Assembly (NCBI GenBank): GCA_963793115.1 | Contig: CAWBYV010000020.1 | Location: forward strand, 262,124-326,123 | Length of the DNA: 64,000 bases | Direction: 5' to 3' | Source: an uncultured delta proteobacterium | GTDB taxonomy: Bacteria > Desulfobacterota > Binatia > Binatales > Binataceae | Shown: positions 1 through 64,000 of the stretch, piece by piece | Position numbering within the stretch: position 1 is the first letter of the stretch | Layout: every line of letters starts with the position of its first letter | Notes under the pieces: model-generated | Told to the model about the DNA's origin: nothing | Databases searched by the model: none | The model's input: only the letters and a program-made list of their open reading frames with translations | Program-made: the position numbers and the translations under genes

Positions 1-1
1 C

Positions 2-586
2 TCCAACGAGCCGATCCGGTTCGACGTCCGCGTGCTGTGCGCGACCAATCGCGACCTCGACAAGGAAGTAAAGGCCGGCCATTTCCGCGAAGAGTTGCTC
101 TACCGAATCAACGTGATCAACCTCACGCTGCCGCGGCTGCGCGAGCGCGAGGACGATATCGCCCTGCTCGCCAATCACTTTTTGCGCAAGTACGAGAAAT
201 CGCTCTCGCGCACCGGGATGCGGTTCTCCAAGGGAGCGATGCGCCTGCTGATGAGCTATCCGTGGCCGGGCAACGTTCGCGAGCTCGAGAACACCGTCGA
301 GCGCGCCGCGATCCTGGCCGAGACCGACGTGATCCACTCGCACGACCTGCCCGACAAGTTGCGCGACGCGTCGGCGCCGTCGCCGCCGCTCGACTCGACC
401 GACATGACGCTGGAAGAGCTGGAGCGCGAGCACATCCGGCGCATCCTGGCCACCGCCGAGGGCGACAAGGTCAAGGCCGCGCGGATGCTCGGAATCCATC
501 TATCGACGCTGTACCGCAAGGTTCAGCGCTACCGGCTTGAGTCGCCGGGCGAAGCACCTGCGGCCGCGGCAGCCAGCAGCGGCTGA
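2..586 (+). CDS. sigma-54-dependent transcriptional activator, C-terminal part (5' end lies outside the window)
   Basis: Frame is open from base 2. AAA+ tail motifs (FREELLYRINV, GNVRELEN) and a C-terminal Fis-type HTH (KVKAARMLGIHLSTLYRKVQRY). Confidence 0.85.
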   Translation, partial: SNEPIRFDVRVLCATNRDLDKEVKAGHFREELLYRINVINLTLPRLREREDDIALLANHFLRKYEKSLSRTGMRFSKGAMRLLMSYPWPGNVRELENTVERAAILAETDVIHSHDLPDKLRDASAPSPPLDSTDMTLEELEREHIRRILATAEGDKVKAARMLGIHLSTLYRKVQRYRLESPGEAPAAAAASSG

Positions 587-666
587 AAGGGCCGGGTGGT
601 ACTGGCCAGGACAACGGGCTAAGCTTGCAACAGGGGTTGGCCCTTGGTGCCGTCCCGGAGACGACT

Positions 667-870
667 ATGGATATCTTCTCGCCATCTCATCTGCTGGTCC
701 TGTTGCTGATCGTCCTGATCATCTTCGGGCCGAGCAAACTCGGGGATGTGGGCGGGGCTTTGGGTAAAGCCTTCAAGGACTTCAAGAAGGCGATCAACGA
801 AGACGAGCCCAAACCCGCCGCCAAAGCCGCCGAGCCCAAGCCGGCCGGACCCGCCGACAAACCGTCCTGA
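667..870 (+). CDS. tatA: twin-arginine translocase subunit TatA/E
   Basis: MDIFSPSHLLVLLLIVLIIFGPSKLGDVGGALGKAFKDFKKA gives a TM helix, FG hinge and amphipathic helix, followed by a Pro/Ala/Lys tail. ATG 667 is preferred over the track start at 625. Confidence 0.85.
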   Translation: MDIFSPSHLLVLLLIVLIIFGPSKLGDVGGALGKAFKDFKKAINEDEPKPAAKAAEPKPAGPADKPS

Positions 871-941
871 TTCACGCCCGCCGGTTACGTCCGGGCGCCT
901 GACGCTGCTTCCTGCGCAGGAAAAGCGCAGCGATTCTTCCT

Positions 942-1094
942 CTTACGCCTCTCCCTGACCAGGGAGAGGCCGGCACGAAGCGCGCTTCGTGCCGGGTGAG
1001 GGTGCGAACGATCGGCGGCTCAGGCTACCCTCACCCGGCGCGTCGCTTGCTGACGCTAGCGACGCGCCGACCTCTCCCTGGTCAGGTAGAGGTG
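942..1094. repeat. two inverted copies of REP family 1 (CCTCTCCCTGACCAGGGAGAGG...GCCGGGTGAGGGT)
   Basis: The unit at 942-1003 and its reverse complement at 1026-1094 were read directly. The same unit recurs at 11030, 21650, 51679 and 52937. Confidence 0.75.
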
Positions 1095-1178
1095 CAGACT
1101 CCGGGCGCGCCTCTCGCCTGATATTCCAAGACGCTTCTGCCTGTGCTCACAATGCTCCGAGGCGGAGGCGGGCGAGTC

Positions 1179-3211
<2,033 letters not shown>

Positions 3212-3215
<4 letters not shown>

Positions 3216-3448
3216 ACGCAGCGGCTGCTCTGCGCGCGCCATGGAGTCGGATTCGAGCGCTCGGGCGCATCCGCGCAATCGCGGCGACAGCACGGACTAT
3301 CGTGGGCGACTTGGGCGGCGAGTTGGGCAGATTGAACAGGCTTGGGCGCGAGAGCGAGGAATTTGCCGATGGCTCGCGCCGTACCCGCGCCAGAATCATT
3401 CGGGAGCGGCTCAAAGCAGGCTATCGCGGTCACACTCCCTGTTGTTGA
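3212..3448 (+). CDS. YbdD/YjiX-family small protein (CstA-associated)
   Basis: ATG overlaps the cstA stop (ATGA). Small basic protein ending ...GYRGHTPCC, like the C-terminal CC of YbdD. The cstA-ybdD pairing is conserved. Confidence 0.7.
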
Positions 3449-3655
3449 AACTCGCGATCGCGGTCAACCGCTCTCTATAGCTATTTGCGCTCATCCTGAC
3501 CGTGCCTGGATTGCAAGCTTTTGCGGTTGGTCCTGTGCCTACATCACATAGGTATTTCTCCTTACCCATCCAGGTACTTTTTTCGCGTCACATAGGCAGA
3601 ATTCAGATTGAGCGGAACCGCCGCTTTCCTTTAGCGTGCTTTCGTAGGTACAGGC

Positions 3656-4400
3656 ATGAGTGGATGGGCAGGTGGGGTGCGGTTGGAGGCGTTGGCCAAC
3701 CTTGCGCACGAGTTGAGAACGCCGTTGCAGGTGATGCTCGGTTATATCGACTTGCTGCGCGGCGAATGGGCAGGGGGCGACGAGCCACGGCGAATCCTGG
3801 AGCGCATGAATGGCAGCGCTTGCGAGCTCGCCCGGACCGTGGAAAACCTCATGGACTTCGCCGCGTCGGAGAGCGGCGCGGATGCGCAGGCCGTTGAGGC
3901 GGTTTCGATCGCAGGCCTGATCGCCGAGCTCGATTCCAGCTTTCGAGGCCGCCAACGAAACCAAGGGCCTCGCGCTTGAATTCGATCTCGGCGATGCGCC
4001 GGCAGTCGTTCAAACCCGGCGCCTGTCACTCCGCTTGATTCTCCAGAACCTCATCTTCAACGCTATCAAGTTCACCGGCGCGGGTTCGGTGGCTGTGACC
4101 GTTCGCCACTATCGCGCGGGCGTCGAGATCGAAGTACGAGACAGCGGTCCCGGGATCAGTCCCGCCCAGATCGAATCAGCCTACGAACCGCTGGTGCAGT
4201 TCTCCCGATCGAGCATCCGGCGCCATCGTGGAATGGGGCTCGGACTTACCGTGGTGCGGCGCAATGTCGCCGCGCTTGGCGGAGTAATCGAGGTGCGTTC
4301 CACGCCCGGCGTGGGATCGACTTTCGTGGTGAGGCTCCCCGCCGCTTGCGCGAAAGACTCGCGCAGGCCGCCCGCGATCGCTCACAAGAGGGGCCGTACT
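3656..4400 (+). pseudogene. sensor-less histidine kinase (HisKA + HATPase_c); frame broken near 3942 and 3' end unresolved
   Basis: The H-box LAHELRTPLQ is in frame 2. The N/G boxes (LQNLIFNAIKFT, DSGPGI, GMGLGL, GSTF) are in frame 3. Shifting near 3942 gives a continuous FEAANETKGLALEFDL. In frame 3 there is no stop until 5105, antisense to lexA, so the true end is unknown. Confidence 0.7.
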
Positions 4401-4460
4401 TCGACGATCTCGTCCCCTGCGCATCACCGCCGGAAACCGCGCCGCGATGCGCCGGCAAGC

Positions 4461-5066
4461 CTACCGATAGCGGCGCATCAGCCCGACCACCACTCCGCGC
4501 ACCGTAACATCGGTGTCGGGAGCGAAAATCGGTTGCATGGTAGCGTTCGCGGGCTGCAGGCGGATTCTTCCGTCCTCGCGATAGTATTTCTTGACCGTCG
4601 CCTCGCCATTGATCAGCGCAACCACGGTCTCGCCGTTGGTCGCGCTGTCGCGCCCCTCGACGATTATGTAATCGCCGTCGCGGATGCCCTCCTCCACCAT
4701 CGACTCGCCCCGCACGCGCAAGCAGTAGGTGTTATCGTGGCGGACGAAATCTTCGGGCACGTTGATAGTTTCTGCGGTCTCGAACTGCTCGATTGGAGCG
4801 CCCGCGGCGACCTGGCCGAGCATCGGCAGCTCATGCGCCGCCCGCCGTTTGCGGCGCGGCGTCATCTCCAGCGCGCGGCTGTGATTGTGCTTGCGCTTGA
4901 TGTAACCCTTGGTCTCGAGGTTGTGCAGATGCTTATGGACCGTCGCGAGCGACGAGAGCCCGAAGTACTCGCCGACCTCCTGCAGCGTCGGCGCGTAGCC
5001 ATTCTGGCCTATATACTGGTCTACATAGTCGAGCAGTTGCTTCTGCCGCTTGGTCAGAGTCGTCAT
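4461..5066 (-). CDS. lexA: LexA repressor
   Basis: N-terminal wHTH (LTKRQKQLLDYV...APTLQEVG), cleavage-site region VAAG, and S24 peptidase motifs (GESM, K in the VVALINGEATVKK region). Confidence 0.92.
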   Translation of the reverse strand: MTTLTKRQKQLLDYVDQYIGQNGYAPTLQEVGEYFGLSSLATVHKHLHNLETKGYIKRKHNHSRALEMTPRRKRRAAHELPMLGQVAAGAPIEQFETAETINVPEDFVRHDNTYCLRVRGESMVEEGIRDGDYIIVEGRDSATNGETVVALINGEATVKKYYREDGRIRLQPANATMQPIFAPDTDVTVRGVVVGLMRRYR

Positions 5067-5172
5067 CGCAAACCTCCCCGATCCGCGCGATTCACGCCTG
5101 AATAATGGCGAAAATCGGGCGAAAGTTCAAGCCCCGTCGCAATTCCCGGCGAATACTGCTCCACTGGAATCG

Positions 5173-5541
5173 ATGGCGACGCTGCGCGTGATTTTCGAGA
5201 ACGGCGATCCGGAACGGGTGATCGAATTCAACCCCGCCGACGCGCCCTTCCAGGAAGACGGCCAGCCCGGCTCGATTCTCGACATCCTGCTCGGTCACAA
5301 GATTCATCTCGAACATGCGTGCGGCGGGAATTGCGCATGCACAACCTGCCACGTGATCGTGAAGCAGGGCTTCAAAGTCTTGTCCGAGGCTACGGAGCAG
5401 GAGGAAGATTTGCTCGACCGGGCGCCGGGACTGACGCCGACTTCGCGGCTGGGATGTCAGGCTGTGATTGAGGATGCCAGCGCCGAGACCGTGGTCCTTA
5501 TTCCGCGCTACACGATCAACCGGGTGAGCGAGAGCGGCTGA
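5173..5541 (+). CDS. 2Fe-2S ferredoxin (adrenodoxin/ISC Fdx type)
   Basis: Cys ligand pattern CGGNCACTTCHV ... LGCQ. ATG 5173 (MATLRVIF) is preferred over the track start. Confidence 0.85.
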   Translation: MATLRVIFENGDPERVIEFNPADAPFQEDGQPGSILDILLGHKIHLEHACGGNCACTTCHVIVKQGFKVLSEATEQEEDLLDRAPGLTPTSRLGCQAVIEDASAETVVLIPRYTINRVSESG

Positions 5542-6281
5542 TGAGTTCCTCACGCCCGGAGTACCGCGCACGTATCGAGCGCATCTTCGACCATGCAACC
5601 GACACGCGCTCGTTGTTCATCCGCGCCGCGGACGATTTTCGCTTCGTGCCGGGACAGTTCATCTCGATCGCGATCCCGCTCGCCGGCGAAACCCGCGTGC
5701 GTCCGTACACGATCGCGTCCAGCCCCGAAGACGGGCAGCCGATGGAGATCTGCTTCAATCAGGTTCCCGGCGGCCAAGGCGTGCGATGGCTGTTCGAGCG
5801 CCGCACCGGCGACGAGCTGACATTCACCGGTCCGTTCGGCGCCTTCACGATGGAGCATCCGCCAACGGCCGAGACGGTCTTCATCGCGGTCGCAACTTCG
5901 ATCGCCCCGATTCGTCCGATGCTCCGGTTGGCGCTCAGCGATCGATCGCATCCGGCGCTCAGCCTGCTTTACATGGCCGACTCACTCGAGCATCTGCTCT
6001 ATCGCGATGAGTTCGAGCGCCGGGCGCGCGCCGACGCCCGCTTCAGCTTCGCGACCCGCGCCAGCCTGGTGCCCCGCTTCAGCCTGGTGACGATGGTCGC
6101 GCCGGCGGCCGACCTCGAGGCGCAACTGTACGACGAAGTCGAGCGCCGATGGGTCAAGGGGGACGCCGATCGCAGCCGCCATTTCTATATCTGCGGAGTC
6201 GGCCAGGTCGTCCTGCGGCTGCGCGATCTCCTGCGCGGCGCCGGCTACCAACGCCGCGCGGTGCGATACGAGTCGTGGTAG
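5541..6281 (+). CDS. ferredoxin-NADP+ reductase-like FAD/NAD(P)-binding oxidoreductase
   Basis: RPYTIAS FAD-binding motif and a downstream NAD-binding region (IAVATSIAPIRPM). ATGA overlap with the ferredoxin gene. Confidence 0.75.
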   Translation: MSSSRPEYRARIERIFDHATDTRSLFIRAADDFRFVPGQFISIAIPLAGETRVRPYTIASSPEDGQPMEICFNQVPGGQGVRWLFERRTGDELTFTGPFGAFTMEHPPTAETVFIAVATSIAPIRPMLRLALSDRSHPALSLLYMADSLEHLLYRDEFERRARADARFSFATRASLVPRFSLVTMVAPAADLEAQLYDEVERRWVKGDADRSRHFYICGVGQVVLRLRDLLRGAGYQRRAVRYESW

Positions 6282-6383
6282 CGCCTCCGCGCTTCCTGCT
6301 AGTAGTCAACTTCAACGCGTGCCGTTCCCGCCTGAAAGTCCGAACCTCGACCTGCTGAGTCTGCTCTCCAAAGCGAGTGGCAG

Positions 6384-6507
6384 GAGATTCTTCGACCTCG
6401 CTCGGGCAAAGGAGCCCTCGCTGCGCTCAGAATGACGTTGAATGGGGCTCTCGGGAACCTACTAAACGATAGCGATTGACGTCATTCTGAGCGCAGCGAA
6501 GAATCTC
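6384..6507. repeat. inverted repeat (REP family 3: CGTCATTCTGAGCGCAGCGAAGAATCTC)
   Basis: The right arm at 6480-6507 is the reverse complement of the left arm at 6384-6437, except for a 26-nt insertion in the left arm. Confidence 0.75.
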
Positions 6508-6640
6508 ACACCACGTTCGTCGCACGCCAACGCCGATGGCACCCGCCGGCATTGCCGAAAGCCTCTTGCGTCGCTCCGCGCGTTATCGCATTCTCTCGTT
6601 GAACTACATAGTTCTCTAGACGAACGCAGCGAGGTGAGCA

Positions 6641-8893
6641 ATGAGCGAACAATGGCGGCAGACGATATGTATCCTCTGTTCGGTCAACTGCGGAATCGAA
6701 GTTAAGCTCGAGGAGCGCCATATCGCGCGGGTGCGCGGTAATCGCGCCCATGTCGCTTCGCAAGGCTACGCCTGCGAGAAGGCGCAGCGTCTCGACTATT
6801 ACCAGAACGGGCGCGATCGGCTGACCTCGCCGCTACGACGCAGACCCGACGGCACTTTTGAAGAGGTCGACTGGGACACCGCGATTCGTGAGGTTGCGGC
6901 CGGCTTTCTCCGCGTGCGCGACCGATGGGGCGGCGCCAGCATCTTCTATTACGGCGGCGGCGGCCAGGGAAATCACCTCTGCGGTGGCTACGGGGCCTCC
7001 ACCCGCAAAGCGCTTGGATCGGTTTTCAGCTCTAACGCCCTGGCCCAGGAAAAGACGGGCGAGTTCTGGGTGGACCATATGCTGTTCGGGACGGGCGTCT
7101 CTGGGAGCTACCAGCAGGCGGAAGTGGCGGTGTTCGTCGGCAAGAACCCCTGGCAATCGCACGGCTTTCAGCGCGCGCGGCCGATCCTGCGCGATATCGC
7201 GGCCGACCCGAAGCGCGCGCTAATAGTGATAGATCCACGTCGCACCGAGACCGCCGAGATGGCTGACTTCCATCTGCGCGTGCGCCCCGGAACCGATGCA
7301 TTCTGCCTTGCGGCCATTCTTGGCGTCCTGGTGCAGGAAGATCTGATCAAGCCGGACTTTATCCACGATCGCACTCAAAACGGGGACCAACTTTTCGCCG
7401 TGCTGAGCGAAGTTCCGGTCGCGGACTATTGTGGCCGCGCGGGCCTCAGCGAGGATTTGGTACGTGCAGTCGCGCGCCGTATTGCCCGCGCTTCCAGCGT
7501 TTCAGTGTACGAAGACCTCGGCATCGAGCAATCGCTGCACAGCACTCTGAACTCCTATCTTGAGAAATTGCTATTTGCGGTTACAGGAAATCTCGGCAAG
7601 CCCGGCGCCATGAATGCGGGAACGAGTCTGACCGGGCTGTTCAGCGGTGCGCTCTCGGCTGAGACCAGTCCGGTCGGTGGGCATCGCATCATCGGCAGCA
7701 TGATTCCCGCCAACGTGATTCCCGACGAAATCCTGACTGACCATCCCAAACGCTTCCGCGCAATGCTGATAGAAAGCGAAAATCCCGCGCACTCGGTCGC
7801 CGACAGTGTGCGGATGCGCCAGGCGCTGCAGGCGCTCGAATTCGTCGTCGTGATCGACGTTGCGATGACTGAAACCGCGCGCGAAGCGCATTACGTCCTG
7901 CCGGCCTCGTCGCAGTACGAGAAGTGGGAAGCAACCTTCTTCGGTGCTCCCTTCCACACTGAGACTTACTACGCGAACACCTTCACGCTCCGTGCCCCGA
8001 TTCTGGATGCGACACCCGGAACGCTTCCCGAGGGCGAGATTCATCGCCGGCTGGTGCGCGCTGTCGGCGCGATGACCGACGACGACCTGGCTCCGCTGCA
8101 CGCCGCCGCCGTCAAAGGAAGGCTCGCCTATGCGATGGAGCTGGGGCGAGTGCTATCAGAGCGCCCTCACCTGGCAGGCGTGATGACCGCCGTTCTGTAC
8201 GAAACTCTGGGGCCGACGCTGGGAGCCGGCAACGAGAACGCCGCGGCGGTGTGGGGTATCGCACATAACTTCGCGCGCAGGTATCCAGAGTCGCTGCGCC
8301 GCGCGGGTTTCGATCAGCAAGGTCCGCAGCTCGGCGAGGCACTGTTCGATGCGATCTTGAAAAGTCCATCCGGAGTCGTGGTCAGTGTCGATCCATATGA
8401 GGAGACCTGGCGAAGGATTCATGGAGGACGGATCGATCTTGCAATTCCCGAATTGATACCCGAGCTTAAGTCGCTGCGCGACGAGTTTCCGTCTTCCGAT
8501 CCGAAGTTTCCGTTTGTGCTATCCGCAGGTCAGCGGCGCTCCTCGACCGCCAACACGATCATCCGCGATCCGAAATGGCGCCCAAAGGACCCAGCGGGCG
8601 CGCTGTGGATGAACCCAACCGACGCCGCCGAACTTGGAGTCCGGAGTGGCGGTCGCGTGCGCGTGATCACCAAGCGCGCGAGCGCGGAAACCGTCGTCGA
8701 GCTCACCGACACCATGCTGCCTGGTCATGTCGCGCTGCCGAACGGAACCGGTCTGTGGTACCCCGACCGCGAAGGTCAGGAATTCCAGCACGGCGTCGCG
8801 CCCAACGAACTCACGACGACCGAGCATCGCGACTGGTTCGCGGGCACGCCGTTCCACAAGCACGTGGCCGCGCGGATCGAGGCGGTCAACTAA
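6641..8893 (+). CDS. molybdopterin (bis-MGD) oxidoreductase, formate/nitrate-reductase-like catalytic subunit
   Basis: 750 aa with an N-terminal 4Fe-4S motif CILCSVNCGIEV...C45. Its length and the adjacency of moaA fit the family. GAGGTG RBS. Confidence 0.8.
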   Translation: MSEQWRQTICILCSVNCGIEVKLEERHIARVRGNRAHVASQGYACEKAQRLDYYQNGRDRLTSPLRRRPDGTFEEVDWDTAIREVAAGFLRVRDRWGGASIFYYGGGGQGNHLCGGYGASTRKALGSVFSSNALAQEKTGEFWVDHMLFGTGVSGSYQQAEVAVFVGKNPWQSHGFQRARPILRDIAADPKRALIVIDPRRTETAEMADFHLRVRPGTDAFCLAAILGVLVQEDLIKPDFIHDRTQNGDQLFAVLSEVPVADYCGRAGLSEDLVRAVARRIARASSVSVYEDLGIEQSLHSTLNSYLEKLLFAVTGNLGKPGAMNAGTSLTGLFSGALSAETSPVGGHRIIGSMIPANVIPDEILTDHPKRFRAMLIESENPAHSVADSVRMRQALQALEFVVVIDVAMTETAREAHYVLPASSQYEKWEATFFGAPFHTETYYANTFTLRAPILDATPGTLPEGEIHRRLVRAVGAMTDDDLAPLHAAAVKGRLAYAMELGRVLSERPHLAGVMTAVLYETLGPTLGAGNENAAAVWGIAHNFARRYPESLRRAGFDQQGPQLGEALFDAILKSPSGVVVSVDPYEETWRRIHGGRIDLAIPELIPELKSLRDEFPSSDPKFPFVLSAGQRRSSTANTIIRDPKWRPKDPAGALWMNPTDAAELGVRSGGRVRVITKRASAETVVELTDTMLPGHVALPNGTGLWYPDREGQEFQHGVAPNELTTTEHRDWFAGTPFHKHVAARIEAVN

Positions 8894-9348
8894 TGCGGCG
8901 GACGCGCTTCGATCGATGGCCCTGCCCGATCGCGCGGGCCACGGATCTGATCGGCGATTGGTGGACGCCGCTCGTACTGCGCGAGGCATTTACGGGCCGC
9001 CGGCGTTTCGAGGATTTCCAGCGCGAGCTCGGCATCCCGCGCGCCGTGCTTGCAAAGCGTCTAGATCGGCTGGTCGATGACGGCCTGATGAAGAAGGTCC
9101 CCTACGCGGAGCGCCCGCTGCGCTTCGAGTATCGCCTGACCGACAAAGGCCGCGCGTTCTGGGACGTGCTCGCCGCGATGTTCCGATGGGGCAGCGATTG
9201 GCTCTGGCGCGATGACGAAACGCCGATCGTCCTGGTCGATCGCGAGACCGGACGAGAGGTGCGCCCCCTGGTGGTCGATGAGAACACCGGCCAGCCGCTT
9301 GACGTGCGGCGCTTGCGCGTCGCCCGCGCCAAAGCCGTAGCGAGCTGA
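8893..9348 (+). CDS. HxlR-family transcriptional regulator
   Basis: CPIARATDLIGDWWTPLVLREAF...RFEDFQRELGIPRAVLAKRLDRLVDDGLM...YRLTDKG. ATG overlaps the upstream stop (TAATG). Confidence 0.85.
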   Translation: MRRTRFDRWPCPIARATDLIGDWWTPLVLREAFTGRRRFEDFQRELGIPRAVLAKRLDRLVDDGLMKKVPYAERPLRFEYRLTDKGRAFWDVLAAMFRWGSDWLWRDDETPIVLVDRETGREVRPLVVDENTGQPLDVRRLRVARAKAVAS

Positions 9349-9380
9349 TCTGCGGGGAGCTATACCGGGAATATAGAGCA

Positions 9381-10370
9381 ATGCCGAAAGATTCGTTCGA
9401 TCGCGAAATCGATTACCTCAGGATCTCGGTAACCGATCGCTGCAATCTGCGCTGCGTCTACTGCATGCCGCTGGAGGGGCTGCGCTTTCTGCCGGGTCCC
9501 GAGATGCTGAATGCGGCCGAGATCGAGCAGGTGGTGCGCGCTGCGGTCGGCGTGGGATTCCGCAAGTTCCGGCTGACCGGCGGTGAACCGACGCTGCGCG
9601 CCGACCTGCTCGAAATTGTCGGGCGCATCGCCTCGGTGCCGGGCGTGCGCGACCTCGCGCTCACGACCAACGCAATCCTGATGACGAAGCTGGCGCGGCC
9701 GCTGCGCGACGCGGGGCTTGGCCGGATCAACGTCCATCTGGACAGCCTCAACCCCGAGATTGTGGAGCGGCAGATGCGATGGGGGCGCTTCGAGGAGATC
9801 TGGCGCGGCATCATCGCGTGCGAGGAAGCCGGGCTCACGCCGATCAAACTCAACGCCGTAGTGGCGGCGGGCTACAACGAAGGCGAGGTCGCGGACCTGG
9901 CGCGGCTGACGATCGAGCGCGACTGGCACGTGCGGTTTATCGAGCTGATGCCGCTGGGCGGCGGCGAGTGCGCGCGGCTTTCGATTCAGCGCTACGTCTC
10001 GAATATCGAGACCCGGCGGCGAATCGAGCGCGAGCTCGGGCCGCTGACGCCGATCGAAGCGGGCAATCCCTATGACGAGGCGCGCAACTATCGACTCGCC
10101 GGCGCGCGCGGCGTGGTGGGATTCATCAGTCCGGTGAGCGAGCCGTATTGCGGGACCTGCAATCGGATGCGGCTCACCGCCGACGGCAAGTTCCATCTCT
10201 GCCTGCTCAACGACGACGAGCTCGACGTCCGCGGTGCGCTTCGATCGGGCGCGGACCTCGAAGCGGTCGGGCGGATTTTGATCCGCGCGGTAGGTGGGAA
10301 ACCCACCGGCCATCATCTGCTCCAGGGCCGCTCGACGCGCGAACGCTCGATGTACCAGCTCGGCGGATAG
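9381..10370 (+). CDS. moaA: GTP 3',8-cyclase MoaA (radical SAM)
   Basis: CNLRCVYCMP radical-SAM cluster, C-terminal CGTCNRMRLTADGK second cluster, 329 aa. Confidence 0.92.
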   Translation: MPKDSFDREIDYLRISVTDRCNLRCVYCMPLEGLRFLPGPEMLNAAEIEQVVRAAVGVGFRKFRLTGGEPTLRADLLEIVGRIASVPGVRDLALTTNAILMTKLARPLRDAGLGRINVHLDSLNPEIVERQMRWGRFEEIWRGIIACEEAGLTPIKLNAVVAAGYNEGEVADLARLTIERDWHVRFIELMPLGGGECARLSIQRYVSNIETRRRIERELGPLTPIEAGNPYDEARNYRLAGARGVVGFISPVSEPYCGTCNRMRLTADGKFHLCLLNDDELDVRGALRSGADLEAVGRILIRAVGGKPTGHHLLQGRSTRERSMYQLGG

Positions 10371-10410
10371 TGCGCGCGGCACTGGCACGGCAGCATCGAA
10401 TTCCTGTAAT

Positions 10411-10484
10411 CAAATTCCTGCGAGCAAATTTGAAGCAAGCAAATTTCGAGCAAGTAAATTTTAGGCAAGTAAATTTCAAGATGG
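10411..10484 (+). repeat. five tandem 15-bp AT-rich units (YAAATTTNRAGCAAG) abutting the maoC RBS
   Basis: Units at 10411, 10425, 10440, 10455 and 10470 were read directly. Confidence 0.8.
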
Positions 10485-10491
10485 AGCAACC

Positions 10492-10962
10492 ATGACAACA
10501 GCTATTCGCCTGGATGATATGGAGGGCCTGCGCGCGAAGATCGGCAAGGAGTGGGGTCCCTGGAGCGATCCGATCGAAGTGACTCAGGAGAAAATCAACC
10601 GGTTCGCCGACGTTACCGGCGATCACCAGTGGATTCATGTCGATATCGAGCGATGCAAAAAGGAGAGTCCGTTCGGAGGCCCGGTCGCCCACGGTTTTCT
10701 GACCGTGAGCCTGCTGCCGGCATTCAGGGGCCATGACGAGTGGACGATCACCGGGTTCAGCAACGTCGTGAACTACGGCGCCAACAAGCTGCGCTTCATC
10801 TCGCCCGTGCCCGCCGGAGCCAAGGTTCACGCGCGCTCGCGATTGGTCGCGGTCGAGCCGAGACCGATGGGCGTGATGGTCACTCGCGAGACCGAGGTGA
10901 GTGTCGTCGGCAATGAGAAGCCCGCGTTGGTCTACGAGGGACTGGCGCTGTTCGTCCGCTGA
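10492..10962 (+). CDS. MaoC-like (R)-specific enoyl-CoA hydratase, hotdog fold
   Basis: FADVTGDHQWIHVDIERCKKESPFGGPVAHGFL hydratase motif, 156 aa. Confidence 0.85.
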   Translation: MTTAIRLDDMEGLRAKIGKEWGPWSDPIEVTQEKINRFADVTGDHQWIHVDIERCKKESPFGGPVAHGFLTVSLLPAFRGHDEWTITGFSNVVNYGANKLRFISPVPAGAKVHARSRLVAVEPRPMGVMVTRETEVSVVGNEKPALVYEGLALFVR

Positions 10963-11029
10963 CGCGCCGTGGTTTGCCGACCAATGACCGGCGGGACACC
11001 GGTCCTACTTCATGTAGAGGGACCGGCGT

Positions 11030-11100
11030 CTTACGCCTCTCCCTGACCAGGGAGAGGCCGGCGGGCGCTTGCGTCAGCAAGCTGCGCGCCGGGTGAGGGT
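11030..11100 (+). repeat. REP family 1 copy
   Basis: CTTACGCCTCTCCCTGACCAGGGAGAGGCCGGC...GCCGGGTGAGGGT, nearly identical to the copy at 942-1003. Confidence 0.75.
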
Positions 11101-11127
11101 ATCCGCGTTTCTTACTTGGGAGAACAC

Positions 11128-12024
11128 ATGGCCTACGGACAGATTCTCTACGACGTCAGCGACAACATCCTGACCATCACGCTCAACCGGCCCGAGAAGC
11201 TCAACGCGTTCACCGACCAGATGATGGCCGAGATGCTCGACGCGCTCGACCGCGCCGACGCGGACGACGACGTGCGGGCGATAATCGTGACTGGAGCGGG
11301 GCGCGGATTTTGCGCCGGCGCGGATCTCTCGGCCGGAGGCCGCGCGGCCTTCGATCACGCCGCGCGTCCCGAAAAGCAGGGCGCGATACGCCCGGACGGC
11401 AGCGTCGATTGGAGCAACGAAGCGGTCCGCGACGGCGGCGGGCGCGTGGCGTTGCGCATCTTCCGCTGCCTTAAACCGATCATCGCAGCGGTGAATGGAG
11501 CCGCGGTGGGAGTCGGGGTCACGATGCAATTGCCGATGGACGTCCGCATTGCCGCCGATGACGCGCGCTTCGGCTTCGTTTTCGCCCGGCGCGGGATTGT
11601 GCCCGAGGCCTGCTCGGCTTGGTTCCTGCCGCGGGTAGTCGGAATCTCGCGGGCGCTCGAATGGACCTTCAGCGGGCGGGTATTCCCGGCCCAGGAAGCG
11701 CTCGACGCCGGCTTGGTCAGCAAACTCTACAAAAAGGAGGAACTGATTCCAGCGGCACGCGCCCTGGCCCGCGAGATCGCGGACCATGCCGCGCCGGTGT
11801 CGGTGGCGCTGACCCGCCAGATGCTCTGGCAGATGCTCGGCGCGAACCATCCGATGGAAGCGCACAAGATCGACAGCCGCGCGATCTTTGCCCGCGCCGC
11901 CTCGGCCGACGCGAGGGAGGGCGTCAGCTCGTTCCTCGAAAAGCGGCCGGCAAAGTTCACCAACCGCGTGTCGAAGGACATGCCGTCATTCTTCCCGTGG
12001 TCAAAGGAGCCCAAGTACGAGTGA
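11128..12024 (+). CDS. enoyl-CoA hydratase/isomerase (crotonase) family protein
   Basis: ITLNRPEKLNAF...VTGAGRGFCAGADL oxyanion-hole motif. ATG 11128 is preferred. Confidence 0.85.
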   Translation: MAYGQILYDVSDNILTITLNRPEKLNAFTDQMMAEMLDALDRADADDDVRAIIVTGAGRGFCAGADLSAGGRAAFDHAARPEKQGAIRPDGSVDWSNEAVRDGGGRVALRIFRCLKPIIAAVNGAAVGVGVTMQLPMDVRIAADDARFGFVFARRGIVPEACSAWFLPRVVGISRALEWTFSGRVFPAQEALDAGLVSKLYKKEELIPAARALAREIADHAAPVSVALTRQMLWQMLGANHPMEAHKIDSRAIFARAASADAREGVSSFLEKRPAKFTNRVSKDMPSFFPWSKEPKYE

Positions 12025-12058
12025 CGCGCCGCCTCTCCGATCGAGCCCGAGCCTCGAG

Positions 12059-12153
12059 AATCGGATGGCCGGCAGGGACGCCTGCCACTACCCTGAATGA
12101 GCGCGTCGTAAGGTAGGGGCCGGCCTTGCGCCGGTGGCGACCGTGCCGGCCCT
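12059..12153 (+). repeat. REP family 2 double hairpin (TGGCCGGCAGGGACGCCnGCCA ... GGGCCGGCC..GCCGGCCC)
   Basis: Second copy at 13803-13883 in the same orientation. Translates as the spurious GWPAGTPATTLNE peptide seen in the ORF track. Confidence 0.7.
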
Positions 12154-12239
12154 CTTAAGAAGCCCCGCATTACCAAGCCACCTTGCGGCTTGATACCCGC
12201 AGCATCGGCGCATAATCTCGCCCCAACCGGAGGTATGCG

Positions 12240-12656
12240 ATGACCGAAGAACGCGAACGTGGCCCCTTCCTGACCGTGATGATGGTGCTGTTTGCGATCC
12301 TGACGCTCTCGGACTTCACCAAGCCGCTGCAGCATCTGCGCCAGCCCGACCATCTCGGAATCGTAATCATGGGCGTGCGTTTCGAGAGCTTTTGGTCGAA
12401 CCTGATCCTGGGACCGATGCTGGGCCTCGTCATCGGCGCTTACACGTACGGGCTCTGGAAACTCAAATCGTGGCTGGTGCCGCTGTCGATCGTGTACGCG
12501 TTCTACGTGCCGCTTAACCTGGTGCTCTTCTGGTGGCGCGATATGGGTCCCAGTATCCCTTCACTTGGCTTCATGATCGTCTACCTGGCCTTCGCGCTTA
12601 CCGGCTCGATCGGGACCGCATTGTATATCGCCTATCATCGCGACAAGCTCGCGTGA
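12240..12656 (+). CDS. hypothetical membrane protein (about 4 TM segments)
   Basis: Four hydrophobic stretches. GGAGG RBS 7 nt upstream. No family recognised. Confidence 0.55.
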   Translation: MTEERERGPFLTVMMVLFAILTLSDFTKPLQHLRQPDHLGIVIMGVRFESFWSNLILGPMLGLVIGAYTYGLWKLKSWLVPLSIVYAFYVPLNLVLFWWRDMGPSIPSLGFMIVYLAFALTGSIGTALYIAYHRDKLA

Positions 12657-12739
12657 GGGTGCCCACTATCGTCGGATTGCCAATCGTTACGTTGCGGAGT
12701 CCGCGCCGATCTGGCAGCTTTCCCGGAGGGTGCTTCGCG

Positions 12740-12928
12740 ATGCGCTGTCCGATCTGCCGCCAACCCGCAGACTCCTCCCGCGCCAATCTCTTCAGGCCGT
12801 TTTGCTCGGAGCGATGCCGCGATATCGACTTGGGCCAGTGGGCCGGTGAGAGCTATCGCGTGCCGGGCGGCAAGGTCGAAGACCACGAGCATCCCGACGA
12901 CCTGAAGAAAAAGAAGCTACTCAATTGA
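12740..12928 (+). CDS. yacG: DNA gyrase inhibitor YacG (zinc finger)
   Basis: MRCPICRQP...FRPFCSERCRDIDLGQWA gives a CxxC...CxxxC zinc ribbon with the conserved DLGxW. Confidence 0.8.
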   Translation: MRCPICRQPADSSRANLFRPFCSERCRDIDLGQWAGESYRVPGGKVEDHEHPDDLKKKKLLN

Positions 12929-13776
12929 GCGGCAAGCCCGGCGACAGTTCTGGCCATCAGTCTGGCGCGCCCCCCCGGATCTATCGGGGCGCTGTCGTCG
13001 GCCGCGAGGTCGAGCTTGGCCCGGGGGTCGAAGTCGGCCCCTTCTGCATCCTCGACGGACGAATCCGGATCGGCGCCGGCACCCGGCTGATCGGTCACGT
13101 TACGATTCTCGGCGACACGCAACTCGGCGAGCATAATGTGCTCCATCCCAACGTCGTGATCGGCGACGAGCCGCAGGACCTGACCTACTCGGGAGGGCCG
13201 CGCTCGGTGCGGATCGGCAATCGCAACGTCTTTCGCGAAGGCGTCACGGTCCATCGCGGATGCGAGCGCGGCGAGGTCACGATCATCGGTGACGGCAACT
13301 TCCTGATGAGCAACGCGCACGTTGCGCACGACTGCCGCGTCGGCAACTCGGTCATACTCGCCAACGGCGCGTTGCTTGGCGGATGGGTCGAAGTTGGCGA
13401 TCTGGCGTTCGTCTCGGGCAACTGCGTGGTGCATCAGTATTGCCGGGTCGGGCGGCTCGCGATGATGCGCGGGCTGAGCCGCACTAGCCGCGACATCCCG
13501 CCCTTTTGCATCTCGGACCACACGCACACGCTGCGCGCAATCAACGCGGTGGGACTTCGCCGGGCCGGTTTCAGCCCGGCTGCAATCAAGGCGCTCAGGA
13601 AAGCGTTCGGCGCGCTCTTCGGCGAACGGCGGAACTTGAAGCTCGCGATCGACGCTCTGGTGAGCCAGGGGGACATCACTCCCGAGGTCGCCGAGCTGGT
13701 CGGCTTCATCCGCGCCTCGAAGCGCGGCGTTGCTTTTGGAGCCGGCCATCCGTCCGGCGATGAATCCAGCGACTAG
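12925..13776 (+). CDS. lpxA: acyl-ACP--UDP-N-acetylglucosamine O-acyltransferase
   Basis: Left-handed beta-helix hexapeptide repeats, GDEPQDLTY, HVAHDCRVGN, VHQYCRVG, GLRRAGFS. Confidence 0.9.
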   Translation: MSGKPGDSSGHQSGAPPRIYRGAVVGREVELGPGVEVGPFCILDGRIRIGAGTRLIGHVTILGDTQLGEHNVLHPNVVIGDEPQDLTYSGGPRSVRIGNRNVFREGVTVHRGCERGEVTIIGDGNFLMSNAHVAHDCRVGNSVILANGALLGGWVEVGDLAFVSGNCVVHQYCRVGRLAMMRGLSRTSRDIPPFCISDHTHTLRAINAVGLRRAGFSPAAIKALRKAFGALFGERRNLKLAIDALVSQGDITPEVAELVGFIRASKRGVAFGAGHPSGDESSD

Positions 13777-13802
13777 TGCGCTGGGTAGTGGGCGGTTTTG
13801 GA

Positions 13803-13883
13803 GTCGGATGGCCGGCAGGGACGCCGGCCACTACCCTGAATGAAGCTCCTATATTGTGTAGGGGCCGGCCTCCGTGCCGGCCC
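13803..13883 (+). repeat. REP family 2 copy
   Basis: Same two 8-bp GC hairpins as at 12059-12153. Confidence 0.7.
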
Positions 13884-13931
13884 GTGCTGTCAAAGCCGCC
13901 CACTACTGCGCGCGCTGGGCGCGGCGAGCAA

Positions 13932-14825
13932 TCAGAATCGAACGGTCGCGATCACCCCGGCGTGATCGGAAGCCCACAGCCAGCCGCCGTCGGGCGTTCG
14001 ACCGGGGCGGTCCAGGAACAAACCCACCTCGGCGATTTCGGAGCCGCGCCCCCGGCCGGGCCTGAAAAAGAGATAGTCGATTCGCTGGTTGTGTGCGCCG
14101 TGCGGCGACTCGATATCGATATCGTCGCGGTCGTTGGTAAACCCCGGTCCCGACCCTGCTGCCTGCCAGAGATCGAGGAAGCCGGCGCCCGTTATGGCGG
14201 CGATCGTTTCGGAGTCAGGAACGTCGTTGAAGTCGCCGGCGAGCAAAAGCGGCGTTGACAAAAGTGGCGATGATGGATCGCCCGCACGCTCGAGCCACGC
14301 GACCAGCTCGCGAGCCTGCTGCAGACGGATAGCGACCCCCGCCGTGGTCTCGCTGCTGTCGGTCAGATGGGTCACGCAAACCTGCAACTCGATTCCGTTC
14401 GGGATTCGGTAACGCGCGCGCATCGCGATCCGATCGTCCGGCAAGCGATAGCGATGGCCCGCGACTTGCGCTTCGAGCCGCACTTGCGCGTCGAACTTGA
14501 GGACTTCGACTGGCGCGCAGGCTTCGAGCCGGCTCATGATGGCGAGGCCGTCCTCGAAGGCATGTTCGCCTTCGCCGCTCCCGTCGGCCCGCGCATAGTC
14601 GAGCCGGTACGGCGCGTTGGCGCATCGCACATTCACGCGGGCCGAGAGCGACGCGCCGGCGTCGCCTCCGATCGCGCTTCGCGAGACCTCTTGCAAGGCG
14701 ATCACGTCGGGGCGGTGCGCAGCTACTTCCGCGGCGATAAAGTCGAGCCTCCGTTCGAGATGGCGAAACGTGGGAACGTCGTGGAAGAGATTGCAGGTCA
14801 GCAGCTTGAATTCAGCCGTGCTCAT
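13932..14825 (-). CDS. endonuclease/exonuclease/phosphatase (EEP) family protein
   Basis: LLTCNLFH near the N-terminus, ALQEV, GDFN, and a C-terminal SDHAGV. ATG 14825 (MSTAEFKLL) is preferred over the track start. Confidence 0.75.
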   Translation of the reverse strand: MSTAEFKLLTCNLFHDVPTFRHLERRLDFIAAEVAAHRPDVIALQEVSRSAIGGDAGASLSARVNVRCANAPYRLDYARADGSGEGEHAFEDGLAIMSRLEACAPVEVLKFDAQVRLEAQVAGHRYRLPDDRIAMRARYRIPNGIELQVCVTHLTDSSETTAGVAIRLQQARELVAWLERAGDPSSPLLSTPLLLAGDFNDVPDSETIAAITGAGFLDLWQAAGSGPGFTNDRDDIDIESPHGAHNQRIDYLFFRPGRGRGSEIAEVGLFLDRPGRTPDGGWLWASDHAGVIATVRF

Positions 14826-14917
14826 GGTTTCGGAATCCCGGCGCGTCTCTTCGTGATGCCTCAGCGAGCCCGAGCATCCCGGTTGCCTCCTGAGCGGCGC
14901 ACCGATAAGAAACAGAC

Positions 14918-15373
14918 ATGCGCATCCGGTCTCGATTTCTCGTCGGCGCGTGCGTGATCGCCACTGCAATCGGCTACCTGATTGTCACCGCAATCCGCAA
15001 CACTGCAGAATACTATCTCACCGTCAACGAGGTCTGCACGCGCCGCGCCGAGCTGGAGGGGCAGGCGCTGCGAATCGCGGGGCGAGTCAGGCCGGGCAGC
15101 GTGAGTTGGGACCCGCGGACCCTGACGCTCGCGTTCGCAATCGCCGCGATCCCCAATCCCGCTGGCGCCGGAGTTCAACCGGCGGCGGCCGTGACGCCGC
15201 TCTCGCTCCACGTCGTGTGCGTAGGCCAGCCCAAGCCAGACATGTTCGCCGAAGGCCGCGACGTGATCGTCGAGGGGCGGCTGGGCCCCGGCGGCGAGGT
15301 CGCCGCCAATCAGGTGCTCACAGCCTGCCCGTCGAAATACGTCCCCAAAGACCCCAAGAGTGCGCCGGGTTAG
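14918..15373 (+). CDS. ccmE: cytochrome c maturation heme chaperone CcmE, CxxxY variant
   Basis: N-terminal anchor plus OB-fold region (LRIAGRV.PGSV, DMFAEGRDVIVEG). The heme-binding position reads C137-PSK-Y141 instead of HxxxY. Confidence 0.88.
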   Translation: MRIRSRFLVGACVIATAIGYLIVTAIRNTAEYYLTVNEVCTRRAELEGQALRIAGRVRPGSVSWDPRTLTLAFAIAAIPNPAGAGVQPAAAVTPLSLHVVCVGQPKPDMFAEGRDVIVEGRLGPGGEVAANQVLTACPSKYVPKDPKSAPG

Positions 15374-15446
15374 CGCTCGCTCGGCCCCCAGCTCCGCCCC
15401 GCGCCGCCGATACCACGGACGTTCTTCTCGGAGCCAGGCAGTTCGA

Positions 15447-15483
15447 TTGGCAGGGGCCTGTACGTGGTATATGCTGCCACGTA
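15447..15483 (+). promoter_or_regulatory. putative sigma-70 promoter (TTGGCA-N17-TATGCT) with overlapping 7-bp inverted repeat TACGTGG-N9-CCACGTA
   Basis: Read directly. Sits just upstream of the toxin-antitoxin pair. The operator role is an inference. Confidence 0.3.
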
Positions 15484-15501
15484 GTGGAGACGACGACTGG
15501 C

Positions 15502-15793
15502 GTGAGCGAAGCTGCTCAGACGGCGGAAATGGACGGATCGGCAAGGAAACCTCTTCGAGATCGTCATCTGGAAAGTTGAGCGCAATGTCCGCCATCCTGA
15601 AGGCGTCCGTTATCGGCTTGCGCTCATTCGCCCCGGAGAGAAGGAACCGACTCTTGTGTATGACAATCATCACCCCAAGGGGCACCATCGGCACATAGCA
15701 GGGCGCGAGGAGCCCTATCTCTTTGGATCGGTCCAGGGGCTCGTCGCTGACTTCCTTGCCGAGGCGATCGCGCTCGGCGCGGGCGTGAGATGA
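15502..15793 (+). pseudogene. small toxin resembling the 'TumE family' (DUF6516-like) TA toxin; one frame break near 15547
   Basis: GTG 15502 (MSEAAQTAEMDGSARK) must shift frame to read LFEIVIWKVERNVRHPEGVRYRLALIRPGEKEPTLVYDNHHPKGHHRHIAGREEPYLF. TGA 15791-15793 overlaps ATG 15790. The ORF is not in the track as one piece. The family name is from memory. Confidence 0.5.
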
Positions 15794-16167
15794 AGACGGT
15801 GACTTTTTCGATCCGGCCTCTAAGCAACGTGATGGCGGACTTCGCCGAGACATTCGAGGCGGTTCGCACGGGCCGACGAATCCCCAGGGCGCGGCGTGAT
15901 GAGGTTGGCTTCACGAGCATCGAAGCCGCACGCAATTTTCTCACGCGCGAGAGACTTGCCCTGCTCAGAACGATCCGGCTGCGCCATCCGGGCTCGCTAT
16001 ATGAGCTCGCGAAAATGTTGAAGCGCGACTTCAAGAATGTGCAGGAAGACATCCGGATTCTCGAGCGGCACGGCCTGGTGCGAATCGCCCGGGAGTCACG
16101 CGGCAAGCGCAAGGTGAAAGTGCCGCGAGTCCCCTTCGAGGAGATCGCGCTGAAGATAGCAATCTAG
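15790..16167 (+). CDS. HTH DNA-binding protein, putative antitoxin partner
   Basis: LTRERLALLRTIRLRHPGSLYELAKMLKRDFKNVQEDIRILERHGLV winged-HTH. ATGA coupling to the upstream toxin-like ORF. Confidence 0.65.
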   Translation: MKTVTFSIRPLSNVMADFAETFEAVRTGRRIPRARRDEVGFTSIEAARNFLTRERLALLRTIRLRHPGSLYELAKMLKRDFKNVQEDIRILERHGLVRIARESRGKRKVKVPRVPFEEIALKIAI

Positions 16168-16271
16168 ATTAGCGCCAGGCAGTCATCGGCGGGCTGAAAA
16201 GACGCTATCCAAAACGTGCCCGCTGCCTGATATGTTTGCAGCGGGGTCGTGAAGTCCCGGCTGAACTCGTT

Positions 16272-18290
16272 ATGCCCGTTTTAGGAAGATTAACGCTCGC
16301 ACTGGCGCTCGCCGTGGGCGTTTATTCGATCGGCGCGAACGTGATTGGCGCGCGGCGCGGCCGCCTCGATCTGTTAATCAGCGCCCGGCATGCGCTGTGG
16401 GCGATGTGCGCGATGATCACGGCGGCCGTCGCGTCGCTGTGGGCCGGCCTGCTGCGAAGCGATTTCTCGCTGGAGTACGTTGCCTCGTACTCCAGCACCA
16501 CGCTGCCGACTGTATACAAGATCACCGCGCTGTGGGGCGGCCAGCAGGGCTCGCTGCTGTTCTGGACCTGGCTGCTTTCGATCTTCACCGCGCTGGTCGC
16601 GATTCAGAACCGCCGCCGAAATCCGGAGATAGCGCCGTACGCGCTCGCCGTGATGGCGGTCGTCGCGGTCTTTTTCCTCGGGATGCTCAACTTCGTCACG
16701 CGCCCATTCGATCTGCTCACGCCCATGCCGCTCGAAGGTTCCGACTTGAACCCGCTGCTTCAGAACTACTGGATGGCGATTCATCCGCCGTCGCTGTACA
16801 TGGGCTACGTCAGCGCGACGGTGCCGTTCGCGTTCGGCGCCGGAGCGCTGATCACGGGCAAGCTTGGCGACGACTGGATTCGCAGCACGCGGCGATGGGC
16901 GATTTTCTCGTGGTTCTTCCTGACGCTGGGCAACATCTTCGGCGCGCGGTGGGCCTACAAGGTGCTGGGATGGGGCGGCTACTGGGCGTGGGACCCGGTC
17001 GAGAACGCGGCCTTCATGCCCTGGCTGGTGATGACCGCGTATCTGCATTCAGTGATGATCCAGGAACGCAGGGGCATGCTGAAGGTCTGGAACCTGGCGC
17101 TGATTGGCTTGGCCTTCCTGCTCACGCTGTTCGGCACCTTTATCACGCGCAGCGGAGTCATCTCGTCGGTCCACTCCTTTACGCAGTCCGGTCTCGGTCC
17201 CTACTTCCTTACCTTTCTGATCGTGGTCACGGTCTCGTACGCGGCGTTGCTGATCTCGCGGGTGCGGATGCTCCGCAGCCCGGCCGAGTTCGAGTCTTAC
17301 CTCTCACGCGAGGCGGCGTTCCTGTTCAACAACCTGGTGCTGGTCGGAATCACGTTCGCGGTCTTCTGGGGCACGATCTTCCCGGTGCTGTCCGAGGCGG
17401 TTCGCGGCGTCAAGATCACAGTCGGGCCGCCGTTCTTCAATAAGGTCAACGGGCCGCTCGCGCTCGCGCTGATTTTCCTGACGGGCGTGGGACCGCTGAT
17501 CGCCTGGCGCAAAGCCAGCCGCTCGAACCTGGTGAGAAACTTCGCAGCACCCGCGTCGGTCGGGGTCGTGACCGGGCTCGCATGCTTCTACGCCGGCGGG
17601 ATCCGGCAATGGTACGTGCTCACGGCGTTGTCGCTGGCGGCGTTCGTGCTCGCCACGGTGGTGGTCGAGTTCGCGCGCGGTATCGACGCGCGCCGCCATC
17701 TGGTCGGCGAATCGCCGCCGCGCGCGCTGCTGAATCTGGTGGCGAAGAACAACCGGCGCTACGGCGGCTATATCATCCATGTCGGCGTGGTTGCCGCCTT
17801 CGTCGGAATCGTCGCGTCGTCGTTCTTCAAGACCGAGGTCAAGCAGAGCGTGCATGAGGGCGAGAGCTTCAGTATCGGAAACTACAAACTCAAATACCTC
17901 GGGCTTGAATCGTCCGACACGCCGCATCTGGCGAGCGCGGTCGCGCGGCTCGACGTTTTCGATCGCGGCCGTTGGATCGCGACCATGGAGCCGGCGAAGC
18001 TGTTCTTCAAGCAGCCGCAGCAGCCGGCGACCAAAGTGGCGATTCGTTCCAGTCCGCGCGCCGACCTGTATGTCGTGCTGGCCGGCATCGACGACGCGAG
18101 CGGGTTGGTCACCTTCAACGTCTTTTTGACCCCGCTGGTCTTCTGGCTGTGGGCCGGTGGACTGTTGATGGTGGCGGGAACCGTGGTCGTGATGTGGCCC
18201 AACGTGCGCGAGCGCGCTGCGATCGCGGTCGCGGTCAGGCGCGCAACCGACGAGGAGTTCGCCGGCGAAGCGGTGTCCCAAGGTGACTGA
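16272..18290 (+). CDS. ccmF: cytochrome c heme lyase subunit CcmF
   Basis: WGGYWAWDPVENAAFMPW WWD motif, more than 12 TM segments, N-terminus aligns with E. coli CcmF. ATG 16272 is preferred over TTG 16236. Confidence 0.92.
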   Translation: MPVLGRLTLALALAVGVYSIGANVIGARRGRLDLLISARHALWAMCAMITAAVASLWAGLLRSDFSLEYVASYSSTTLPTVYKITALWGGQQGSLLFWTWLLSIFTALVAIQNRRRNPEIAPYALAVMAVVAVFFLGMLNFVTRPFDLLTPMPLEGSDLNPLLQNYWMAIHPPSLYMGYVSATVPFAFGAGALITGKLGDDWIRSTRRWAIFSWFFLTLGNIFGARWAYKVLGWGGYWAWDPVENAAFMPWLVMTAYLHSVMIQERRGMLKVWNLALIGLAFLLTLFGTFITRSGVISSVHSFTQSGLGPYFLTFLIVVTVSYAALLISRVRMLRSPAEFESYLSREAAFLFNNLVLVGITFAVFWGTIFPVLSEAVRGVKITVGPPFFNKVNGPLALALIFLTGVGPLIAWRKASRSNLVRNFAAPASVGVVTGLACFYAGGIRQWYVLTALSLAAFVLATVVVEFARGIDARRHLVGESPPRALLNLVAKNNRRYGGYIIHVGVVAAFVGIVASSFFKTEVKQSVHEGESFSIGNYKLKYLGLESSDTPHLASAVARLDVFDRGRWIATMEPAKLFFKQPQQPATKVAIRSSPRADLYVVLAGIDDASGLVTFNVFLTPLVFWLWAGGLLMVAGTVVVMWPNVRERAAIAVAVRRATDEEFAGEAVSQGD

Positions 18291-18293
18291 CGC

Positions 18294-19003
18294 GTGAAAC
18301 CGCGCGCGCCCATCGTGCGGGCAGGCCCGTCAGGACGGATCGGTAAGCGGATAGGTAAAAGGACCGCGCTCGCCGCGGTTGTGACGCTCGCGCTCGGTTG
18401 GTATGGTCCGGCGTTCGCCGAGCCGGCCGCGCCCAGCGATTCTCCTCCGGCCTCGCTCAAGGACAAAGCGCTGCTCTTGAAGGACAAGGCCTCGACGCTG
18501 GCGGGTGACGCGTCGGCCGAGGCTGGCCGGCTCCTGCGACAGGTGATGGGCTCGATCGCGCCGGTTTCGATGCTCGCGGGTGCGCGCCAACGCTCGGGCC
18601 CGAGCACGATGCAGGAGGTAAGCGAAGGACTCACCTGTCAGTGCGGATGCGGCCTCACGGTCGCCAACTGCAACCATCCCACCTGCCCGTTCGCGGTCCC
18701 GCTACGGACGCAAATCGACGGGATGATCAAGGCCGGTATGCGGCCACGGCGATTATCGCGAGCTTCCGCGGAAAATACGGCGAGAAGATTCTTTCCGCGC
18801 CGACCACCGAAGGCTTCAATATTTTGGCTTGGACGATGCCGTTCGTCGCAGTGTTCGCAGGCGCGGTTCTGATCCTGATCGTGGTTGGGCGCCAGCGTCC
18901 ATCCGCGCCCGCGCCGGATAATCCGCCGGGCGAATCCGCCGCCCGCGAATTCGATCCGCGCCTGAAGAAGATCCTCGAACGCGACCTTCGCGAACGGCTC
19001 TAG
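18294..19003 (+). pseudogene. ccmH: CcmH/NrfF-like cytochrome c biogenesis protein with an atypical Cys motif; one frame break near 18740
   Basis: Signal peptide, LTCQCGCGLTVANCNHPTCPF...IDGMIKAG in one frame, then IIASFRGKYGEKILSAPTTEGFNILAWTMPF plus a TM segment in another frame. Confidence 0.65.
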
Positions 19004-19044
19004 CGCGATGCCGGGAAGCGAGTTGCCGGTAAGCCGGTGAGATA

Positions 19045-19515
19045 GTGGTCTACCTAGCTGCAATGCTGATAGTCGCCGGCGTGGCCTTGTACGTGGCCGC
19101 GCCGCTGGTCGGCGCGCGGCGCGCACCGAGCGAGCGCCGCGACACCTCGCAGGATGTCAACCTCGACCGCGTGATCCAGCAGCGTTCGCTGGCCCTGCAG
19201 GCGCTCACCGAGATCGAGTTCGATCGCGAAATGAACAAGCTCTCCGGCGAAGATTACCTGGCGCTGCGCGCGCCGCTGGAGGCCAGGGCACTCGGCGCGA
19301 TGGCCGAGATCGAGCGCCTGCGCGCCGAGCGCCGCGCCGGCGCCGCCCGCGAAGCCCAGCGCGTGCTGCCACCGGTCAAGCCGGTGGAGCGCCGCGTGCG
19401 CCGCCTCATCTACTGTCCGCAGTGCGGCGATCGGGTGCGCGCGGACGCCAGCTTTTGCACCGAATGCGGCGCCTCCCTCAATCCGATGAAGAGCCTCGCG
19501 ATGCAGGCTGACTGA
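19045..19515 (+). CDS. membrane-anchored protein with a CcmI-N-terminal-like helix and a C-terminal zinc ribbon
   Basis: N-terminal TM segment, LTEIEFDREMNKLSGEDYLALR (a CcmI-like L.EL..D...G motif), C-terminal CPQCG...CTECG. Confidence 0.45.
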   Translation: MVYLAAMLIVAGVALYVAAPLVGARRAPSERRDTSQDVNLDRVIQQRSLALQALTEIEFDREMNKLSGEDYLALRAPLEARALGAMAEIERLRAERRAGAAREAQRVLPPVKPVERRVRRLIYCPQCGDRVRADASFCTECGASLNPMKSLAMQAD

Positions 19516-20207
19516 TGCCACCGGCGATCGTCGAGGCGCGCCAATTGGCGATGAATTTCGGCGCGACACCGGTCCTGCGCGCGGTCGATCTCCGCGTCGA
19601 AGCCGGCCGGGGCGCGATCATCACGGGCGGCAACGGCGCCGGCAAATCGACGCTGCTGAAGCTGCTCGCCGGAATCAATTCGCCCAGCCACGGTCAGGCC
19701 CTGCTCTTCGGCACGGAGGCCCGCGACTTGGCCGCCGGCCAGCGCCGCCGCGTCGGCTTGATGACGCATCAGAGTTTCCTCTATCCGAACCTGACCGCGC
19801 GTGAGAACCTGGAATTTTACGCTTCGCTATACGAGCTGCGATCGCCGCGCGGCGCGGCCGAGCGATGGCTGGGCCGGGTCGGACTCGCGGCTGCTTCCGG
19901 CGAGCGCGTACGCGCGCTGTCTCGCGGGATGGAGCAGCGGCTGTCGGCGGCGCGCGCGATGATTCACGAGCCCGATGCGCTCCTGATGGACGAGCCCTTC
20001 GCCGGGCTCGACAGCGGCGGCGTTGCGATCGTCGCTTCGCTGATCAAAGAGGCGATCGCGCGAAAATCCGCGGTGCTGATGACCGCGCATGGCGCTCCGG
20101 CGATCGAAGGCGTCGAACTCGAACAATTCGAGCTGAACCGCGGCTGTTTGGCCGCGCCGAAACCGGAGACCCGCACTGGGCGGCTCCGCTCGCTGCTGGG
20201 CGGATGA
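19515..20207 (+). CDS. ccmA: heme exporter ATP-binding protein CcmA
   Basis: Walker A GGNGAGKST, signature LSRGMEQR, Walker B LLMDEP. Start overlaps the upstream stop. Confidence 0.85.
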   Translation: MPPAIVEARQLAMNFGATPVLRAVDLRVEAGRGAIITGGNGAGKSTLLKLLAGINSPSHGQALLFGTEARDLAAGQRRRVGLMTHQSFLYPNLTARENLEFYASLYELRSPRGAAERWLGRVGLAAASGERVRALSRGMEQRLSAARAMIHEPDALLMDEPFAGLDSGGVAIVASLIKEAIARKSAVLMTAHGAPAIEGVELEQFELNRGCLAAPKPETRTGRLRSLLGG

Positions 20208-20883
20208 CGGCAATGGCCGCGATGTTCACCATACTCGGCAAGGATCTGCGGCTCGAGTTGCGCAGCGGGCTCAGCACGATTGCGCTGGTGTCGCTTTCGC
20301 TGCTGATCCTGGTCGTGCTGGTGTTCGCGCTTCCGGCTTCCGTCGTCGGCGCCGAGCCCGCCGCCGGCGCGCTCTGGGTTGCGATGGTTTTCTCCGGGAT
20401 GCTGGGCGCAACGCGCGCGCTGAGTGCGGAGCGGGAAAACGGATGTATCCGCGCGCTGCTGCTGAGCCCGGTCGATCCCGCCACCCTTTACGCCGCCAAG
20501 CTGGCCGCGGCGTTCATTTTCATGGCGGTCGCGGAAATCGCCGCGATCCTGATGATGGTGCTGTTCTTCAATCTCGATTTCGACTTGAGAATCGATCCGG
20601 CTCGCGCCGGTGATTCTGCTCGGCGCGCTCGGCTTTGCCGGGCTGGCTACGCTGCTGGCCGCGATCTCCGGACGGACGCGCGCGAGCGATCTGCTGCTGC
20701 CGATGCTGGCGGTGCCGATGTTCGTCCCGGCGCTGATCGCGGGCGTCAAGGCCAGCTCCGCCGCGCTGGCCGGGCGAACCGATCGCGGCGATGGGTGCGT
20801 GGCTCAAAATCCTGGTCGCATTCGATGTCCTTTTTGTCGCATCAGGCTACCTTTTGTTCGAGTTCGTGGCGGGTGAAGATTAG
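20204..20883 (+). pseudogene. ccmB: heme exporter permease CcmB; frame broken near 20595 and 20780
   Basis: ILGKDLRLELRS...ERENGCIRALLLSP, then LGALGFAGLATLLAAISGRTRASDLLLPMLAVPMFVPALIAG, then a WLKILVAFDVLFVASGYLLFEFV tail, in three frames. ATGA overlap with ccmA. Confidence 0.8.
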
Positions 20884-20895
20884 CCGCGGGAGAAA

Positions 20896-21612
20896 ATGCC
20901 GGGAGAAAAGTCGATGGGCAGCGGATTGAGAACATGGCTCGGAATCGCGGCCGGCGCGCTGATGCTCGCCGCGCTGTTCATGGTCTTTGTCTACGTTCCG
21001 ACCGAAGCCGAGCAGGGCATCGTCCAGCGGATTTTCTATTTCCACGTGCCGATCGCATGGGTTACGTTCGCCGCCTTCGGTCTGGTCGCGATCTCGGGAG
21101 TCTTCTACCTCTGGATGGGACAGCAGGTTTGGGACGAGCTGGGTTACGCCGCCGCGGAAACCGGGATGGTCTTCTGCACGCTGATGCTGATCACGGGATC
21201 GATCTGGGGCAAGCCGATCTGGGGTACCTGGTGGACCTGGGATTCCCGGCTTACGACCAGTCTGATCCTGTGGCTGCTTTACGGCGGATATCTGGTGCTG
21301 CGCGAACTGGCCGACGACACGCCCGAGACCGCGCGCCTGGCAGCGGTGGTCGGGATTGTCGGAGCGCTCGATGTGCCGATTATAATCGTGTCGGTCCGGC
21401 TGTGGCGCACGATTCATCCCGCGGTGCTGGTGACGCGGCAAGGCTCTCACGGACTGGAAGACCCCCGCATGATCGCGACGCTGCTGGTCGCGATGGCGGC
21501 CTTCACGGCGTTCTTCCTGTGGCTCTTCTGGCTCCGATTCGCGACGCTGCGCGCGCGCGAGCGTATCTCGCGGCTCAAGCTCCGCTTGGCGCTTGCCGCC
21601 GACGATGACTAG
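20896..21612 (+). CDS. ccmC: heme exporter protein CcmC
   Basis: WGKPIWGTWWTWDSRLT WWD motif, conserved His in FYFHVP, 6 TM segments. Confidence 0.9.
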   Translation: MPGEKSMGSGLRTWLGIAAGALMLAALFMVFVYVPTEAEQGIVQRIFYFHVPIAWVTFAAFGLVAISGVFYLWMGQQVWDELGYAAAETGMVFCTLMLITGSIWGKPIWGTWWTWDSRLTTSLILWLLYGGYLVLRELADDTPETARLAAVVGIVGALDVPIIIVSVRLWRTIHPAVLVTRQGSHGLEDPRMIATLLVAMAAFTAFFLWLFWLRFATLRARERISRLKLRLALAADDD

Positions 21613-21649
21613 CGTGTGTCCCCCCGGCGCGGTGGCGCGCTCGTTCCGG

Positions 21650-21706
21650 CCCTCTCCCGCTCTTTTGCGGGAGAGGATGCGCGCGTTGCGCGCGCCGGTG
21701 AGGGTG
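21650..21706 (+). repeat. REP family 1, divergent copy
   Basis: CCTCTCCCGCTCTTTTGCGGGAGAGG...GCGCGCCGGTGAGGGT. Confidence 0.6.
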
Positions 21707-21746
21707 CTGTTACCTCAACGCTTGGCAATAGGGATGGTGTGAAGGC

Positions 21747-21920
21747 ATGGACCACCTCGGCTATCTGTTCGCCGCCTACAGCGCGATCTTCATCGTGATC
21801 TTCCTGTATGTTGTTTTCCTCTGGCGGCGGCAGGCGCATCTGGAAGCTGAACTGAAGGCGCTCGAGGGAAGGCTCGCGGAGCGCGATCGCGCTACGCCTC
21901 GGTCCCGGCCCGCGCCGTAG
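21747..21920 (+). CDS. ccmD: CcmD-family small membrane protein (57 aa; absent from the ORF track)
   Basis: Own translation: MDHLGYLFAAYSAIFIVIFLYVVFLWRRQAHLEAELKALEGRLAERDRATPRSRPAP. Single TM segment followed by RRQ and a coiled tail. Lies just after ccmC. Confidence 0.65.
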   Translation: MDHLGYLFAAYSAIFIVIFLYVVFLWRRQAHLEAELKALEGRLAERDRATPRSRPAP

Positions 21921-21977
21921 GTCCGCGACGCGCTTGCAGCGCACCGATTCGCGTCTTGAACGAACAGGCATTCGCCG

Positions 21978-23091
21978 ATGGAATTTCGCGATTACTACAA
22001 GGTCCTGGGCGTCGAGCGCAGCGCCTCCGAGCAGGAGATTCGCAGCGCCTATCGCAAGCTCGCCCGCAAATTCCATCCCGATCTCAATCCCAACAACAAG
22101 GACGCCGAAGCGCGCTTCAAGGAGATCAACGAGGCCTACCAGGTTCTGAGCGACGCCGCGAAGCGCAAGAAGTACGACACCCTCGGCGCCGACTGGGAGC
22201 GCGGCGTTCCGGAAGAGGAGATGCGCCAGCGCTACGCCCGTTCCGGCGCCGGAGCACAGGGATTCGGCCCGCAGGGATTCGCCGCGGGCGGGGCCACCGA
22301 CTTCAGCGATTTCTTCGAGAGCTTTTTCGGCGGACTCGGCGGCGGGGCGCGCGGCGGGCGCGGCGCCGACGCGTTTTCCGGACATGTCCGGCGCGCGCGC
22401 CTGACCTGCACGCCGAGGTCGAGATCGCGCTCGAAGAGGCGATGTCCGGCGCGAAGCGGCGGATTCGAGCTCGCCGCGCAGGACGAATGCGAAACCTGCG
22501 GCGGCAGCGGCATGATCGCGCGTGAAGAGCGGCGCGGCAAGGCGCGCGTGATTCGTTCGGCCGAGCCTTGCTCGCGATGCGGCGGCAGCGGAATCGTCGA
22601 ATCGCGCCGGTCGCTCGAAGTCACGGTTCCTGCTGGCGCTACTGACGGGATGAAAATGCGTCTCAAAGGGCAGGGCGGGCGCGCCCCGCGTCCCGAACAG
22701 AACGGCGACCTGTATCTCACCGTCCGGCTCAAGCCCCATCGCGTGTTCAGCGTCTCGGGACGCGACCTCAGGTGCGCATTGCCGGTCTGGGACTACGAGG
22801 CGGCGCTGGGCGCGGAGGTGATCGCGCCGGCGGTAGGGGGGCGAGTCGCTCTAAAGATACCGCCCAACAGCCAGAGCGGCCGTGTGATGCGGCTCAAGGG
22901 ACGCGGCCTGCCCGGCAAGGGGCAACGGAGCCGCCGGCGATTTGATGTTCGAGCTCAAGGTGCTCGCGCCCACCGACCTGAACGACGACGAGCGCAAGCT
23001 GATGACTCAATTTGCCGAGAGCCGCCGCGCGCGATCGATCGCCGACCCGCGCGCGGAACTGCTGAAGGCGCAGGAGCTGATGAGGGAATGA
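21978..23091 (+). pseudogene. DnaJ/CbpA-class co-chaperone with a reduced zinc finger; frame broken near 22385, 22455 and 22920
   Basis: J domain (DYYKVLGV...HPDLNP), G/F region, only two CxxCxGxG motifs ([16 protein letters not shown]), C-terminal domains. Tail [22 protein letters not shown]...ELMRE lies in another frame. Confidence 0.8.
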
Positions 23092-23393
23092 CCGCGATGG
23101 CGCGCCGGATCGCCAGGACCGGACCCAGGGCGTCGAGCCGCCGCCCGACGCTGGTGAGCCGGACCGTGCTCTGCACGCTGACCGGCATCAGCGAGCGCCA
23201 ACTTACGCTCTGGGAGCGCGAGGAACTGATCGCGCCGGCGCGAATCGACGAGCTGGCCGGCCGTCGCGACCCGCTCTACGACGCCGCGTCGATGCGCCGC
23301 GTACGATTGATCCGCACGCTGGCCGAGGAACTCGACGTGAACCTGCCGGGGATCGATGTGATCCTGCGATTGCTCGACCAGTTCTCGCGCTGA
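23088..23393 (+). CDS. MerR-type HTH protein, CbpM-like chaperone modulator
   Basis: [23 protein letters not shown]...[29 protein letters not shown] overlap with the dnaJ-like stop. Confidence 0.65.
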
Positions 23394-23458
23394 TCCTGGG
23401 AGAGCCCTCCGTGCCGCGACGTCATTCGGCGCGTGCGGCGTGCTAAAATGGGCTCGCG

Positions 23459-24839
23459 ATGAGAGATCATCTTGAAACCACGATCGCCGGCGCGCTCGAT
23501 CGCATCGGCGTGCGTCGCGACGCCATCATCCTGCTCGCGCTTTCCGGCGGAGCCGACTCGGTCGCGCTGCTCCACGCGCTGGTCGCGCTCCGCGAGCGCT
23601 TCGGTTATCGCCTCGCGGCGGCGCATTTCAATCATCATCTGCGCGGCGATGAATCGGACCGCGACCAGGCCTTCGTCTGCGAGCTCTGCGCGCGCGCCCA
23701 GATTGAACTGGTCGTCGGCCATGCCGAGGACCTCAGCGGATGCAATCTCGAGGAGCGCGCGCGGGAATCGCGTTACCAGTTCCTGCATGTCGCTGCCGAT
23801 CGGCTGGGCGCTTGCCATATCGCGCTAGCCCATCATGCGGACGATCAGGCCGAGACCGTCCTGATCCGGCTGCTGCGTGGCACGGGGGTCGCCGGTTTAG
23901 GTGCGATGGCGGAAGCTTCCGGAATGCTGGTTCGCCCGATGCTGTCGCTCAGGCGCGGCGAAATTATCGATTACCTGAACGCGATCGGCGCGCGCTTCGT
24001 GACCGACAGCACCAATTGCTCGCCGGCGATCTTGCGTAATCGGCTCCGCGCGGAGCTGATTCCGATGCTCGAACGGGACTACGCGCCCCGAGTCGCCCGG
24101 CGGCTGGGCGAGCTCGCGGACGAGATGCGATCGCTCGACGATTTCGTGAGCGCCGCGGCCGAGGCCGAGCTTGACCGTTCGCTCGGCGCCGGCGGCGCGC
24201 TCGAGGTTTCCATCGATGTCTCGCGCTTCGCGACGCTCCATCCCGCTCTCGCCGCGGCCGTTATTCGGGCCTTGGTCCGGCGCCAGACCGGAACCCTGCG
24301 GAAACTCACGCGCGCTCACGTCGAGGCGATGCGCCGGTTGTGTCTCGGCGGTCCACCAAATGGTACCATTACCCTACCGTCGGGATGGCGCGCCGAGCGG
24401 CAATACGGCCGGTTGCAGCTTCGCAACAGTACGCCGCCCAAGCCGGCGGAGTTCCTGATCCCGATTCGAGCCCGACGGCACGACCATCGCGCCGGGGGTG
24501 GTCTTTGAGGGGGCCGTGATCGGCGTCAGGCGAAGCCGCGATGCCGGCGACACCGTTCGAGGCGCTGTTCGACACCGGCCAGATCCGGTGCGGCCTGGCC
24601 GCGCGGAGCTTCGTCCCCGGCGACCGCATCGCATCCACTGGGGATGGAGGGAACCCGCAAGGTCAAGGACGTGTTCATCGACCATAAGGTGCCGCGCTCG
24701 CGGCGCGCGGCGCTCCCGATCGTGGTCGCCGCGCGGTGAAGTTGCGTGGATTCCGGGACTGGTGCGGGGCGCTGCGGCGCTGGTGACCGATCGGACGACC
24801 ACGGTCGTGCGGCTGGTCGCGAGGCCCGGCGGTTGGTGA
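23459..24839 (+). pseudogene. tilS: tRNA(Ile)-lysidine synthetase TilS; at least 3 frame breaks between 24470 and 24720
   Basis: PP-loop LSGGADSVALLHAL, then HHADDQAETVLIRLLRG. The C-terminal domain (GTRKVKDVFIDHKVPRSRRAALPIVVAARGEVAWIPGL) is in other frames. Confidence 0.8.
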
Positions 24840-24886
24840 AACCCTCGGTTGCGTGAGATTAAACACGCATGATACCGTTTTAGGAG

Positions 24887-26822
<1,936 letters not shown>

Positions 26823-26964
26823 TCGCAGCGAGTCTTCGCGCGCCCCGCCGGGTTGCCAGCGCGATCACGGTCACGAAAAACGAGAGCCTGACCGCTCTGA
26901 GCAAACCCGTGCGCCGACCATCCACGCTCCGCGTGGCTAGCGTGAACCACCACCTGAAAGAGCT

Positions 26965-27606
26965 TTGCTCCCGAAGCGGGGCTTCTCGGTGATCGCCAAC
27001 CGATCGATAATTCGAGAGGCAGCCGCTGTGATGGCTGCAGCCGCAGAGGCGGCCATCGAGGACTATCGTCGTGGGCTCGCTCCGCAGGAGACTTCGATCA
27101 CCGACCGGATGATCGCAAACATGCAACGCGCGATCCTCGACTTCGATAAAGATGGTATCCGCTGGAGCGGGACAACGGTACATTCTCGAACCCAAGAGCG
27201 GCGGCTTGGTGCTGACTTGGTGGGTGCTCTCGATATTGCGGTAGACGGGTACAGCGTTCAAAAAGGTTTCCTTGCACAAGCAAAAATTCTTGAACCCGGC
27301 GCGGCCATACGCGACCTCGCGGCTTTACGGCGCCAATGCCGAAATATGCTCAACACCTCTGCAGCATCGTTTGTGTTTCTGTACTCGCGGTCCGGGGTTA
27401 CGATTGTCCCGGCGGTTTCGGTAGCAGGTTCTTCCGACCCTCACATATACAACCTGCATTGGCGAGGCTTGCGCAGGTTTTATGAAGAGCATTTCGCATC
27501 GTTCATCGGAGATCCCGGCCTGGGTATCTCCGGGAGAGCCGCGATCGACGAATTGATTCGAAAGACAACTGCCCGAGTCGCGTTTCTGGTTTCCGCAACA
27601 GGCTAA
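26965..27606 (+). CDS. hypothetical protein with PD-(D/E)xK-like motif spacing (low-GC island gene A)
   Basis: E42...G-A-D84-L...L-A-Q105-A-K107. Ends 14 nt before gene B, with GGAGGGG between them. Start uncertain (TTG 26965, GTG 26989 or ATG 27031). Confidence 0.55.
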   Translation: MLPKRGFSVIANRSIIREAAAVMAAAAEAAIEDYRRGLAPQETSITDRMIANMQRAILDFDKDGIRWSGTTVHSRTQERRLGADLVGALDIAVDGYSVQKGFLAQAKILEPGAAIRDLAALRRQCRNMLNTSAASFVFLYSRSGVTIVPAVSVAGSSDPHIYNLHWRGLRRFYEEHFASFIGDPGLGISGRAAIDELIRKTTARVAFLVSATG

Positions 27607-27620
27607 GCGGAGGGGACCAC

Positions 27621-29312
27621 ATGAACATCTTCGAAGATACAAACCCACGGCAGCTCAAGGAACTGCTGGGACAAATCTACTCCAGAGATGCTGCTTTACC
27701 CGATTTTCAACGAGATTTTGTGTGGGATCCCGGCGCAACTCAGGAATTGATCAGTTCGATTGCGGCGAACTATCCAGCCGGCAGCCTGCTCAGGATTCGA
27801 AACAAGGGCAATCTGTTTGCGTGCCGGGAATTCTCCGGTGCGCCATCGTTGAACGGCCATGAACCCACTTTCCTCGTGCTTGACGGTCAGCAACGGCTGA
27901 CCTCTCTCTATCAGGCTTTCTACGGAGTGGGCGACCACCAGTATTTCATCAAATTTGGAGAGCTTGTGGGTGGCGCAGATTTCGAAGATTGTATTGTCCA
28001 TTTCCGAACAAGCTCGCGGCTCGCTGGCCAGCTCAACAATTTCGCGGTGCAGTCCAGGGATCGGATCCTGCCTCTTAGTCTCCTCAAGGACGGCTATGGC
28101 GGGTTCCTCGACTGGATGCTCAAAGTCGCGGAGACCGCCGAGAGCGATAGGGAACGGCTCAAGATTCAGAAGGATTTCAAGGCTGCAGGCGAGCAGTGGA
28201 TCAGGCCGATCGACAGCTATACCTTTCCCGTTGTGACGCTGGTCGACCGCACCAGCCCTGCTGCAGTTTGCACGATTTTTGAGACTCTTAACCGGACCGG
28301 CGTGAAACTAACTGTTTTCGAACTGCTGACGGCCCGCTTCTGGCCAAAACAGATTAAGTTGCGGGACTTGTGGGAGAAGGCAAGAAAGGACTATCCGATC
28401 ATTTCAGATTTCTGGGTCGATCCGTATTACTTGCTCCAGGTCGTCTCGCTCATCAGTCGATCCGCCCCCTCCTGCAAGCGGAGTGACGTTCTCAACCTGG
28501 AGCCTTCGGCACTGAATCAATGGTGGGAGCGCGCCGTCGCCGGGCTTGCGAAGGGCTTGGAAATTCTGCGCGAAGACTGTGGCGTACTGATACCGAATTG
28601 GCTTCCGTATGACACTCTTCTGATACCACTCGCAGGCGTGATCTCAAGGGTCGGTGTCTTGAAGGGCGCAGGCGCCGGTGCCATGCGCCAGAAGCTAGCC
28701 CAATGGTTCTGGTGCTCAACCTTCGGGCAGACCTACGACAACGCCGCAAACAGCCAAGCGGCAACCGATTTAACGGAGCTTCTTGGCTGGATCGACGGCG
28801 GGACACCACCACGCTCCGTCGCAAATTTTACCTTCAATCCGGACGTTCTCGAAAATACGACACCCCGGCAGCGAGCACAGTATCGTGCCACGATGTGCCT
28901 GATCGTGAGTCTCGGCTCACGCGACTTTCACAGCGCTGCGAAACTCGATGGCAGCGTAATTCAACAGAACGGTGTCAACGATCACCACGTCTTCCCGCAG
29001 GCTTGGCTCGCTAAGCAGGGTATATCCGGGTCGATCGTCAACTCGATCCTGAATCGCACTCTCATTGACAGTTTGACGAATAAGTCGATCAACGATCGAG
29101 CGCCTTCGAAGTACATGAGAGACGTGCGCGGTTCGCTTGGTGAAAAGAAATTCGGCGAGCTTCTAAAGTCGCACCTTCTGCCACCCGACACCGAAGGACC
29201 GCTGCTCAAGGACAACTTTCAGGAGTTCACAAAGTGGCGGAAGGAGGCGATCTGGAACGAAATCAAATCCCGCACTGGCGCCCAAGATAGACAGCGCGTG
29301 CAGACTCCATAG
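27621..29312 (+). CDS. DUF262 (ParB-like NTPase) + DUF1524 (His-Me nuclease) protein, GmrSD/BrxU-like
   Basis: N-terminal LPDFQRDFVWD and VLDGQQRLTSLY. C-terminal VNDHHVFPQAWL...NRTLIDSLTNKSINDRAPSKY. 563 aa. Sampled 60-nt lines are 43-55% GC. Confidence 0.85.
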   Translation: MNIFEDTNPRQLKELLGQIYSRDAALPDFQRDFVWDPGATQELISSIAANYPAGSLLRIRNKGNLFACREFSGAPSLNGHEPTFLVLDGQQRLTSLYQAFYGVGDHQYFIKFGELVGGADFEDCIVHFRTSSRLAGQLNNFAVQSRDRILPLSLLKDGYGGFLDWMLKVAETAESDRERLKIQKDFKAAGEQWIRPIDSYTFPVVTLVDRTSPAAVCTIFETLNRTGVKLTVFELLTARFWPKQIKLRDLWEKARKDYPIISDFWVDPYYLLQVVSLISRSAPSCKRSDVLNLEPSALNQWWERAVAGLAKGLEILREDCGVLIPNWLPYDTLLIPLAGVISRVGVLKGAGAGAMRQKLAQWFWCSTFGQTYDNAANSQAATDLTELLGWIDGGTPPRSVANFTFNPDVLENTTPRQRAQYRATMCLIVSLGSRDFHSAAKLDGSVIQQNGVNDHHVFPQAWLAKQGISGSIVNSILNRTLIDSLTNKSINDRAPSKYMRDVRGSLGEKKFGELLKSHLLPPDTEGPLLKDNFQEFTKWRKEAIWNEIKSRTGAQDRQRVQTP

Positions 29313-29563
29313 GCGCCCGAGGGACTGACTGAGGTCGCGTTTCGCGTGGGCAAGGTCAACAACGCGGCGGCCAGGGAGAAGTCCCGATCGCGCTTCGTGC
29401 TGCTCGGCTGTCTTGCTCCGACTCTGCGCGCTGCGATACCCCTATTAGTGGGGCTTGTGCGCGCGAATTGACGGGGTTGGGCTGATGGGCGTGAGCAGAG
29501 CGCAGCCGGCCCAAGCACCGTCATTCGCGAGCGTCTTGCCGCCGATGGGGACCACGGCGCTCG

Positions 29564-30286
29564 ATGCATAACTACTTCAACGTCATACCGGCGCCGCGAT
29601 GGCAGGACATTGTCGATGTCCTGATCGTGGCCTACGTTTTTTACCGAATCGCGCTCCTGATTCGGGGAACGCGCGCGGTGCAGATGGTGTTGGGGCTGGT
29701 GGTAGTCGGCGTGGCGTTCGTAGGCTCCCAGGTATTCGGACTGTTCACGCTGAACTGGCTGCTGAACAATTTCCTGGGTTCGCTGATCGTGATCCTGGTC
29801 GTGATATTCCAGGCCGATATCAGGCGCGCTCTCACCCGGGTGGGCAGCCGGCCGTTTATCGGGCTGCACACCGCGCAAACCAGCGCCGGTCACGAACTGG
29901 CTCAGGCGGCGGCCTGGCTCTCGGCCCGCAAAATCGGCGCGCTGATCGTGGTCGAGCAGGATGTCGGGCTCAGCGAGTACGTCGAGGCGGGAAAGGCGAT
30001 CCAGGCGCGGCTTTCGGCAGAGCTGCTCGAGACCATCTTCATGCCCGGTTCGCCGCTGCACGACGGCGCGGTGATCGTCGAGGGAGGCCAGATAATCGCC
30101 GCCGGATGCGTGCTACCGCTCTCGTCGGATCCGGGCTCGACACTGTCGCTCGGCACTCGCCATCGCGCCGCGATCGGTATCACGGAAGACAGCGACGCGC
30201 TCGCGATCGTGGTCTCCGAGGAAGACGGGACCATCTCGCTCGCCCGCCGCGGCGAGCTTCGGCGCAAGCTCAGCCGGCCGCTTTGA
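29564..30286 (+). CDS. cdaA: diadenylate cyclase CdaA (c-di-AMP synthase)
   Basis: Three N-terminal TM segments plus a DAC domain (GALIVVE, PLHDGAVIV, GTRHRAAIGITEDSDALAIVVSEEDGTISLA). Confidence 0.9.
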   Translation: MHNYFNVIPAPRWQDIVDVLIVAYVFYRIALLIRGTRAVQMVLGLVVVGVAFVGSQVFGLFTLNWLLNNFLGSLIVILVVIFQADIRRALTRVGSRPFIGLHTAQTSAGHELAQAAAWLSARKIGALIVVEQDVGLSEYVEAGKAIQARLSAELLETIFMPGSPLHDGAVIVEGGQIIAAGCVLPLSSDPGSTLSLGTRHRAAIGITEDSDALAIVVSEEDGTISLARRGELRRKLSRPL

Positions 30287-30408
30287 TCGCGGCGTTGCAG
30301 GCGTTGCCAGGCCTAGCAGACGGTTGAGAACAGGATTTTCACAAGTGGGCGCGAGCGGCGAAATCATCGGGGAGTGCCGCTCCGTCCCCCAATCCGGAGT
30401 CCGCGCCG

Positions 30409-31351
30409 ATGTGGAGTGATAGGCTGCCCAACGTTGTGACCCGCAATGCGGGCTTGCGCGCGATCGCGCTGGTGCTGGCGGTCGGACTTTGGCTGTTCGT
30501 CAACGCCGGCCAGCACGAGGCGCAGATCTCGCTCGATGTGCCGGTCAGCTATCGCGGCCTGCCGCAGGACATCATGATCGTGGGTCAGCGTCCCGACTTC
30601 GTGCAGCTTCAGATCTCGGGCCCGCGCACGCTGCTTTCGCTGCTCGATCCGGGCAGGCTGGAGCTCCGGCTCGACCTCGCCGGGGTCAATCCCGGCCAGG
30701 TTTCGTTCCGGCTCAATCCGGAAATGTTCAACGTGCCACGTCAGACCAATGTGACGCAGATTTCGCCCTCGCAAATCGTGCTCGACGTGGATCGAATCGC
30801 GGCCCGCGAGATCCCGGTTCATCTCGACATCGTCGGGCCGGTGGAAAAGGGCTTCACGATCGGCTCGGTCGAGCTGACGCCGCCCGCGATCGCCGTCAGG
30901 GGACCGGCTCGCGAAGTCTCGCGGCTCCAGCGAATCGACACTGAACCCTTCGACGTGAAGGGCCTCACCGGCGAGGTCGATCGCGTGGTCTCGCTCGCGA
31001 TGTCGCCGGATCCGGTCAAGTTCTCGGCCCACGAAGTCGAAGCGCGCGTGAAGCTCGACGAGGTGCTGGGCGAGCGCGAGTTCCGCACGGTCGAGGTCAA
31101 GGTGCGCGGGCCCGATCGTAAGTACCGGCTTTACACTCGCGATGTGAACGTCACGGTGCATGGGCCGGTTCGCAAGCTCTCCAGCTTGAGTCTCGCCGGC
31201 ATGGTCTACGTGGACGCGAAGGGCGAGCAGCCGGGCACCTACGAGTTGCCGCTCCAGGTGGGAGCTGCCGGACGGCTTTCAGGTCGTGCGGGCGAGACCC
31301 GACAAGGTAAGGTTGCGCATCTTAAACTTGAAGGCAGGCATAAAGAGTTGA
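30409..31351 (+). pseudogene. cdaR: CdaA regulator CdaR (YbbR-domain protein); extra G near 31260 fuses it in-frame to glmM in the track
   Basis: N-terminal TM segment plus repeated YbbR-like beta domains. Removing one G from GTGGGAG restores [30 protein letters not shown] and TGA 31349-31351. Confidence 0.8.
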
Positions 31352-32728
31352 GTGATACACGACGCAGGCTGTTTGGTACCGATGGGGTGCGCGGGGTGGC
31401 CAACGTCGAGCCGATTACCTCGGAGACCGCGCTCAAGCTGGGCCGTGCGCTGGCCCACGTGTTCAGGAACGCCGCCGGCAGGCATCGCCGGATCCTCATC
31501 GGCAAGGACACCCGGCTTTCGGGCTACATGCTGGAAACCGCGATGGAGTCGGGTATCTGCTCGATGGGCGTGGACGTATGGCTGGTCGGCCCGCTCCCGA
31601 CTCCCGGTATCGCTTTTCTGACCAGAAGTATGCGTGCCGACGCCGGAGTCGTGATTTCCGCTTCTCACAATCCCTTCGAGTACAACGGAATCAAATTCTT
31701 CTCGCGCGATGGCTTCAAGCTCGACGACGAGACCGAGCTCGGGATCGAGGAGCTGGTGTTCGACGAGGGCAAACTGGCTCATCTGCCGGGCCGGCCCGGG
31801 CGAGATTGGCAAGGCCGCCCGAATCGACGACGCGATCGGACGCTACCTGGTGTTCCTCAAGGGCTGCGTGCCGCGCACCATAATGCTGGAGGGGCTGAAG
31901 CTGGTGATCGATTGTGCCAACGGCGCCGGCTACAAGGTCGGTCCCGACGCCCTGGAGGAGCTGGGCGCCGAGGTCGTCCGGATTGGCGCCGAGCCCGACG
32001 GCAAGAATATCAACCTCGATTGCGGCGCACTCTATCCCGGCCGCCTGGCCGAGACCGTGAAACAGACCGGTGCCAACGCCGGATTCGCGCTCGACGGCGA
32101 CGGCGACCGCGTCGTGATGGTGGACGAGCGCGGCGAGCCGATGGACGGCGACGACCTGATGGCGATCCTCGGCCTCAAGCTTGCCGCCGAAGGCAAGCTA
32201 AATTCCAACACCGTGGTTGCGACCGTGTTGAGCAATCTCGGGTTGGAGCAGGCCCTGAAATCGGCGGGCGTGCGCCTGGTGCGCACTGAGGTCGGCGACC
32301 CGGCGGTGGCGCGCGAGATGCGCAGCAACGGATACAACCTGGGCGGCGAGCAGTCGGGTCATATAATCCTGACCGACTATTCGACCACCGGCGACGGGCT
32401 TATCACGGCGCTCACGGTTCTGGCTCACATGGTCGAAACCGGCAAGCCGCTCAGCGCATTGCGCGCGATGCGCCGAGTGCCGCAAGTGCAGGAAAACGTC
32501 CTGGTGCGCGAGCGAATTCCGTTCGCCAGCATGCCCGACGTGGAACATCTGATCGCGTCGGTGGAGAAGCGCCTTGCGGCCCATGGGCGGCTGCTGGTGC
32601 GCTACTCGGGTACCGAGATGATGGCGCGCGTAATGATCGAGGGCGAAGACGCGGCCGAGATCGGCGCGCTCGCCCGCGAGATCGGCGCTGCGATCCAAAA
32701 GCGCGCGGCCTCGCATCGTGAGCCTTGA
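31348..32728 (+). pseudogene. glmM: phosphoglucosamine mutase GlmM; frame break near 31795
   Basis: TTG 31348 overlaps the restored cdaR stop. FGTDGVRG, the active-site [16 protein letters not shown], then (after the shift) [22 protein letters not shown]...FALDGDGDR...GGEQSGH. Confidence 0.9.
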
Positions 32729-32769
32729 GCAGAATTGACATTACCTCAAGGAGCACTTACCTATCCAAT

Positions 32770-32907
32770 ATGTCGGCCGAGCGTAGACCATCGCGGGCAC
32801 AGACGAGCGACGGCATCTCAGTGGTCGCCGTTTGCCGGTTCCAGGAAACAACCGGCGTCGGCGGGCGCATCTTTGTCATCACGGTCTGGAAGGTAATCAA
32901 GAGATGA
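32770..32907 (+). CDS. 45-aa ORF translationally coupled to the MqsA-like gene (possible mini or truncated toxin)
   Basis: MSAERRPSRAQTSDGISVVAVCRFQETTGVGGRIFVITVWKVIKR. TGA overlaps ATG 32904. The C-terminal beta-strand motif resembles the tail of DUF4258-type toxins. Weak. Confidence 0.3.
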   Translation: MSAERRPSRAQTSDGISVVAVCRFQETTGVGGRIFVITVWKVIKR

Positions 32908-33476
32908 AAGTTTCAGCGGGCAATCACAAGTGCGAGAAGTGCGGCGGAATACTCGTAACCCGCACGCTGCCCGAATATCGCAACGACGCGCTCATGGGGC
33001 TCCCGGGCGTGGTCATTCTCAACGCCGTCGAGGAAGTGCGCTGTCAGAAATGCGGCCACGTAGCGGCTACTGGTTTCTCCAATCTCGAAGGGCTGCTTGC
33101 CGCAGTCGCGGTGGCGCGGGTCACGGCGCCTCAGAAACTGAGCGGACGCGATGTGCGGTTTCTGCGCAAGACCTTGGGCTGGTTCTCCAGGGACCTCGCA
33201 TCAAAACTTGAAGTCCGCGACGAAACCGTCTCGCGATGGGAAAATGGCAAGGAACCGGTTGGACCGACCAGCGAAAAGCTCTTGCGCTTGATCGTCGCCG
33301 AATTCCTGCGCGAACAGGCTCCGGCTGTGGAGGTGAACGAGAAGCGTATCGCCTCGATGCGTATTCGGACCGTGCGCCCTGTGGCCAAGCCCGTCGAGAT
33401 GCGATTTCGCGCAGTCAACATGAAGGTTGCCCGCCGCCGCGAGCGCGTTTGGAAACAGGTGGTCAAAGCCGCTTGA
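32904..33476 (+). CDS. MqsA-family antitoxin-like protein (YgiT zinc ribbon + XRE HTH)
   Basis: CEKCGG...CQKCGH zinc ribbon, then LSGRDVRFLRKTLGWFSRDLASKLEVRDETVSRWENG HTH. Confidence 0.75.
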   Translation: MKVSAGNHKCEKCGGILVTRTLPEYRNDALMGLPGVVILNAVEEVRCQKCGHVAATGFSNLEGLLAAVAVARVTAPQKLSGRDVRFLRKTLGWFSRDLASKLEVRDETVSRWENGKEPVGPTSEKLLRLIVAEFLREQAPAVEVNEKRIASMRIRTVRPVAKPVEMRFRAVNMKVARRRERVWKQVVKAA

Positions 33477-33518
33477 GCCACCGGGCTGGCTCAGCGCCCG
33501 GTGCATCGCGGCGCGCAT

Positions 33519-33866
33519 TCACTTGGTGATGTCGAGCGTCTGCATTATCGCGTCGGCGACGCGCAGCATCGTCGCCTCATCCAGAGTGGTCAGAGGACCT
33601 TCGATGAGTCGGCGGTTGTCGATGGCGCGAATTTGATCGATCAACAGGTCAAACGTCTGTCGCAGGCGGTCAGCGGCCTTTAGCCGAACACGCAGCGGTT
33701 CGGCGTCGTCGATCAGACTGGTTGTCAACGGGATGATGATGGTCGAGGGATGGGCCGCATCGAGGAGCGCCTGGGCCTGAACGACAAGCACCGGCCGGAT
33801 CTTGCCGGGCTCCGTGCCACGTTGCGGACCAAGTTTCGCAAGCCAGATCTCGCCGCGCTTAGGCAT
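33519..33866 (-). CDS. mazF: MazF/PemK-family endoribonuclease toxin
   Basis: PKRGEIWLAKLGPQRGTEPGKIRPVLVVQ...IIIPLTT...DQIRAIDNRRL. Confidence 0.88.
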   Translation of the reverse strand: MPKRGEIWLAKLGPQRGTEPGKIRPVLVVQAQALLDAAHPSTIIIPLTTSLIDDAEPLRVRLKAADRLRQTFDLLIDQIRAIDNRRLIEGPLTTLDEATMLRVADAIMQTLDITK

Positions 33867-34095
33867 CGGGATCGCGTTCGATCCTAGCGAACTCGGCGTT
33901 CACCTTCATGCTCTCCCTGCGAACCCGGCGGGATGCGTCGGCGAGCCGGGTGGCGCGGGCCCGGGCCTCCGCCTCGCGATTCATCCTTTCGATCGCGCGG
34001 CGGATATACTCGGCTCGCGGAACGCCGAGGGCTTTCGCGCATCGGTCGCTCTCTCTCAGCAGATCCTCGGAGAGCTTCAACGAGATAGCTTCCAT
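33859..34095 (-). CDS. ribbon-helix-helix (CopG) antitoxin, MazE-functional partner
   Basis: MEAISLKLSEDLLRESDRCAKALGVPRAEYIRRAIERM RHH fold. 8-nt overlap with mazF. Confidence 0.75.
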   Translation of the reverse strand: MEAISLKLSEDLLRESDRCAKALGVPRAEYIRRAIERMNREAEARARATRLADASRRVRRESMKVNAEFARIERDPDA

Positions 34096-34275
34096 GATTA
34101 TTCCATTATAATATCCCGCTGGGATGTCTCCGACCAATATGCGGCAAAACGCATGCCCAAGCTAGGGGTCAACGTCGATCATGCTGCGACGCTGCGGCTG
34201 GTCGCGCCCACCGCCCCCCCCGCGCCGCTAGCCCCATCCGTCTGATAGAATCGATCCCGAGGGCGAATTCTCCGC

Positions 34276-35835
34276 GTGAAGCTCATCACTGCAGCGCAAA
34301 GCCGCGAGCTCGATCGGCTCAGCCAGGACAAGTATGGCGTGCCCTCCTACGCGCTGATGACGCGCGCGGGAGAGGCGGTCGCCGACGCTGCCCTGCGCCG
34401 ATTCGGCGCGGCGGTCCGCGGCGGGGTCCTGATCGTCGCGGGCAAGGGCAACAACGGCGGCGACGGGATGGTCGCGGCGCGCCGGCTGCAGGCAATCGGG
34501 CGTGTCGGTCCGCGCGGTGCTGCTCGCCCGACGCAGCGATCTCAAGGGCGACGCGGCCAAAGCGAGCGCGGAATTCATCGGCCACGGCGGCGCGATTGCC
34601 GAAGTCGTCGAGGAAGGCGACCTTGCGCCGGCGCTTGCGGCTCGCCCTGGATTGATCATCGACGCGATCTTCGGCACCGGACTCAACGCCGAAGTGACAG
34701 GACTCCCGCGACGCGCGATCGAGGCTGGTCAACGAGACGCAGTCGGCGATCGTCGCCGTTGATATCGCTTCGGGCGTGAACTCCGACACCGGCGCGATCA
34801 TGGGCGCCGCAGTCAGAGCGTCGCTGACTGTGACCTTCGGGTTTGCGAAGTTCGGCCACGTTTCGTATCCGGGTGCCGCGATGTGCGGCGAGCTCATCGT
34901 CGCCGAGATTGGATTCGCGCCCGAGGCGATAGACGAGATCGCGCCACGCGGACGCTTGATCGAACGCGACGACGTAGCGCCGCTCGTCCATCCGCGCCCG
35001 GCGAACTCGCACAAGGGCTTGTACGGCCATCCGCTGGTCATCGCAGGATCTGTGCGGCAAGGCCGGCGCGGCGATTTTGGTGTCTCGCGGGGCGCTCAGA
35101 ATGGGCGCGGGGCTGGTGACCGCGGCGATTCCCGAATCGGTGTCCTCAATTGTCGCGGGCGCGCAGGCCGAATTGATGACGGAGCCGATGCCCGATCTTA
35201 AGGGGCACTTCGACGACCGCGGGAGCGTCGCACGTCTAGCCTCGCTCGCCGGCGGCAAGGACGTTCTTATCCTCGGTCCCGGAATCGGCCTCAGCGACGA
35301 CACCAAACATCTCGTCGAGTGGCTGATAACCGAGGGTGCGCGGCCCGAGCGCCCCCTGCTGATCGATGCCGACGGACTCAACGCGCTCGCCGCGATCGGT
35401 TGCGATATCCTCAAGCGCGCGCGCGGCCCGGTCGTGCTCACGCCCCATCCGGGCGAGATGGGGCGCCTGCTCGGCACTTCGGCCGCAGCCGTCAACGCGG
35501 ATCGCATTTCGGCTGCGAGAGAGCTGGCGCAGAGCACGGGCGCGCATGTCCTGCTCAAGGGCGCACGCACGGTTATCGCCGCAGCGGACGGCACGACCTA
35601 TGTCAACTCGACCGGGAATCCCGGGATGGGGACGCCGGGGATGGGCGACGTGCTGTCGGGGATCGTCGGCGCGCTGCTCGGGCAGAAGATGAATCCGCTC
35701 GACGCGCTGGCGTTGGGAGCGTTCGTTCACGGTGACGCCGCCGATCGCGTCGCGCGCCGGCTCGGGCCGGTCGGTTATATCGCCGGCGATCTGATCGACG
35801 AATTGCCGTGCGCGATGGCCGCGCTGATCTCGTGA
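34276..35835 (+). pseudogene. nnr: bifunctional NAD(P)H-hydrate epimerase/dehydratase Nnr (YjeF N+C); frame breaks near 34495, 34745 and 35070
   Basis: GKGNNGGDG (epimerase), IIDAIFGTGL, HKGLYGHPLVIAGS, LTPHPGEMGRL, GNPGMGTPGMGDVLSG, spread over four track fragments. Confidence 0.85.
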
Positions 35836-35843
35836 CCGGGGCC

Positions 35844-36329
35844 ATGACATCGCGCGCACGCACGTCCTTCGTCGTCGAGACCCGTTCGGCCCATCAGACC
35901 AAGATGTGGGGCCGGCGGCTCGCCTCGATCCTTGAGGGCGGTGAGCTGCTCGGGCTGGTCGGTGAGCTGGGTGCAGGCAAGACCGTCTTTGTCAAGGGAC
36001 TCGCGCGCGGGCTCAATCTGCGCGAGGAGGAGATTCTGAGCCCGAGCTTCACGATGATCCGCGAGCATCGCGGGCGGCTGCCCCTTTACCATATCGACCT
36101 CTATCGCCTCGACCAGCCGGTGCTCGACGATCTGGGACTGCGCGAGTACCTGTTTTCGGACGCGGTCGCGGCGGTTGAATGGTTCGAGCGCCTGCGCGAG
36201 GCTGCCGAGCTCGACTGTATCAGGATCCGAATCAGCTACGCCGGCGCGAGCATCCGCCGTATCGAGTTCGAAGCTCTCGGCGACCGCTACGGATCGATAG
36301 TCGAGAGTCTGAAAGCCCGATTCGGGTAG
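35844..36329 (+). CDS. tsaE: tRNA t6A37 biosynthesis ATPase TsaE
   Basis: LLGLVGELGAGKTVFVKGLARGL P-loop and YHIDLYRL. Start at ATG 35844 or GTG 35832. Confidence 0.85.
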   Translation: MTSRARTSFVVETRSAHQTKMWGRRLASILEGGELLGLVGELGAGKTVFVKGLARGLNLREEEILSPSFTMIREHRGRLPLYHIDLYRLDQPVLDDLGLREYLFSDAVAAVEWFERLREAAELDCIRIRISYAGASIRRIEFEALGDRYGSIVESLKARFG

Positions 36330-36379
36330 ACCCTCCAACGAGGATCTGTTGCTCCGATGGAAAGGGCTGCTAGTCAACT

Positions 36380-36664
36380 TTAGAACCTCTCGGGCCATTT
36401 TCTGGCGCCATCAAACACCCGGAGAATTTCGACCGTCTCGCCACGCACCCGGTAGGGGACAAGGTAGGGGGTACCGCTAACTACCAACTCCCGAGTGCCA
36501 GGAACCCGTCCCGGCAGGCCGGAGAACAGATGGGCACCAAGTCCCTCAACGCTTGTGGCGATACGTTCCACTATTCGCGCCCCCGCTCCCGGATCGTCAC
36601 GCGCGATGTACGCAGCCTCCTCATCGAGGTTATTGAGCGCGCGCCTAAGCCACCTTACCCGCAC
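36380..36664 (-). CDS. parE: ParE/RelE-family toxin
   Basis: 94 aa: RALNNLDEEAAYIARDDPGAGARIVERI...YLVPYRVRGETVEILRVFDGARKWP. Confidence 0.8.
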   Translation of the reverse strand: MRVRWLRRALNNLDEEAAYIARDDPGAGARIVERIATSVEGLGAHLFSGLPGRVPGTRELVVSGTPYLVPYRVRGETVEILRVFDGARKWPERF

Positions 36665-36896
36665 CGCGCCCCCACTTCCTCATCACTGTCCGGACCTCGT
36701 CCTCGCTCGCGAAATCTCCCGCGTCAGCCTCTTTGAGTGCCGCCTTGATCTCTCCGATCTGCCACTCGTTCAGGCCGACGTAAGCCCGGATCGCCTCAGC
36801 CGCTACATAGGATTTGGTGCGATCCATCGCTTTGGCGAGTTTCTGGAGCCGGCCATTGGTCTTGCGGTCAACCCGGATCGTCAGTACGTCAGACAT
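36645..36896 (-). CDS. parD: ParD/CopG-type RHH antitoxin
   Basis: LTIRVDRKTNGRLQKLAKAMDRTKSYVAAEAIRAYV RHH fold. 20-nt overlap with parE. Confidence 0.75.
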   Translation of the reverse strand: MSDVLTIRVDRKTNGRLQKLAKAMDRTKSYVAAEAIRAYVGLNEWQIGEIKAALKEADAGDFASEDEVRTVMRKWGRGAGKVA

Positions 36897-36943
36897 GTCT
36901 GTATTGTCCCGTATACATTGACATACAACAAGGAGCCCGGGGC

Positions 36944-37180
36944 TTAAGGTTTCCCGCGAACAGCATTTTCTCGCTCATGCGCCCGCTTCGGATGACGGCC
37001 GCGCCGCTGCCTGAGGGACAGCTCGGAATCGACGTTTGAAAACTCATTGGCAGTCTGGCGGGCCTGAAAGGCATTGGCCATATAGCCTTCTGCCACCGCG
37101 TTCTTGAGTTTTGCCCGGCGCAACTTTTCCCGGAGCGGCTGGACGCCCGCTCGGGTTGTTCTCGGCACCCTCGTCCTCAT
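36944..37180 (-). CDS. hypothetical; possible remnant of a CopG-type antitoxin C-terminal half
   Basis: LRRAKLKNAVAEGYMANAFQARQTANEFSNVDSE resembles the AEGY...EF...E tail of RHH antitoxins, but no RHH N-terminus was seen. Weak. Confidence 0.25.
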   Translation of the reverse strand: MRTRVPRTTRAGVQPLREKLRRAKLKNAVAEGYMANAFQARQTANEFSNVDSELSLRQRRGRHPKRAHERENAVRGKP

Positions 37181-37443
37181 ATTACCTTCATATCACCGTA
37201 AATATGTGTCTAATCGTATGTCGGATGGCTCCTACAGCGGACATGTGGCTGCATCGAAGACGAGCGATACCGAGGCGCTCACGCCGCGGGCCGGTTGGGA
37301 TCACCGTGGTCGTCGCCGGATGGTCCCGCGGGCTGCTGCGTCGCTGATCGCTACGCAATCCGCAGGGACTTGGTTTTAGCGCGGCTTGGCCCCATAATTA
37401 TCGTTCTAGCTGAACCAATTGAACCGGGTCAGTGAACGGGTAC

Positions 37444-38694
37444 GTGTCTCTAATCGTCCAGAAATATGGCGGAACTTCGGTCGGCTCGGTCGAGCGGATC
37501 AAGGCCGTCGCCGAACGCGTCGCGCGCGCGGCTGCGCGCGGCGATCGGATCGTGGTCGTGGTCTCCGCGATGGCGGGCGAGACCAACCGGCTGTTCGCCC
37601 TGGCGAGCGAGCTGGGCGAGTCGCCCGACGCCGCGCGAGACCGACGTTCTGGTCGCGACCGGCGAGCAGGTCTCGGCCGCGCTGCTCGCGATCCGGCTGA
37701 ACGCGCTCGGATTCCCGGCGCGTATCGTTTCTGGCCCATCAGTTGAAGATCGCCACCGACTCGAATCACGGCGCGCGCGAAGATCAAGTCGATCGATCGC
37801 GCCAATCGCCTGCATGAGCGCGCTCGACGACGGCAATATCGCGGTGGTCGCGGGCTATCCAGGGCATCGACGAGCGGGCGATATCACCACGCTCGGGCCG
37901 GGGCGCCTCGGACCTTACCGCGGTGGCGCTGGCGGCCGCGCTCAAGGCCGACGTCTGCGAGATCTACACCGACGTGGATGGCGTCTACACCGCCGACCCG
38001 AATATCTGTCCGACGGCGCGCAAGCTCGACCGCATATCCTACGACGAGATGCTCGAGATGGCGGGGCTGGGCGCCAAGGTCCTGCAGCTCGCGCTCGGTC
38101 GAGCTCGCGCGGCGCTATCAACGTGCCGCTGGTGGTGCGTTCGAGCTTCAACGACGCGAGTCGGCACCTGGGTCGGACAGGAGGAGCAAGCGATGGAAGA
38201 CGTGCTGGTTTCGGGCGTCACGCTCGATCAGAATCAGAGCAAGATTACGCTGGCGGGCGTCGAGGATCGGCCCGGTCTCGCGGCGCGGATTTTCGGTCCG
38301 ATCGCCGAGGCCGGAATTATGGTCGACATGATTATCCAGAACGCCAGCGCCGACGGCCGCACCGACGTGACCTTCACGCGTCACGCGCGACGATTTGCGC
38401 CGCGCGCTCGAAATCGTCAAGCGCGTCGCCGGCGAGATCGGCGTCGCCGGGCGTGCGTCACGAGGAGCAGGTCGCCAAGGTTTCGATCGTCGGGCTCGGG
38501 ATGCGCAGCCATGCGGGCGTCGCCGCGAAGATGTTCCGGTGCTCGCCGCCGAGCGGATAAATATCGAGATGATCGCGACCTCCGAGATTAAAGTCTCGGT
38601 GGTGGTCAACTCGAAGTATGGCGAGCTTGCCATGCGCGCCCTGCACGACGCATTCTTGGGCGCGGCGCCAACGCCGCCGCGGAGACGCGTTTGA
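37444..38694 (+). pseudogene. lysC: aspartate kinase; about 10 frame breaks
   Basis: [73 protein letters not shown] and ACT domains (VAKVSIVGLGM, INIEMIATSEIKVSVVV) are scattered over five track ORFs in three frames. Confidence 0.85.
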
Positions 38695-38696
38695 CG

Positions 38697-40434
38697 ATGG
38701 CGGCGACTAAAAAAATCGCAGATTTACGACACCACGCTGCGCGACGGATGCCAGTCCGAGGACGTTTCGCTCACCGTCGAGGACAAGCTGCAGATCGCCG
38801 AGCGGCTCGACGAACTGGGGATCGACTATATCGAGGGCGGATGGCCCGGCTCGAACGATCGCGACGCCGCGTTTTTCACCGAGGTCAAAAAGCTCACGCT
38901 GCAGCATGCGAAGATCGCGGCGTTCGGCTCGACGCGCCGCGCCGGCGTCAAGGCTGCCGCCGACCGCAATCTTCAGCTGATGCTGAGCGCCGACACGCCG
39001 GTCGCCACCGTGGTCGGCAAGACCTGGGACCTGCACGTGCGCGAGGCGCTGCGAATTTCGCTCAAGGAGAACCTCGAGATCCTGCAGCGACACGATCGCG
39101 TATCTGAAGAAGCGCGTCGACGAAGTGATCTTCGACGCCGAGCATTTTTTCGACGGCTACATTCTCAATCCCGACTACGCGATCGCAGTGCCTCAACGCG
39201 CCGTCGACGAGGCCGGCGCCGATCTGATCTGCCTGTGCGACACCAACGGCGGCCGCCTGCCGCACGAGATCGAGGCGGCGGTGCGCGCCGCGCTCGCGCG
39301 TCGGTGCACTGCCCGCTCGGAATCCATTGCCATAACGATTCCGAAGTCGCGGTCGCCAATACCGATCGCGGCGGTCCGCGCCGGCGCGACGCAGGTGCAG
39401 GGCACGATCAACGGGCTCGGCGAGCGCTGCGGCAACGCCAATCTGATCTCGGTCATCGCCGAACCTGCAGCTCAAGCTCGGCTATCAATGCGTGCCGCCC
39501 GCCAAGCTCAAGAGCCTGCGCGAGACCTCGATGCTGGTCTACGAACTGGCCAATATCACGCCCATCCGCGCCAGGCCTACGTGGGCCGCAGTGCTTTCGC
39601 GCAAAGGGCGGGCTGCACGTCTCGGGGATCCAGCGCAACATCCGCACCTACGAGCACATCGATCCCGGCGCTGGTCGGCAACGACCGCCGGGTGGTGCTG
39701 TCGGAACTCTCGGGCCGCGCCAATATCCTGTACAAGAGCCGCGAGTTCGGCTTCGACATCGAGCTGACCAACGAGACAGATCGCCGACGCTGCTCGAGGA
39801 GCTCAAGCGGCTCGAGAGCGAGGGCTATACCTTCGACGGCGCCGACGCCTCCTTCGAGCTGCTGATGCTGCGCACGCTCGGGCTGGCGCAGGAGCACTTC
39901 AACTTCGTCAGCTTCCGCGTCTTCGACGACAAGTGGCATGAGGATCAGGCGCCGTTCAGCGAGGCGGTGGTGGTGATCGAGGGTCCCGACGGCCAGCGCA
40001 CGCGCAATTCGGCGATCGGCAATGGGCCGGTCAACGCGCTCGATTCGGCGCTGCGCAGCGCGCTGGTGCCGTACTATCCGAGCGCTCGAGCGCGATGCAG
40101 CTGGCCGACTACAAGGTCCGCGTGCTCGACAACGGCGCCGGGACCGGCGCGCGGGTGCGCGTGCTGATCGAATCGACCGACGGCAAGACGCCGATGGGGC
40201 ACGGTCGGGCTTTCGAGCAACGTGGTCGAGGCGAGCTGGCAGGCGCTGGTCGATTCGATCGAGTTCAAGCTGCACAAGGACAACCGTGCGAGGCCGCACG
40301 TCGACCGGCTCGCCAAGACGCAACGGCATCGCGGCCGCGACGCCGAGCAGATCCCGGACGCGCCGGCTGGCGACGGTGCAGCGGCCCTCAACGTAAGCCA
40401 GAGCGGCGATCTGAAGAGGACGAGCGCGCCATGA
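38697..40434 (+). pseudogene. cimA: (R)-citramalate/2-isopropylmalate synthase family (CimA-like); many frame breaks and an uncertain 3' end
   Basis: Dropping one A from the A7 run at 38709-38715 gives KKSQIYDTTLRDGCQSEDVSLTVEDKLQIAERLDELGIDYIEGGWPGSN. Later HCHND, GERCGNANL, LESEGYTFDGADASFELL and [15 protein letters not shown] lie in other frames. Confidence 0.8.
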
Positions 40435-40450
40435 GCTATCATCAGCACGG

Positions 40451-41053
40451 ATGCGTGAAGATATCCAGGCGGTCTTCCACCACGATCCGGCGGCCCGCAC
40501 TACACTCGAAGTGGTGCTGGCCTATCCCGGCCTGCACGCCATCTGGATGCATCGGGTGGCCCACTGGTTGTGGCAGCACGATCTCAAGCTGATCGCGCGC
40601 CTGATCAGCGAACTGGCGCGCTTGCTCACCGGAATCGAGATCCATCCGGGCGCCACGATTGGCCGCCGGCTGTTTATCGACCACGGTATGGGGGTCGTGA
40701 TCGGCGAAACCACTGAAATCGGCGACGACGTCCTGATCTACCAGGGCGTGACGCTGGGCGGCACGAGCCTCAAGAAAGAGAAGCGCCATCCGACGATTGA
40801 AGATCACGTGATGGTCAGTGCGGGCGCTTCGGTGATCGGCCCGGTGCGGATCGGCCGCGGCAGCCGAATCGGCGCGGGCGCCGTGGTGGTCTCCTCGGCG
40901 CCGCCGTATTCGACGATCGTCGGCATCCCCGGCAAGGTGATCGAAGGCGAAAGCACGCGCCAGGATGTCGCTGAGCTGGACCATGCGCGGCTGCCCGATC
41001 CGGTCGCGCGGGCGATCAGCGGCTGGTCGACAAGATCAACGCTAGGGAGCTGA
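40451..41053 (+). CDS. cysE: serine O-acetyltransferase
   Basis: [42 protein letters not shown], hexapeptide repeats. The C-terminal ~10 aa may be affected by another indel. Confidence 0.85.
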
Positions 41054-41298
41054 CCGAGGTCGAGGAACGCCAGGACTGTCTCGAAGATAAGCCCGGCCGC
41101 GCCCATGCAGCCACGGCGCGTCCGAGCAATCGCCGCCATGGATTGTGGTTTCCGCCAGAAAGGATCGGCCGAGTCCGCAAGCCGCCCGGCTCGCGAACTC
41201 CGGGTTACGGTAGCGCGGTCTTTATGTGCGTGGCCGTCAAGCTAATTACTAGCGTGTCCGATGGTCAATCGCTTATCGGACCGACCTAGCGAATTAGG

Positions 41299-42487
41299 AT
41301 GCGAATCTACCTGGACCATAACGCTGGGATCGCCGCTGCGTCCCGAGGTGCGCGCCGCGATGGCGCGGATGATGGAGACGCCGCACGGCAATCCCGCGTC
41401 GGTCCATCGTGCCGGGCAGCTTGCGCGCCGAAAACTCTCGAAGACGCGCGCACCCGCGATCGCCGCGCTGATCGGCGCCGGCGCGCAAATTGTTTTTACC
41501 GGGGGCGGGACGGAGGCGAACAACCTGGCGATTTTCGGCGCGCTCGGACGGATCGAGGGCCGCCGCCGGATCGTGACCTGCGGCGATCGAGCACTCGTCG
41601 ATTTTCGCGCCGCTGGCCGAGCTCGAACGCGGCGGACTATAAGATCTACAGGTTGACGCCCGATCGCGACGGCGAGTCGCGCCGTCGGCGGTGATCGGCG
41701 CGCTCGACGATCGCGCGATGACGGAGACTGATATAGTGACGGTCGGCCTGGCGAACGCCGAGGTCGGCACGATCCAGGATCCCGCGCCGCTCGCCGGGCC
41801 GGTTGCGCGAGTGGCGCGTTACTCCATCTCGACGCGGCGCAGGCGATCGGCCGGATGCCGGTGAACGTCGCGAGACGCGGCTGCGATCTGATGACGCTTA
41901 GCGGGCATAAGCTCGGCGCACCGGCCGGAATCGGCGCGCTCTACGTCGCGAGTGCGCGAGATCGGACCGCAGATGCTTGGCGGGCCGCAGGAGAATGGAC
42001 TGCGCGCCGGCACGCCGAATCTTCTGCGGCGCGATCGGGTTCGGCGCGCGCGGCTGACGATCGCGATCGACTTCGGGGACGAAACCGCCCGCATCGCGGC
42101 GCTCGCCGACCGTTCTGCTCGCCGGGCTTTGCGCTGCGATTCCCGGGCTTGCGCCTCAACGGCCGAGTCGCGGCGCGCTCCCGAACACGCTGAACCTTAC
42201 CTTTCCGCGACGTGCTCGGCGAGAGCATGTTGATCGCGCTCGATCTCGAAGGCGTCGAGGTCTCGATGGGTTCGGCGTGCGCGGCCGGATGCGGTCGAGC
42301 CGTCGCACGTGCTGCTCGCGATGGGCCGCAACGCAGCGGAGGCGCGCAGCTCGTTGCGGATCAGCCTCGGCTGGTCCAACGACGCTGCCGCAGATCGATA
42401 TCGCGCCGCCGAGATATCGCGCGGGTATGGCGCCGCGTGGTCGCGGCCGAACCGATCGCCCTGCGGCGGCGGAGGCGTTGCCGATGA
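41299..42487 (+). pseudogene. class V cysteine desulfurase (NifS/IscS-like); about 6 frame breaks
   Basis: IYLDHNAG, HGNPASVHRAG, FTGGGTEANNLAI, SGHKLGAPAGIGALYV (PLP Lys) and SMGSACAAG (active-site Cys) lie in different frames. cysE-desulfurase-mnmA order. Confidence 0.8.
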
Positions 42488-43600
42488 AGGCGCGCGCGTG
42501 CTGGTGGCGATGTCGGGCGGAGTCGATAGCTCGGTCGCTGCGGCGATTTTGCGCGAGCGCGGCTACGACGTGGTCGGCGTCGCGATGCGGCTTGCGTCCG
42601 GACGCGGCGGGCGGCGGGCCGCGCGCGGCGCGGGACCTGCTGCTCGCACGACGATTTCGAGGACGCTCGGCGGGTGGCCGAGCGGATGCGCTTTCCCTTT
42701 TACGTGATCGACCTGCGCGCCGATTTCGCCGCGCGCGTAATCGGCAACTTCGTGGCCGAATATCTGGCAGGCAGGACGCCCAATCCGTGCGTGATGTGCA
42801 ACCGCGAGATCAAGTTCGATCGGTTGTGGGATCGCGCCCGCGCGCTCGAGGCCGGGCTGGTCGCGACCGGCCACTACGCGCGTATCGAACGCGCGAGCGA
42901 CGGCCGCTTCTGCCTGCTGCGGGCCGCGGATGCCGCCAAGGATCAGTCCTACTTTCTGTTTACGCTTGGCCAGGCCGAGCTGGCGCGCACGCTTTTCCCG
43001 CTGGGAGACATGACGAAGACGGAGGTCCGCGCGCGGGCCCGCGCGCTCGGTCTGACCAACGCCGACAAGCCCGAGAGCCAGGAGAATCTGTTTCGTTCCC
43101 GACGGCGACTATGCGCGGCGGTCGAAGCGATGGCCCATCGCGGCCGCATAGTCCCCGGCCGCGTAATCGACGGCGCCGGGCGCGTGCTCGGCGAGCATCC
43201 GGGGATTCATCGCTTCACCGTGGGGCAGCGCCGCGGTCTGGGTATCGCCGCCGGCGAGCCGCTCTACGTACGCGCCATCAGCGCGGCGACCGGTGATGTC
43301 ACGGTGGGCCTGCGCGAAGAGCTTATGGCGCGCGGCCTTACTCGCGACCCGCGTCAGTATGGTCGATCCGCGGCTCTGCGGCCCGCAACTTTCCGGGCGG
43401 GGCGCGACTCCGATTGAAGTGAAGATCCGTTACCGCCATCCGGCGCTTCCCGCGACGCTCACGATGCTCGCGGGCGGCCGCGCCGAAGTCCGCTTCACTT
43501 CCACCGGCGGCCGGCGGTCACGCCCGGACAGGCCTGCGTCTTCTACCAGCGCGACGAAGTGCTGGGCGGCGGCTTTATCGAGCGCGCGATCGAAAGCTGA
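42484..43600 (+). pseudogene. mnmA: tRNA 2-thiouridine(34) synthase MnmA; several frame breaks
   Basis: ATGA overlap with the desulfurase stop. [17 protein letters not shown]-loop, GRTPNPCVMCNREIKF, ATGHYAR, KDQSYFL, C-terminal GQACVFYQRDEVLGGGFIERAIES. Confidence 0.85.
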
Positions 43601-43606
43601 ATCATC

Positions 43607-44994
43607 ATGCGCTTTGCAATTGCGACGCTCGGCTGCAAGGTGAATCAGTATGATTCCGCGATCATCGAAGATCGATTGCGCGCGCAGGGCATGCAACGCG
43701 CCGAATTCAACGAGCTGGCCGACGTTTACATCGTCAACACCTGTACCGTTACCGATCGCGCCGACGCGGAAAGCCGCAGGCTCGCGCGCCGCGCGCGCCG
43801 TCTGAATCCCGGCGCGCGAATCGTCGCGACCGGATGCCTCGCGCAGGCCAGCCCGGAGGTTCTGGCGCGCGTGCCGGAAATCGACCATGTGATCGGGCTG
43901 GGGCGGCTCGACGATTTGACGCGCGCCGCCATCACCGTCGCCACCGGCGCAGGCGCGGTCGCCACCGGCGCGGGCGAGCGCGTGATGGTATCGAACCTGC
44001 GCAAGCATCGTGGCGCGATCGAAGTCGGTGCGGTCGCGATCACCGGCCAGACCCGCGCGTTCTTGAAGCTGCAGGAAGGATGCGACCAGTTTTGCACGTT
44101 CTGTATCGTGCCGTTTTCGCGCGGCACTTCCCGCAGCGTCGAGCCGCGCCGAATCTTCGCCGCGCTGGACGATCTGCACGCGCGCGGATTCAGGGAGGTG
44201 ACGCTCTCGGGGGTCCATCTCGGCGGCTACGGCCGCGATCTGTCGCCCGCGATCTCCCTGGAGACGCTGCTCGAAATGATCGCCGAGCGATGCCCGATCG
44301 GGCGCGTCCGGGTAAGTTCGCTCGATCCCGAAGAGCTTAGCGACCGGATCATTTCGATCATCGCGGGGAGCGGCGGCAAGTTTTGCCCGCATCTCCATCT
44401 GCCGCTGCAGTCCGGCGACGACCAGATCCTCGCTGCGATGCGCCGGCGCTACGATACGGCGCACTACCGCGCGCGGATCGAGCGCGTGATGCAGGCAATG
44501 CCGGACGCGGCAATCGGGACCGACCTGATCGTCGGCTTTCCGGGCGAGACCGCCGCGCACTTCGAGCGTTACTTTAAGTTCGTCGAAAGCCTGCCGCTTG
44601 CCTATTTCCACGTCTTCCCGTATTCGGTCAGGACTGGCACCACTGCGGCCAAGTTTGGCGGGCAGGGTGGGGCAGAGCGAAATCAAGCGGCAGGCCGAGG
44701 CGTTGCGCGAGCTCGGCGAGAGCAAGCGAGCTGCGTTCGCCCGGCGGTTCGTGGGCGCGCGGCTTGGCGTGCTGCTCGAGGAGCGCGAGCCACGGGGAAA
44801 ACTGAGCGGCTACAGCCGCAATTATATAAGGGTCGCGGCCAGCGGCCCCGATGAATTGAAAAATCGCGAAGTGGAGGTAGCGGTATCGGCAATCGATGGC
44901 TTGGGAGCTGGCTGGCGAGATTATTTCGGCGCCCGAAGGGTCAGCATCCACAACCGCAGTCGCAATCGCGACCGCAGCCGAGCGCACGCTTTGA
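43607..44994 (+). pseudogene. mtaB: MiaB-like radical-SAM tRNA methylthiotransferase (MtaB type); frame breaks near 44650 and 44903
   Basis: LGCKVNQYDS, NTCTVT, radical-SAM CDQFCTFCIVP, GFPGET, with the TRAM-region tail in a second frame. Confidence 0.8.
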
Positions 44995-45673
44995 GGGAGA
45001 CGGAGCAGCCCTTGAGCGTGTGCTCGACTACTCGTTCGGAAATCTCGAGTATCTCGCGACCGCGCTGACTCATCCGAGCGCCGTTGGAGCAGGCGGCGGC
45101 GCCGACTACGAGCGTCTGGAATTTCTGGGCGACGCGGTGCTGGATCTCGCGATCGCGGATCTGCTGATGCGCCGCCTGCCCGGCGGCGCAAGGAAGGCAC
45201 GCTCTCGAAGCATCGCGCCTCGATCGTCAACGGCCGCACGCTGGCGGCCAAGGCGCAAACCGTTGCGCTCGGCACGATGTTGCGGCTCGGCAAGGGCGAA
45301 GAGAAGAGCGGTGGACGCAACAAGACTTCGATTCTCGCCGCCGCTTTCGAAGCGGTGATCGGGGCGATCTATGTCGATGGCGGACTGGAGCCCGCGCAGC
45401 GCGTCGTCGAGCAACTGTTCGCCGACGATATCGGCGGGCCGGCGGCTGAGCGCGATTACAAGACCGAGCTGCAGGAGATTGGCGCATCGCCGTTTCCATG
45501 CCCAGCCGATTTACGAGCTGGTGAGCGAGCGCGGCCCCGACCACGCCAAGCGCTTCACCACCCGGATCCGGCTCGGCGGACGCGAGATGGGCACCGGCGA
45601 AGGGCGGAGCAAGAAGCAAAGTGAACAGGCGGCCGCACGCGCCGCATTGTCGCGACTCGAAGACCGTAGCTAA
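44991..45673 (+). pseudogene. rnc: ribonuclease III; frame breaks near 45008, 45185 and 45480
   Basis: ALTHPSA, signature [32 protein letters not shown], dsRBD (DYKTELQE...GPDHAKRF...[14 protein letters not shown]). The start is approximate. Confidence 0.78.
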
Positions 45674-45702
45674 CGTTCCCGCCGGACCTTTGGCCGGATC
45701 AA

Positions 45703-46614
45703 TTGCCAGATGAATTCAACCCCAACCATGACGGCCATCGCGCGGGCGTGGTCGCGATCGGCGGATATACCAACGTCGGCAAGTCGACGCTGCTCAACCG
45801 GCTGGTCGGCCAGAAGGTCGCGATCGTCACCCCGCGTCCGCAGACCACCCGCCGCCGCATCGTAGGAATCCGCAGCGACCCCGACGCGCAGATGATCCTC
45901 ATCGATACGCCGGGACTTCACGAGTCGGCACGGCCGCTGAACCGCCGGATGGTGGACACGGCCCGGCGCTCGATTGCCGAGGGACAAGTGATCGTCGCCG
46001 TGGTCGCGGCGCGCGCGCCGCTCGGCGCGGCCGATCTGGCGGCGGTCGCCGAGTGCGCGCGCTCAAACGTCCGACCGTCATCGCGATCAACAAGATCGAT
46101 CTGCTCGCGCGCCCGAAACTGCTGCCGATGCTCGATCGATTCAATCGGCGAGGCGTTCGCGGCCGAAATCGTCCCGGTCAGCGCGCTCACTGGCAAAAAT
46201 ATTGACGAGCTGGTCCGCGTGATCAAGCAGATGATGCCGCTCGGGCCGCCCCTGATGCCCGCCGATCAATACACCGATCAGACCGAACGCGCGCTCGCCG
46301 CTGAAGTAATCCGGGAGAAAATTTTCCTCGCGATGCGCGAGGAGGTGCCTTTCTCGACCGAAGTTAGAGTGGAGAGCTGGACCGACGAGCGCGAACGCAA
46401 GCTGGTCAAAATCGCGGCGGAGATTCTGGTCGAGCGCGAGGCGCACAAGGGCATGGTGATCGGCGCAGGCGGTCTCATGCTCAAGCGGATCGGCACCGCG
46501 GCACGGCTCGAAATCGAGGAGTTGATTGGCTCGCACGTCTTTCTCGAGCTTCGGGTCAGGGTCGAACGCAACTGGACGCGCGATCCGCGCAAGCTCACCG
46601 AGATGGGGTTCTGA
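45703..46614 (+). pseudogene. era: GTPase Era; two compensating frame breaks near 46065 and 46140
   Basis: G1 GYTNVGKST, G3 DTPG. The expected NKID (G4) reads only in another frame (PTVIAINKIDLL). KH domain with VIGAGGLMLKRIG. Confidence 0.85.
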
Positions 46615-46651
46615 GGTGGAACGGCTATCGAAGGCGTGCGGCCGCCGCGAG

Positions 46652-48115
46652 ATGCCGCCCGCGCCGCGACTACCCGCTGCGCTCGCGGAGGGCTTGCCGG
46701 TGGTGGTGCTGGTGGGCCGGGCGAACGCGGGAAAGTCGACGCTCTTCAACCGCATCGTGGGACGCAATCGCGCGATCACGAGTGCGATTGCCGGAACCAC
46801 TCGCGATCTCAATATCGCGCGTGCGGTGCATGAGGGCCGCGAGTTCGCGATCGTGGACAGCGGCGGCCTGGAATTGGGCGGGCGCGCGCCCGCCGAGGCC
46901 GCGAGTTCGCACGTGAAGGCTGCCGGTTCGCACGTGAAGGCTGCAGGCTCGCAGATGAGCGCGCGGATTGTCGAGGAGGCACTGCAAGGCGTCGCGTCGG
47001 CCGATGTAGTGGTCTTCGTGCTCGACGGGCGCGCGGGACTGAGCGCCGCCGACGAGGAGGCGGTCGCGGTGATCCGCGAAACCGGGCGCCCGATCCTGAT
47101 CGCGGTCAACAAGCTGGACCGCCCCGCGCAGGAAGCCGGCGCCGCGGAGTTCTATGCGCTGGGCGCCGATCAGTTGTTTCCGATCTCCTCGGCGCATGGG
47201 CGCGGAATCGGCGAGTTGCTCGACCAGGTGATCGCGCTTCTGCCGCCGTCGCAGCCGGCGGCCGAATCGCAGCCCGAGTTGCGCGCCGCACTGATCGGGC
47301 GGCCGAACGTGGGCAAATCCTCGATCCTCAATCGGCTCGCCGGCTTCACCCGCGCGCTGGTGGACGACTCGCCCGGAACGACCCGCGACACCGTTGACGT
47401 CCGGGTCAAGGTCCGCGATCGCGACATACTCCTGATCGATACCGCCGGGATTCGGCGCCCGACTCGGGTCAGCGGCGAGCTCGAGCAGCATTCGGTCGCG
47501 CGCGCGATCGAGACGATTCGGCGCGCCGAAGTGCTGCTGCTGGTGGTCGACGGCGTCGAGGGGGTCACCGATCAGGATGCGCGGCTGGCGCGGCTGGTCG
47601 AGAACCACGATCGCGCGCTGGTGGTCGTGGTCAACAAGTGGGATGCTGCGGCGAAGCTCAAGCGCCGGGTTCCCGCCTTCGCGCGCGACCTTCAGCAACG
47701 TTACCCGTTTCTCGATTTCGCGGCCGTGGTCTTTACCTCGGCACTGACCGGCGACGGCGTAAGTGAGATTCTTCCCGCCGCGCTGGAGGCCGGGCAGGCC
47801 TTCCGCGCGGTCTTCCAGACTTCGATCCTCAACCGAATTTTGACCGGGGCGACTGCTGCGATGGACCCGCCGCTGGTCGACCGCCATCGGCTCAATCTGA
47901 TGTACGTGACGCAGGTCGGAAGTTCACCGCCCAGGTTCAGATTCTTCTCGAATCTCGAGCGGGATATTCCGGCGCACTACGTGCGCTTTCTCGAAGCCCG
48001 CTTCCGCGACGCCCTGGAGCTTCGCGGCACGCCGCTGCGCTTCGAGTTCAGGAAAACCCAGAGCCGCGCGGGCTTCGGCGTAAGGCGGCCGATCTCCCGG
48101 ACCAAGTCCCGCTGA
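46652..48115 (+). CDS. der: ribosome-associated GTPase Der/EngA (two G domains)
   Basis: GRANAGKST / GRPNVGKSS P-loops, NKLD / NKWD, KH-like C-terminus. Contains an in-frame 21-bp tandem duplication at 46905-46946. Confidence 0.9.
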   Translation: MPPAPRLPAALAEGLPVVVLVGRANAGKSTLFNRIVGRNRAITSAIAGTTRDLNIARAVHEGREFAIVDSGGLELGGRAPAEAASSHVKAAGSHVKAAGSQMSARIVEEALQGVASADVVVFVLDGRAGLSAADEEAVAVIRETGRPILIAVNKLDRPAQEAGAAEFYALGADQLFPISSAHGRGIGELLDQVIALLPPSQPAAESQPELRAALIGRPNVGKSSILNRLAGFTRALVDDSPGTTRDTVDVRVKVRDRDILLIDTAGIRRPTRVSGELEQHSVARAIETIRRAEVLLLVVDGVEGVTDQDARLARLVENHDRALVVVVNKWDAAAKLKRRVPAFARDLQQRYPFLDFAAVVFTSALTGDGVSEILPAALEAGQAFRAVFQTSILNRILTGATAAMDPPLVDRHRLNLMYVTQVGSSPPRFRFFSNLERDIPAHYVRFLEARFRDALELRGTPLRFEFRKTQSRAGFGVRRPISRTKSR

Positions 48116-48216
48116 CTTCGAGTTGATTTGCCGAGTGTATCTGTGGAAAGCGGCGGCGCGAGCCGGCTTCGCCCGCGCGCGGCGCTCAGCTATCATTTCG
48201 CCAAGGTCTGATTCGC

Positions 48217-49746
48217 GTGATCCTGATCCTCGATTTCGGCAGCCAATACACCCAGTTGATCGCACGCCGGGTGCGCGAGGCGCGGGTCTATTGCGAAATC
48301 CATCCGTACAATCTGCCGATTGAGAAAATCCGCGCGCTAAGACCGCGTGGCGTGATTCTTTCCGGCGGGCCCGCGAGCCTCTATGAAACCGGAGCGCCGG
48401 ATATCTCACCCGAGGTGCTCCGGCTCGGATGCCCCGTGCTCGGAATCTGTTACGGGCTATACGTGATCGCGCAGCATATGGGCGCGCCCAGCGCCGGCTC
48501 CCGGGCGCGCGAGTACGGTCCCGCGACGCTGATCATCGACAGCGACGATCCGCTCTTCGAGGGACTTGAAGGCCGCGAGCATCGGGTCTGGATGAGCCAC
48601 GGCGATCGGGTCGAGAACCTTCCCAACGAGCTCTGCGCGATCGCTCACAGCGGCAATTCACCCTACGCGGCGTTCCGCAGCCGCGACGGCCTGCTGCGCG
48701 GAATCCAGTTCCATCCTGAAGTGGTCCACACGCCGTGCGGCCCGCAGGTCTTGCGCAACTTCGTGCTCGGGATTTGCGGCGAGCCCGGCGACTGGACGAT
48801 GACGAACGTGATCGAGACCAAGACCGCCGAAATTCGCGCGCGCGTCGGCCCGCACGATCGGGTCCTGATGGGACTCTCCGGCGGCGTAGACTCGGCGGTG
48901 GCTGCGGCGCTTGTCCATCGCGCCGTCGGCGATCGGCTGAATTGCGTCTTCGTCGATACGGGGCTGTTGCGCGCGGGCGAGCGCGATCGGATGGAGACCG
49001 GGTTCGCGCACCGGCTCGGGATCGATCTCAAGGTGACGGACGCTTCCAGCCTGTTCCTCGAACGCCTGGCCGGAGTGCTCGATCCGGAACAGAAGCGGCG
49101 CATCATCGGCCATACCTTTATCGACGTGTTCGAGTCCGAGGAAATCGTTCGCGGCGCGCGCTTCCTCGGACAGGGCACGCTCTATCCCGACGTGATCGAA
49201 TCGGTCTCCTCCAAGGGGCCGTCGGTGACGATCAAGAGCCATCATAATGTCGGCGGACTTCCCGACCGGATGCGCCTGGAGCTGATCGAGCCGCTGCGTG
49301 AGCTGTTCAAGGACGAGGCGCGCGCGCTTGGGCGCGAGCTTGGGCTGCCCGCCGAGATCGTCGATCGCGAGCCGTTCCCCGGACCGGGACTGGCGGTGCG
49401 AATCGTGGGCGAGGTCACGCGCGCGCGGCTCGATCTGGTCAGGCGTGCCGATCGGATCGTGATGGACGAGGTTGCGTCGGCGGCGCTCGGGCCGGGCCTC
49501 TGGCAGGCCTTCGCGGTGCTGCTGCCGGTCAAGACCGTCGGCGTGATGGGCGACGGGCGCAGCTACGAGAGCGTGATCGCAATCCGCGCGGTCGAGTCCT
49601 CGGACGGAATGACGGCGGATTGGGCGCGAATCGATCCCGCGCTGCTGGCGAAAATGTCAACTCGAATCACCAACGAGGTGAAGGGGGTCAACCGCGTGGT
49701 GTACGATATCACCTCGAAGCCGCCCGGCACCATTGAATGGGAATGA
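48217..49746 (+). CDS. guaA: GMP synthase (glutamine-hydrolysing)
   Basis: GATase domain (ILDFGSQYTQLIARR, GICYG, HPEV), PP-loop SGGVDSAVAA, C-terminal TSKPPGTIEWE. Confidence 0.93.
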   Translation: MILILDFGSQYTQLIARRVREARVYCEIHPYNLPIEKIRALRPRGVILSGGPASLYETGAPDISPEVLRLGCPVLGICYGLYVIAQHMGAPSAGSRAREYGPATLIIDSDDPLFEGLEGREHRVWMSHGDRVENLPNELCAIAHSGNSPYAAFRSRDGLLRGIQFHPEVVHTPCGPQVLRNFVLGICGEPGDWTMTNVIETKTAEIRARVGPHDRVLMGLSGGVDSAVAAALVHRAVGDRLNCVFVDTGLLRAGERDRMETGFAHRLGIDLKVTDASSLFLERLAGVLDPEQKRRIIGHTFIDVFESEEIVRGARFLGQGTLYPDVIESVSSKGPSVTIKSHHNVGGLPDRMRLELIEPLRELFKDEARALGRELGLPAEIVDREPFPGPGLAVRIVGEVTRARLDLVRRADRIVMDEVASAALGPGLWQAFAVLLPVKTVGVMGDGRSYESVIAIRAVESSDGMTADWARIDPALLAKMSTRITNEVKGVNRVVYDITSKPPGTIEWE

Positions 49747-49764
49747 GCCAATGGGAGTGACCGC

Positions 49765-51207
49765 GTGACCGTACGCACCCGCTTTGCCCCGAGTCCCACC
49801 GGCTCGCTGCACATAGGCAACGTCCGCTCGGGCTTGTTCGCGTATCTTTTCGCGAGGCACAATCGTGGCGCGTTCATCCTCAGAATCGACGACACCGATC
49901 GCGAACGCTCGACCCGCGAATCGCTGGAGGAGATTCTGGCCGATCTGAAATGGCTCGGTCTCGAGTACGACGCTGGCCCGCCCGACCCGGAATATTTTCA
50001 GAGCAATCGCATCCCGATGTATCACGAGGCGGCGCGCAAGCTGCTCGCCGCCGGTGATGCGTATCCATGCTATTGCACCGCCGAAGAGCTTGAAGCGAAG
50101 CGCAAGCTGGCCGGCAAGGAGCATCGCAAGCCCGGCTACGACGGAACTTGCCGCGAGAAACCGTTTGCGCGCGACTTGCCGCTGCCCGACAAGGCGGCCG
50201 GGCGCAACTACGCGATTCGTTTCCGTATCCCGCAGGACGGGCAGACCGTGGTCGAGGACTTGGTGAAGGGCAACACGATCTTCGAGAACAGCGAACTCGA
50301 CGACCTGGTTATCCTGCGCTCCGACGGCGGCGCCACCTACAACTTCGCGACCGTGATCGACGACGCCGGCCTCGCGATCACGCACGTGGTGCGCGGCGAC
50401 GATCTGCTGCCCAGCACGCCGCGCCAGATCCGGATGTTCCAGGCGCTGGGGCTGAAGCCGCCGCAATACGCCCATCTGCCGCAGGTGATGGGTCCCGACG
50501 GCTCGAAGCTCTCCAAGCGTCACGGTGCGACGTCAGTATCCGCTTATCGCGACGGCGGCTATCTGCCTGAGGCGCTGCTCAACTACCTCGCGCGGCTGGG
50601 ATGGTCTCACGGCGACCAGGAAGTTTTCTCGAAGCAGGAGCTGATCGAGTTTTTCGATTTTTCCGGATGCGGCAAGTCGGCCGGCATCTTCAACGCCGAC
50701 AAACTGCTGTGGCTCAACTTCAACTATTTGAAGCAAAAGACTCCAGCCGAGCTGGCGAGTCTGGCGCGGCCGTTTATCGAGCAACGCGGCTGGCGCGTTC
50801 CTGCCCAACCGGGATGGCTGGAAAAGATGGTCACGACGCTGCAAGAGCGCGCCAAGACCCTGGTCGAGCTGGTTGACTTCGCGCAGTTCTACTTGAGCGA
50901 CGAGATCGCGATCGATCAGAAGGCTGCGGATAAATTCCTCAAGCCCGAGATCGCCGAGCCATTGAAGGAGTTGGCGTTGGAACTCGAAGCGCTCGACCGC
51001 GGCTTTTCGGAGTCATCGATTCGGGCCGCCTTCGAGCGGGTTCTGGCCCGCCATGAACTGAAGCTCGGACAACTCGCGCAGCCGGTGCGCGTCGCATTGA
51101 CCGGCGGCACGGTAAGCCCCGGGATCTACGAGGTGATCGCGGTGCTCGGCGCCGAGCGCACCGTCGCACGCCTGCGCGAAGCGGTACGGCGAATCGAAGC
51201 TCGATGA
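49765..51207 (+). CDS. gltX: glutamate--tRNA ligase
   Basis: RFAPSPTGSLHIGN (HIGH) and KLSKRH (KMSKS), 480 aa. Confidence 0.93.
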   Translation: MTVRTRFAPSPTGSLHIGNVRSGLFAYLFARHNRGAFILRIDDTDRERSTRESLEEILADLKWLGLEYDAGPPDPEYFQSNRIPMYHEAARKLLAAGDAYPCYCTAEELEAKRKLAGKEHRKPGYDGTCREKPFARDLPLPDKAAGRNYAIRFRIPQDGQTVVEDLVKGNTIFENSELDDLVILRSDGGATYNFATVIDDAGLAITHVVRGDDLLPSTPRQIRMFQALGLKPPQYAHLPQVMGPDGSKLSKRHGATSVSAYRDGGYLPEALLNYLARLGWSHGDQEVFSKQELIEFFDFSGCGKSAGIFNADKLLWLNFNYLKQKTPAELASLARPFIEQRGWRVPAQPGWLEKMVTTLQERAKTLVELVDFAQFYLSDEIAIDQKAADKFLKPEIAEPLKELALELEALDRGFSESSIRAAFERVLARHELKLGQLAQPVRVALTGGTVSPGIYEVIAVLGAERTVARLREAVRRIEAR

Positions 51208-51659
51208 TTGTGCCGGGCGGCACGAGACTGCTCGCGATCGCCGTCGCGATGACAGTCGGCGTCTCGGGATGCTTGGGCGTGTCGGTGCCATTTGGCGGCC
51301 AGCCGCAAGATGACTATCAGAAAAAGCTTATCAAGCAATTCGAGAAGGCCGCCTTCAGCATCAGCGGCGGCGACATCTTCGTGCGCAGCGACGACACCAA
51401 TCCCTGGCAAGGCGTGAACATTACGCTCGACACCGACCACGGCTACTTCCGCCAGACCGCGGGCGATATGGAGCCCGGCCAGGTGCGCGAGTTCGCGCTC
51501 AAGAGCTTCGTCGATCAGTCGGGCAACGCCTTTGGGCCAGACAATCGGATGAAGAGCGTCTGGGTGCAGGGTCGGTATCCCGACGGCGGGCGGGTCAACG
51601 AAATGGCGTTTCCCGCCGAGACTTTCGGCTATCAATCGGCCGTCCCGCCCGGTGGATAA
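51204..51659 (+). CDS. hypothetical lipoprotein
   Basis: Signal peptide with lipobox VSGC. ATGA overlap with gltX. Confidence 0.55.
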   Translation: MIVPGGTRLLAIAVAMTVGVSGCLGVSVPFGGQPQDDYQKKLIKQFEKAAFSISGGDIFVRSDDTNPWQGVNITLDTDHGYFRQTAGDMEPGQVREFALKSFVDQSGNAFGPDNRMKSVWVQGRYPDGGRVNEMAFPAETFGYQSAVPPGG

Positions 51660-51678
51660 GCATCGGCGGAGTGGGGAG

Positions 51679-51765
51679 CACCCTCACCCGCGCGTCACGG
51701 CGTTTGCAAGAAAAGAGCAAACGCCGCGCCGCTTGCCCTCCCCCTGGTCAGGTCAGGAAGAGGGA
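51679..51765 (-). repeat. REP family 1 copy, inverted orientation
   Basis: ACCCTCACCCGCGCG...CCCTCCCCCTGGTCAGGTCAGGAAGAGGG. Confidence 0.65.
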
Positions 51766-51821
51766 TCAGGAGCGGTGGGCGCTAGTATCTTAGTTAGTAT
51801 GGGTGAAGTGCCGCGAACTGG

Positions 51822-52934
51822 ATGACTCACGTGACCCTAAGAACTACTCACGAATGGATTCAAAAGCTCGCGGCAGAAAGCGACCTAATCGCTGACATGC
51901 GGCTTGAAACCATCCTCAAGAACGCCAACCTCGACACAGACGCATTTAATCTCGCTAATTCCGACGCCCATTGTAACCTCGTTGTCCGCGCGATCAGCGT
52001 GCTGCTGACTAAGGACTTTTCGTCGAAAGAGAACGCTCGCGACCTTCTTTGCAACCTGATCAAGCCACCTCAGACGTACGGCGCTTTCGCGGAACTCGCT
52101 GCGTACGACTGGCTGGCCCGCTGTCATGTGGAAATTACAACTCAAGTCGCCATGAACCCGAGCGACGTTCTTGGTACGAAAGGCTCGACGCTCGACGGCA
52201 AGATCGAGCATACCGGCACCTATTTTGACGTGAAAGCTTTCGGCTCTAATGGACGGCTCGCTCAGCGGTTGAAGGAACGGTTGGAGAAAGAAATCCCCGG
52301 TGAACAGGTTCTTATCGAAGAGTCGTGGGACCTTTCTTTTGAAACGTTTCGCGATTTGATCGAGGCTGCACCAAGTATTGCCGCTGAACTCAAGCAAAAA
52401 CGGATGGTGCGAAAGGGCCGGATGCATATCCGCCTTCAACCTAAGAAGGCCGTGACGGTTTCAGCGCGCAGTGTCGATCCCTATTATCTTGCCAAAGAGA
52501 ATGCGCTCTACGCTTTCAGCGACGCAAAACAATTTACCAGGAACAGTCCATTCATACTGATATTCGTGGTGCATCCTTGGTTCAATGCGCTTTCGATCCA
52601 CAATGATTTTGCGGGCGTAGATACGACTTTCACTCGTTCGCTTGCCCGTCGCGCTTTCATGCAATTCTCCACGGATTCCAGGCTTCTTGCCTCCATAACC
52701 AAGCATGTTCCGCCAGCCGTGACCCTTGCCGATGCTTCGCGGCTTCTGTCCGCGATTTTCTTTGTCAATGTGTGGCCTAAAGAGGCAGATCCAAACATTA
52801 CTTATGCCATGCCTTCATGGCTGTATTTGAACCCGCGCGCTACACATCGTTTGACCCATGGAAGTGTGACGCTTTTCCGCGCTCTAAGCCCAAATACTAC
52901 CTACATCGACGACTTCTCCAGCGATGATTATTGA
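51822..52934 (+). CDS. hypothetical 370-aa protein with a PD-(D/E)xK-like motif (low-GC orphan)
   Basis: E91 (FAELAAYDW) ... D125 (LDGKI) ... D136-V-K138 (YFDVKAF). A sampled 60-nt line is 47% GC. No family recognised. Confidence 0.55.
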   Translation: MTHVTLRTTHEWIQKLAAESDLIADMRLETILKNANLDTDAFNLANSDAHCNLVVRAISVLLTKDFSSKENARDLLCNLIKPPQTYGAFAELAAYDWLARCHVEITTQVAMNPSDVLGTKGSTLDGKIEHTGTYFDVKAFGSNGRLAQRLKERLEKEIPGEQVLIEESWDLSFETFRDLIEAAPSIAAELKQKRMVRKGRMHIRLQPKKAVTVSARSVDPYYLAKENALYAFSDAKQFTRNSPFILIFVVHPWFNALSIHNDFAGVDTTFTRSLARRAFMQFSTDSRLLASITKHVPPAVTLADASRLLSAIFFVNVWPKEADPNITYAMPSWLYLNPRATHRLTHGSVTLFRALSPNTTYIDDFSSDDY

Positions 52935-52936
52935 AG

Positions 52937-52995
52937 CTTACACCTCTCCCCGACCAGGGGAAGGTCGGCGAGCGTTGCGCTCGCCGGGTGAGGGT
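52937..52995 (+). repeat. REP family 1 copy, direct orientation
   Basis: CTTACACCTCTCCCCGACCAGGGGAAGGTCGGC...GCCGGGTGAGGGT. Confidence 0.7.
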
Positions 52996-53036
52996 AATCT
53001 GCCAGCCGGCCGCTCAGGTTACATCGAGTAGCCGGA

Positions 53037-53885
53037 TCATATCTTACTGTAGCCACTTCCCTCCAGGTCAACGCCGATTCCGGTCGCCTTGTCGAGCATC
53101 CCGAATTCCTTGAGCAGCGGCTGGCTGTATGTGACCCGGCCGCTGACCTTGGCCGGCGGCTCGCTGGCCAGAATCAGGGCCGCCTTTGCCATGTAGGCCT
53201 GCGGTTCGCCATGCGGATCGTCGGCGCCAGTGACCAGGTGATGATGAATCGTGCCCGGAGTTGCCACCACCTGCGAGGGCGAGACGCAGGTCACCGAGAT
53301 GCCGTACTCGAACACCTCCTCGGCCAGCCCTTGGGTGAAGCGCTCCAGGGCCGCCTTGCCGGCTCCATAGCAACAGCTGCCGCGGAAAAAACCGCCGGGC
53401 GAGTAGGGCGCCCGTCCAGGGCCGATCGCGGCGCCTGACGAGATGTTGACGATCGCGCCACTGCGCCGCGGGATCATGTCCTGCAGAACGAGATGGCTCA
53501 GCATGAACGGTCCATGCAGATTGACGGCGATCGATCGTATCCAGCGCTTTATCTGGTAATCTTTTATCGGCCCGAAGTAGGTCAGCGCCGCGTTGTTGAT
53601 GAGCACGTCGCAGGGGCCGTAAAGGCGGCGCGCCTCATCCACCAGATGCCGGCAGCTTTCCTCCGATGACACATCGCAGGTGACGGCGGCCGCCTCGCCG
53701 CCCGCCCTTTTGATTGCCGCGATGGTGGTCTCGAGCGAGCCTTCGAGCGGATGTTCGCCTTCGCGCATCGTGCGCGCGCTGCACACGACTTTCGCGCCTT
53801 CCTTCGCGAACAACTCGGCGATTGCCGCGCCGATTCCTCTGCTTGCTCCGGTTACGATCGCAACCTTTCCCTGAAGCCGTCCCAT
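53037..53885 (-). CDS. short-chain dehydrogenase/reductase (SDR)
   Basis: TGASRGIGAAIA, NNAA, and YGAGKAAL, which carries the catalytic YxxxK. Confidence 0.85.
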   Translation of the reverse strand: MGRLQGKVAIVTGASRGIGAAIAELFAKEGAKVVCSARTMREGEHPLEGSLETTIAAIKRAGGEAAAVTCDVSSEESCRHLVDEARRLYGPCDVLINNAALTYFGPIKDYQIKRWIRSIAVNLHGPFMLSHLVLQDMIPRRSGAIVNISSGAAIGPGRAPYSPGGFFRGSCCYGAGKAALERFTQGLAEEVFEYGISVTCVSPSQVVATPGTIHHHLVTGADDPHGEPQAYMAKAALILASEPPAKVSGRVTYSQPLLKEFGMLDKATGIGVDLEGSGYSKI

Positions 53886-53985
53886 GCTGAATCCTCCTGT
53901 GACTGGAACGGTTTTAGACCACTGTCGCGTGGCCGTCCATGCCCGTTCGCGAGTTTGTCGCCGCAGGCCGCGCCGGTGCGCGCGG

Positions 53986-55413
53986 CTAATTGCTGGTGTA
54001 ATACGTCACTAGCACGTTCACCGAAACATTGCCGCAATTAGTACATGCGCCGAAGGGCGGCCAGCCGTTCCACCACATCAACTCCGCCGTCGAATTGAAC
54101 TCTATGGGGTCGAGGATGTGTAACCTGTAAGCGCCCGCCGTGGTGGGGAGACCAACCGGACCCGTTAGCGCAGTCACGCCCAGATAGTCAGACGCGAACA
54201 GGCCGGGGGCGAAATAAAACGAGCTACCGAAGTAGTCTTCAGTGCCCGACGAATCGTGGTTCAGGTTGCCGTCGATCAACCACTGCATAGGGCTTTCCAG
54301 CCCACTCGGCATTCCAGCGCCGCTGAAATATGTGTAGACCTCCCAGATGACGCCGGGGCCGTTCGATGTGCTGAAGAGCGGGATGGTCGGAGCTGTGCCG
54401 CAGCCGCCGCCCGAATTCACGCAACCATTCCCAGGTGCGATCGTCAAGCTTTGATCGACCGCGTGCAGATGCGAGTAGCGACCCCAGTTGAGTCCGCTGT
54501 TGGCGTGCCACCCAACGTCCGTCCAGATGTTATCGAATACGTCCGGGTTGATCAGAGTGACCCTCACATGGGTTCTAAAAGGCGCGGTTAGATAGATTGT
54601 AAAGTTTTGCCCAAAGCTTGATGTGCCGAAACTCAGATATCGCGAGCGGAATCCAGCGGAGCCGCGTGCGGCTACCAGGTCGAAGAGATTGACGTTGACC
54701 GAGGGCGTTGCACAGGACGTGTTCAAGTCTGCGTCCTGGCAAATTTGTAGCGTGCCGCCGGTGCCCGTGTTGTTGATGACTGAAATGAAGTCGATTTCGC
54801 CCGACCCGGTGTAATCCAGGAGGGTGAGCGCGGCACCAGACACCTGCTTCAGCTTGGTCGAATACGCAATGCCCGGGTCGCCGGGCGGCCACGCGCCGGG
54901 CCACACGCTCCCGGTAGGGCCCGTTGGGCCCGCGGGTCCCGGTGGCCCCTGCGCTCCGGCGGCGCCAGTAACACCGGCGAGTCCCGGTAGACCCTGCGGC
55001 CCAGCCGCGCCCGTTGCACCGGTAAGTCCCGTCGGTCCCTGAGGTCCCGCAGCACCCGTTAGACCGGCCGGCCCCGGTGGCCCTTGCGCTCCGGCCGCAC
55101 CCGTCGCACCGGCGAGTCCTGGCGGTCCCTGAGGTCCCGCCGCAGCCGATGGACCCGCAGGTCCCGATGGGCCCTGCGGTCCGGCAGGGCCTGTCGCACC
55201 GGTGGGCCCGGCGGGCCCCGGGTCATTCGCCGACACCGAGACGAAAGTCTCGGATTTCTTGCACCTGCTCGGATTTGTGACCCCGCGCACGGCGCCAGTC
55301 TTCTTATTCACGCAGACATTGATCGCCTGAGCGTCGGCCGCCGATGCGCGCAGGGTCGCTCCGAATACCAGCGCTACGACGATGGTCGCTTGCCTCCAGC
55401 GGTGATCGTCCAT
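53986..55413 (-). CDS. secreted collagen-like (G-X-Y) protein with a C-terminal DUF2961/GH172-like jelly-roll domain
   Basis: Signal peptide, [10 protein letters not shown]...C head, about 33 GXY triplets, then a domain with [10 protein letters not shown] and ...[19 protein letters not shown] 55413 is preferred over the track start. Confidence 0.8.
54910..55218 (-). repeat. collagen-like G-X-Y triplet repeat coding region
   Basis: [40 protein letters not shown]...GPTGPTG, with one interruption. Confidence 0.85.
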
Positions 55414-55743
55414 CGGTGACACAAGTATTCCTGTGCGCAAAACTGCGTTACTCAATCTATGTGGGCAATCTGCCCAGCCGTCTATATCGATACGATCTGC
55501 GCGGTCTAGCAATTCAGATTCGCACAGCCCGGTCTGGAAGTGAACCGAATCCTGGCTTGAAACCCGGTCTCCGATCGCCCTCTCCGACGCACTTCGGGAG
55601 TCCGAAAAGTGCTTGTAAAGACTGGAAATTATACTAATTGACGCTAGAACGGGCCTTGGTGTAGTTAAGAGGACTCGGCCTATCGGCAGGAGGGTGCGTA
55701 CAGTCTTGTTTCCTATCTCCGGGCGTCTCGGCGGCGAGCACGT

Positions 55744-58700
55744 TTGACAGTGCGACGTTTGACAACGCGGGGATTGTCAACCGGGCTCTGCCTCGCCCTC
55801 GCCGCGGTTCTCATCTGCGTCTTCCTTCTGGCCGGGGTTTCGCGGCGTGCAGGGCGACAATCGCGGCCTGACCGCCCCGCGGCGAAGGCCGCGCCGACCC
55901 TCGCGACCGGCTCGTCGCGGAAATCGGCAGTCATCGCGCGCCTCAGACACGAGTACGGCAGACTGCCGCTCAGCTTTGAGCCGAGCCGGTCGGAGTCCGA
56001 GGGCGTGAAATTTCGGGCTCGAGCGGGGAATCTGTCGGTCGAGTTGACTCCGCGCGAGGCGATTTTTGTGCAGTCGGGCGACGGCAGCGAGGACCGCCCG
56101 CGACGATTGCCCTTCGCCGGCGACGGTCTCGAGCAAGTCGCCGGGCGCGGACCGAGCGCGGGCGCGACTGGGCGCGCTCGGGAACATCCGGTGATTAGGA
56201 TGCGACTCGAGGGGGCGAACGCTTCGGCGCGAATCGAAGGCGAAGACAAGCTGCCGGGCGTGGTCAACTACTTTATCGGGGACGATTCGAGTCAATGGCG
56301 CGTCGGCATACCTACTTACGCGAGAGTGAAATATCGCCAGGTCTATCCCGGTATCGACCTGGTTTATTACGGCAACCATCGCCAACTGGAATGCGACTTG
56401 AACCTCGCGCCCGGAGCGAAGCCTGACGAAATCAGACTATCGTTCCGCGGCACCAGATCACCTCAAGATCGACCGGGATGGAGACCTCGTGGTCGGCGCG
56501 TCGCGCGACCGGATCGTGATTCACAGGCCGGTCGCGTACCAAGAGTTCAGCGGCGCCAGGAGGAAAGTCGCGAGTAGCTACAGAATGCTCGGGCGCTCGG
56601 GCGTCGGCGTCGAGGTTGCCTCGTACGATCGGAGCAAGCCACTGACTATCGATCCGACCGTGAGCTACGCCACTTTCCTGGGCGGCAGCTTCATCGACGA
56701 AGCCGATGCGCTGGCGGTCAACAGTACGGGCAGCGCATACATCACGGGGTTTACCTGTTCTGCCGACTTCCCGATTGCTCCCGGAACGTCCGTGCCGCAA
56801 CCCGGCTTCGGCGGCCTTTGCGACGCGTTCGTCACCAAACTCAGTCCCGACGGTCATCAGTTGCTTTACTCTACCTATCTGGGCGGGGGCGGGGCGGACC
56901 GTGGAAACGGTATTGCAGTCAACCAGTCGGGCGCTGTCTACGTCACCGGCACGACCAGCGGCCACTTTCCGGTCACGGCCGGCGCCGCGCAGACGGCCTA
57001 CGGAGGCGGCAGCAGCGACGCTTTCGTAAGTAAGATCAGCGCCGGCGGTTCGACGTTGATCTACTCGACATATCTCGGTGGAGAGGCGATCGAGTCCGGT
57101 CAGGCGATCGCGGTGCCTCAGGGTTGTTTGTCCAGTTGCGACGCTTTCGCCGTGGGCTACACACTTTCATTTCGATTTCCGGCCACCGCTGGTGCGTTCC
57201 AGACTGCCAACGGCGGTACCGGCGATGCGAGCGACGCTTTCATCGCGCGGGTCAACTCGTCAGGTACCGGTCTGAAATACGCTTCCTATTTGGGTGGCCA
57301 CGAGGGCGACGGAGCCTTTGCAGTCGCGGTTGACTCTGCCGGCGACGCTTACGTCGGGGGCGTCACCGACGCGATAGGCGGCAACAATTTTCCGATCACG
57401 ACGGCCAGCGCTGCACAGAAGGTCTTCGGCGGCACCGCCGACGGATTTGTCGCGAAGATCAATCCCACCGGCACCGCGCCTCTGATTTACTCTACTTATC
57501 TGGGCGGTAGCGGCTTCGACTCGGTACTAGGAATAGCAATTGACTCATCCGGCGCTGCCTACGTAACTGGAATGACCTCTTCAGCCGACTTTCCTACCAC
57601 GGCCGGCGCTTTCCAGGGAACTTTCGGCGGCGGCTCCGGTGACGGCTTTATCACCAAACTTGCCGCTGGTGGCGCGTCGCTGGTCTATTCCAGCTATCTG
57701 GGCGGCTCCGGGAACGATATCGGGCGCGCGATCGCTCTGGACTCCACCGGCAATGCCTACATCAATGGAAACACCAGTTCGTCCGATTTCCCCGCGGTGA
57801 GCCCGGTGCAGGCAATCCCGGCCCCGAACGGACAACTGGTGATAAGCCGCAACGACGGCGAGACTTTTTCGGCAAGCGGACTAAACCCGAGCGCCCGGCT
57901 CTCTCAACGCTTTGGCGGTTGACACGAGCGCGTCTCCGCATGCGGTCTACGCGGGCAGCGCGCGAAACGGCCTGTACCGGAGCACCGACGACGGAGCGAC
58001 ATTCAACCTGACCGGGCTCACGGCTCCGATCGGTCCCGGCGGGATCGCGCTGGATTCCACCTCGGGAAGACTCTATGTCGGCAGCTCACAAGGGTTATCA
58101 GTGAGTACCGACGGCGGTATCTCATTCGAGAGTCTTCTTTTCGGAACGCTGATCTCACCGGTGTTTGTGAATGCTGCCAGTCAACCCGTGGAGCTGTACG
58201 CAGGCTCGTCAGCGGGCTTGCTCGACAGCACGGACGGAGGAGCGACGTTCAGCCCGGCCGGTCTCCCCGCCGCGACCCGGGTGTTGTCGATCGCCTCCGA
58301 TCCCAACCGCAGCCCTCCTGTTTTGTACGCCGGCACGAACCAGGGAATCTTCGCCAGCACCGACGGGGGCGTCACGTTCCGTGCCACCTCGATGAACTTC
58401 CAACCCGCTTTCTCGCTCGCGGTCAACAGCAGCGAGTCGCCCTCAGTCCTGTATGCCGGCCTCGACATCGGGCTGATCAGAAGCACTGACGGCTTCACGA
58501 CCTTTACCAGTCCCGTCAGCGTGATCGATCTCGCGATCTATGACCTGGAAGTGGATTCATCGATCACTCCGTCGCGGGTGTTTGCCGGCGGTCAGCTCGG
58601 TGATCTCGGCTATCTGGCGCGCAGCGACGACAGCGGCCGCACCTTCCGGCTCATCAGTGACAACACGGACTATCTGCCGGCGGTGACGCGGATCGCCCTG

Positions 58701-60306
58701 GATGGAGACGCGGCCCAGGGCGTGTTCGCCGGCTTGTTCCTCGATTCCAACTCGGCGGTGTCGCAGGTAAGCTCGGACGGCTCGACCCTGCTGTTCTCTT
58801 CGCTTTTCGGCGGCTCCAATGAAGAGTTCGGAACCGGCATCGCTGCGGCCGTCGCCTCGCCCGATTCGGCGGTGCTGTACGCGGTCGGAGGAACCGCCTC
58901 GTCGAGCGACTTTCCGACTACCTCGAGCGCCGCGCAGCCGAACGCCTCGGGCCCGATGAGCGCTTATGCTCTTCAGAATCTCCGGCCTGTCACTGACACC
59001 GACTCCGACCCCGACTCCTACTCCGACGCCGACACCCACGCCAACGCCGACTCCGACGCCTACGCCCACACCGACCCCGACTCGAACGCCGACACCGACA
59101 CCGACGCCCACACCAACGCCGACTCCGACACCGACGCCGACTCCCACTCCCACACCAACTCCGACCCCTACTCGAACGCCGACTCCCACACCGACACCGA
59201 CCCCCACGCCTACGCCGACACCGACACCGACACCGACTCCCACATCGACTCAGACGCCTACGCCGACACCGACGCCGGGTGGTCCGACTCCCACACCGCC
59301 GCCTATAGATAGCGACCAGTTCCCGCTCGAGCCGCCCGTAGCCCCCTGGGGCGAGCTACGCGTAGCGGCCTACAAGCAGAAGACTATTGGAGCGGGTAGC
59401 AGTCTGACGCTGCTCAGTATCACGCCCGGGACCTGCGCAAGCCCGACCTGTGGCCACCTGGCGTATGTGAACGTGATTACCGGCTCACCTGCAACTGACA
59501 CGACCAACACGCTAACGGTCTTCCGGGATGGAGAAGGCACGGCGTCGGTCAATTCTACTATCGCCGACTTGGCCGCGGCGCGTGGCATGTCTTCGCAGTC
59601 CACCGCCGGCGCGCAATACTACCAGAATCATCTTTGGACCTACGAAGCCGGCTCGGCATTCTTCGGCCTCCCAACGTCACGGATGTACTCGCTCCTGAAC
59701 GCACCGTTCACCAGCAGCCTCCAGGTCGTCTACAACAACAACAGCACTTCTTCCGTAACAGCATGGTTCAACATCGGCTACTACGTCTATCCGAGCACCA
59801 GCGTAGTTAATTGGGGCCGTTACTCGCATCTCCACGCGGTCAACGGGGCGGGTTCGGCCACTGCTTTCTCAGCGATCCAGCTTGTCAACGTCTCGAGCGG
59901 CGGTCCGGGGGCGCTGTGGAGCGTATACATGTTGTTCAACGTGGCGAATGTGAACTCCTATGAAGGTCCGATACAGTACCTGGTCAACGGCGAGAGCACG
60001 CCGGGCCTCACCTCGTCGGGCACCGAAGACTACTTCGGGCAGGACTTCTACTTCGATCGCTGTTCAAGTTCCCAAATCTGGATTCAGGACAAGTTCGGTT
60101 GCACGTACGCGAATTCAGGCGCGAGCGCCAGCACCATAGTTGGTGCGTACCGCATTCATTATCCGAACGAAGACCCGCCGATTTGGAACTCATCGTTCAT
60201 TCTCGACTGGCTCAACGGACTCGCTGGATTCGGAGAGGGAACGCCGCCCGGTCTTCCGGGCAGCGCCACCATCAATTACCTCGTGGAGTACTACACCAGC
60301 CAATGA
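55744..60306 (+). pseudogene. giant surface protein: anchor + SBBP beta-propeller repeats + Asp-box (BNR) propeller + (TP)n linker + DUF2961/GH172-like C-terminal domain; frame breaks near 56455, 57890 and 58970
   Basis: LPLSFEP...YPGIDLVYYGN...PLTIDPTVSYATFLGGS. Repeated YSTYLGG..D.G..IAVD..G.AYVTG.T.S.DFP. Six SxDxGxTF boxes. About 100 aa of TP repeats. C-terminal [14 protein letters not shown]. Four track ORFs join into one if three 1-nt shifts are allowed. Confidence 0.7.
58996..59304 (+). repeat. (Thr-Pro)n low-complexity linker, about 100 aa of hexanucleotide repeats
   Basis: ACnCCn repeats with periodic TR interruptions. All frames are open (DS/DT on +, GV on -). Confidence 0.85.
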
Positions 60307-60334
60307 TTCGTCCAGGAACATCGGGAGCAGAGGC

Positions 60335-61402
60335 ATGAGACGCACAATCGTTGCAGCTATCGCGCTGCTGGCCCTGGCAGGCTCGGCCAGCGCAACTTCG
60401 ATCCAGTTCCCCCTCCAGCATCCGGTGGATGCCTGGGGTGAGTTGCTGATCGCAACGCCGATCGCAACGCCGTCAGGCGGCAGCGCAGCGGCCTACAAGC
60501 ACGTGACTATTGCAGCGAATAGCAGTCTGACGCTGCTCAATATTACGCCCGGAACCTGCGCAATCCCGACCTGTGGCCATCTGGCTTATGTGAACGTGAT
60601 CACCAGCTCCCCTGGGACCGACGGGACCAACACGCTGACGGTCTTCAGAGATGGAGAGGGCACAGCGTCGGTCAATTCTACGATCGCCGACTTGGCCGCG
60701 GCGCGGGGCATGTCTTCGCAGTCCACCACCAGCGTCCAGTACTACCAGAACCATCTCTGGACCTACGAAGCGAGCAACACAGCGGGGACGTTGCGGATGT
60801 ACTCGCTCCTGAACGCACCGTTTACCAGCAGCCTCCAGGTCGTCTACAACAACAACAGCGCTTCTTCCGTAACAGGATGGTTCAATGTCGGCTACTACGT
60901 CTACCCGAGCACCAGCGTAGTGAGCTGGGGCCGTTACTCGCATCTCCACGCGGTCGAGGGAAACGGTTCGCCCGCCGCCCTCGCTTCGCTCCAGCTTGCC
61001 AACGTCTCGGGCGGCGGCCCGGGGGCGCTGTGGAGCGTATACATGTTGTTCAATGTGGCGAGTACCGGCTCCTACGAAGGTCCGATACAGTACCAGGTTG
61101 ACGGCGAGAGCACGCCGGGCTTCAACTCGTCGGGCACCGAAGACTACTTCGGGCAGGACTTCTACTTCGATCGCTGTTCAAGTTCCCAAATCTGGATTCA
61201 GGACAAGTTCGGCTGCACGTACGCGAATTCAGGAGCGAGCGCCAGCACCATAGTTGGTGCGTATCGCATTCATTATCCGAACGAAGACCCGCCGACCTGG
61301 AACTCGTCGTTCGTTCTCAACTGGTTCAACGGACTCGCTGGATTTGGCAGTCCGGGCAGTGCCACCATCAACTACCTCGTGGAGTACTACACCAGTCAGT
61401 AA
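60335..61402 (+). CDS. secreted stand-alone DUF2961/GH172-like jelly-roll protein (paralog of the giant protein's C-terminus)
   Basis: Signal peptide MRRTIVAAIALLALAGSASA. The rest is collinear with 59320-60306. ATG 60335 with GGGAGCAGAGG upstream. Confidence 0.8.
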   Translation: MRRTIVAAIALLALAGSASATSIQFPLQHPVDAWGELLIATPIATPSGGSAAAYKHVTIAANSSLTLLNITPGTCAIPTCGHLAYVNVITSSPGTDGTNTLTVFRDGEGTASVNSTIADLAAARGMSSQSTTSVQYYQNHLWTYEASNTAGTLRMYSLLNAPFTSSLQVVYNNNSASSVTGWFNVGYYVYPSTSVVSWGRYSHLHAVEGNGSPAALASLQLANVSGGGPGALWSVYMLFNVASTGSYEGPIQYQVDGESTPGFNSSGTEDYFGQDFYFDRCSSSQIWIQDKFGCTYANSGASASTIVGAYRIHYPNEDPPTWNSSFVLNWFNGLAGFGSPGSATINYLVEYYTSQ

Positions 61403-61600
61403 TGGCGCCGCGCAGTCGGCTCGAGCCGTCCATAGCAACATCACGGTCAACGGCCTAGCCTGGCAATACGCGGACTCCGAGAACCAGATGCGATGCCTGT
61501 CAGTGAGTTTTCGTTTATCGTTTCGCGGCCTAGCGGCGCTACGCAAGGCGTGTGCGCCAGACTCGCGGGCCGGCCTTGGAAGGCCGGGATCAGAAGATTG

Positions 61601-64000
61601 ATGACACGCCGAGGTGACATCGCCTTCAAGCGGGGGCCAGCCGTGCGGATTGTAGCTGGCGTAGCTGCCACCGTACTTCTTGCGGCTTTGTTTGGCTCCC
61701 GATCTGGGCGTTCGGTCGTTCCGGGACCGGTCGATCGGCGAGGCGTGGCGGACCAGGCTGCTGCGCGTGACAAGATCGACGGGCTGCCACTGTACTTTGA
61801 GCGCAACGCCGGGCAGACCGATCCGCGGGTTCATTTTCTTTCTCGCGCGGGCGCTTTCAGCCTGTTCCTGACCGAGACTGAGGCGGTACTGGTACTTGCG
61901 CAGAATCCGGCGCTGCGGAAGGCGGCCAGCACGACGACGCCTGTGGGAGCCGTAGCTGCGCCGCGCCATGAAGCGGCGGTGCTGCGGATCAAGCCGATTG
62001 GAGCGAACCCAAAGCCCCGGATCGATGGGATGGATCGACTGCCCGGCCACGTGAACTATCTGCTGGGCGACGAGCCGTCGAAATGGCGCACCAACATCGC
62101 GACCTATGCGCGCGTCCGCTATCGCTCCATCTATCCCGGTATTGACCTGGTTTACTATGGTTCGCGCGCCGCGCTCGAGTACGACCTGATCGTCGCACCT
62201 GGCGCCGACCCGGGGCGGATTGCCCTCGCAGTTGACGGGCCGGCGACGCTTCAGTCGATCCGGCGGGGGACCTGATCCTGGGCACTCCCACTGGCTATGT
62301 AACGATGCGCAAGCCGCTGATTTACCAGGAAGGCGCCGCCGGCAGCCAGCGAAAGATCGAGGGGCGCTACGCCGTGACGGACCTGCCAGGCGGCTCGGGA
62401 AAGAAGGCAGTTGCGATCCGGGTTGCCGAATACGATCGCAAGCTCCCGCTCGTGATCGATCCGCAGTTTGTCTATTCGACTTATCTCGGCGGCAACGGTA
62501 ACAACAAGACCGGCACGCCTGAGTCGTTCACGTCCTTCTTCGGCATTGAGCCGTCGTCGATGCCGGCAAGCTTCAACTTCTCGGATTATACGTTCGATAT
62601 CGCACTCGACTCCAAGGGCAATATATATGTAGCCGGAGTTGCCGACTCTCCCAACTTTCCAACCTTGAACGCAGTACAGCCGACGGACAGCACCACGACT
62701 ACGACTCCGAACGCGTTCGTCGCGGAGCTCAACCCGAGCAAGTCCGGAGTGGCTTCGCTGGTCTACTCGACGTACCTGGGCGGGAGCGGCGACAGAACGA
62801 GCGGAGGAGCCGATGGCGACGAAGCGCACGGAATCGCCGTCAACGGCTCGGGCGACGCCTATGTGGCCGGGCTCACCTACTCCACTGATTTTCCCCATAC
62901 CGCCGTCGCCTTCGAGGCCACAAACAATGCGGCCGCGGCGAATATCAATAATGGATTCGTCACCGAGCTCAATTCCTCTGGCGGGATCGTCTATTCGACC
63001 TTTATCCACGGACGCAACGGCGCGGCGGCCAGCAGGATAGCGATCGAGCCCGGATGTTCAACTAACTGCGCGGCCTATGTCTCGGGCAGCACTACGTTAA
63101 CCGATTTTCCCACCAGGAACGCCTACCAGAGCTCCGACCCGGATTTCCATTTGAACAGCTCTGCCTACCTGCTGGTCCTTAAGGGCGGGGGCTCGGCACT
63201 CGCGTACTCCACCTACTTCGGCGGCAGCGGCACCGGCGATGGAAGGTGACGCCGCGCTTGGCGTCGCGGTCGATTCGACGGGTCACGCTTATATTACGGG
63301 GTTGGCTTATTCCACCGATTTGCCTACCCGTAATCCTTATCAACTAAATAGCAAGAACAGCTTTTCAAACTCGAGCGCGTTCGTGGCGGAGTTCGATCCT
63401 ACCCAGAGCGGCGACGGGTCGCTGGTGTACTCGACGTATCTGGGGGGCGAGGGCGGCCTGGTCGCGGGCGATATAGGCACGAATATCACTTTGGACAATT
63501 CGGGGCATATCTTTGTGACGGGAACGACCTATTCGTCAATGTTCCCGGTCACCGCCAATGCCTATCAGCCATTCAACGAAGCTTTTGCGGGCTTCGGATC
63601 GAATGCTTTTGTCTCCGAACTGGACGACTCGATGACAGGCAGCAGCCAACTTGCGTATTCGACGTATTTGGGCGGGAGCGGATACCCGTTCATCTCCAAT
63701 CCTATCTTCTTCGTGGTGATGGCCGATGCGGCGACCGGTATCGCCGTGGACGGTTCAGGGCGCATCTTCGTATCCGGCGGCACCTTTTCGGCGGATTTTC
63801 CTACCAGCGCCGGGGCCTGCCAGCAGCAGAACAATGCGAACCTGGACGTGAACCCGAACGCCGGCGGCGGGACCAACGCGTTCGTGAGCGAGATCGATCC
63901 GAGCCGGACCGGCAGCAACCAGCTCGTGTTCTCGGGGTACCTGGGCGGCAGCACCCTCGATATGGCCGGCGATATCAAGCTCGACGGTTGCGGCAACGTG
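61601..64000 (+). pseudogene. second SBBP-repeat surface protein (3' end outside the window); frame breaks near 62255 and 63240
   Basis: Same N-terminal module as at 55744 (LPLYFERNAGQ...YPGIDLVYYGS...EYDLIVAPGADP), then YSTYLGG/DFP repeats. The third fragment at 63239-64000 is open to the window edge and is absent from the track. Confidence 0.7.

What the first reader, a model, noticed from the sequence alone, without database searches (positions are those of the whole stretch)
26823..29563. Low-GC two-gene island between ftsH and cdaA: PD-(D/E)xK-like protein + DUF262/DUF1524 nuclease, a candidate uncharacterised defence pair
Seen in the sequence:
- The segment is visibly AT-richer than its flanks. 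I counted 43% and 55% GC in two 60-nt lines of gene B, against about 70% in ftsH lines.
- Gene A (26965-27606) stops 14 nt before gene B (27621-29312), with GGAGGGG between them, so the two look like one operon.
- Gene B carries DFQRDFVW and DGQQR (DUF262) plus DHHVFPQ...N...N (DUF1524 His-Me finger).

Established knowledge: DUF262-DUF1524 proteins such as GmrSD, BrxU and SspE are modification-dependent restriction or defence effectors.

Inference:
- Gene A has E42, G-A-D84-L and L-A-Q105-A-K107. That spacing fits a restriction-endonuclease fold. From memory it also resembles the DUF1837/HamA core, which normally pairs with a helicase in Hachiman.
- I do not know of a described system that pairs such a protein with a GmrSD-like nuclease.
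- The island sits between two otherwise conserved housekeeping blocks and has no integrase.
Basis: partly seen in the sequence, partly recalled or inferred. Interest (0 to 1): 0.75.

Follow-up and report, generated by a model that had tools for sequence, protein, structure and literature searches.

The report
Orphaned cargo of an Hma defence locus
The low-GC island is real, but it is not a dedicated two-gene system: it is a transplanted fragment of an Hma anti-phage locus carrying two separate "embedded" nuclease genes, a familiar GmrSD/BrxU-type restriction enzyme and a small nuclease-like protein from an unnamed family.

Summary

Gene B is a GmrSD/BrxU-type type IV restriction enzyme. Its close relatives (60-81% identity) all sit between hmaA and hmaB of Hma systems.

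Gene A more likely starts at GTG 26989 (205 aa). It belongs to an unannotated family of about 1,100 clusters at 50% identity, with no Pfam, PADLOC, NCBIfam or PHROG match. Its model has a PD-(D/E)xK-like core with conserved E42, D84 and Q105-x-K107. No link to HamA/DUF1837 was found.

Across 142 loci holding an A homologue:
- 45 lie in Hma loci, and A abuts hmaB in 36 of 40 of these.
- 20 lie in a type III-like ResIII-methylase-A-UvrD block.
- Only 1 has a DUF262 gene next to A.

The island's own flanks hold a decayed hmaA 3' end, whose TGA overlaps A's GTG, and the first ~24 codons of hmaB directly after B's stop. The island is therefore 'hmaA-A-B-hmaB', a fragment of an Hma locus inserted between ftsH and cdaA. 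A relative has an empty site, and a sister genome keeps ~103-nt flanking repeats.

Both genes are under purifying selection (dN/dS about 0.1). They are most likely two independent embedded effectors, which is a known kind.

The parts
26034..26822 (+). 3' part of ftsH (Peptidase_M41 region), the left housekeeping border
   Evidence: ORF. The L065 orthologue is annotated Peptidase_M41. It is 93.7% nt identical to L065 up to window 26844.
26855..26992 (+). Decayed 3' end of hmaA (NOV_C nuclease domain of the SNF2 helicase). It carries an internal deletion, and its frame ends at TGA 26990-26992, which overlaps the GTG start of gene A.
   Evidence: tblastn with the Binatus HmaA C-terminus gives 33% identity over 64 columns, E 4e-6. 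The sister locus L065 876-1136 gives 39% over 99 aa, E 1e-11, with in-frame stops. An HmaA profile matches positions 1098-1117 in the window and 1079-1166 of 1168 in L065.
26989..27606 (+). Gene A, 205 aa from GTG 26989 (the mechanical ORF from TTG 26965 gives 213 aa). Unannotated family with a predicted PD-(D/E)xK-like nuclease fold. In TTG numbering: E42 = 27088-27090, D84 = 27214-27216, Q105 = 27277-27279, K107 = 27283-27285.
   Evidence: No Pfam, PADLOC, NCBIfam or PHROG hit. 111 homologues, and 1,117 clusters at 50% identity. Conserved residues. AF2 model: pLDDT 89.9, helix-strand-strand-strand-helix-strand core. Weak Foldseek matches are mostly PD-(D/E)xK nucleases. dN/dS 0.087 against L065.
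27607..27620 (+). 14-nt A-B spacer holding a Shine-Dalgarno-like GGAGGGG (27609-27615)
   Evidence: Sequence.
27621..29312 (+). Gene B, 563 aa, a GmrSD/BrxU-like type IV restriction enzyme. DUF262 domain at residues 13-240, DGQQR at 27882-27896, D454-H455-H456 at 28980-28988, N478 at 29052-29054, N487 at 29079-29081.
   Evidence: Pfam GmrSD_N E 5.7e-28. PADLOC HEC-05 and PDC-M55C. The only sequence relative in the PDB is BrxU 7P9K, E 2.4e-15. AF2 model pLDDT 85; Foldseek gives BrxU E 1e-12, DndI E 1e-4, and the Cas9 HNH domain. Invariant motifs. dN/dS 0.115.
29313..29384 (+). Remnant of the first ~24 codons of hmaB (start of the DUF1156 methyltransferase), directly after B's stop
   Evidence: The window frame reads LTEVAFRVGKVNNAAAREKS against HmaB KKLIEVALPLEAINVASAREKS. 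tblastn E 0.013 in the window and 2e-4 in L065. The HmaB profile matches positions 8-27 in the window and 6-27 in L065. On its own the window match is weak. Its position and strand, and the stronger L065 match, carry the argument.
29388..29491 (+). Native cdaA-upstream segment. In sister locus L065 it is present twice, as a ~103-nt direct repeat on both sides of the island. The window keeps only this downstream copy.
   Evidence: blastn L065 764-867 against window 29388-29491, 89%. L065 repeats 766-867 and 3554-3654 are 90-97% identical. A similar sequence lies upstream of cdaA in L151, which has no island.
29564..30286 (+). cdaA (diadenylate cyclase), the right housekeeping border
   Evidence: ORF. 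Homologues are annotated diadenylate cyclase with the DAC domain.

Best explanation
The island (about 26845-29387) is a horizontally acquired fragment of an Hma locus. Hma is the SNF2 helicase HmaA, the DUF1156 N6-methylase HmaB and the DUF499 ATPase HmaC; it is also called a type 1 BREX-related system. The fragment consists of the last codons of hmaA, two genes that were embedded between hmaA and hmaB, and the first ~24 codons of hmaB. It landed in the ftsH-cdaA intergenic region of one Binatales lineage. The stubs are decaying, while A and B are kept by selection.

B most likely acts alone as a GmrSD/BrxU-type type IV restriction enzyme. An NTP-binding DUF262 domain (DGQQR) would control a C-terminal His-Me finger nuclease (DHH...N...N) that cuts modified phage DNA (inferred from the family).

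A is most likely a separate small metal-dependent PD-(D/E)xK DNA nuclease (E42, D84, Q105-x-K107), of the kind found as an auxiliary effector inside helicase-methylase defence loci (inferred).

A and B are therefore two stacked, independently acting embedded effectors transcribed together, not an obligate pair.

Shown here: foreign composition, domain and fold assignments, genomic contexts of relatives, the hma remnants, the empty site, purifying selection. Inferred: nuclease activity of A, the substrate of B, independence of the two, and how the fragment was inserted.
For: Origin:
- A remnant of the HmaA C-terminus lies upstream of A. In L065: E 1e-11, profile positions 1079-1166 of 1168, with in-frame stops. 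In the window: E 4e-6. Its TGA overlaps A's GTG.
- A remnant of the HmaB N-terminus begins directly after B's stop.
- L065 has ~103-nt direct repeats at exactly these junctions.
- A relative with 88% identical CdaA has ftsH and cdaA 131 nt apart with no island.
- GC and GC3 are foreign.

Gene B:
- Pfam, PADLOC, PDB sequence search and Foldseek all point to BrxU/GmrSD.
- Relatives at 81%, 80% and 60% identity lie in HmaA-B-HmaB(-HmaC) on five contigs, without A.
- GmrSD-like Hma-embedded genes gave phage defence when tested as single-gene candidates (bioRxiv 10.1101/2024.01.29.577857).

Gene A:
- Of 142 loci, 45 are in Hma, 20 are in ResIII-methylase-A-UvrD blocks and 60 are elsewhere with no recurring partner. 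Only 1 has a DUF262 gene adjacent.
- Solo copies occur on plasmids of Enterobacter mori and Roseomonas mucosa.
- The fold and conserved residues fit a PD-(D/E)xK nuclease.
- Standalone PD-(D/E)xK nucleases and GmrSD are both described as auxiliary effectors in these loci (bioRxiv 10.1101/2025.10.09.681413).

Selection: dN/dS is 0.087 for A and 0.115 for B, against 0.073-0.113 for ftsH and cdaA.
Against: - The window's own remnant matches are short and weak: hmaA E 4e-6 with a 23-residue gap, hmaB E 0.013. The case rests largely on the better-preserved sister locus L065.
- No donor with the order hmaA-A-B-hmaB was found among 142 A loci.
- No Foldseek match for A reaches E 0.001 (best 0.057), so the fold assignment rests on topology, motif placement and the enrichment of weak hits.
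- A abuts the methylase gene in 36/40 Hma loci and 16/17 type III-like loci, often with overlapping stop and start codons. That looks more like an integral subunit than a free cassette.
- A and B are tightly packed in one operon, and a second, unrelated DUF262-A adjacency exists (L001).
- Independence of A and B is not tested by anything here.
Confidence: 0.6

Rival explanations
1. A is not autonomous. It is an accessory nuclease subunit of helicase-methylase systems (Hma, and the type III-like ResIII-Mod-A-UvrD block). It would be functionally tied to the adjacent N6-adenine methylase or to the helicase, either as the cutting component held in check by methylation or as a helicase-gated nuclease in the manner of Hachiman. 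In the window it would be an orphan left over from the Hma fragment. It might serve an intact Hma elsewhere in the genome, or be on its way to loss.
For: - 65 of 125 informative loci (52%) fall in just two helicase+methylase architectures.
- A directly abuts hmaB in 36/40 loci and follows the type III-like methylase in 16/17.
- A is followed by UvrD in 13/14 loci.
- Stop and start codons overlap by 4 nt.
- When further genes are embedded in the hmaA-hmaB gap, they usually lie upstream of A and A stays next to hmaB (12 loci have a gap before A, 4 have a gap after it).
- One 'other' locus also has a C5 methylase directly downstream of A.
Against: - 60 of 125 informative loci have no recurring partner, and some neighbours are plainly housekeeping genes.
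- Solo copies occur on plasmids.
- In the window and in L065, A has stayed intact with dN/dS 0.087 although hmaA and hmaB are reduced to stubs.
- No Hma gene lies elsewhere in the 64-kb window. The rest of the genome was not visible.
Confidence: 0.22
2. One reading: A and B are one two-component system. The PD-(D/E)xK protein and the GmrSD-like enzyme would depend on each other. For example, A could cut unmodified DNA and B modified DNA under shared control, or B's NTPase domain could gate A.
For: - The 14-nt spacing with a ribosome-binding site suggests co-transcription.
- Both genes are conserved together, with low dN/dS, in two genomes.
- A second adjacency in a Planctomyces genome (L001) has the order DUF262-A, and its DUF262 protein is only 23% identical to B.
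- In its structured contexts A always sits beside an NTP-dependent DNA enzyme.
Against: - Only 1 of 125 informative A loci has an adjacent DUF262 gene, and three more have one 2.9-6.7 kb away.
- B's close relatives on five contigs sit in Hma without A.
- GmrSD-like enzymes (BrxU, HEC-06) gave defence when tested as single-gene candidates.
- The window and L065 are one lineage and therefore one event.
- Both families are typical cargo of the same insertion hotspot, so chance stacking is expected.
Confidence: 0.1
3. A has the restriction-endonuclease fold but is not a nuclease. It could be a DNA- or nucleotide-sensing or regulatory module, as proposed for inactive restriction-endonuclease domains paired with NTPases.
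For: - No Foldseek match is significant.
- The metal-ligand position holds Q105, not D or E.
- A second strongly conserved block (F172, E174, H176, F180, G182, D183) lies outside the canonical motif.
- The literature reports inactive restriction-endonuclease domains acting as sensors in these systems.
Against: - The D...QxK variant occurs in active enzymes. From my own memory, not tested here, MspJI and Mrr-type enzymes use it. MspJI and AspBHI are the top, non-significant, structural matches.
- E42, D84, Q105 and K107 are invariant or nearly so across 54 sequences, which is unlike degenerate inactive domains.
Confidence: 0.1

Closest known systems
BrxU / GmrSD-family type IV restriction enzymes (PDB 7P9K; PADLOC HEC-05 and HEC-06)
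   Same: Gene B has an N-terminal DUF262 domain with DGQQR, a helical linker and a C-terminal His-Me finger (DHH...N...N). BrxU is its only sequence relative in the PDB (E 2.4e-15) and its top Foldseek match (E 1e-12). Its close relatives are embedded between hmaA and hmaB, as reported for HEC-05/06.
   Different: - Only 15-16% identical to BrxU in the structural alignment.
- The PADLOC HEC-05 model matches only residues 8-102.
- Pfam GmrSD_C is below threshold.
- B belongs to a large, separate ~567-aa subfamily whose best 120 of 5,354 hits are 55-61% identical.
- Here it lies outside any intact host system.
- Its substrate is unknown.
Hma system (HmaABC; DUF499-centred type 1 BREX-related system) with embedded or 'backup' effector genes
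   Same: Relatives of both A and B occupy the hmaA-hmaB junction in the same orientation. The island keeps the hmaA 3' end and the hmaB 5' end at its borders. Standalone PD-(D/E)xK nucleases and GmrSD enzymes are both listed as auxiliary effectors of these loci.
   Different: The window has no functional hmaA, hmaB or hmaC. Only the cargo survives, at an ectopic housekeeping site. No PADLOC model matches the A family.
PD-(D/E)xK restriction-endonuclease-fold nucleases with a D...QxK site (endonuclease domains of MspJI and AspBHI; Hjc and RecU resolvases)
   Same: Gene A's model has the helix-strand-strand-strand-helix-strand core. D84 sits at the start of the second strand, Q105-x-K107 on the third, and E42 on the first core helix. 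These enzymes are the best, though weak, structural matches.
   Different: No significant sequence or structure match exists (best Foldseek E 0.057, TM about 0.3). A has an extra long N-terminal helix and a conserved C-terminal block of its own. Activity is untested.
Hachiman HamA (DUF1837) with the HamB helicase
   Same: Both are small nuclease-fold proteins found next to a helicase. In 20 loci A is followed by a UvrD-type helicase.
   Different: None of 54 members matches DUF1837. No HamA structure appears among the Foldseek matches. The partner helicase, where present, is UvrD-type or SNF2, not the Ski2-like HamB. There is no helicase in the window.

Membership tests
GmrSD/BrxU family (gene B) | N-terminal DUF262 (ParB-like NTPase) domain with the DGQQR motif | tested here: met
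   Pfam PF03235 E 5.7e-28, 98.8 bits against a cut-off of 33.2. D88-G-Q-Q-R92 is invariant in 25-30 homologues.
GmrSD/BrxU family (gene B) | C-terminal DUF1524 His-Me finger nuclease with the (D/E)H...N...N signature | tested here: met
   - Pfam PF07510 scores only E 0.17, below its cut-off.
- H455, H456, N478 and N487 are invariant.
- The profile aligns DHHIFP with BrxU DHIYP.
- The model matches BrxU along its full length (E 1e-12) and Cas9 HNH domains (probability 1.0, target-normalised TM 0.48).
- The feature is met by motif and predicted structure, not by the Pfam model.
GmrSD/BrxU family (gene B) | Modification-dependent, NTP-regulated DNA cleavage | not testable with these tools
   Needs biochemistry or phage assays.
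PADLOC PDC-M55 (three-gene candidate: ABC ATPase, hypothetical protein, DUF262 protein) | A DUF262 protein together with the ABC ATPase and the middle gene | tested here: not met
   B matches PDC-M55C over residues 12-395. Gene A matches no PADLOC model, and there is no ABC ATPase in the island. Cassette composition comes from the paper's supplement.
Hachiman HamA / DUF1837 (gene A) | Match to Pfam DUF1837 | tested here: not met
   Gene A has no hit at E <= 1. None of 54 family members hits it at E <= 0.1.
Hachiman HamA / DUF1837 (gene A) | Adjacent HamB (Ski2-like helicase) | tested here: not met
   The window neighbour is a DUF262 protein. In relatives the neighbours are SNF2 (HmaA) or UvrD-type helicases.
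Hachiman HamA / DUF1837 (gene A) | Structural similarity to solved HamA | tested here: not met
   No Hachiman entry appears among the 50 listed Foldseek matches in the PDB, and no match at all reaches E <= 0.001.
PD-(D/E)xK nuclease superfamily (gene A) | Helix-strand-strand-strand-helix-strand core, with an acidic residue at the start of the second strand and (D/E/Q)xK on the third | tested here: met
   AF2 model (pLDDT 89.9): helix 42-57, strands 65-73, 85-93 and 96-108, helix 118-131, strand 135-141. D84, Q105 and K107 are invariant or nearly so, and E42 lies on the first core helix.
PD-(D/E)xK nuclease superfamily (gene A) | Significant sequence or structure similarity to an established member | tested here: inconclusive
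   The best Foldseek E-values are 0.057 (MspJI) and 0.096 (a phage RecU). The weak matches are dominated by PD-(D/E)xK nucleases, but none is significant. The profile search against PDB sequences found nothing relevant. There is no relation to HmaA's NOV_C domain.
PD-(D/E)xK nuclease superfamily (gene A) | Metal-dependent nuclease activity | not testable with these tools
   Needs purified protein.
Hma-embedded defence genes (both genes) | Located between hmaA and hmaB/hmaC, in the same orientation | tested here: met
   Relatives: A in 45 of 125 informative loci, B's close relatives on 5 of 5 contigs. In the window only remnants of hmaA and hmaB flank the pair, so the feature is met historically and not as a present-day intact context.
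   Adjacent in 1 of 125 informative A loci besides the window lineage. A is absent from all five contigs examined for B's relatives.

The most novel reading that the evidence does not exclude
The most novel reading not excluded concerns gene A rather than the pair.

The A family (about 1,100 clusters, absent from Pfam and PADLOC) could be a new, widespread restriction-type nuclease that has been recruited repeatedly next to N6-adenine methylases. It occurs in two unrelated helicase-methylase systems, Hma and a type III-like ResIII-Mod-A-UvrD block. There it could be the DNA-cutting component, or a methylation-checked backup.

In this Binatales lineage it would then have been retained together with a type IV enzyme. 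One gene would cover unmodified phage DNA and the other modified phage DNA, so that phages cannot escape simply by modifying their DNA.

The hma stubs on the island would also be the first direct trace that embedded cassettes travel with pieces of the conserved hmaA and hmaB ends, that is, by flank-homology exchange.
Probability: 0.15. Interest if true: 0.6.

Novelty: new member of a known kind. Interest (0 to 1): 0.4.

Why it matters
- It turns an apparently new two-gene system into an understood object. These are two auxiliary nuclease genes of the kind known to be embedded in Hma (BREX-related) loci, caught after relocating without their host system.
- It flags gene A's family as a sizeable, unannotated defence candidate that current tools (Pfam, PADLOC, NCBIfam, PHROGs) miss. 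The family shows a striking and consistent adjacency to methylase genes, and it has cultured, testable representatives on Enterobacter and Roseomonas plasmids.
- The hmaA and hmaB stubs and the flanking repeats give a rare molecular trace of how embedded defence cassettes move. Payne et al. describe the biological significance of embedding as still unexplored.
- Purifying selection on both genes after loss of Hma suggests that embedded effectors can work without the system they were embedded in.

Tried and rejected
- HamA/DUF1837 identity for A. No Pfam hit for A or for any of 54 relatives, and no Hachiman structure among the Foldseek matches. Rejected.
- A as a detached copy of HmaA's own NOV_C nuclease domain. 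hhalign probability 0.05%. Rejected.
- A as a member of any PADLOC, NCBIfam or PHROG family. No hits.
- PDC-M55 membership for the pair. That candidate is an ABC ATPase, a hypothetical protein and a DUF262 protein. The composition does not match.
- A conserved partner for A in the 60 'other' loci. All-against-all clustering of neighbours found only duplicates of the same locus. Pfam on 20 such neighbours gave a mixture:
  - OLD-type ATPase, SIR2, RelA/SpoT, TIR, Mrr, a C5 methylase and TPR proteins;
  - plain housekeeping genes.
- Classical mobile-element signatures.
  - No integrase among the ORFs and called genes around the island, and no tRNA.
  - No Rfam match.
  - No meaningful direct or inverted repeats around the island in the window itself.
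  - No more promoter-like or terminator-like sites than in shuffled sequence.
  - The flanking repeat is visible only in the sister locus L065.
- Other Hma genes in the 64-kb window. None found.
- A donor locus with the order hmaA-A-B-hmaB. Not found among 142 A loci.
It was redone with alignment A3.


Full report
**1. The observation**

Two + strand ORFs lie at 26965-27606 and 27621-29312. A's TAA stop is 14 nt before B's ATG, with GGAGGGG in between.

The pair is 55.6% GC against 63.9% for the window and 64.7% for each flank. It is the lowest of 1,234 same-size sliding windows. Third-position GC is 0.57 and 0.65, against 0.82-0.87 in cdaA and ftsH. The compositional island is real and far from chance.

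They are conserved in homologues.

**2. Gene B**

- Pfam gives GmrSD_N at E 5.7e-28. GmrSD_C reaches only E 0.17.
- PADLOC's best matches are HEC-05 (N-terminus only) and PDC-M55C.
- A profile of the family finds one sequence relative in the PDB, BrxU 7P9K, at E 2.4e-15. It aligns DHHIFP with BrxU's DHIYP.
- The AF2 model (pLDDT 85) matches BrxU along its full length (E 1e-12) and DndI (E 1e-4). Its C-terminal domain matches Cas9 HNH domains.
- D88-G-Q-Q-R92, H455, H456, N478 and N487 are invariant.

B is therefore a GmrSD/BrxU-type enzyme. It belongs to a very large subfamily of about 567 aa: 5,354 hits, of which the best 120 are 55-61% identical apart from four closer ones.

**3. Gene A**

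A has no hit in Pfam, PADLOC, NCBIfam or PHROGs. None of 54 relatives hits any relevant Pfam family.

The family is nevertheless real and sizeable. A word-indexed search found 111 homologues. An exhaustive profile search found 1,117 clusters at 50% identity; the 150 listed range from 119 to 319 aa, most about 200-260 aa.

Invariant or nearly invariant residues include E42, E78, G82-A83-D84, K100-G-F-L-A-Q105-A-K107, Q124 and a block at F172-D183.

The AF2 model is confident (pLDDT 89.9, pTM 0.88). Its order of elements is helix 42-57, strands 65-73, 85-93 and 96-108, helix 118-131, strand 135-141. That is the restriction-endonuclease core. D84 sits at the start of the second strand and Q105-x-K107 on the third, facing it across the hairpin.

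No Foldseek match in the PDB or BFVD libraries reaches E 0.001. The weak matches are dominated by MspJI, AspBHI, HincII, Hjc, RecU and NucC. I read A as a divergent PD-(D/E)xK protein that is probably active. The specific HamA/DUF1837 resemblance is not supported.

**4. Where the relatives live**

I fetched 62 loci from species-representative genomes and 80 from metagenomes. I scanned them with profiles built from the recurrent neighbours.

| Context of the A homologue | Loci (of 142) |
|---|---|
| Hma: HmaA - A - HmaB - HmaC | 45 |
| ResIII helicase - type III-like methylase - A - UvrD-type helicase | 20 |
| Elsewhere, no recurrent partner | 60 |
| Flanks too short to judge | 17 |

The Hma neighbours were named by PADLOC with E-values of 0. 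The lack of a recurrent partner in the 60 'other' loci comes.

A abuts hmaB in 36 of 40 Hma loci. It follows the type III-like methylase in 16 of 17 loci and is followed by UvrD in 13 of 14. Stop and start codons often overlap by 4 nt.

A DUF262 gene lies next to A in only one locus, L001 from a Planctomyces genome. There the order is reversed and the DUF262 protein is only 23% identical to B. Three more loci have a DUF262 gene 2.9-6.7 kb away.

In the other direction, B's closest relatives (81%, 80% and 60% identical) all lie in HmaA-B-HmaB(-HmaC) without A, on five contigs.

**5. The island is a piece of an Hma locus**

A second Binatales genome (L065) has the same order, ftsH-A-B-cdaA, at 91-96% nucleotide identity.

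Upstream of A:
- L065 encodes a decayed copy of the last ~90 residues of HmaA, including the RFIEVKG nuclease motif. It is 39% identical over 99 aa (E 1e-11), matches profile positions 1079-1166 of 1168, and has in-frame stops and a frameshift.
- The window keeps a shorter, internally deleted version (E 4e-6).
- This remnant frame ends with TGA 26990-26992, overlapping GTG 26989.
- That is the same overlapping stop-start junction seen between hmaA and A in intact loci, and it fixes A's start.

Downstream of B:
- Directly after B's stop, both genomes encode the first ~24 residues of HmaB.
- L065 reads KKLIEVAFRVSKVNNAAARERS and the window reads LTEVAFRVGKVNNAAAREKS.

At the junctions:
- In L065 the fragment is bracketed by ~103-nt direct repeats of the native cdaA-upstream sequence. 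The window has lost the upstream copy.
- A relative whose CdaA is 88% identical has ftsH and cdaA only 131 nt apart.
- Another relative (85%) has neither A nor B.

The island is thus 'hmaA-A-B-hmaB', inserted in one lineage. How it got there is inference. One route that would give such long repeats is single-crossover integration of a circular fragment carrying the repeat.

**6. Are the genes still in use?**

Between the window and L065:

| Gene | dN/dS |
|---|---|
| A | 0.087 (19.7 synonymous, 5.3 non-synonymous differences) |
| B | 0.115 |
| ftsH | 0.073 |
| cdaA | 0.113 |

The hmaA stub, by contrast, carries stops. Both cargo genes are maintained without Hma.

**7. Mechanism**

I commit to the following reading.

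- B works alone as a type IV, modification-dependent restriction enzyme. This follows the behaviour of BrxU and HEC-06, which gave defence as single-gene candidates and lose it when the DGQQR or His-Me motifs are mutated (bioRxiv 10.1101/2024.01.29.577857).
- A is a separate small PD-(D/E)xK nuclease of the 'auxiliary effector' class described for Hma and BREX-related loci (bioRxiv 10.1101/2025.10.09.681413).
- The strongest rival is that A is an integral partner of the neighbouring methylase or helicase, given its fixed position next to methylase genes. Solo copies, the 60 unpartnered loci and selection in the absence of Hma argue against an obligate dependence.

**8. Comparison with what is known, and novelty**

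The hmaA-hmaB junction is a documented insertion hotspot, and GmrSD-like genes are typical cargo there (PMC8565338; PMC11232893). B is a new member of a known family.

A belongs to a family that has no entry in Pfam or in the three other protein-family libraries searched. Its class, a standalone restriction-endonuclease-fold gene embedded in these loci, is already described.

Two things are new here:
- the A family's tight adjacency to methylase genes in two unrelated systems;
- the relocated cargo fragment that still carries hma stubs.

Overall this is a new member of a known kind, of moderate interest.

Noticed in passing
window 24887-26822 (ftsH), 30409-32728 (ybbR-glmM), 21978-23393 (dnaJ/cbpA-like plus MerR-like): Several housekeeping genes look frameshifted. 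ftsH is split into ORFs 24887-26134 and 26034-26822. glmM is split, and its 5' part is fused in frame to ybbR. The same genes are intact in L065 and L151. This looks like indel errors of a long-read assembly rather than real pseudogenes. A and B are intact despite this.
   Followed up: partly
window 33519-34137 (- strand): A MazF/PemK-like toxin (33519-33866, Pfam E 8e-24) with a ribbon-helix-helix/CopG-type antitoxin (33859-34137). The window segment from about 33477 to 34219 has no counterpart in sister locus L065, so this is a second small lineage-specific insertion near the island.
   Followed up: partly
window 32832-33476 (+ strand): A 214-aa zinc-ribbon plus HTH protein with weak MqsA-antitoxin similarity. 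In L065 it is preceded by a DUF4258 gene. This is probably another small toxin-antitoxin-like module, directly downstream of glmM.
   Followed up: no
L007, L010, L015, L019, L023-L025, L035, L091, L097, L106, L129 and others: A recurrent four-gene block: ResIII helicase (~1,025 aa), type III-like N6/N4 methylase (~940 aa, PADLOC MTase_III), the A homologue, and a UvrD-type helicase (~690 aa, closest PADLOC model 'NERD+UvrD'). The ResIII protein has no PADLOC match. L035 and L106 also carry a DUF262 gene in the block. As far as I checked, the block as a whole is not a named system.
   Followed up: partly
L001 3139-5349: In the only other locus with a DUF262 gene next to an A homologue (Planctomyces), A is followed by a 736-aa protein with no Pfam, PADLOC or PHROG match.
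   Followed up: partly
window island against flanks, compared with L065: Synonymous divergence between the two Binatales genomes is lower inside the island (dS 0.09-0.14) than in the flanking ftsH, cdaA and ybbR (0.17-0.25). This could reflect different codon usage, or later exchange of the island between the lineages.
   Followed up: no
L002 13750-15108; L005 and L063 HmaC: The HmaC proteins here carry an N-terminal HEPN (Swt1-like) domain. One Hma locus (L002) also has an embedded gene combining an HTH, a histidine-kinase-like ATPase, a STAS-like DUF4325 and a nucleotidyltransferase domain (PADLOC PDC-S09), between hmaB and hmaC.
   Followed up: no
L151 5301-5900: In one island-free relative, a 199-aa ORF with no Pfam hit fills the ftsH-cdaA gap. 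It is hydrophobic and arginine-rich. It is unrelated to A or B and may be a spurious call.
   Followed up: partly

Follow-up and report, generated by a model that had tools for sequence, protein, structure and literature searches.

Genes and features of the locus

The 64,000-nucleotide window analysed here (positions 262,124–326,123 of the forward strand of contig CAWBYV010000020.1, assembly GCA_963793115.1) derives from an uncultured member of the Binatales (Binatia, Binataceae), and contains three neighbouring genes, designated A, B, and C, whose products end in the same GH172 (DUF2961) domain of about 330 amino acids. This sharing had been proposed in the original prediction and is borne out by an alignment (A1) in which the motifs, including YYTS[QN], are invariant. 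The gene order (gltX, a small ORF, an SDR gene, A on the opposite strand, B, C, and a fourth gene, D) is kept in related Binatales genomes, and the chromosomal synteny, with gltX, SDR, and SBBP genes as neighbours, extends across at least three assemblies; two orthologous loci, L001 and L002, reached through the gene C orthologue P0002, were used for comparison. The neighbours are housekeeping genes; neither sugar transporters nor kinases nor other CAZymes adjoin the locus. Comparison with orthologues gives dN/dS values of 0.21–0.37 for the GH172 genes, and A, B, and C are under purifying selection.

Gene A (53986–55413; minus strand) encodes a 475-amino acid protein with a predicted signal peptide (55339–55413) of n-h-c layout with an A-x-A site, a short N-terminal segment with two cysteines, a collagen-like stalk, and a GH172 head (53989–54864, from Pfam, AF2, and Foldseek), all on the minus strand; here and in gene C the signal peptides, as well as the membrane anchor of gene B, were read by eye from the translations rather than with a predictor. 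The collagen-like region (54904–55218; minus strand) contains two stretches of G-X-Y, one of 8 triplets and one of 26, with a single 'AAA' triplet between them, as located by regular expression, and matches Pfam Collagen (PF01391) with 52.6 bits, in agreement with the earlier description of gene A as a collagen-like stalk protein carrying the shared head. If triple-helical, this stalk of ~35 triplets would be roughly 30 nm long. The architecture is the same in the L001 and L002 orthologues, the first of which has 35 uninterrupted G-X-Y triplets, and the head has a dN/dS of 0.21. With a long G-X-Y repeat beside the head of a trimer-forming family, gene A belongs among the collagen-like proteins. 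The NCBIfam equivalogs for Lcl, Scl1, and Scl2 match it with 74, 60, and 52 bits, below their cut-offs of 500, 325, and 400 and on the collagen region alone, and no LPXTG or exosporium-targeting motif is seen in gene A.

Gene B (55744–60306; plus strand, as are all of its features) begins with an N-terminal hydrophobic anchor or signal, followed by DUF7948 (55981–56660), SBBP beta-propeller repeats (approximately 56660–57860; PF06739 in four stretches), an Asp-box (BNR) propeller (approximately 57850–58990; BNR 31.4 bits, with a weak Sortilin-Vps10 match), a (TP)n linker of ~100 residues (58996–59295; from the translation and a regular expression), and a GH172 head (59317–60303; identified by Pfam). 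The repaired translation contains five strict Asp-boxes (S-x-D-x-G-x-T-F). The original prediction of a ~1500-residue protein with SBBP, Asp-box, and (TP)n segments was correct as to domains and linker, but it treated 55744–60306 as one gene and overlooked the frame breaks, the region being four ORFs (frames 1, 2, 0, and 1) in the given sequence. A three-way nucleotide alignment with the two orthologous loci, in which all remaining indels are multiples of three, assigns the breaks to single-nucleotide insertions at 56455 (an A, placed within a few bases), 57894 (a C in a CCC run), and 58977 (an A in AA). The first falls between the two parts of the DUF7948 match, which covers positions 3–149 of the PF25778 profile in one frame and 165–214 in the next; in the L001 orthologue DUF7948 is contiguous (191.8 bits). 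For mapping the breaks the GC3 frame plot was too noisy alone, and Pfam searches on ORF pairs were decisive.

The remaining GH172 gene, C (60335–61402; plus strand; 355 amino acids), is the bare secreted copy that had been anticipated, with a signal peptide-like N-terminus (MRRTIVAAIALLALAGSASA, then T) followed by the head alone according to Pfam, and its exact protein is present in public databases as P0001. Gene D (61601–64000; plus strand) is partial and exits the window; Pfam identifies DUF7948 and SBBP in it, so that it is indeed a second SBBP protein and a paralogue of the gene B scaffold. PF25778 scores 118.6 bits in B and 139.2 bits in D, and PF06739 92.8 and 44.7 bits, and both genes have an N-terminal DUF7948 followed by SBBP repeats, contiguous in the intact orthologues. 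Gene D carries a 1-nt deletion at about 62238 and a 1-nt insertion at about 63243, both of which break the frame. Its orthologue in L001 (1359 amino acids) has a TP-rich linker and ends not in GH172 but in an Ig domain of HYDIN/VesB type, and the linker DNA resembles that of the gene B linker, with shared repeat DNA.

These breaks raise the question of whether B and D are true pseudogenes, such that only A and C deploy the head and the propeller format is a relic. There are five frame-breaking indels in B and D, whereas the aligned coding sequences of gltX, SDR, A, and C, ~4.5 kb in all, have none, and a 239-amino acid fragment (P0006) has been called in the database on the same 337-kb contig. 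However, essential genes elsewhere in the window (ftsH and glmM, together with nnr and a leuA-like gene) are likewise split across frames, which marks the indels as an assembly-wide artefact; the gene B segments are still 84–89% identical to the intact orthologue, with a dN/dS of 0.31; and removal of exactly the three inserted bases restores a clean stop-free ORF of 1519 amino acids, the intact orthologues in L001 and L002 having 1759 and 1737. We therefore reject the pseudogene interpretation of gene B, which is very improbable, and, with housekeeping genes similarly affected, the breaks can almost certainly be put down to faults in the assembly.

Identity and fold of the shared head

For the Pfam profile PF11175 (DUF2961/GH172_2nd), whose gathering score is 27 bits, the matches of A, B, and C reach 59.7, 55.9, and 58.4 bits, in agreement with the family assignment originally proposed. 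The halves of the domain are now named GH172_1st (PF28588) and GH172_2nd (PF11175) in Pfam, and the orthologues carry precomputed database annotations for both. The motif cited in making that assignment, EGDEK.FVDGE...GTGTEDYF, is genuine and is present in P0031. The heads of B and C are 84% identical to each other, and the head of A shares 34–38% identity with them; the head probably spread between scaffolds when the adjacent C/B copy was duplicated and the repetitive linker DNA recombined.

Because single-sequence searches of the PDB were too weak (gene C, E 0.17) or empty (the A head), a profile was required for structural matches, and the family profile (A3) finds all four solved GH172 structures, 4kq7, 7v1v, 8ah3, and 8ic8, with E values of 4e-43 to 2e-29. 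The AF2 model of gene C (pLDDT 79, pTM 0.83) aligns in Foldseek with the same four structures at TM scores of 0.64–0.70 (0.70 for 8ah3 and 4kq7; E ~1e-14), and that of the A head (pLDDT 84, pTM 0.87) gives query-normalized TM scores of 0.81 for 8ah3 (E 5e-17), 0.79 for 4kq7, 0.75 for 7v1v, and 0.73 for 8ic8. The next-best structural matches after GH172 are viral DJR capsid proteins, with TM ~0.4. The domain is a divergent GH172 (DUF2961) double jelly-roll, and the jelly-roll fold suggested earlier is supported by models that match GH172 structures with TM 0.64–0.81. NCBIfam and PADLOC searches returned nothing for the GH172 head, and nothing for the inserted 370-amino acid ORF.

GH172 is a young CAZy family (2021–2023), known as cytoplasmic or periplasmic single-domain furanosidases. 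The characterised members, αFFase1 from B. dentium (7V1V), ExoMA2 (8IC8), DgGH172a-c/Dg79 (8AH3), and BACUNI_00161 (4KQ7), belong to the same Pfam family as the window heads and have the same double jelly-roll, and share with them the Glu nucleophile, the Glu acid/base, the adjacent Asp, and the GTEDYF motif. The differences are nevertheless considerable. Identity to the characterised enzymes is just 14–20%; these enzymes are single-domain and lie in sugar-utilisation loci, whereas the A and B proteins are predicted to be exported and are fused to a collagen stalk or propellers; and the C-terminal helix that builds dimers of trimers in Dg79, BACUNI_00161, and αFFase1 is absent from the window models, both of which end on the last strand.

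Catalytic residues and proposed function

In αFFase1 the acid/base is E270, the first Glu of the EGDE-type motif, and the nucleophile is E291, the Glu of GTED; D292 is also required, and the mutants are inactive (PMC8605356). In a phmmer alignment these residues correspond to E248, E269, and D270 of gene C, and the Glu/Glu/Asp triad is invariant in all three window copies (alignments A2, A3, and A7, including homologues). Among 148 diverse sequences E248 never varies, and conservation is at least 90% at both E269 and D270. The original prediction had taken the altered acidic pair of EGDE (as in the gene A variant, ESPM...SSGTEDYF) to suggest that the module may bind rather than hydrolyse. This does not hold, because alignment to the characterised enzymes shows the catalytic residues kept in A, B, and C, and the positions said to be replaced vary among active enzymes, reading EGND in αFFase1 and EGEI in ExoMA2. 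We note also that tandem multi-copy relatives include degenerate copies that have lost the triad and retained the fold, and retention of the triad is therefore not needed for folding.

Other parts of the active site are less well kept. By sequence alignment alone, W267 of αFFase1, which contributes to both subsites -1 and +1, is matched by Gly or Ser in the window heads, Pro stands in place of the Ca2+ ligand N272, and W298 and Y187' each align to Phe, so that both of the latter positions are aromatic in the characterised enzymes and in the window heads alike. A Y187F mutant of αFFase1 is still active (PMC8605356). The loss of W267 and N272, the low identity to characterised enzymes, and the lack of adjoining sugar-use genes count against an enzymatic role.

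The same observations favour a second interpretation, close to that first suggested, in which the heads are non-catalytic and work as a trimeric lectin or adhesin for a surface glycan: fibre-borne in A, attached to a propeller protein in B, and acting in C as a soluble competitor or decoy. The tryptophan platform and Ca2+ ligand are not conserved, the carbohydrate-utilisation context is absent at the locus, homologous heads occupy tail-fibre tips, a classic receptor-binding position, and the collagen region of A weakly resembles the collagen-like adhesins Lcl and Scl. However, at ~35% identity all three copies strictly retain the nucleophile, acid/base, and D292 equivalent, as does the wider subfamily, the clearly degenerate tandem copies do lose the triad, and the positions on which the binding proposal was founded differ between active enzymes; we consider a purely binding function possible but doubtful.

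In GH172 the active site lies at protomer interfaces, which makes a trimer the smallest catalytic unit (bioRxiv 10.64898/2026.08.13.744632; PMC10115798). Judging from the sequences, we favour, with a probability of roughly 0.55, the view that A, B, and C are secreted, trimer-dependent retaining glycosidases, representing collagen-stalked, propeller-tethered, and free forms of one head. The collagen triple helix of A would fit the trimeric catalytic unit; it would drive trimerisation and, as a ~30-nm spacer, keep the trimeric head off the cell. In gene B the flexible TP linker would tether the head to a double-propeller protein (DUF7948-SBBP-Asp-box), either N-terminally anchored or secreted, with the propellers probably supplying binding or positioning, and gene C would be the free soluble form. 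All three are predicted to be retaining exo-glycosidases that attack a single class of extracellular glycan, for which family precedent points to a furanoside (alpha-D-Araf or alpha-D-Fruf, for example) as the putative substrate.

Proteins in which a G-X-Y stalk is joined to a trimerising globular head include BclA of the Bacillus exosporium, Scl1/2, Lcl, and the C1q/TNF type. Gene A would resemble these in the direct junction of its stalk to a trimerising jelly-roll head, its signal peptide, and its presumed surface display, but its head is a double jelly-roll GH172 domain with a catalytic triad, whereas BclA- and C1q-type heads are single jelly-roll C1q/TNF-like or V domains. Modular secreted CAZymes with Pro/Thr linkers are familiar from the Cellulomonas cellulases, and gene B shares their arrangement of non-catalytic module, (TP)n linker, and catalytic module. 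It differs in that the non-catalytic part is a DUF7948-SBBP-Asp-box double propeller of ~1080 residues rather than a small CBM, and in that its catalytic module would, by analogy, have to trimerise.

Krupovic, Makarova and Koonin (2022) reported that ~9% of DUF2961 members have a carbohydrate-binding or enzymatic fusion partner, listing CBM, ConA/LamG, Fn3, BACON, GH32/43, lyase, and lipase modules, and that DUF2961 trimers resemble viral capsomers (PMC8812541); the words collagen, propeller, and SBBP are absent from the text of that paper. In our domain census of the best 77 of 148 sequences a collagen fusion occurs twice and an SBBP/DUF7948 fusion never. We regard the locus as a real, tidy, and moderately novel case of the reuse of one predicted trimeric enzyme head. 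GH172 is unusual in that activity depends on a capsomer-like trimer, and gene A, in pairing an obligate-trimer stalk with a putative obligate-trimer enzyme, would be a bacterial enzymatic counterpart of C1q- and BclA-type fibres. The locus offers a compact test system for how GH172 quaternary structure is enforced, and bears on which extracellular glycan may be attacked or remodelled by the Binatia, an abundant uncultured soil lineage.

Relatives on phage tail fibres

Heads of the same subfamily are carried by phage tail-fibre-like proteins, P0169 (from L007), P0026, and P0136 (A3 profile, E ~1e-82 to 1e-49), in which the head is C-terminal after a fibre or anchor module and the triad is conserved. 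Relatives of this kind lie on a true phage contig; they have a phage tail-fibre N-terminal module, and their genes are flanked by portal/terminase genes and by those for internal virion proteins. This extends a family reported absent from viruses, and suggests that GH172-tipped tail-fibre-like proteins form a novel group of candidate phage depolymerases. For these relatives a function in binding alone is just as plausible, an observation that also counts against the enzyme reading.

The layout of a stalk with a C-terminal trimeric head is that of a tail fibre, gene A is matched by PHROG tail-fibre families, and related heads lie on a phage contig, raising the possibility that the locus is what remains of a prophage or tailocin, gene A being a domesticated tail fibre. 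However, the PHROG matches are confined to the low-complexity collagen residues 64–180 and are thus no evidence of phage origin, the head having no PHROG family. Gene A has a signal peptide and lacks a virion-attachment N-terminal module, and its neighbours lie in the conserved chromosomal synteny described above, with no phage genes among them. Signal peptides and chromosomal context also set the other window genes apart from the phage relatives, and gene C has no match among 50,697 phage records (INPHARED). A phage derivation of the locus thus seems scarcely credible.

A broader proposal, that the GH172-like double jelly-roll is an exchangeable 'fibre-tip' module of phage and cell-surface fibres and the locus a contact-range apparatus for cutting glycans in neighbours' envelopes or exopolymers, strikes us as unlikely. 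Were it true, a capsid-like DJR trimer that is already a component of tailed-phage virions would offer a concrete route for a cellular DJR glycosidase into virus particles. The fibre-type head also matched two INPHARED 'Bacteriophage sp.' records, MT835583.1 and MT836379.1; we have discarded the first as phage evidence, since this UNVERIFIED record is a Bacteroidota SusC/SusD-BNR-DUF2961-GH3 locus.

A GH172-like domain at the end of three neighbouring genes

The C-termini of gene A (53986–55413 from its ATG, minus strand; 475 aa by ORF listing and translation), gene B (55744–60306, plus strand, a run of four overlapping ORFs) and gene C (60335–61402, plus strand; 355 aa, consisting only of a putative signal peptide and the head) can be aligned over ~330 residues, and the motifs [19 protein letters not shown] and YYTS[QN] are invariant. 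The head of A shares 34–38% identity with those of B and C, which are themselves 84% identical. The Pfam profile HMM for DUF2961 (PF11175) matches all three copies with 59.7, 55.9 and 58.4 bits in A, B and C respectively (gathering score 27); the other Pfam matches are to Collagen in A, to DUF7948, SBBP and BNR/Asp-box in the fragments of B, and to DUF7948 and SBBP in D, a partial DUF7948/SBBP gene that begins at 61601 on the plus strand and continues beyond the window end. The original prediction that one domain ends three neighbouring genes, and that its family is DUF2961/GH172, is thus correct.

When a single sequence was searched against the PDB there were only weak matches, yet these were to the correct proteins, 8ic8 and 7v1v. 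Built from the three copies in the window and 15 homologues, a profile matches all four solved GH172 structures across both jelly-rolls, with E-values of 4e-43 (4kq7, BACUNI_00161), 7e-43 (7v1v, αFFase1), 1e-41 (8ah3, Dg79) and 2e-29 (8ic8, ExoMA2). The same four proteins are the top structural neighbours of an AlphaFold model of C (pLDDT 79, pTM 0.83; TM 0.64–0.70, E ~1e-14), and the next, at TM ~0.4, are double-jelly-roll capsid proteins, among them PRD1 P3, PM2 and STIV, a kinship of the DUF2961 fold described by Krupovic et al. (PMC8812541). The A head as modelled (pLDDT 84, pTM 0.87) matches 8ah3 with a TMq of 0.81 (E 5e-17). Both predicted structures end with the last beta-strand and are without the C-terminal helix through which Dg79, BACUNI_00161 and αFFase1 form dimers of trimers.

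Catalytic residues and genomic setting

In αFFase1 the nucleophile is E291 and the acid/base is E270; the substitutions E270A, E291Q and D292A/N abolish activity, subsite -1 is completed by W267, W298 and Y187' of the neighbouring protomer, and N272 is a Ca2+ ligand (Kashima et al., PMC8605356). Direct alignment places E270, E291, D292 and W298 at E248, E269, D270 and F276 of gene C. None of the three acidic residues varies among A, B, C and their relatives; in a set of 148 diverse sequences E248 is likewise invariant, and conservation of E269 and D270 is 90% or higher. It had been proposed that replacement of an acidic pair (by EGPI and ESPM) may point to ligand binding rather than hydrolysis, but this is not supported: the triad is kept, and the third and fourth positions of the E-G-x-x motif are not catalytic, since they vary among active enzymes (ND in αFFase1, EI in ExoMA2). 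At the W267 position the window heads align a Gly or Ser, and at the N272 position a Pro; it is thus likely that their substrate specificity is different.

Relatives with tandem copies, aligned to the profile, provide an internal control. E/E/(D,E) is present in the first copy but lost from those after it (P/D/Q, K/S/S or Q/A/A, among others), whose fold can still be recognised. The triad is thus dispensable for folding, and that every one of the window copies has kept it speaks for a catalytic function. The head is most likely a trimer-dependent retaining glycosidase in three formats, which would be displayed on a fibre in A, tethered to propellers in B and free in C.

The genomic setting keeps alive the alternative that the heads bind a glycan rather than cut it. 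The upstream genes are housekeeping ones (era, der, guaA and gltX, plus an SDR gene), there is no transporter, kinase or other CAZyme next to the locus, and the genes downstream in the syntenic locus L001 match no Pfam family. The locus is not a classical polysaccharide-utilisation locus, which weakens a simple nutrient-scavenging role.

Relative to L001 the window also carries a 1.1-kb insertion (51792–52936) of lower GC content (~0.58) with a 370-aa ORF at 51822–52934 that has no match in Pfam, NCBIfam or PADLOC; it is possibly a recently acquired gene. Among the homologues, P0024, P0025, P0029, P0032, P0036, P0041, P0050, P0062, P0066, P0079, P0090 and P0095 have two to five tandem GH172-like domains per chain; most keep the Glu/Glu/acid triad in the first copy only, and P0024 keeps it in all three. 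Such chains may represent pseudo-trimers joined covalently, each with a single active site, reminiscent of the 'extra jelly-roll' solution of Dg71.

Frame breaks and scaffolds

The four ORFs of gene B occupy frames 1, 2, 0 and 1. The closest homologue of C is P0002 (82% identical; its NCBI name is that of a DUF2961 protein from a Candidatus Binatales MAG), and through it we reached five syntenic loci, L001–L005; the B orthologues of L001 (1759 aa) and L002 (1737 aa) are each encoded by one ORF and comprise DUF7948, SBBP, Asp-box and DUF2961. In a three-way nucleotide alignment the window gene has 1-nt insertions at exactly three places, ~56455, ~57894 and ~58977, all remaining indels being multiples of three, and removal of those three bases gives a stop-free protein of 1519 aa that is 89% identical to its orthologue across the propellers and 77% in the head. 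The original prediction of a single ~1500-aa gene running from SBBP and Asp-box propellers through a (TP)n linker to the head therefore stands in domain order and, after repair, in length, but not for the sequence as given, which is in four frames.

Gene D has one 1-nt deletion (~62238) and one 1-nt insertion (~63243), and there is no frame-breaking indel in A, C, gltX or the SDR gene. The intact state of these four first suggested that B and D are pseudogenes, a reading that is made very unlikely by split housekeeping genes elsewhere in the window. Pfam matches to ORF pairs place the AAA domain and Peptidase_M41 of ftsH (24884–26819), domain I and domains II–IV of glmM (30409–32725), and YjeF_N and Carb_kinase of nnr (34698–35832) in different frames, and a leuA-like gene (38980–40431) is split as well. 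Because essential genes for single polypeptides cannot all be broken, the assembly appears prone to indels, and any ORF-based reading of the window needs frameshift-aware translation; the breaks in B and D are best read as sequence errors. The dN/dS values relative to L001 are 0.31 for the B scaffold, 0.34 for the B head, 0.37 for C, 0.21 for the A head, 0.19 for gltX and 0.10 for the SDR gene, and that of the B scaffold is consistent with a functional gene.

Gene A encodes an N-terminus that resembles a signal peptide, then a short segment with two Cys, ~35 G-X-Y triplets, a spacer of ~15 residues and the head. The collagen run consists of 8 and 26 triplets with one AAA break, and is an unbroken 35 triplets in the L001 orthologue; the break (GPS-AAA-GPQ, ~55135–55143, minus strand) either interrupts the helix in reality or is a further sequence error. 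As the collagen triple helix is an obligate trimer, the fusion would supply both trimerisation and a spacer of ~30 nm, at 0.29 nm per residue of collagen helix.

Repaired gene B encodes an N-terminal hydrophobic segment, DUF7948, the SBBP propeller, the Asp-box propeller, a (TP)n linker of ~100 residues and the head. D is a paralogue of this scaffold, and in its orthologue a TP-rich linker leads to a C-terminal Ig-like HYDIN/VesB domain and not to GH172; the linker DNAs of the two scaffolds cross-match. The B (59317–60303) and C (60404–61399) heads are 84% identical within the genome, compared with 80–83% for orthologous heads between genomes (80% for the B heads), and in local stretches the difference is greater (93% versus 80%, and 81% versus 59%), a pattern that points to partial gene conversion between these tandem heads. 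Modules would have been exchanged by duplication and by recombination in the repetitive linker DNA, a view that these features support. The B orthologues of L001 and L002 also contain an extra module of ~250 aa between two TP linkers that is absent from the window gene; it is Cys-rich, has no Pfam match, lies at ~8200–8950 in L001 (aa ~1170–1420 of the 1759-aa orthologue), and repeat DNA bounds the whole-module indel.

Wider family and phage-associated relatives

An exhaustive profile search returned 6,983 cluster representatives with E ≤ 1e-3, of which 917 reach E ≤ 1e-30; gene A itself belongs to cluster P0028. DUF2961 is present in 77/77 of the best representatives, and their fusion partners are Laminin_G_3 (four), Collagen (two) and TIG, DUF2793, fn3, BACON and others (one each). 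None of these 77 is fused to SBBP or DUF7948, so the propeller fusion seems clade-specific, and collagen fusions seem rare yet recurrent. The partners listed by Krupovic et al. are different ones, and their survey mentions neither collagen nor propellers (PMC8812541); our literature search, of a limited library rather than the whole literature, found no link of GH172/DUF2961 to collagen-like stalks or tail fibres. Multi-domain members of the family, like the family itself and its fold, are already known; new, within the literature searchable, are these scaffolds, above all a collagen stalk matched to a trimeric catalytic unit.

In many of the close representatives the N-terminus matches PHROG families of tail fibres or tail proteins, and the matching part lies outside any collagen region; the family has been reported to be absent from viruses (PMC8812541). 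P0169, 49% identical to P0026, is encoded at 9006–11233 of L007 (ENA ERZ27251177 k141_1478210), a contig of 58.7 kb, and has phage genes on both sides. One flank carries genes for a portal (phrog_156, E 1e-11) and the large terminase subunit (phrog_2, E 6e-21), the other that for an internal virion protein, and directly before P0169 is a paralogous fibre gene that shares its N-terminal module. P0136 is preceded by a 2252-aa LPD22/PBECR1 polyvalent protein. The triad is invariant in these fibre-type proteins. GH172-like double-jelly-roll heads with intact triads lie C-terminally on phage tail-fibre-like proteins both in L007 and at 9180–11132 of a further locus, L009.

The genes of the window, by contrast, are not of phage type: PHROG matches to A are limited to its collagen residues, the head matches no PHROG family, a search of 50,697 phage records gave no match, and the synteny is chromosomal. 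We also rejected MT835583.1 (L006), labelled 'Bacteriophage sp.' and UNVERIFIED, since its SusC, SusD, BNR, DUF2961 and GH3 genes identify a mislabelled Bacteroidota PUL; this record is a trap for counts of viral GH172.
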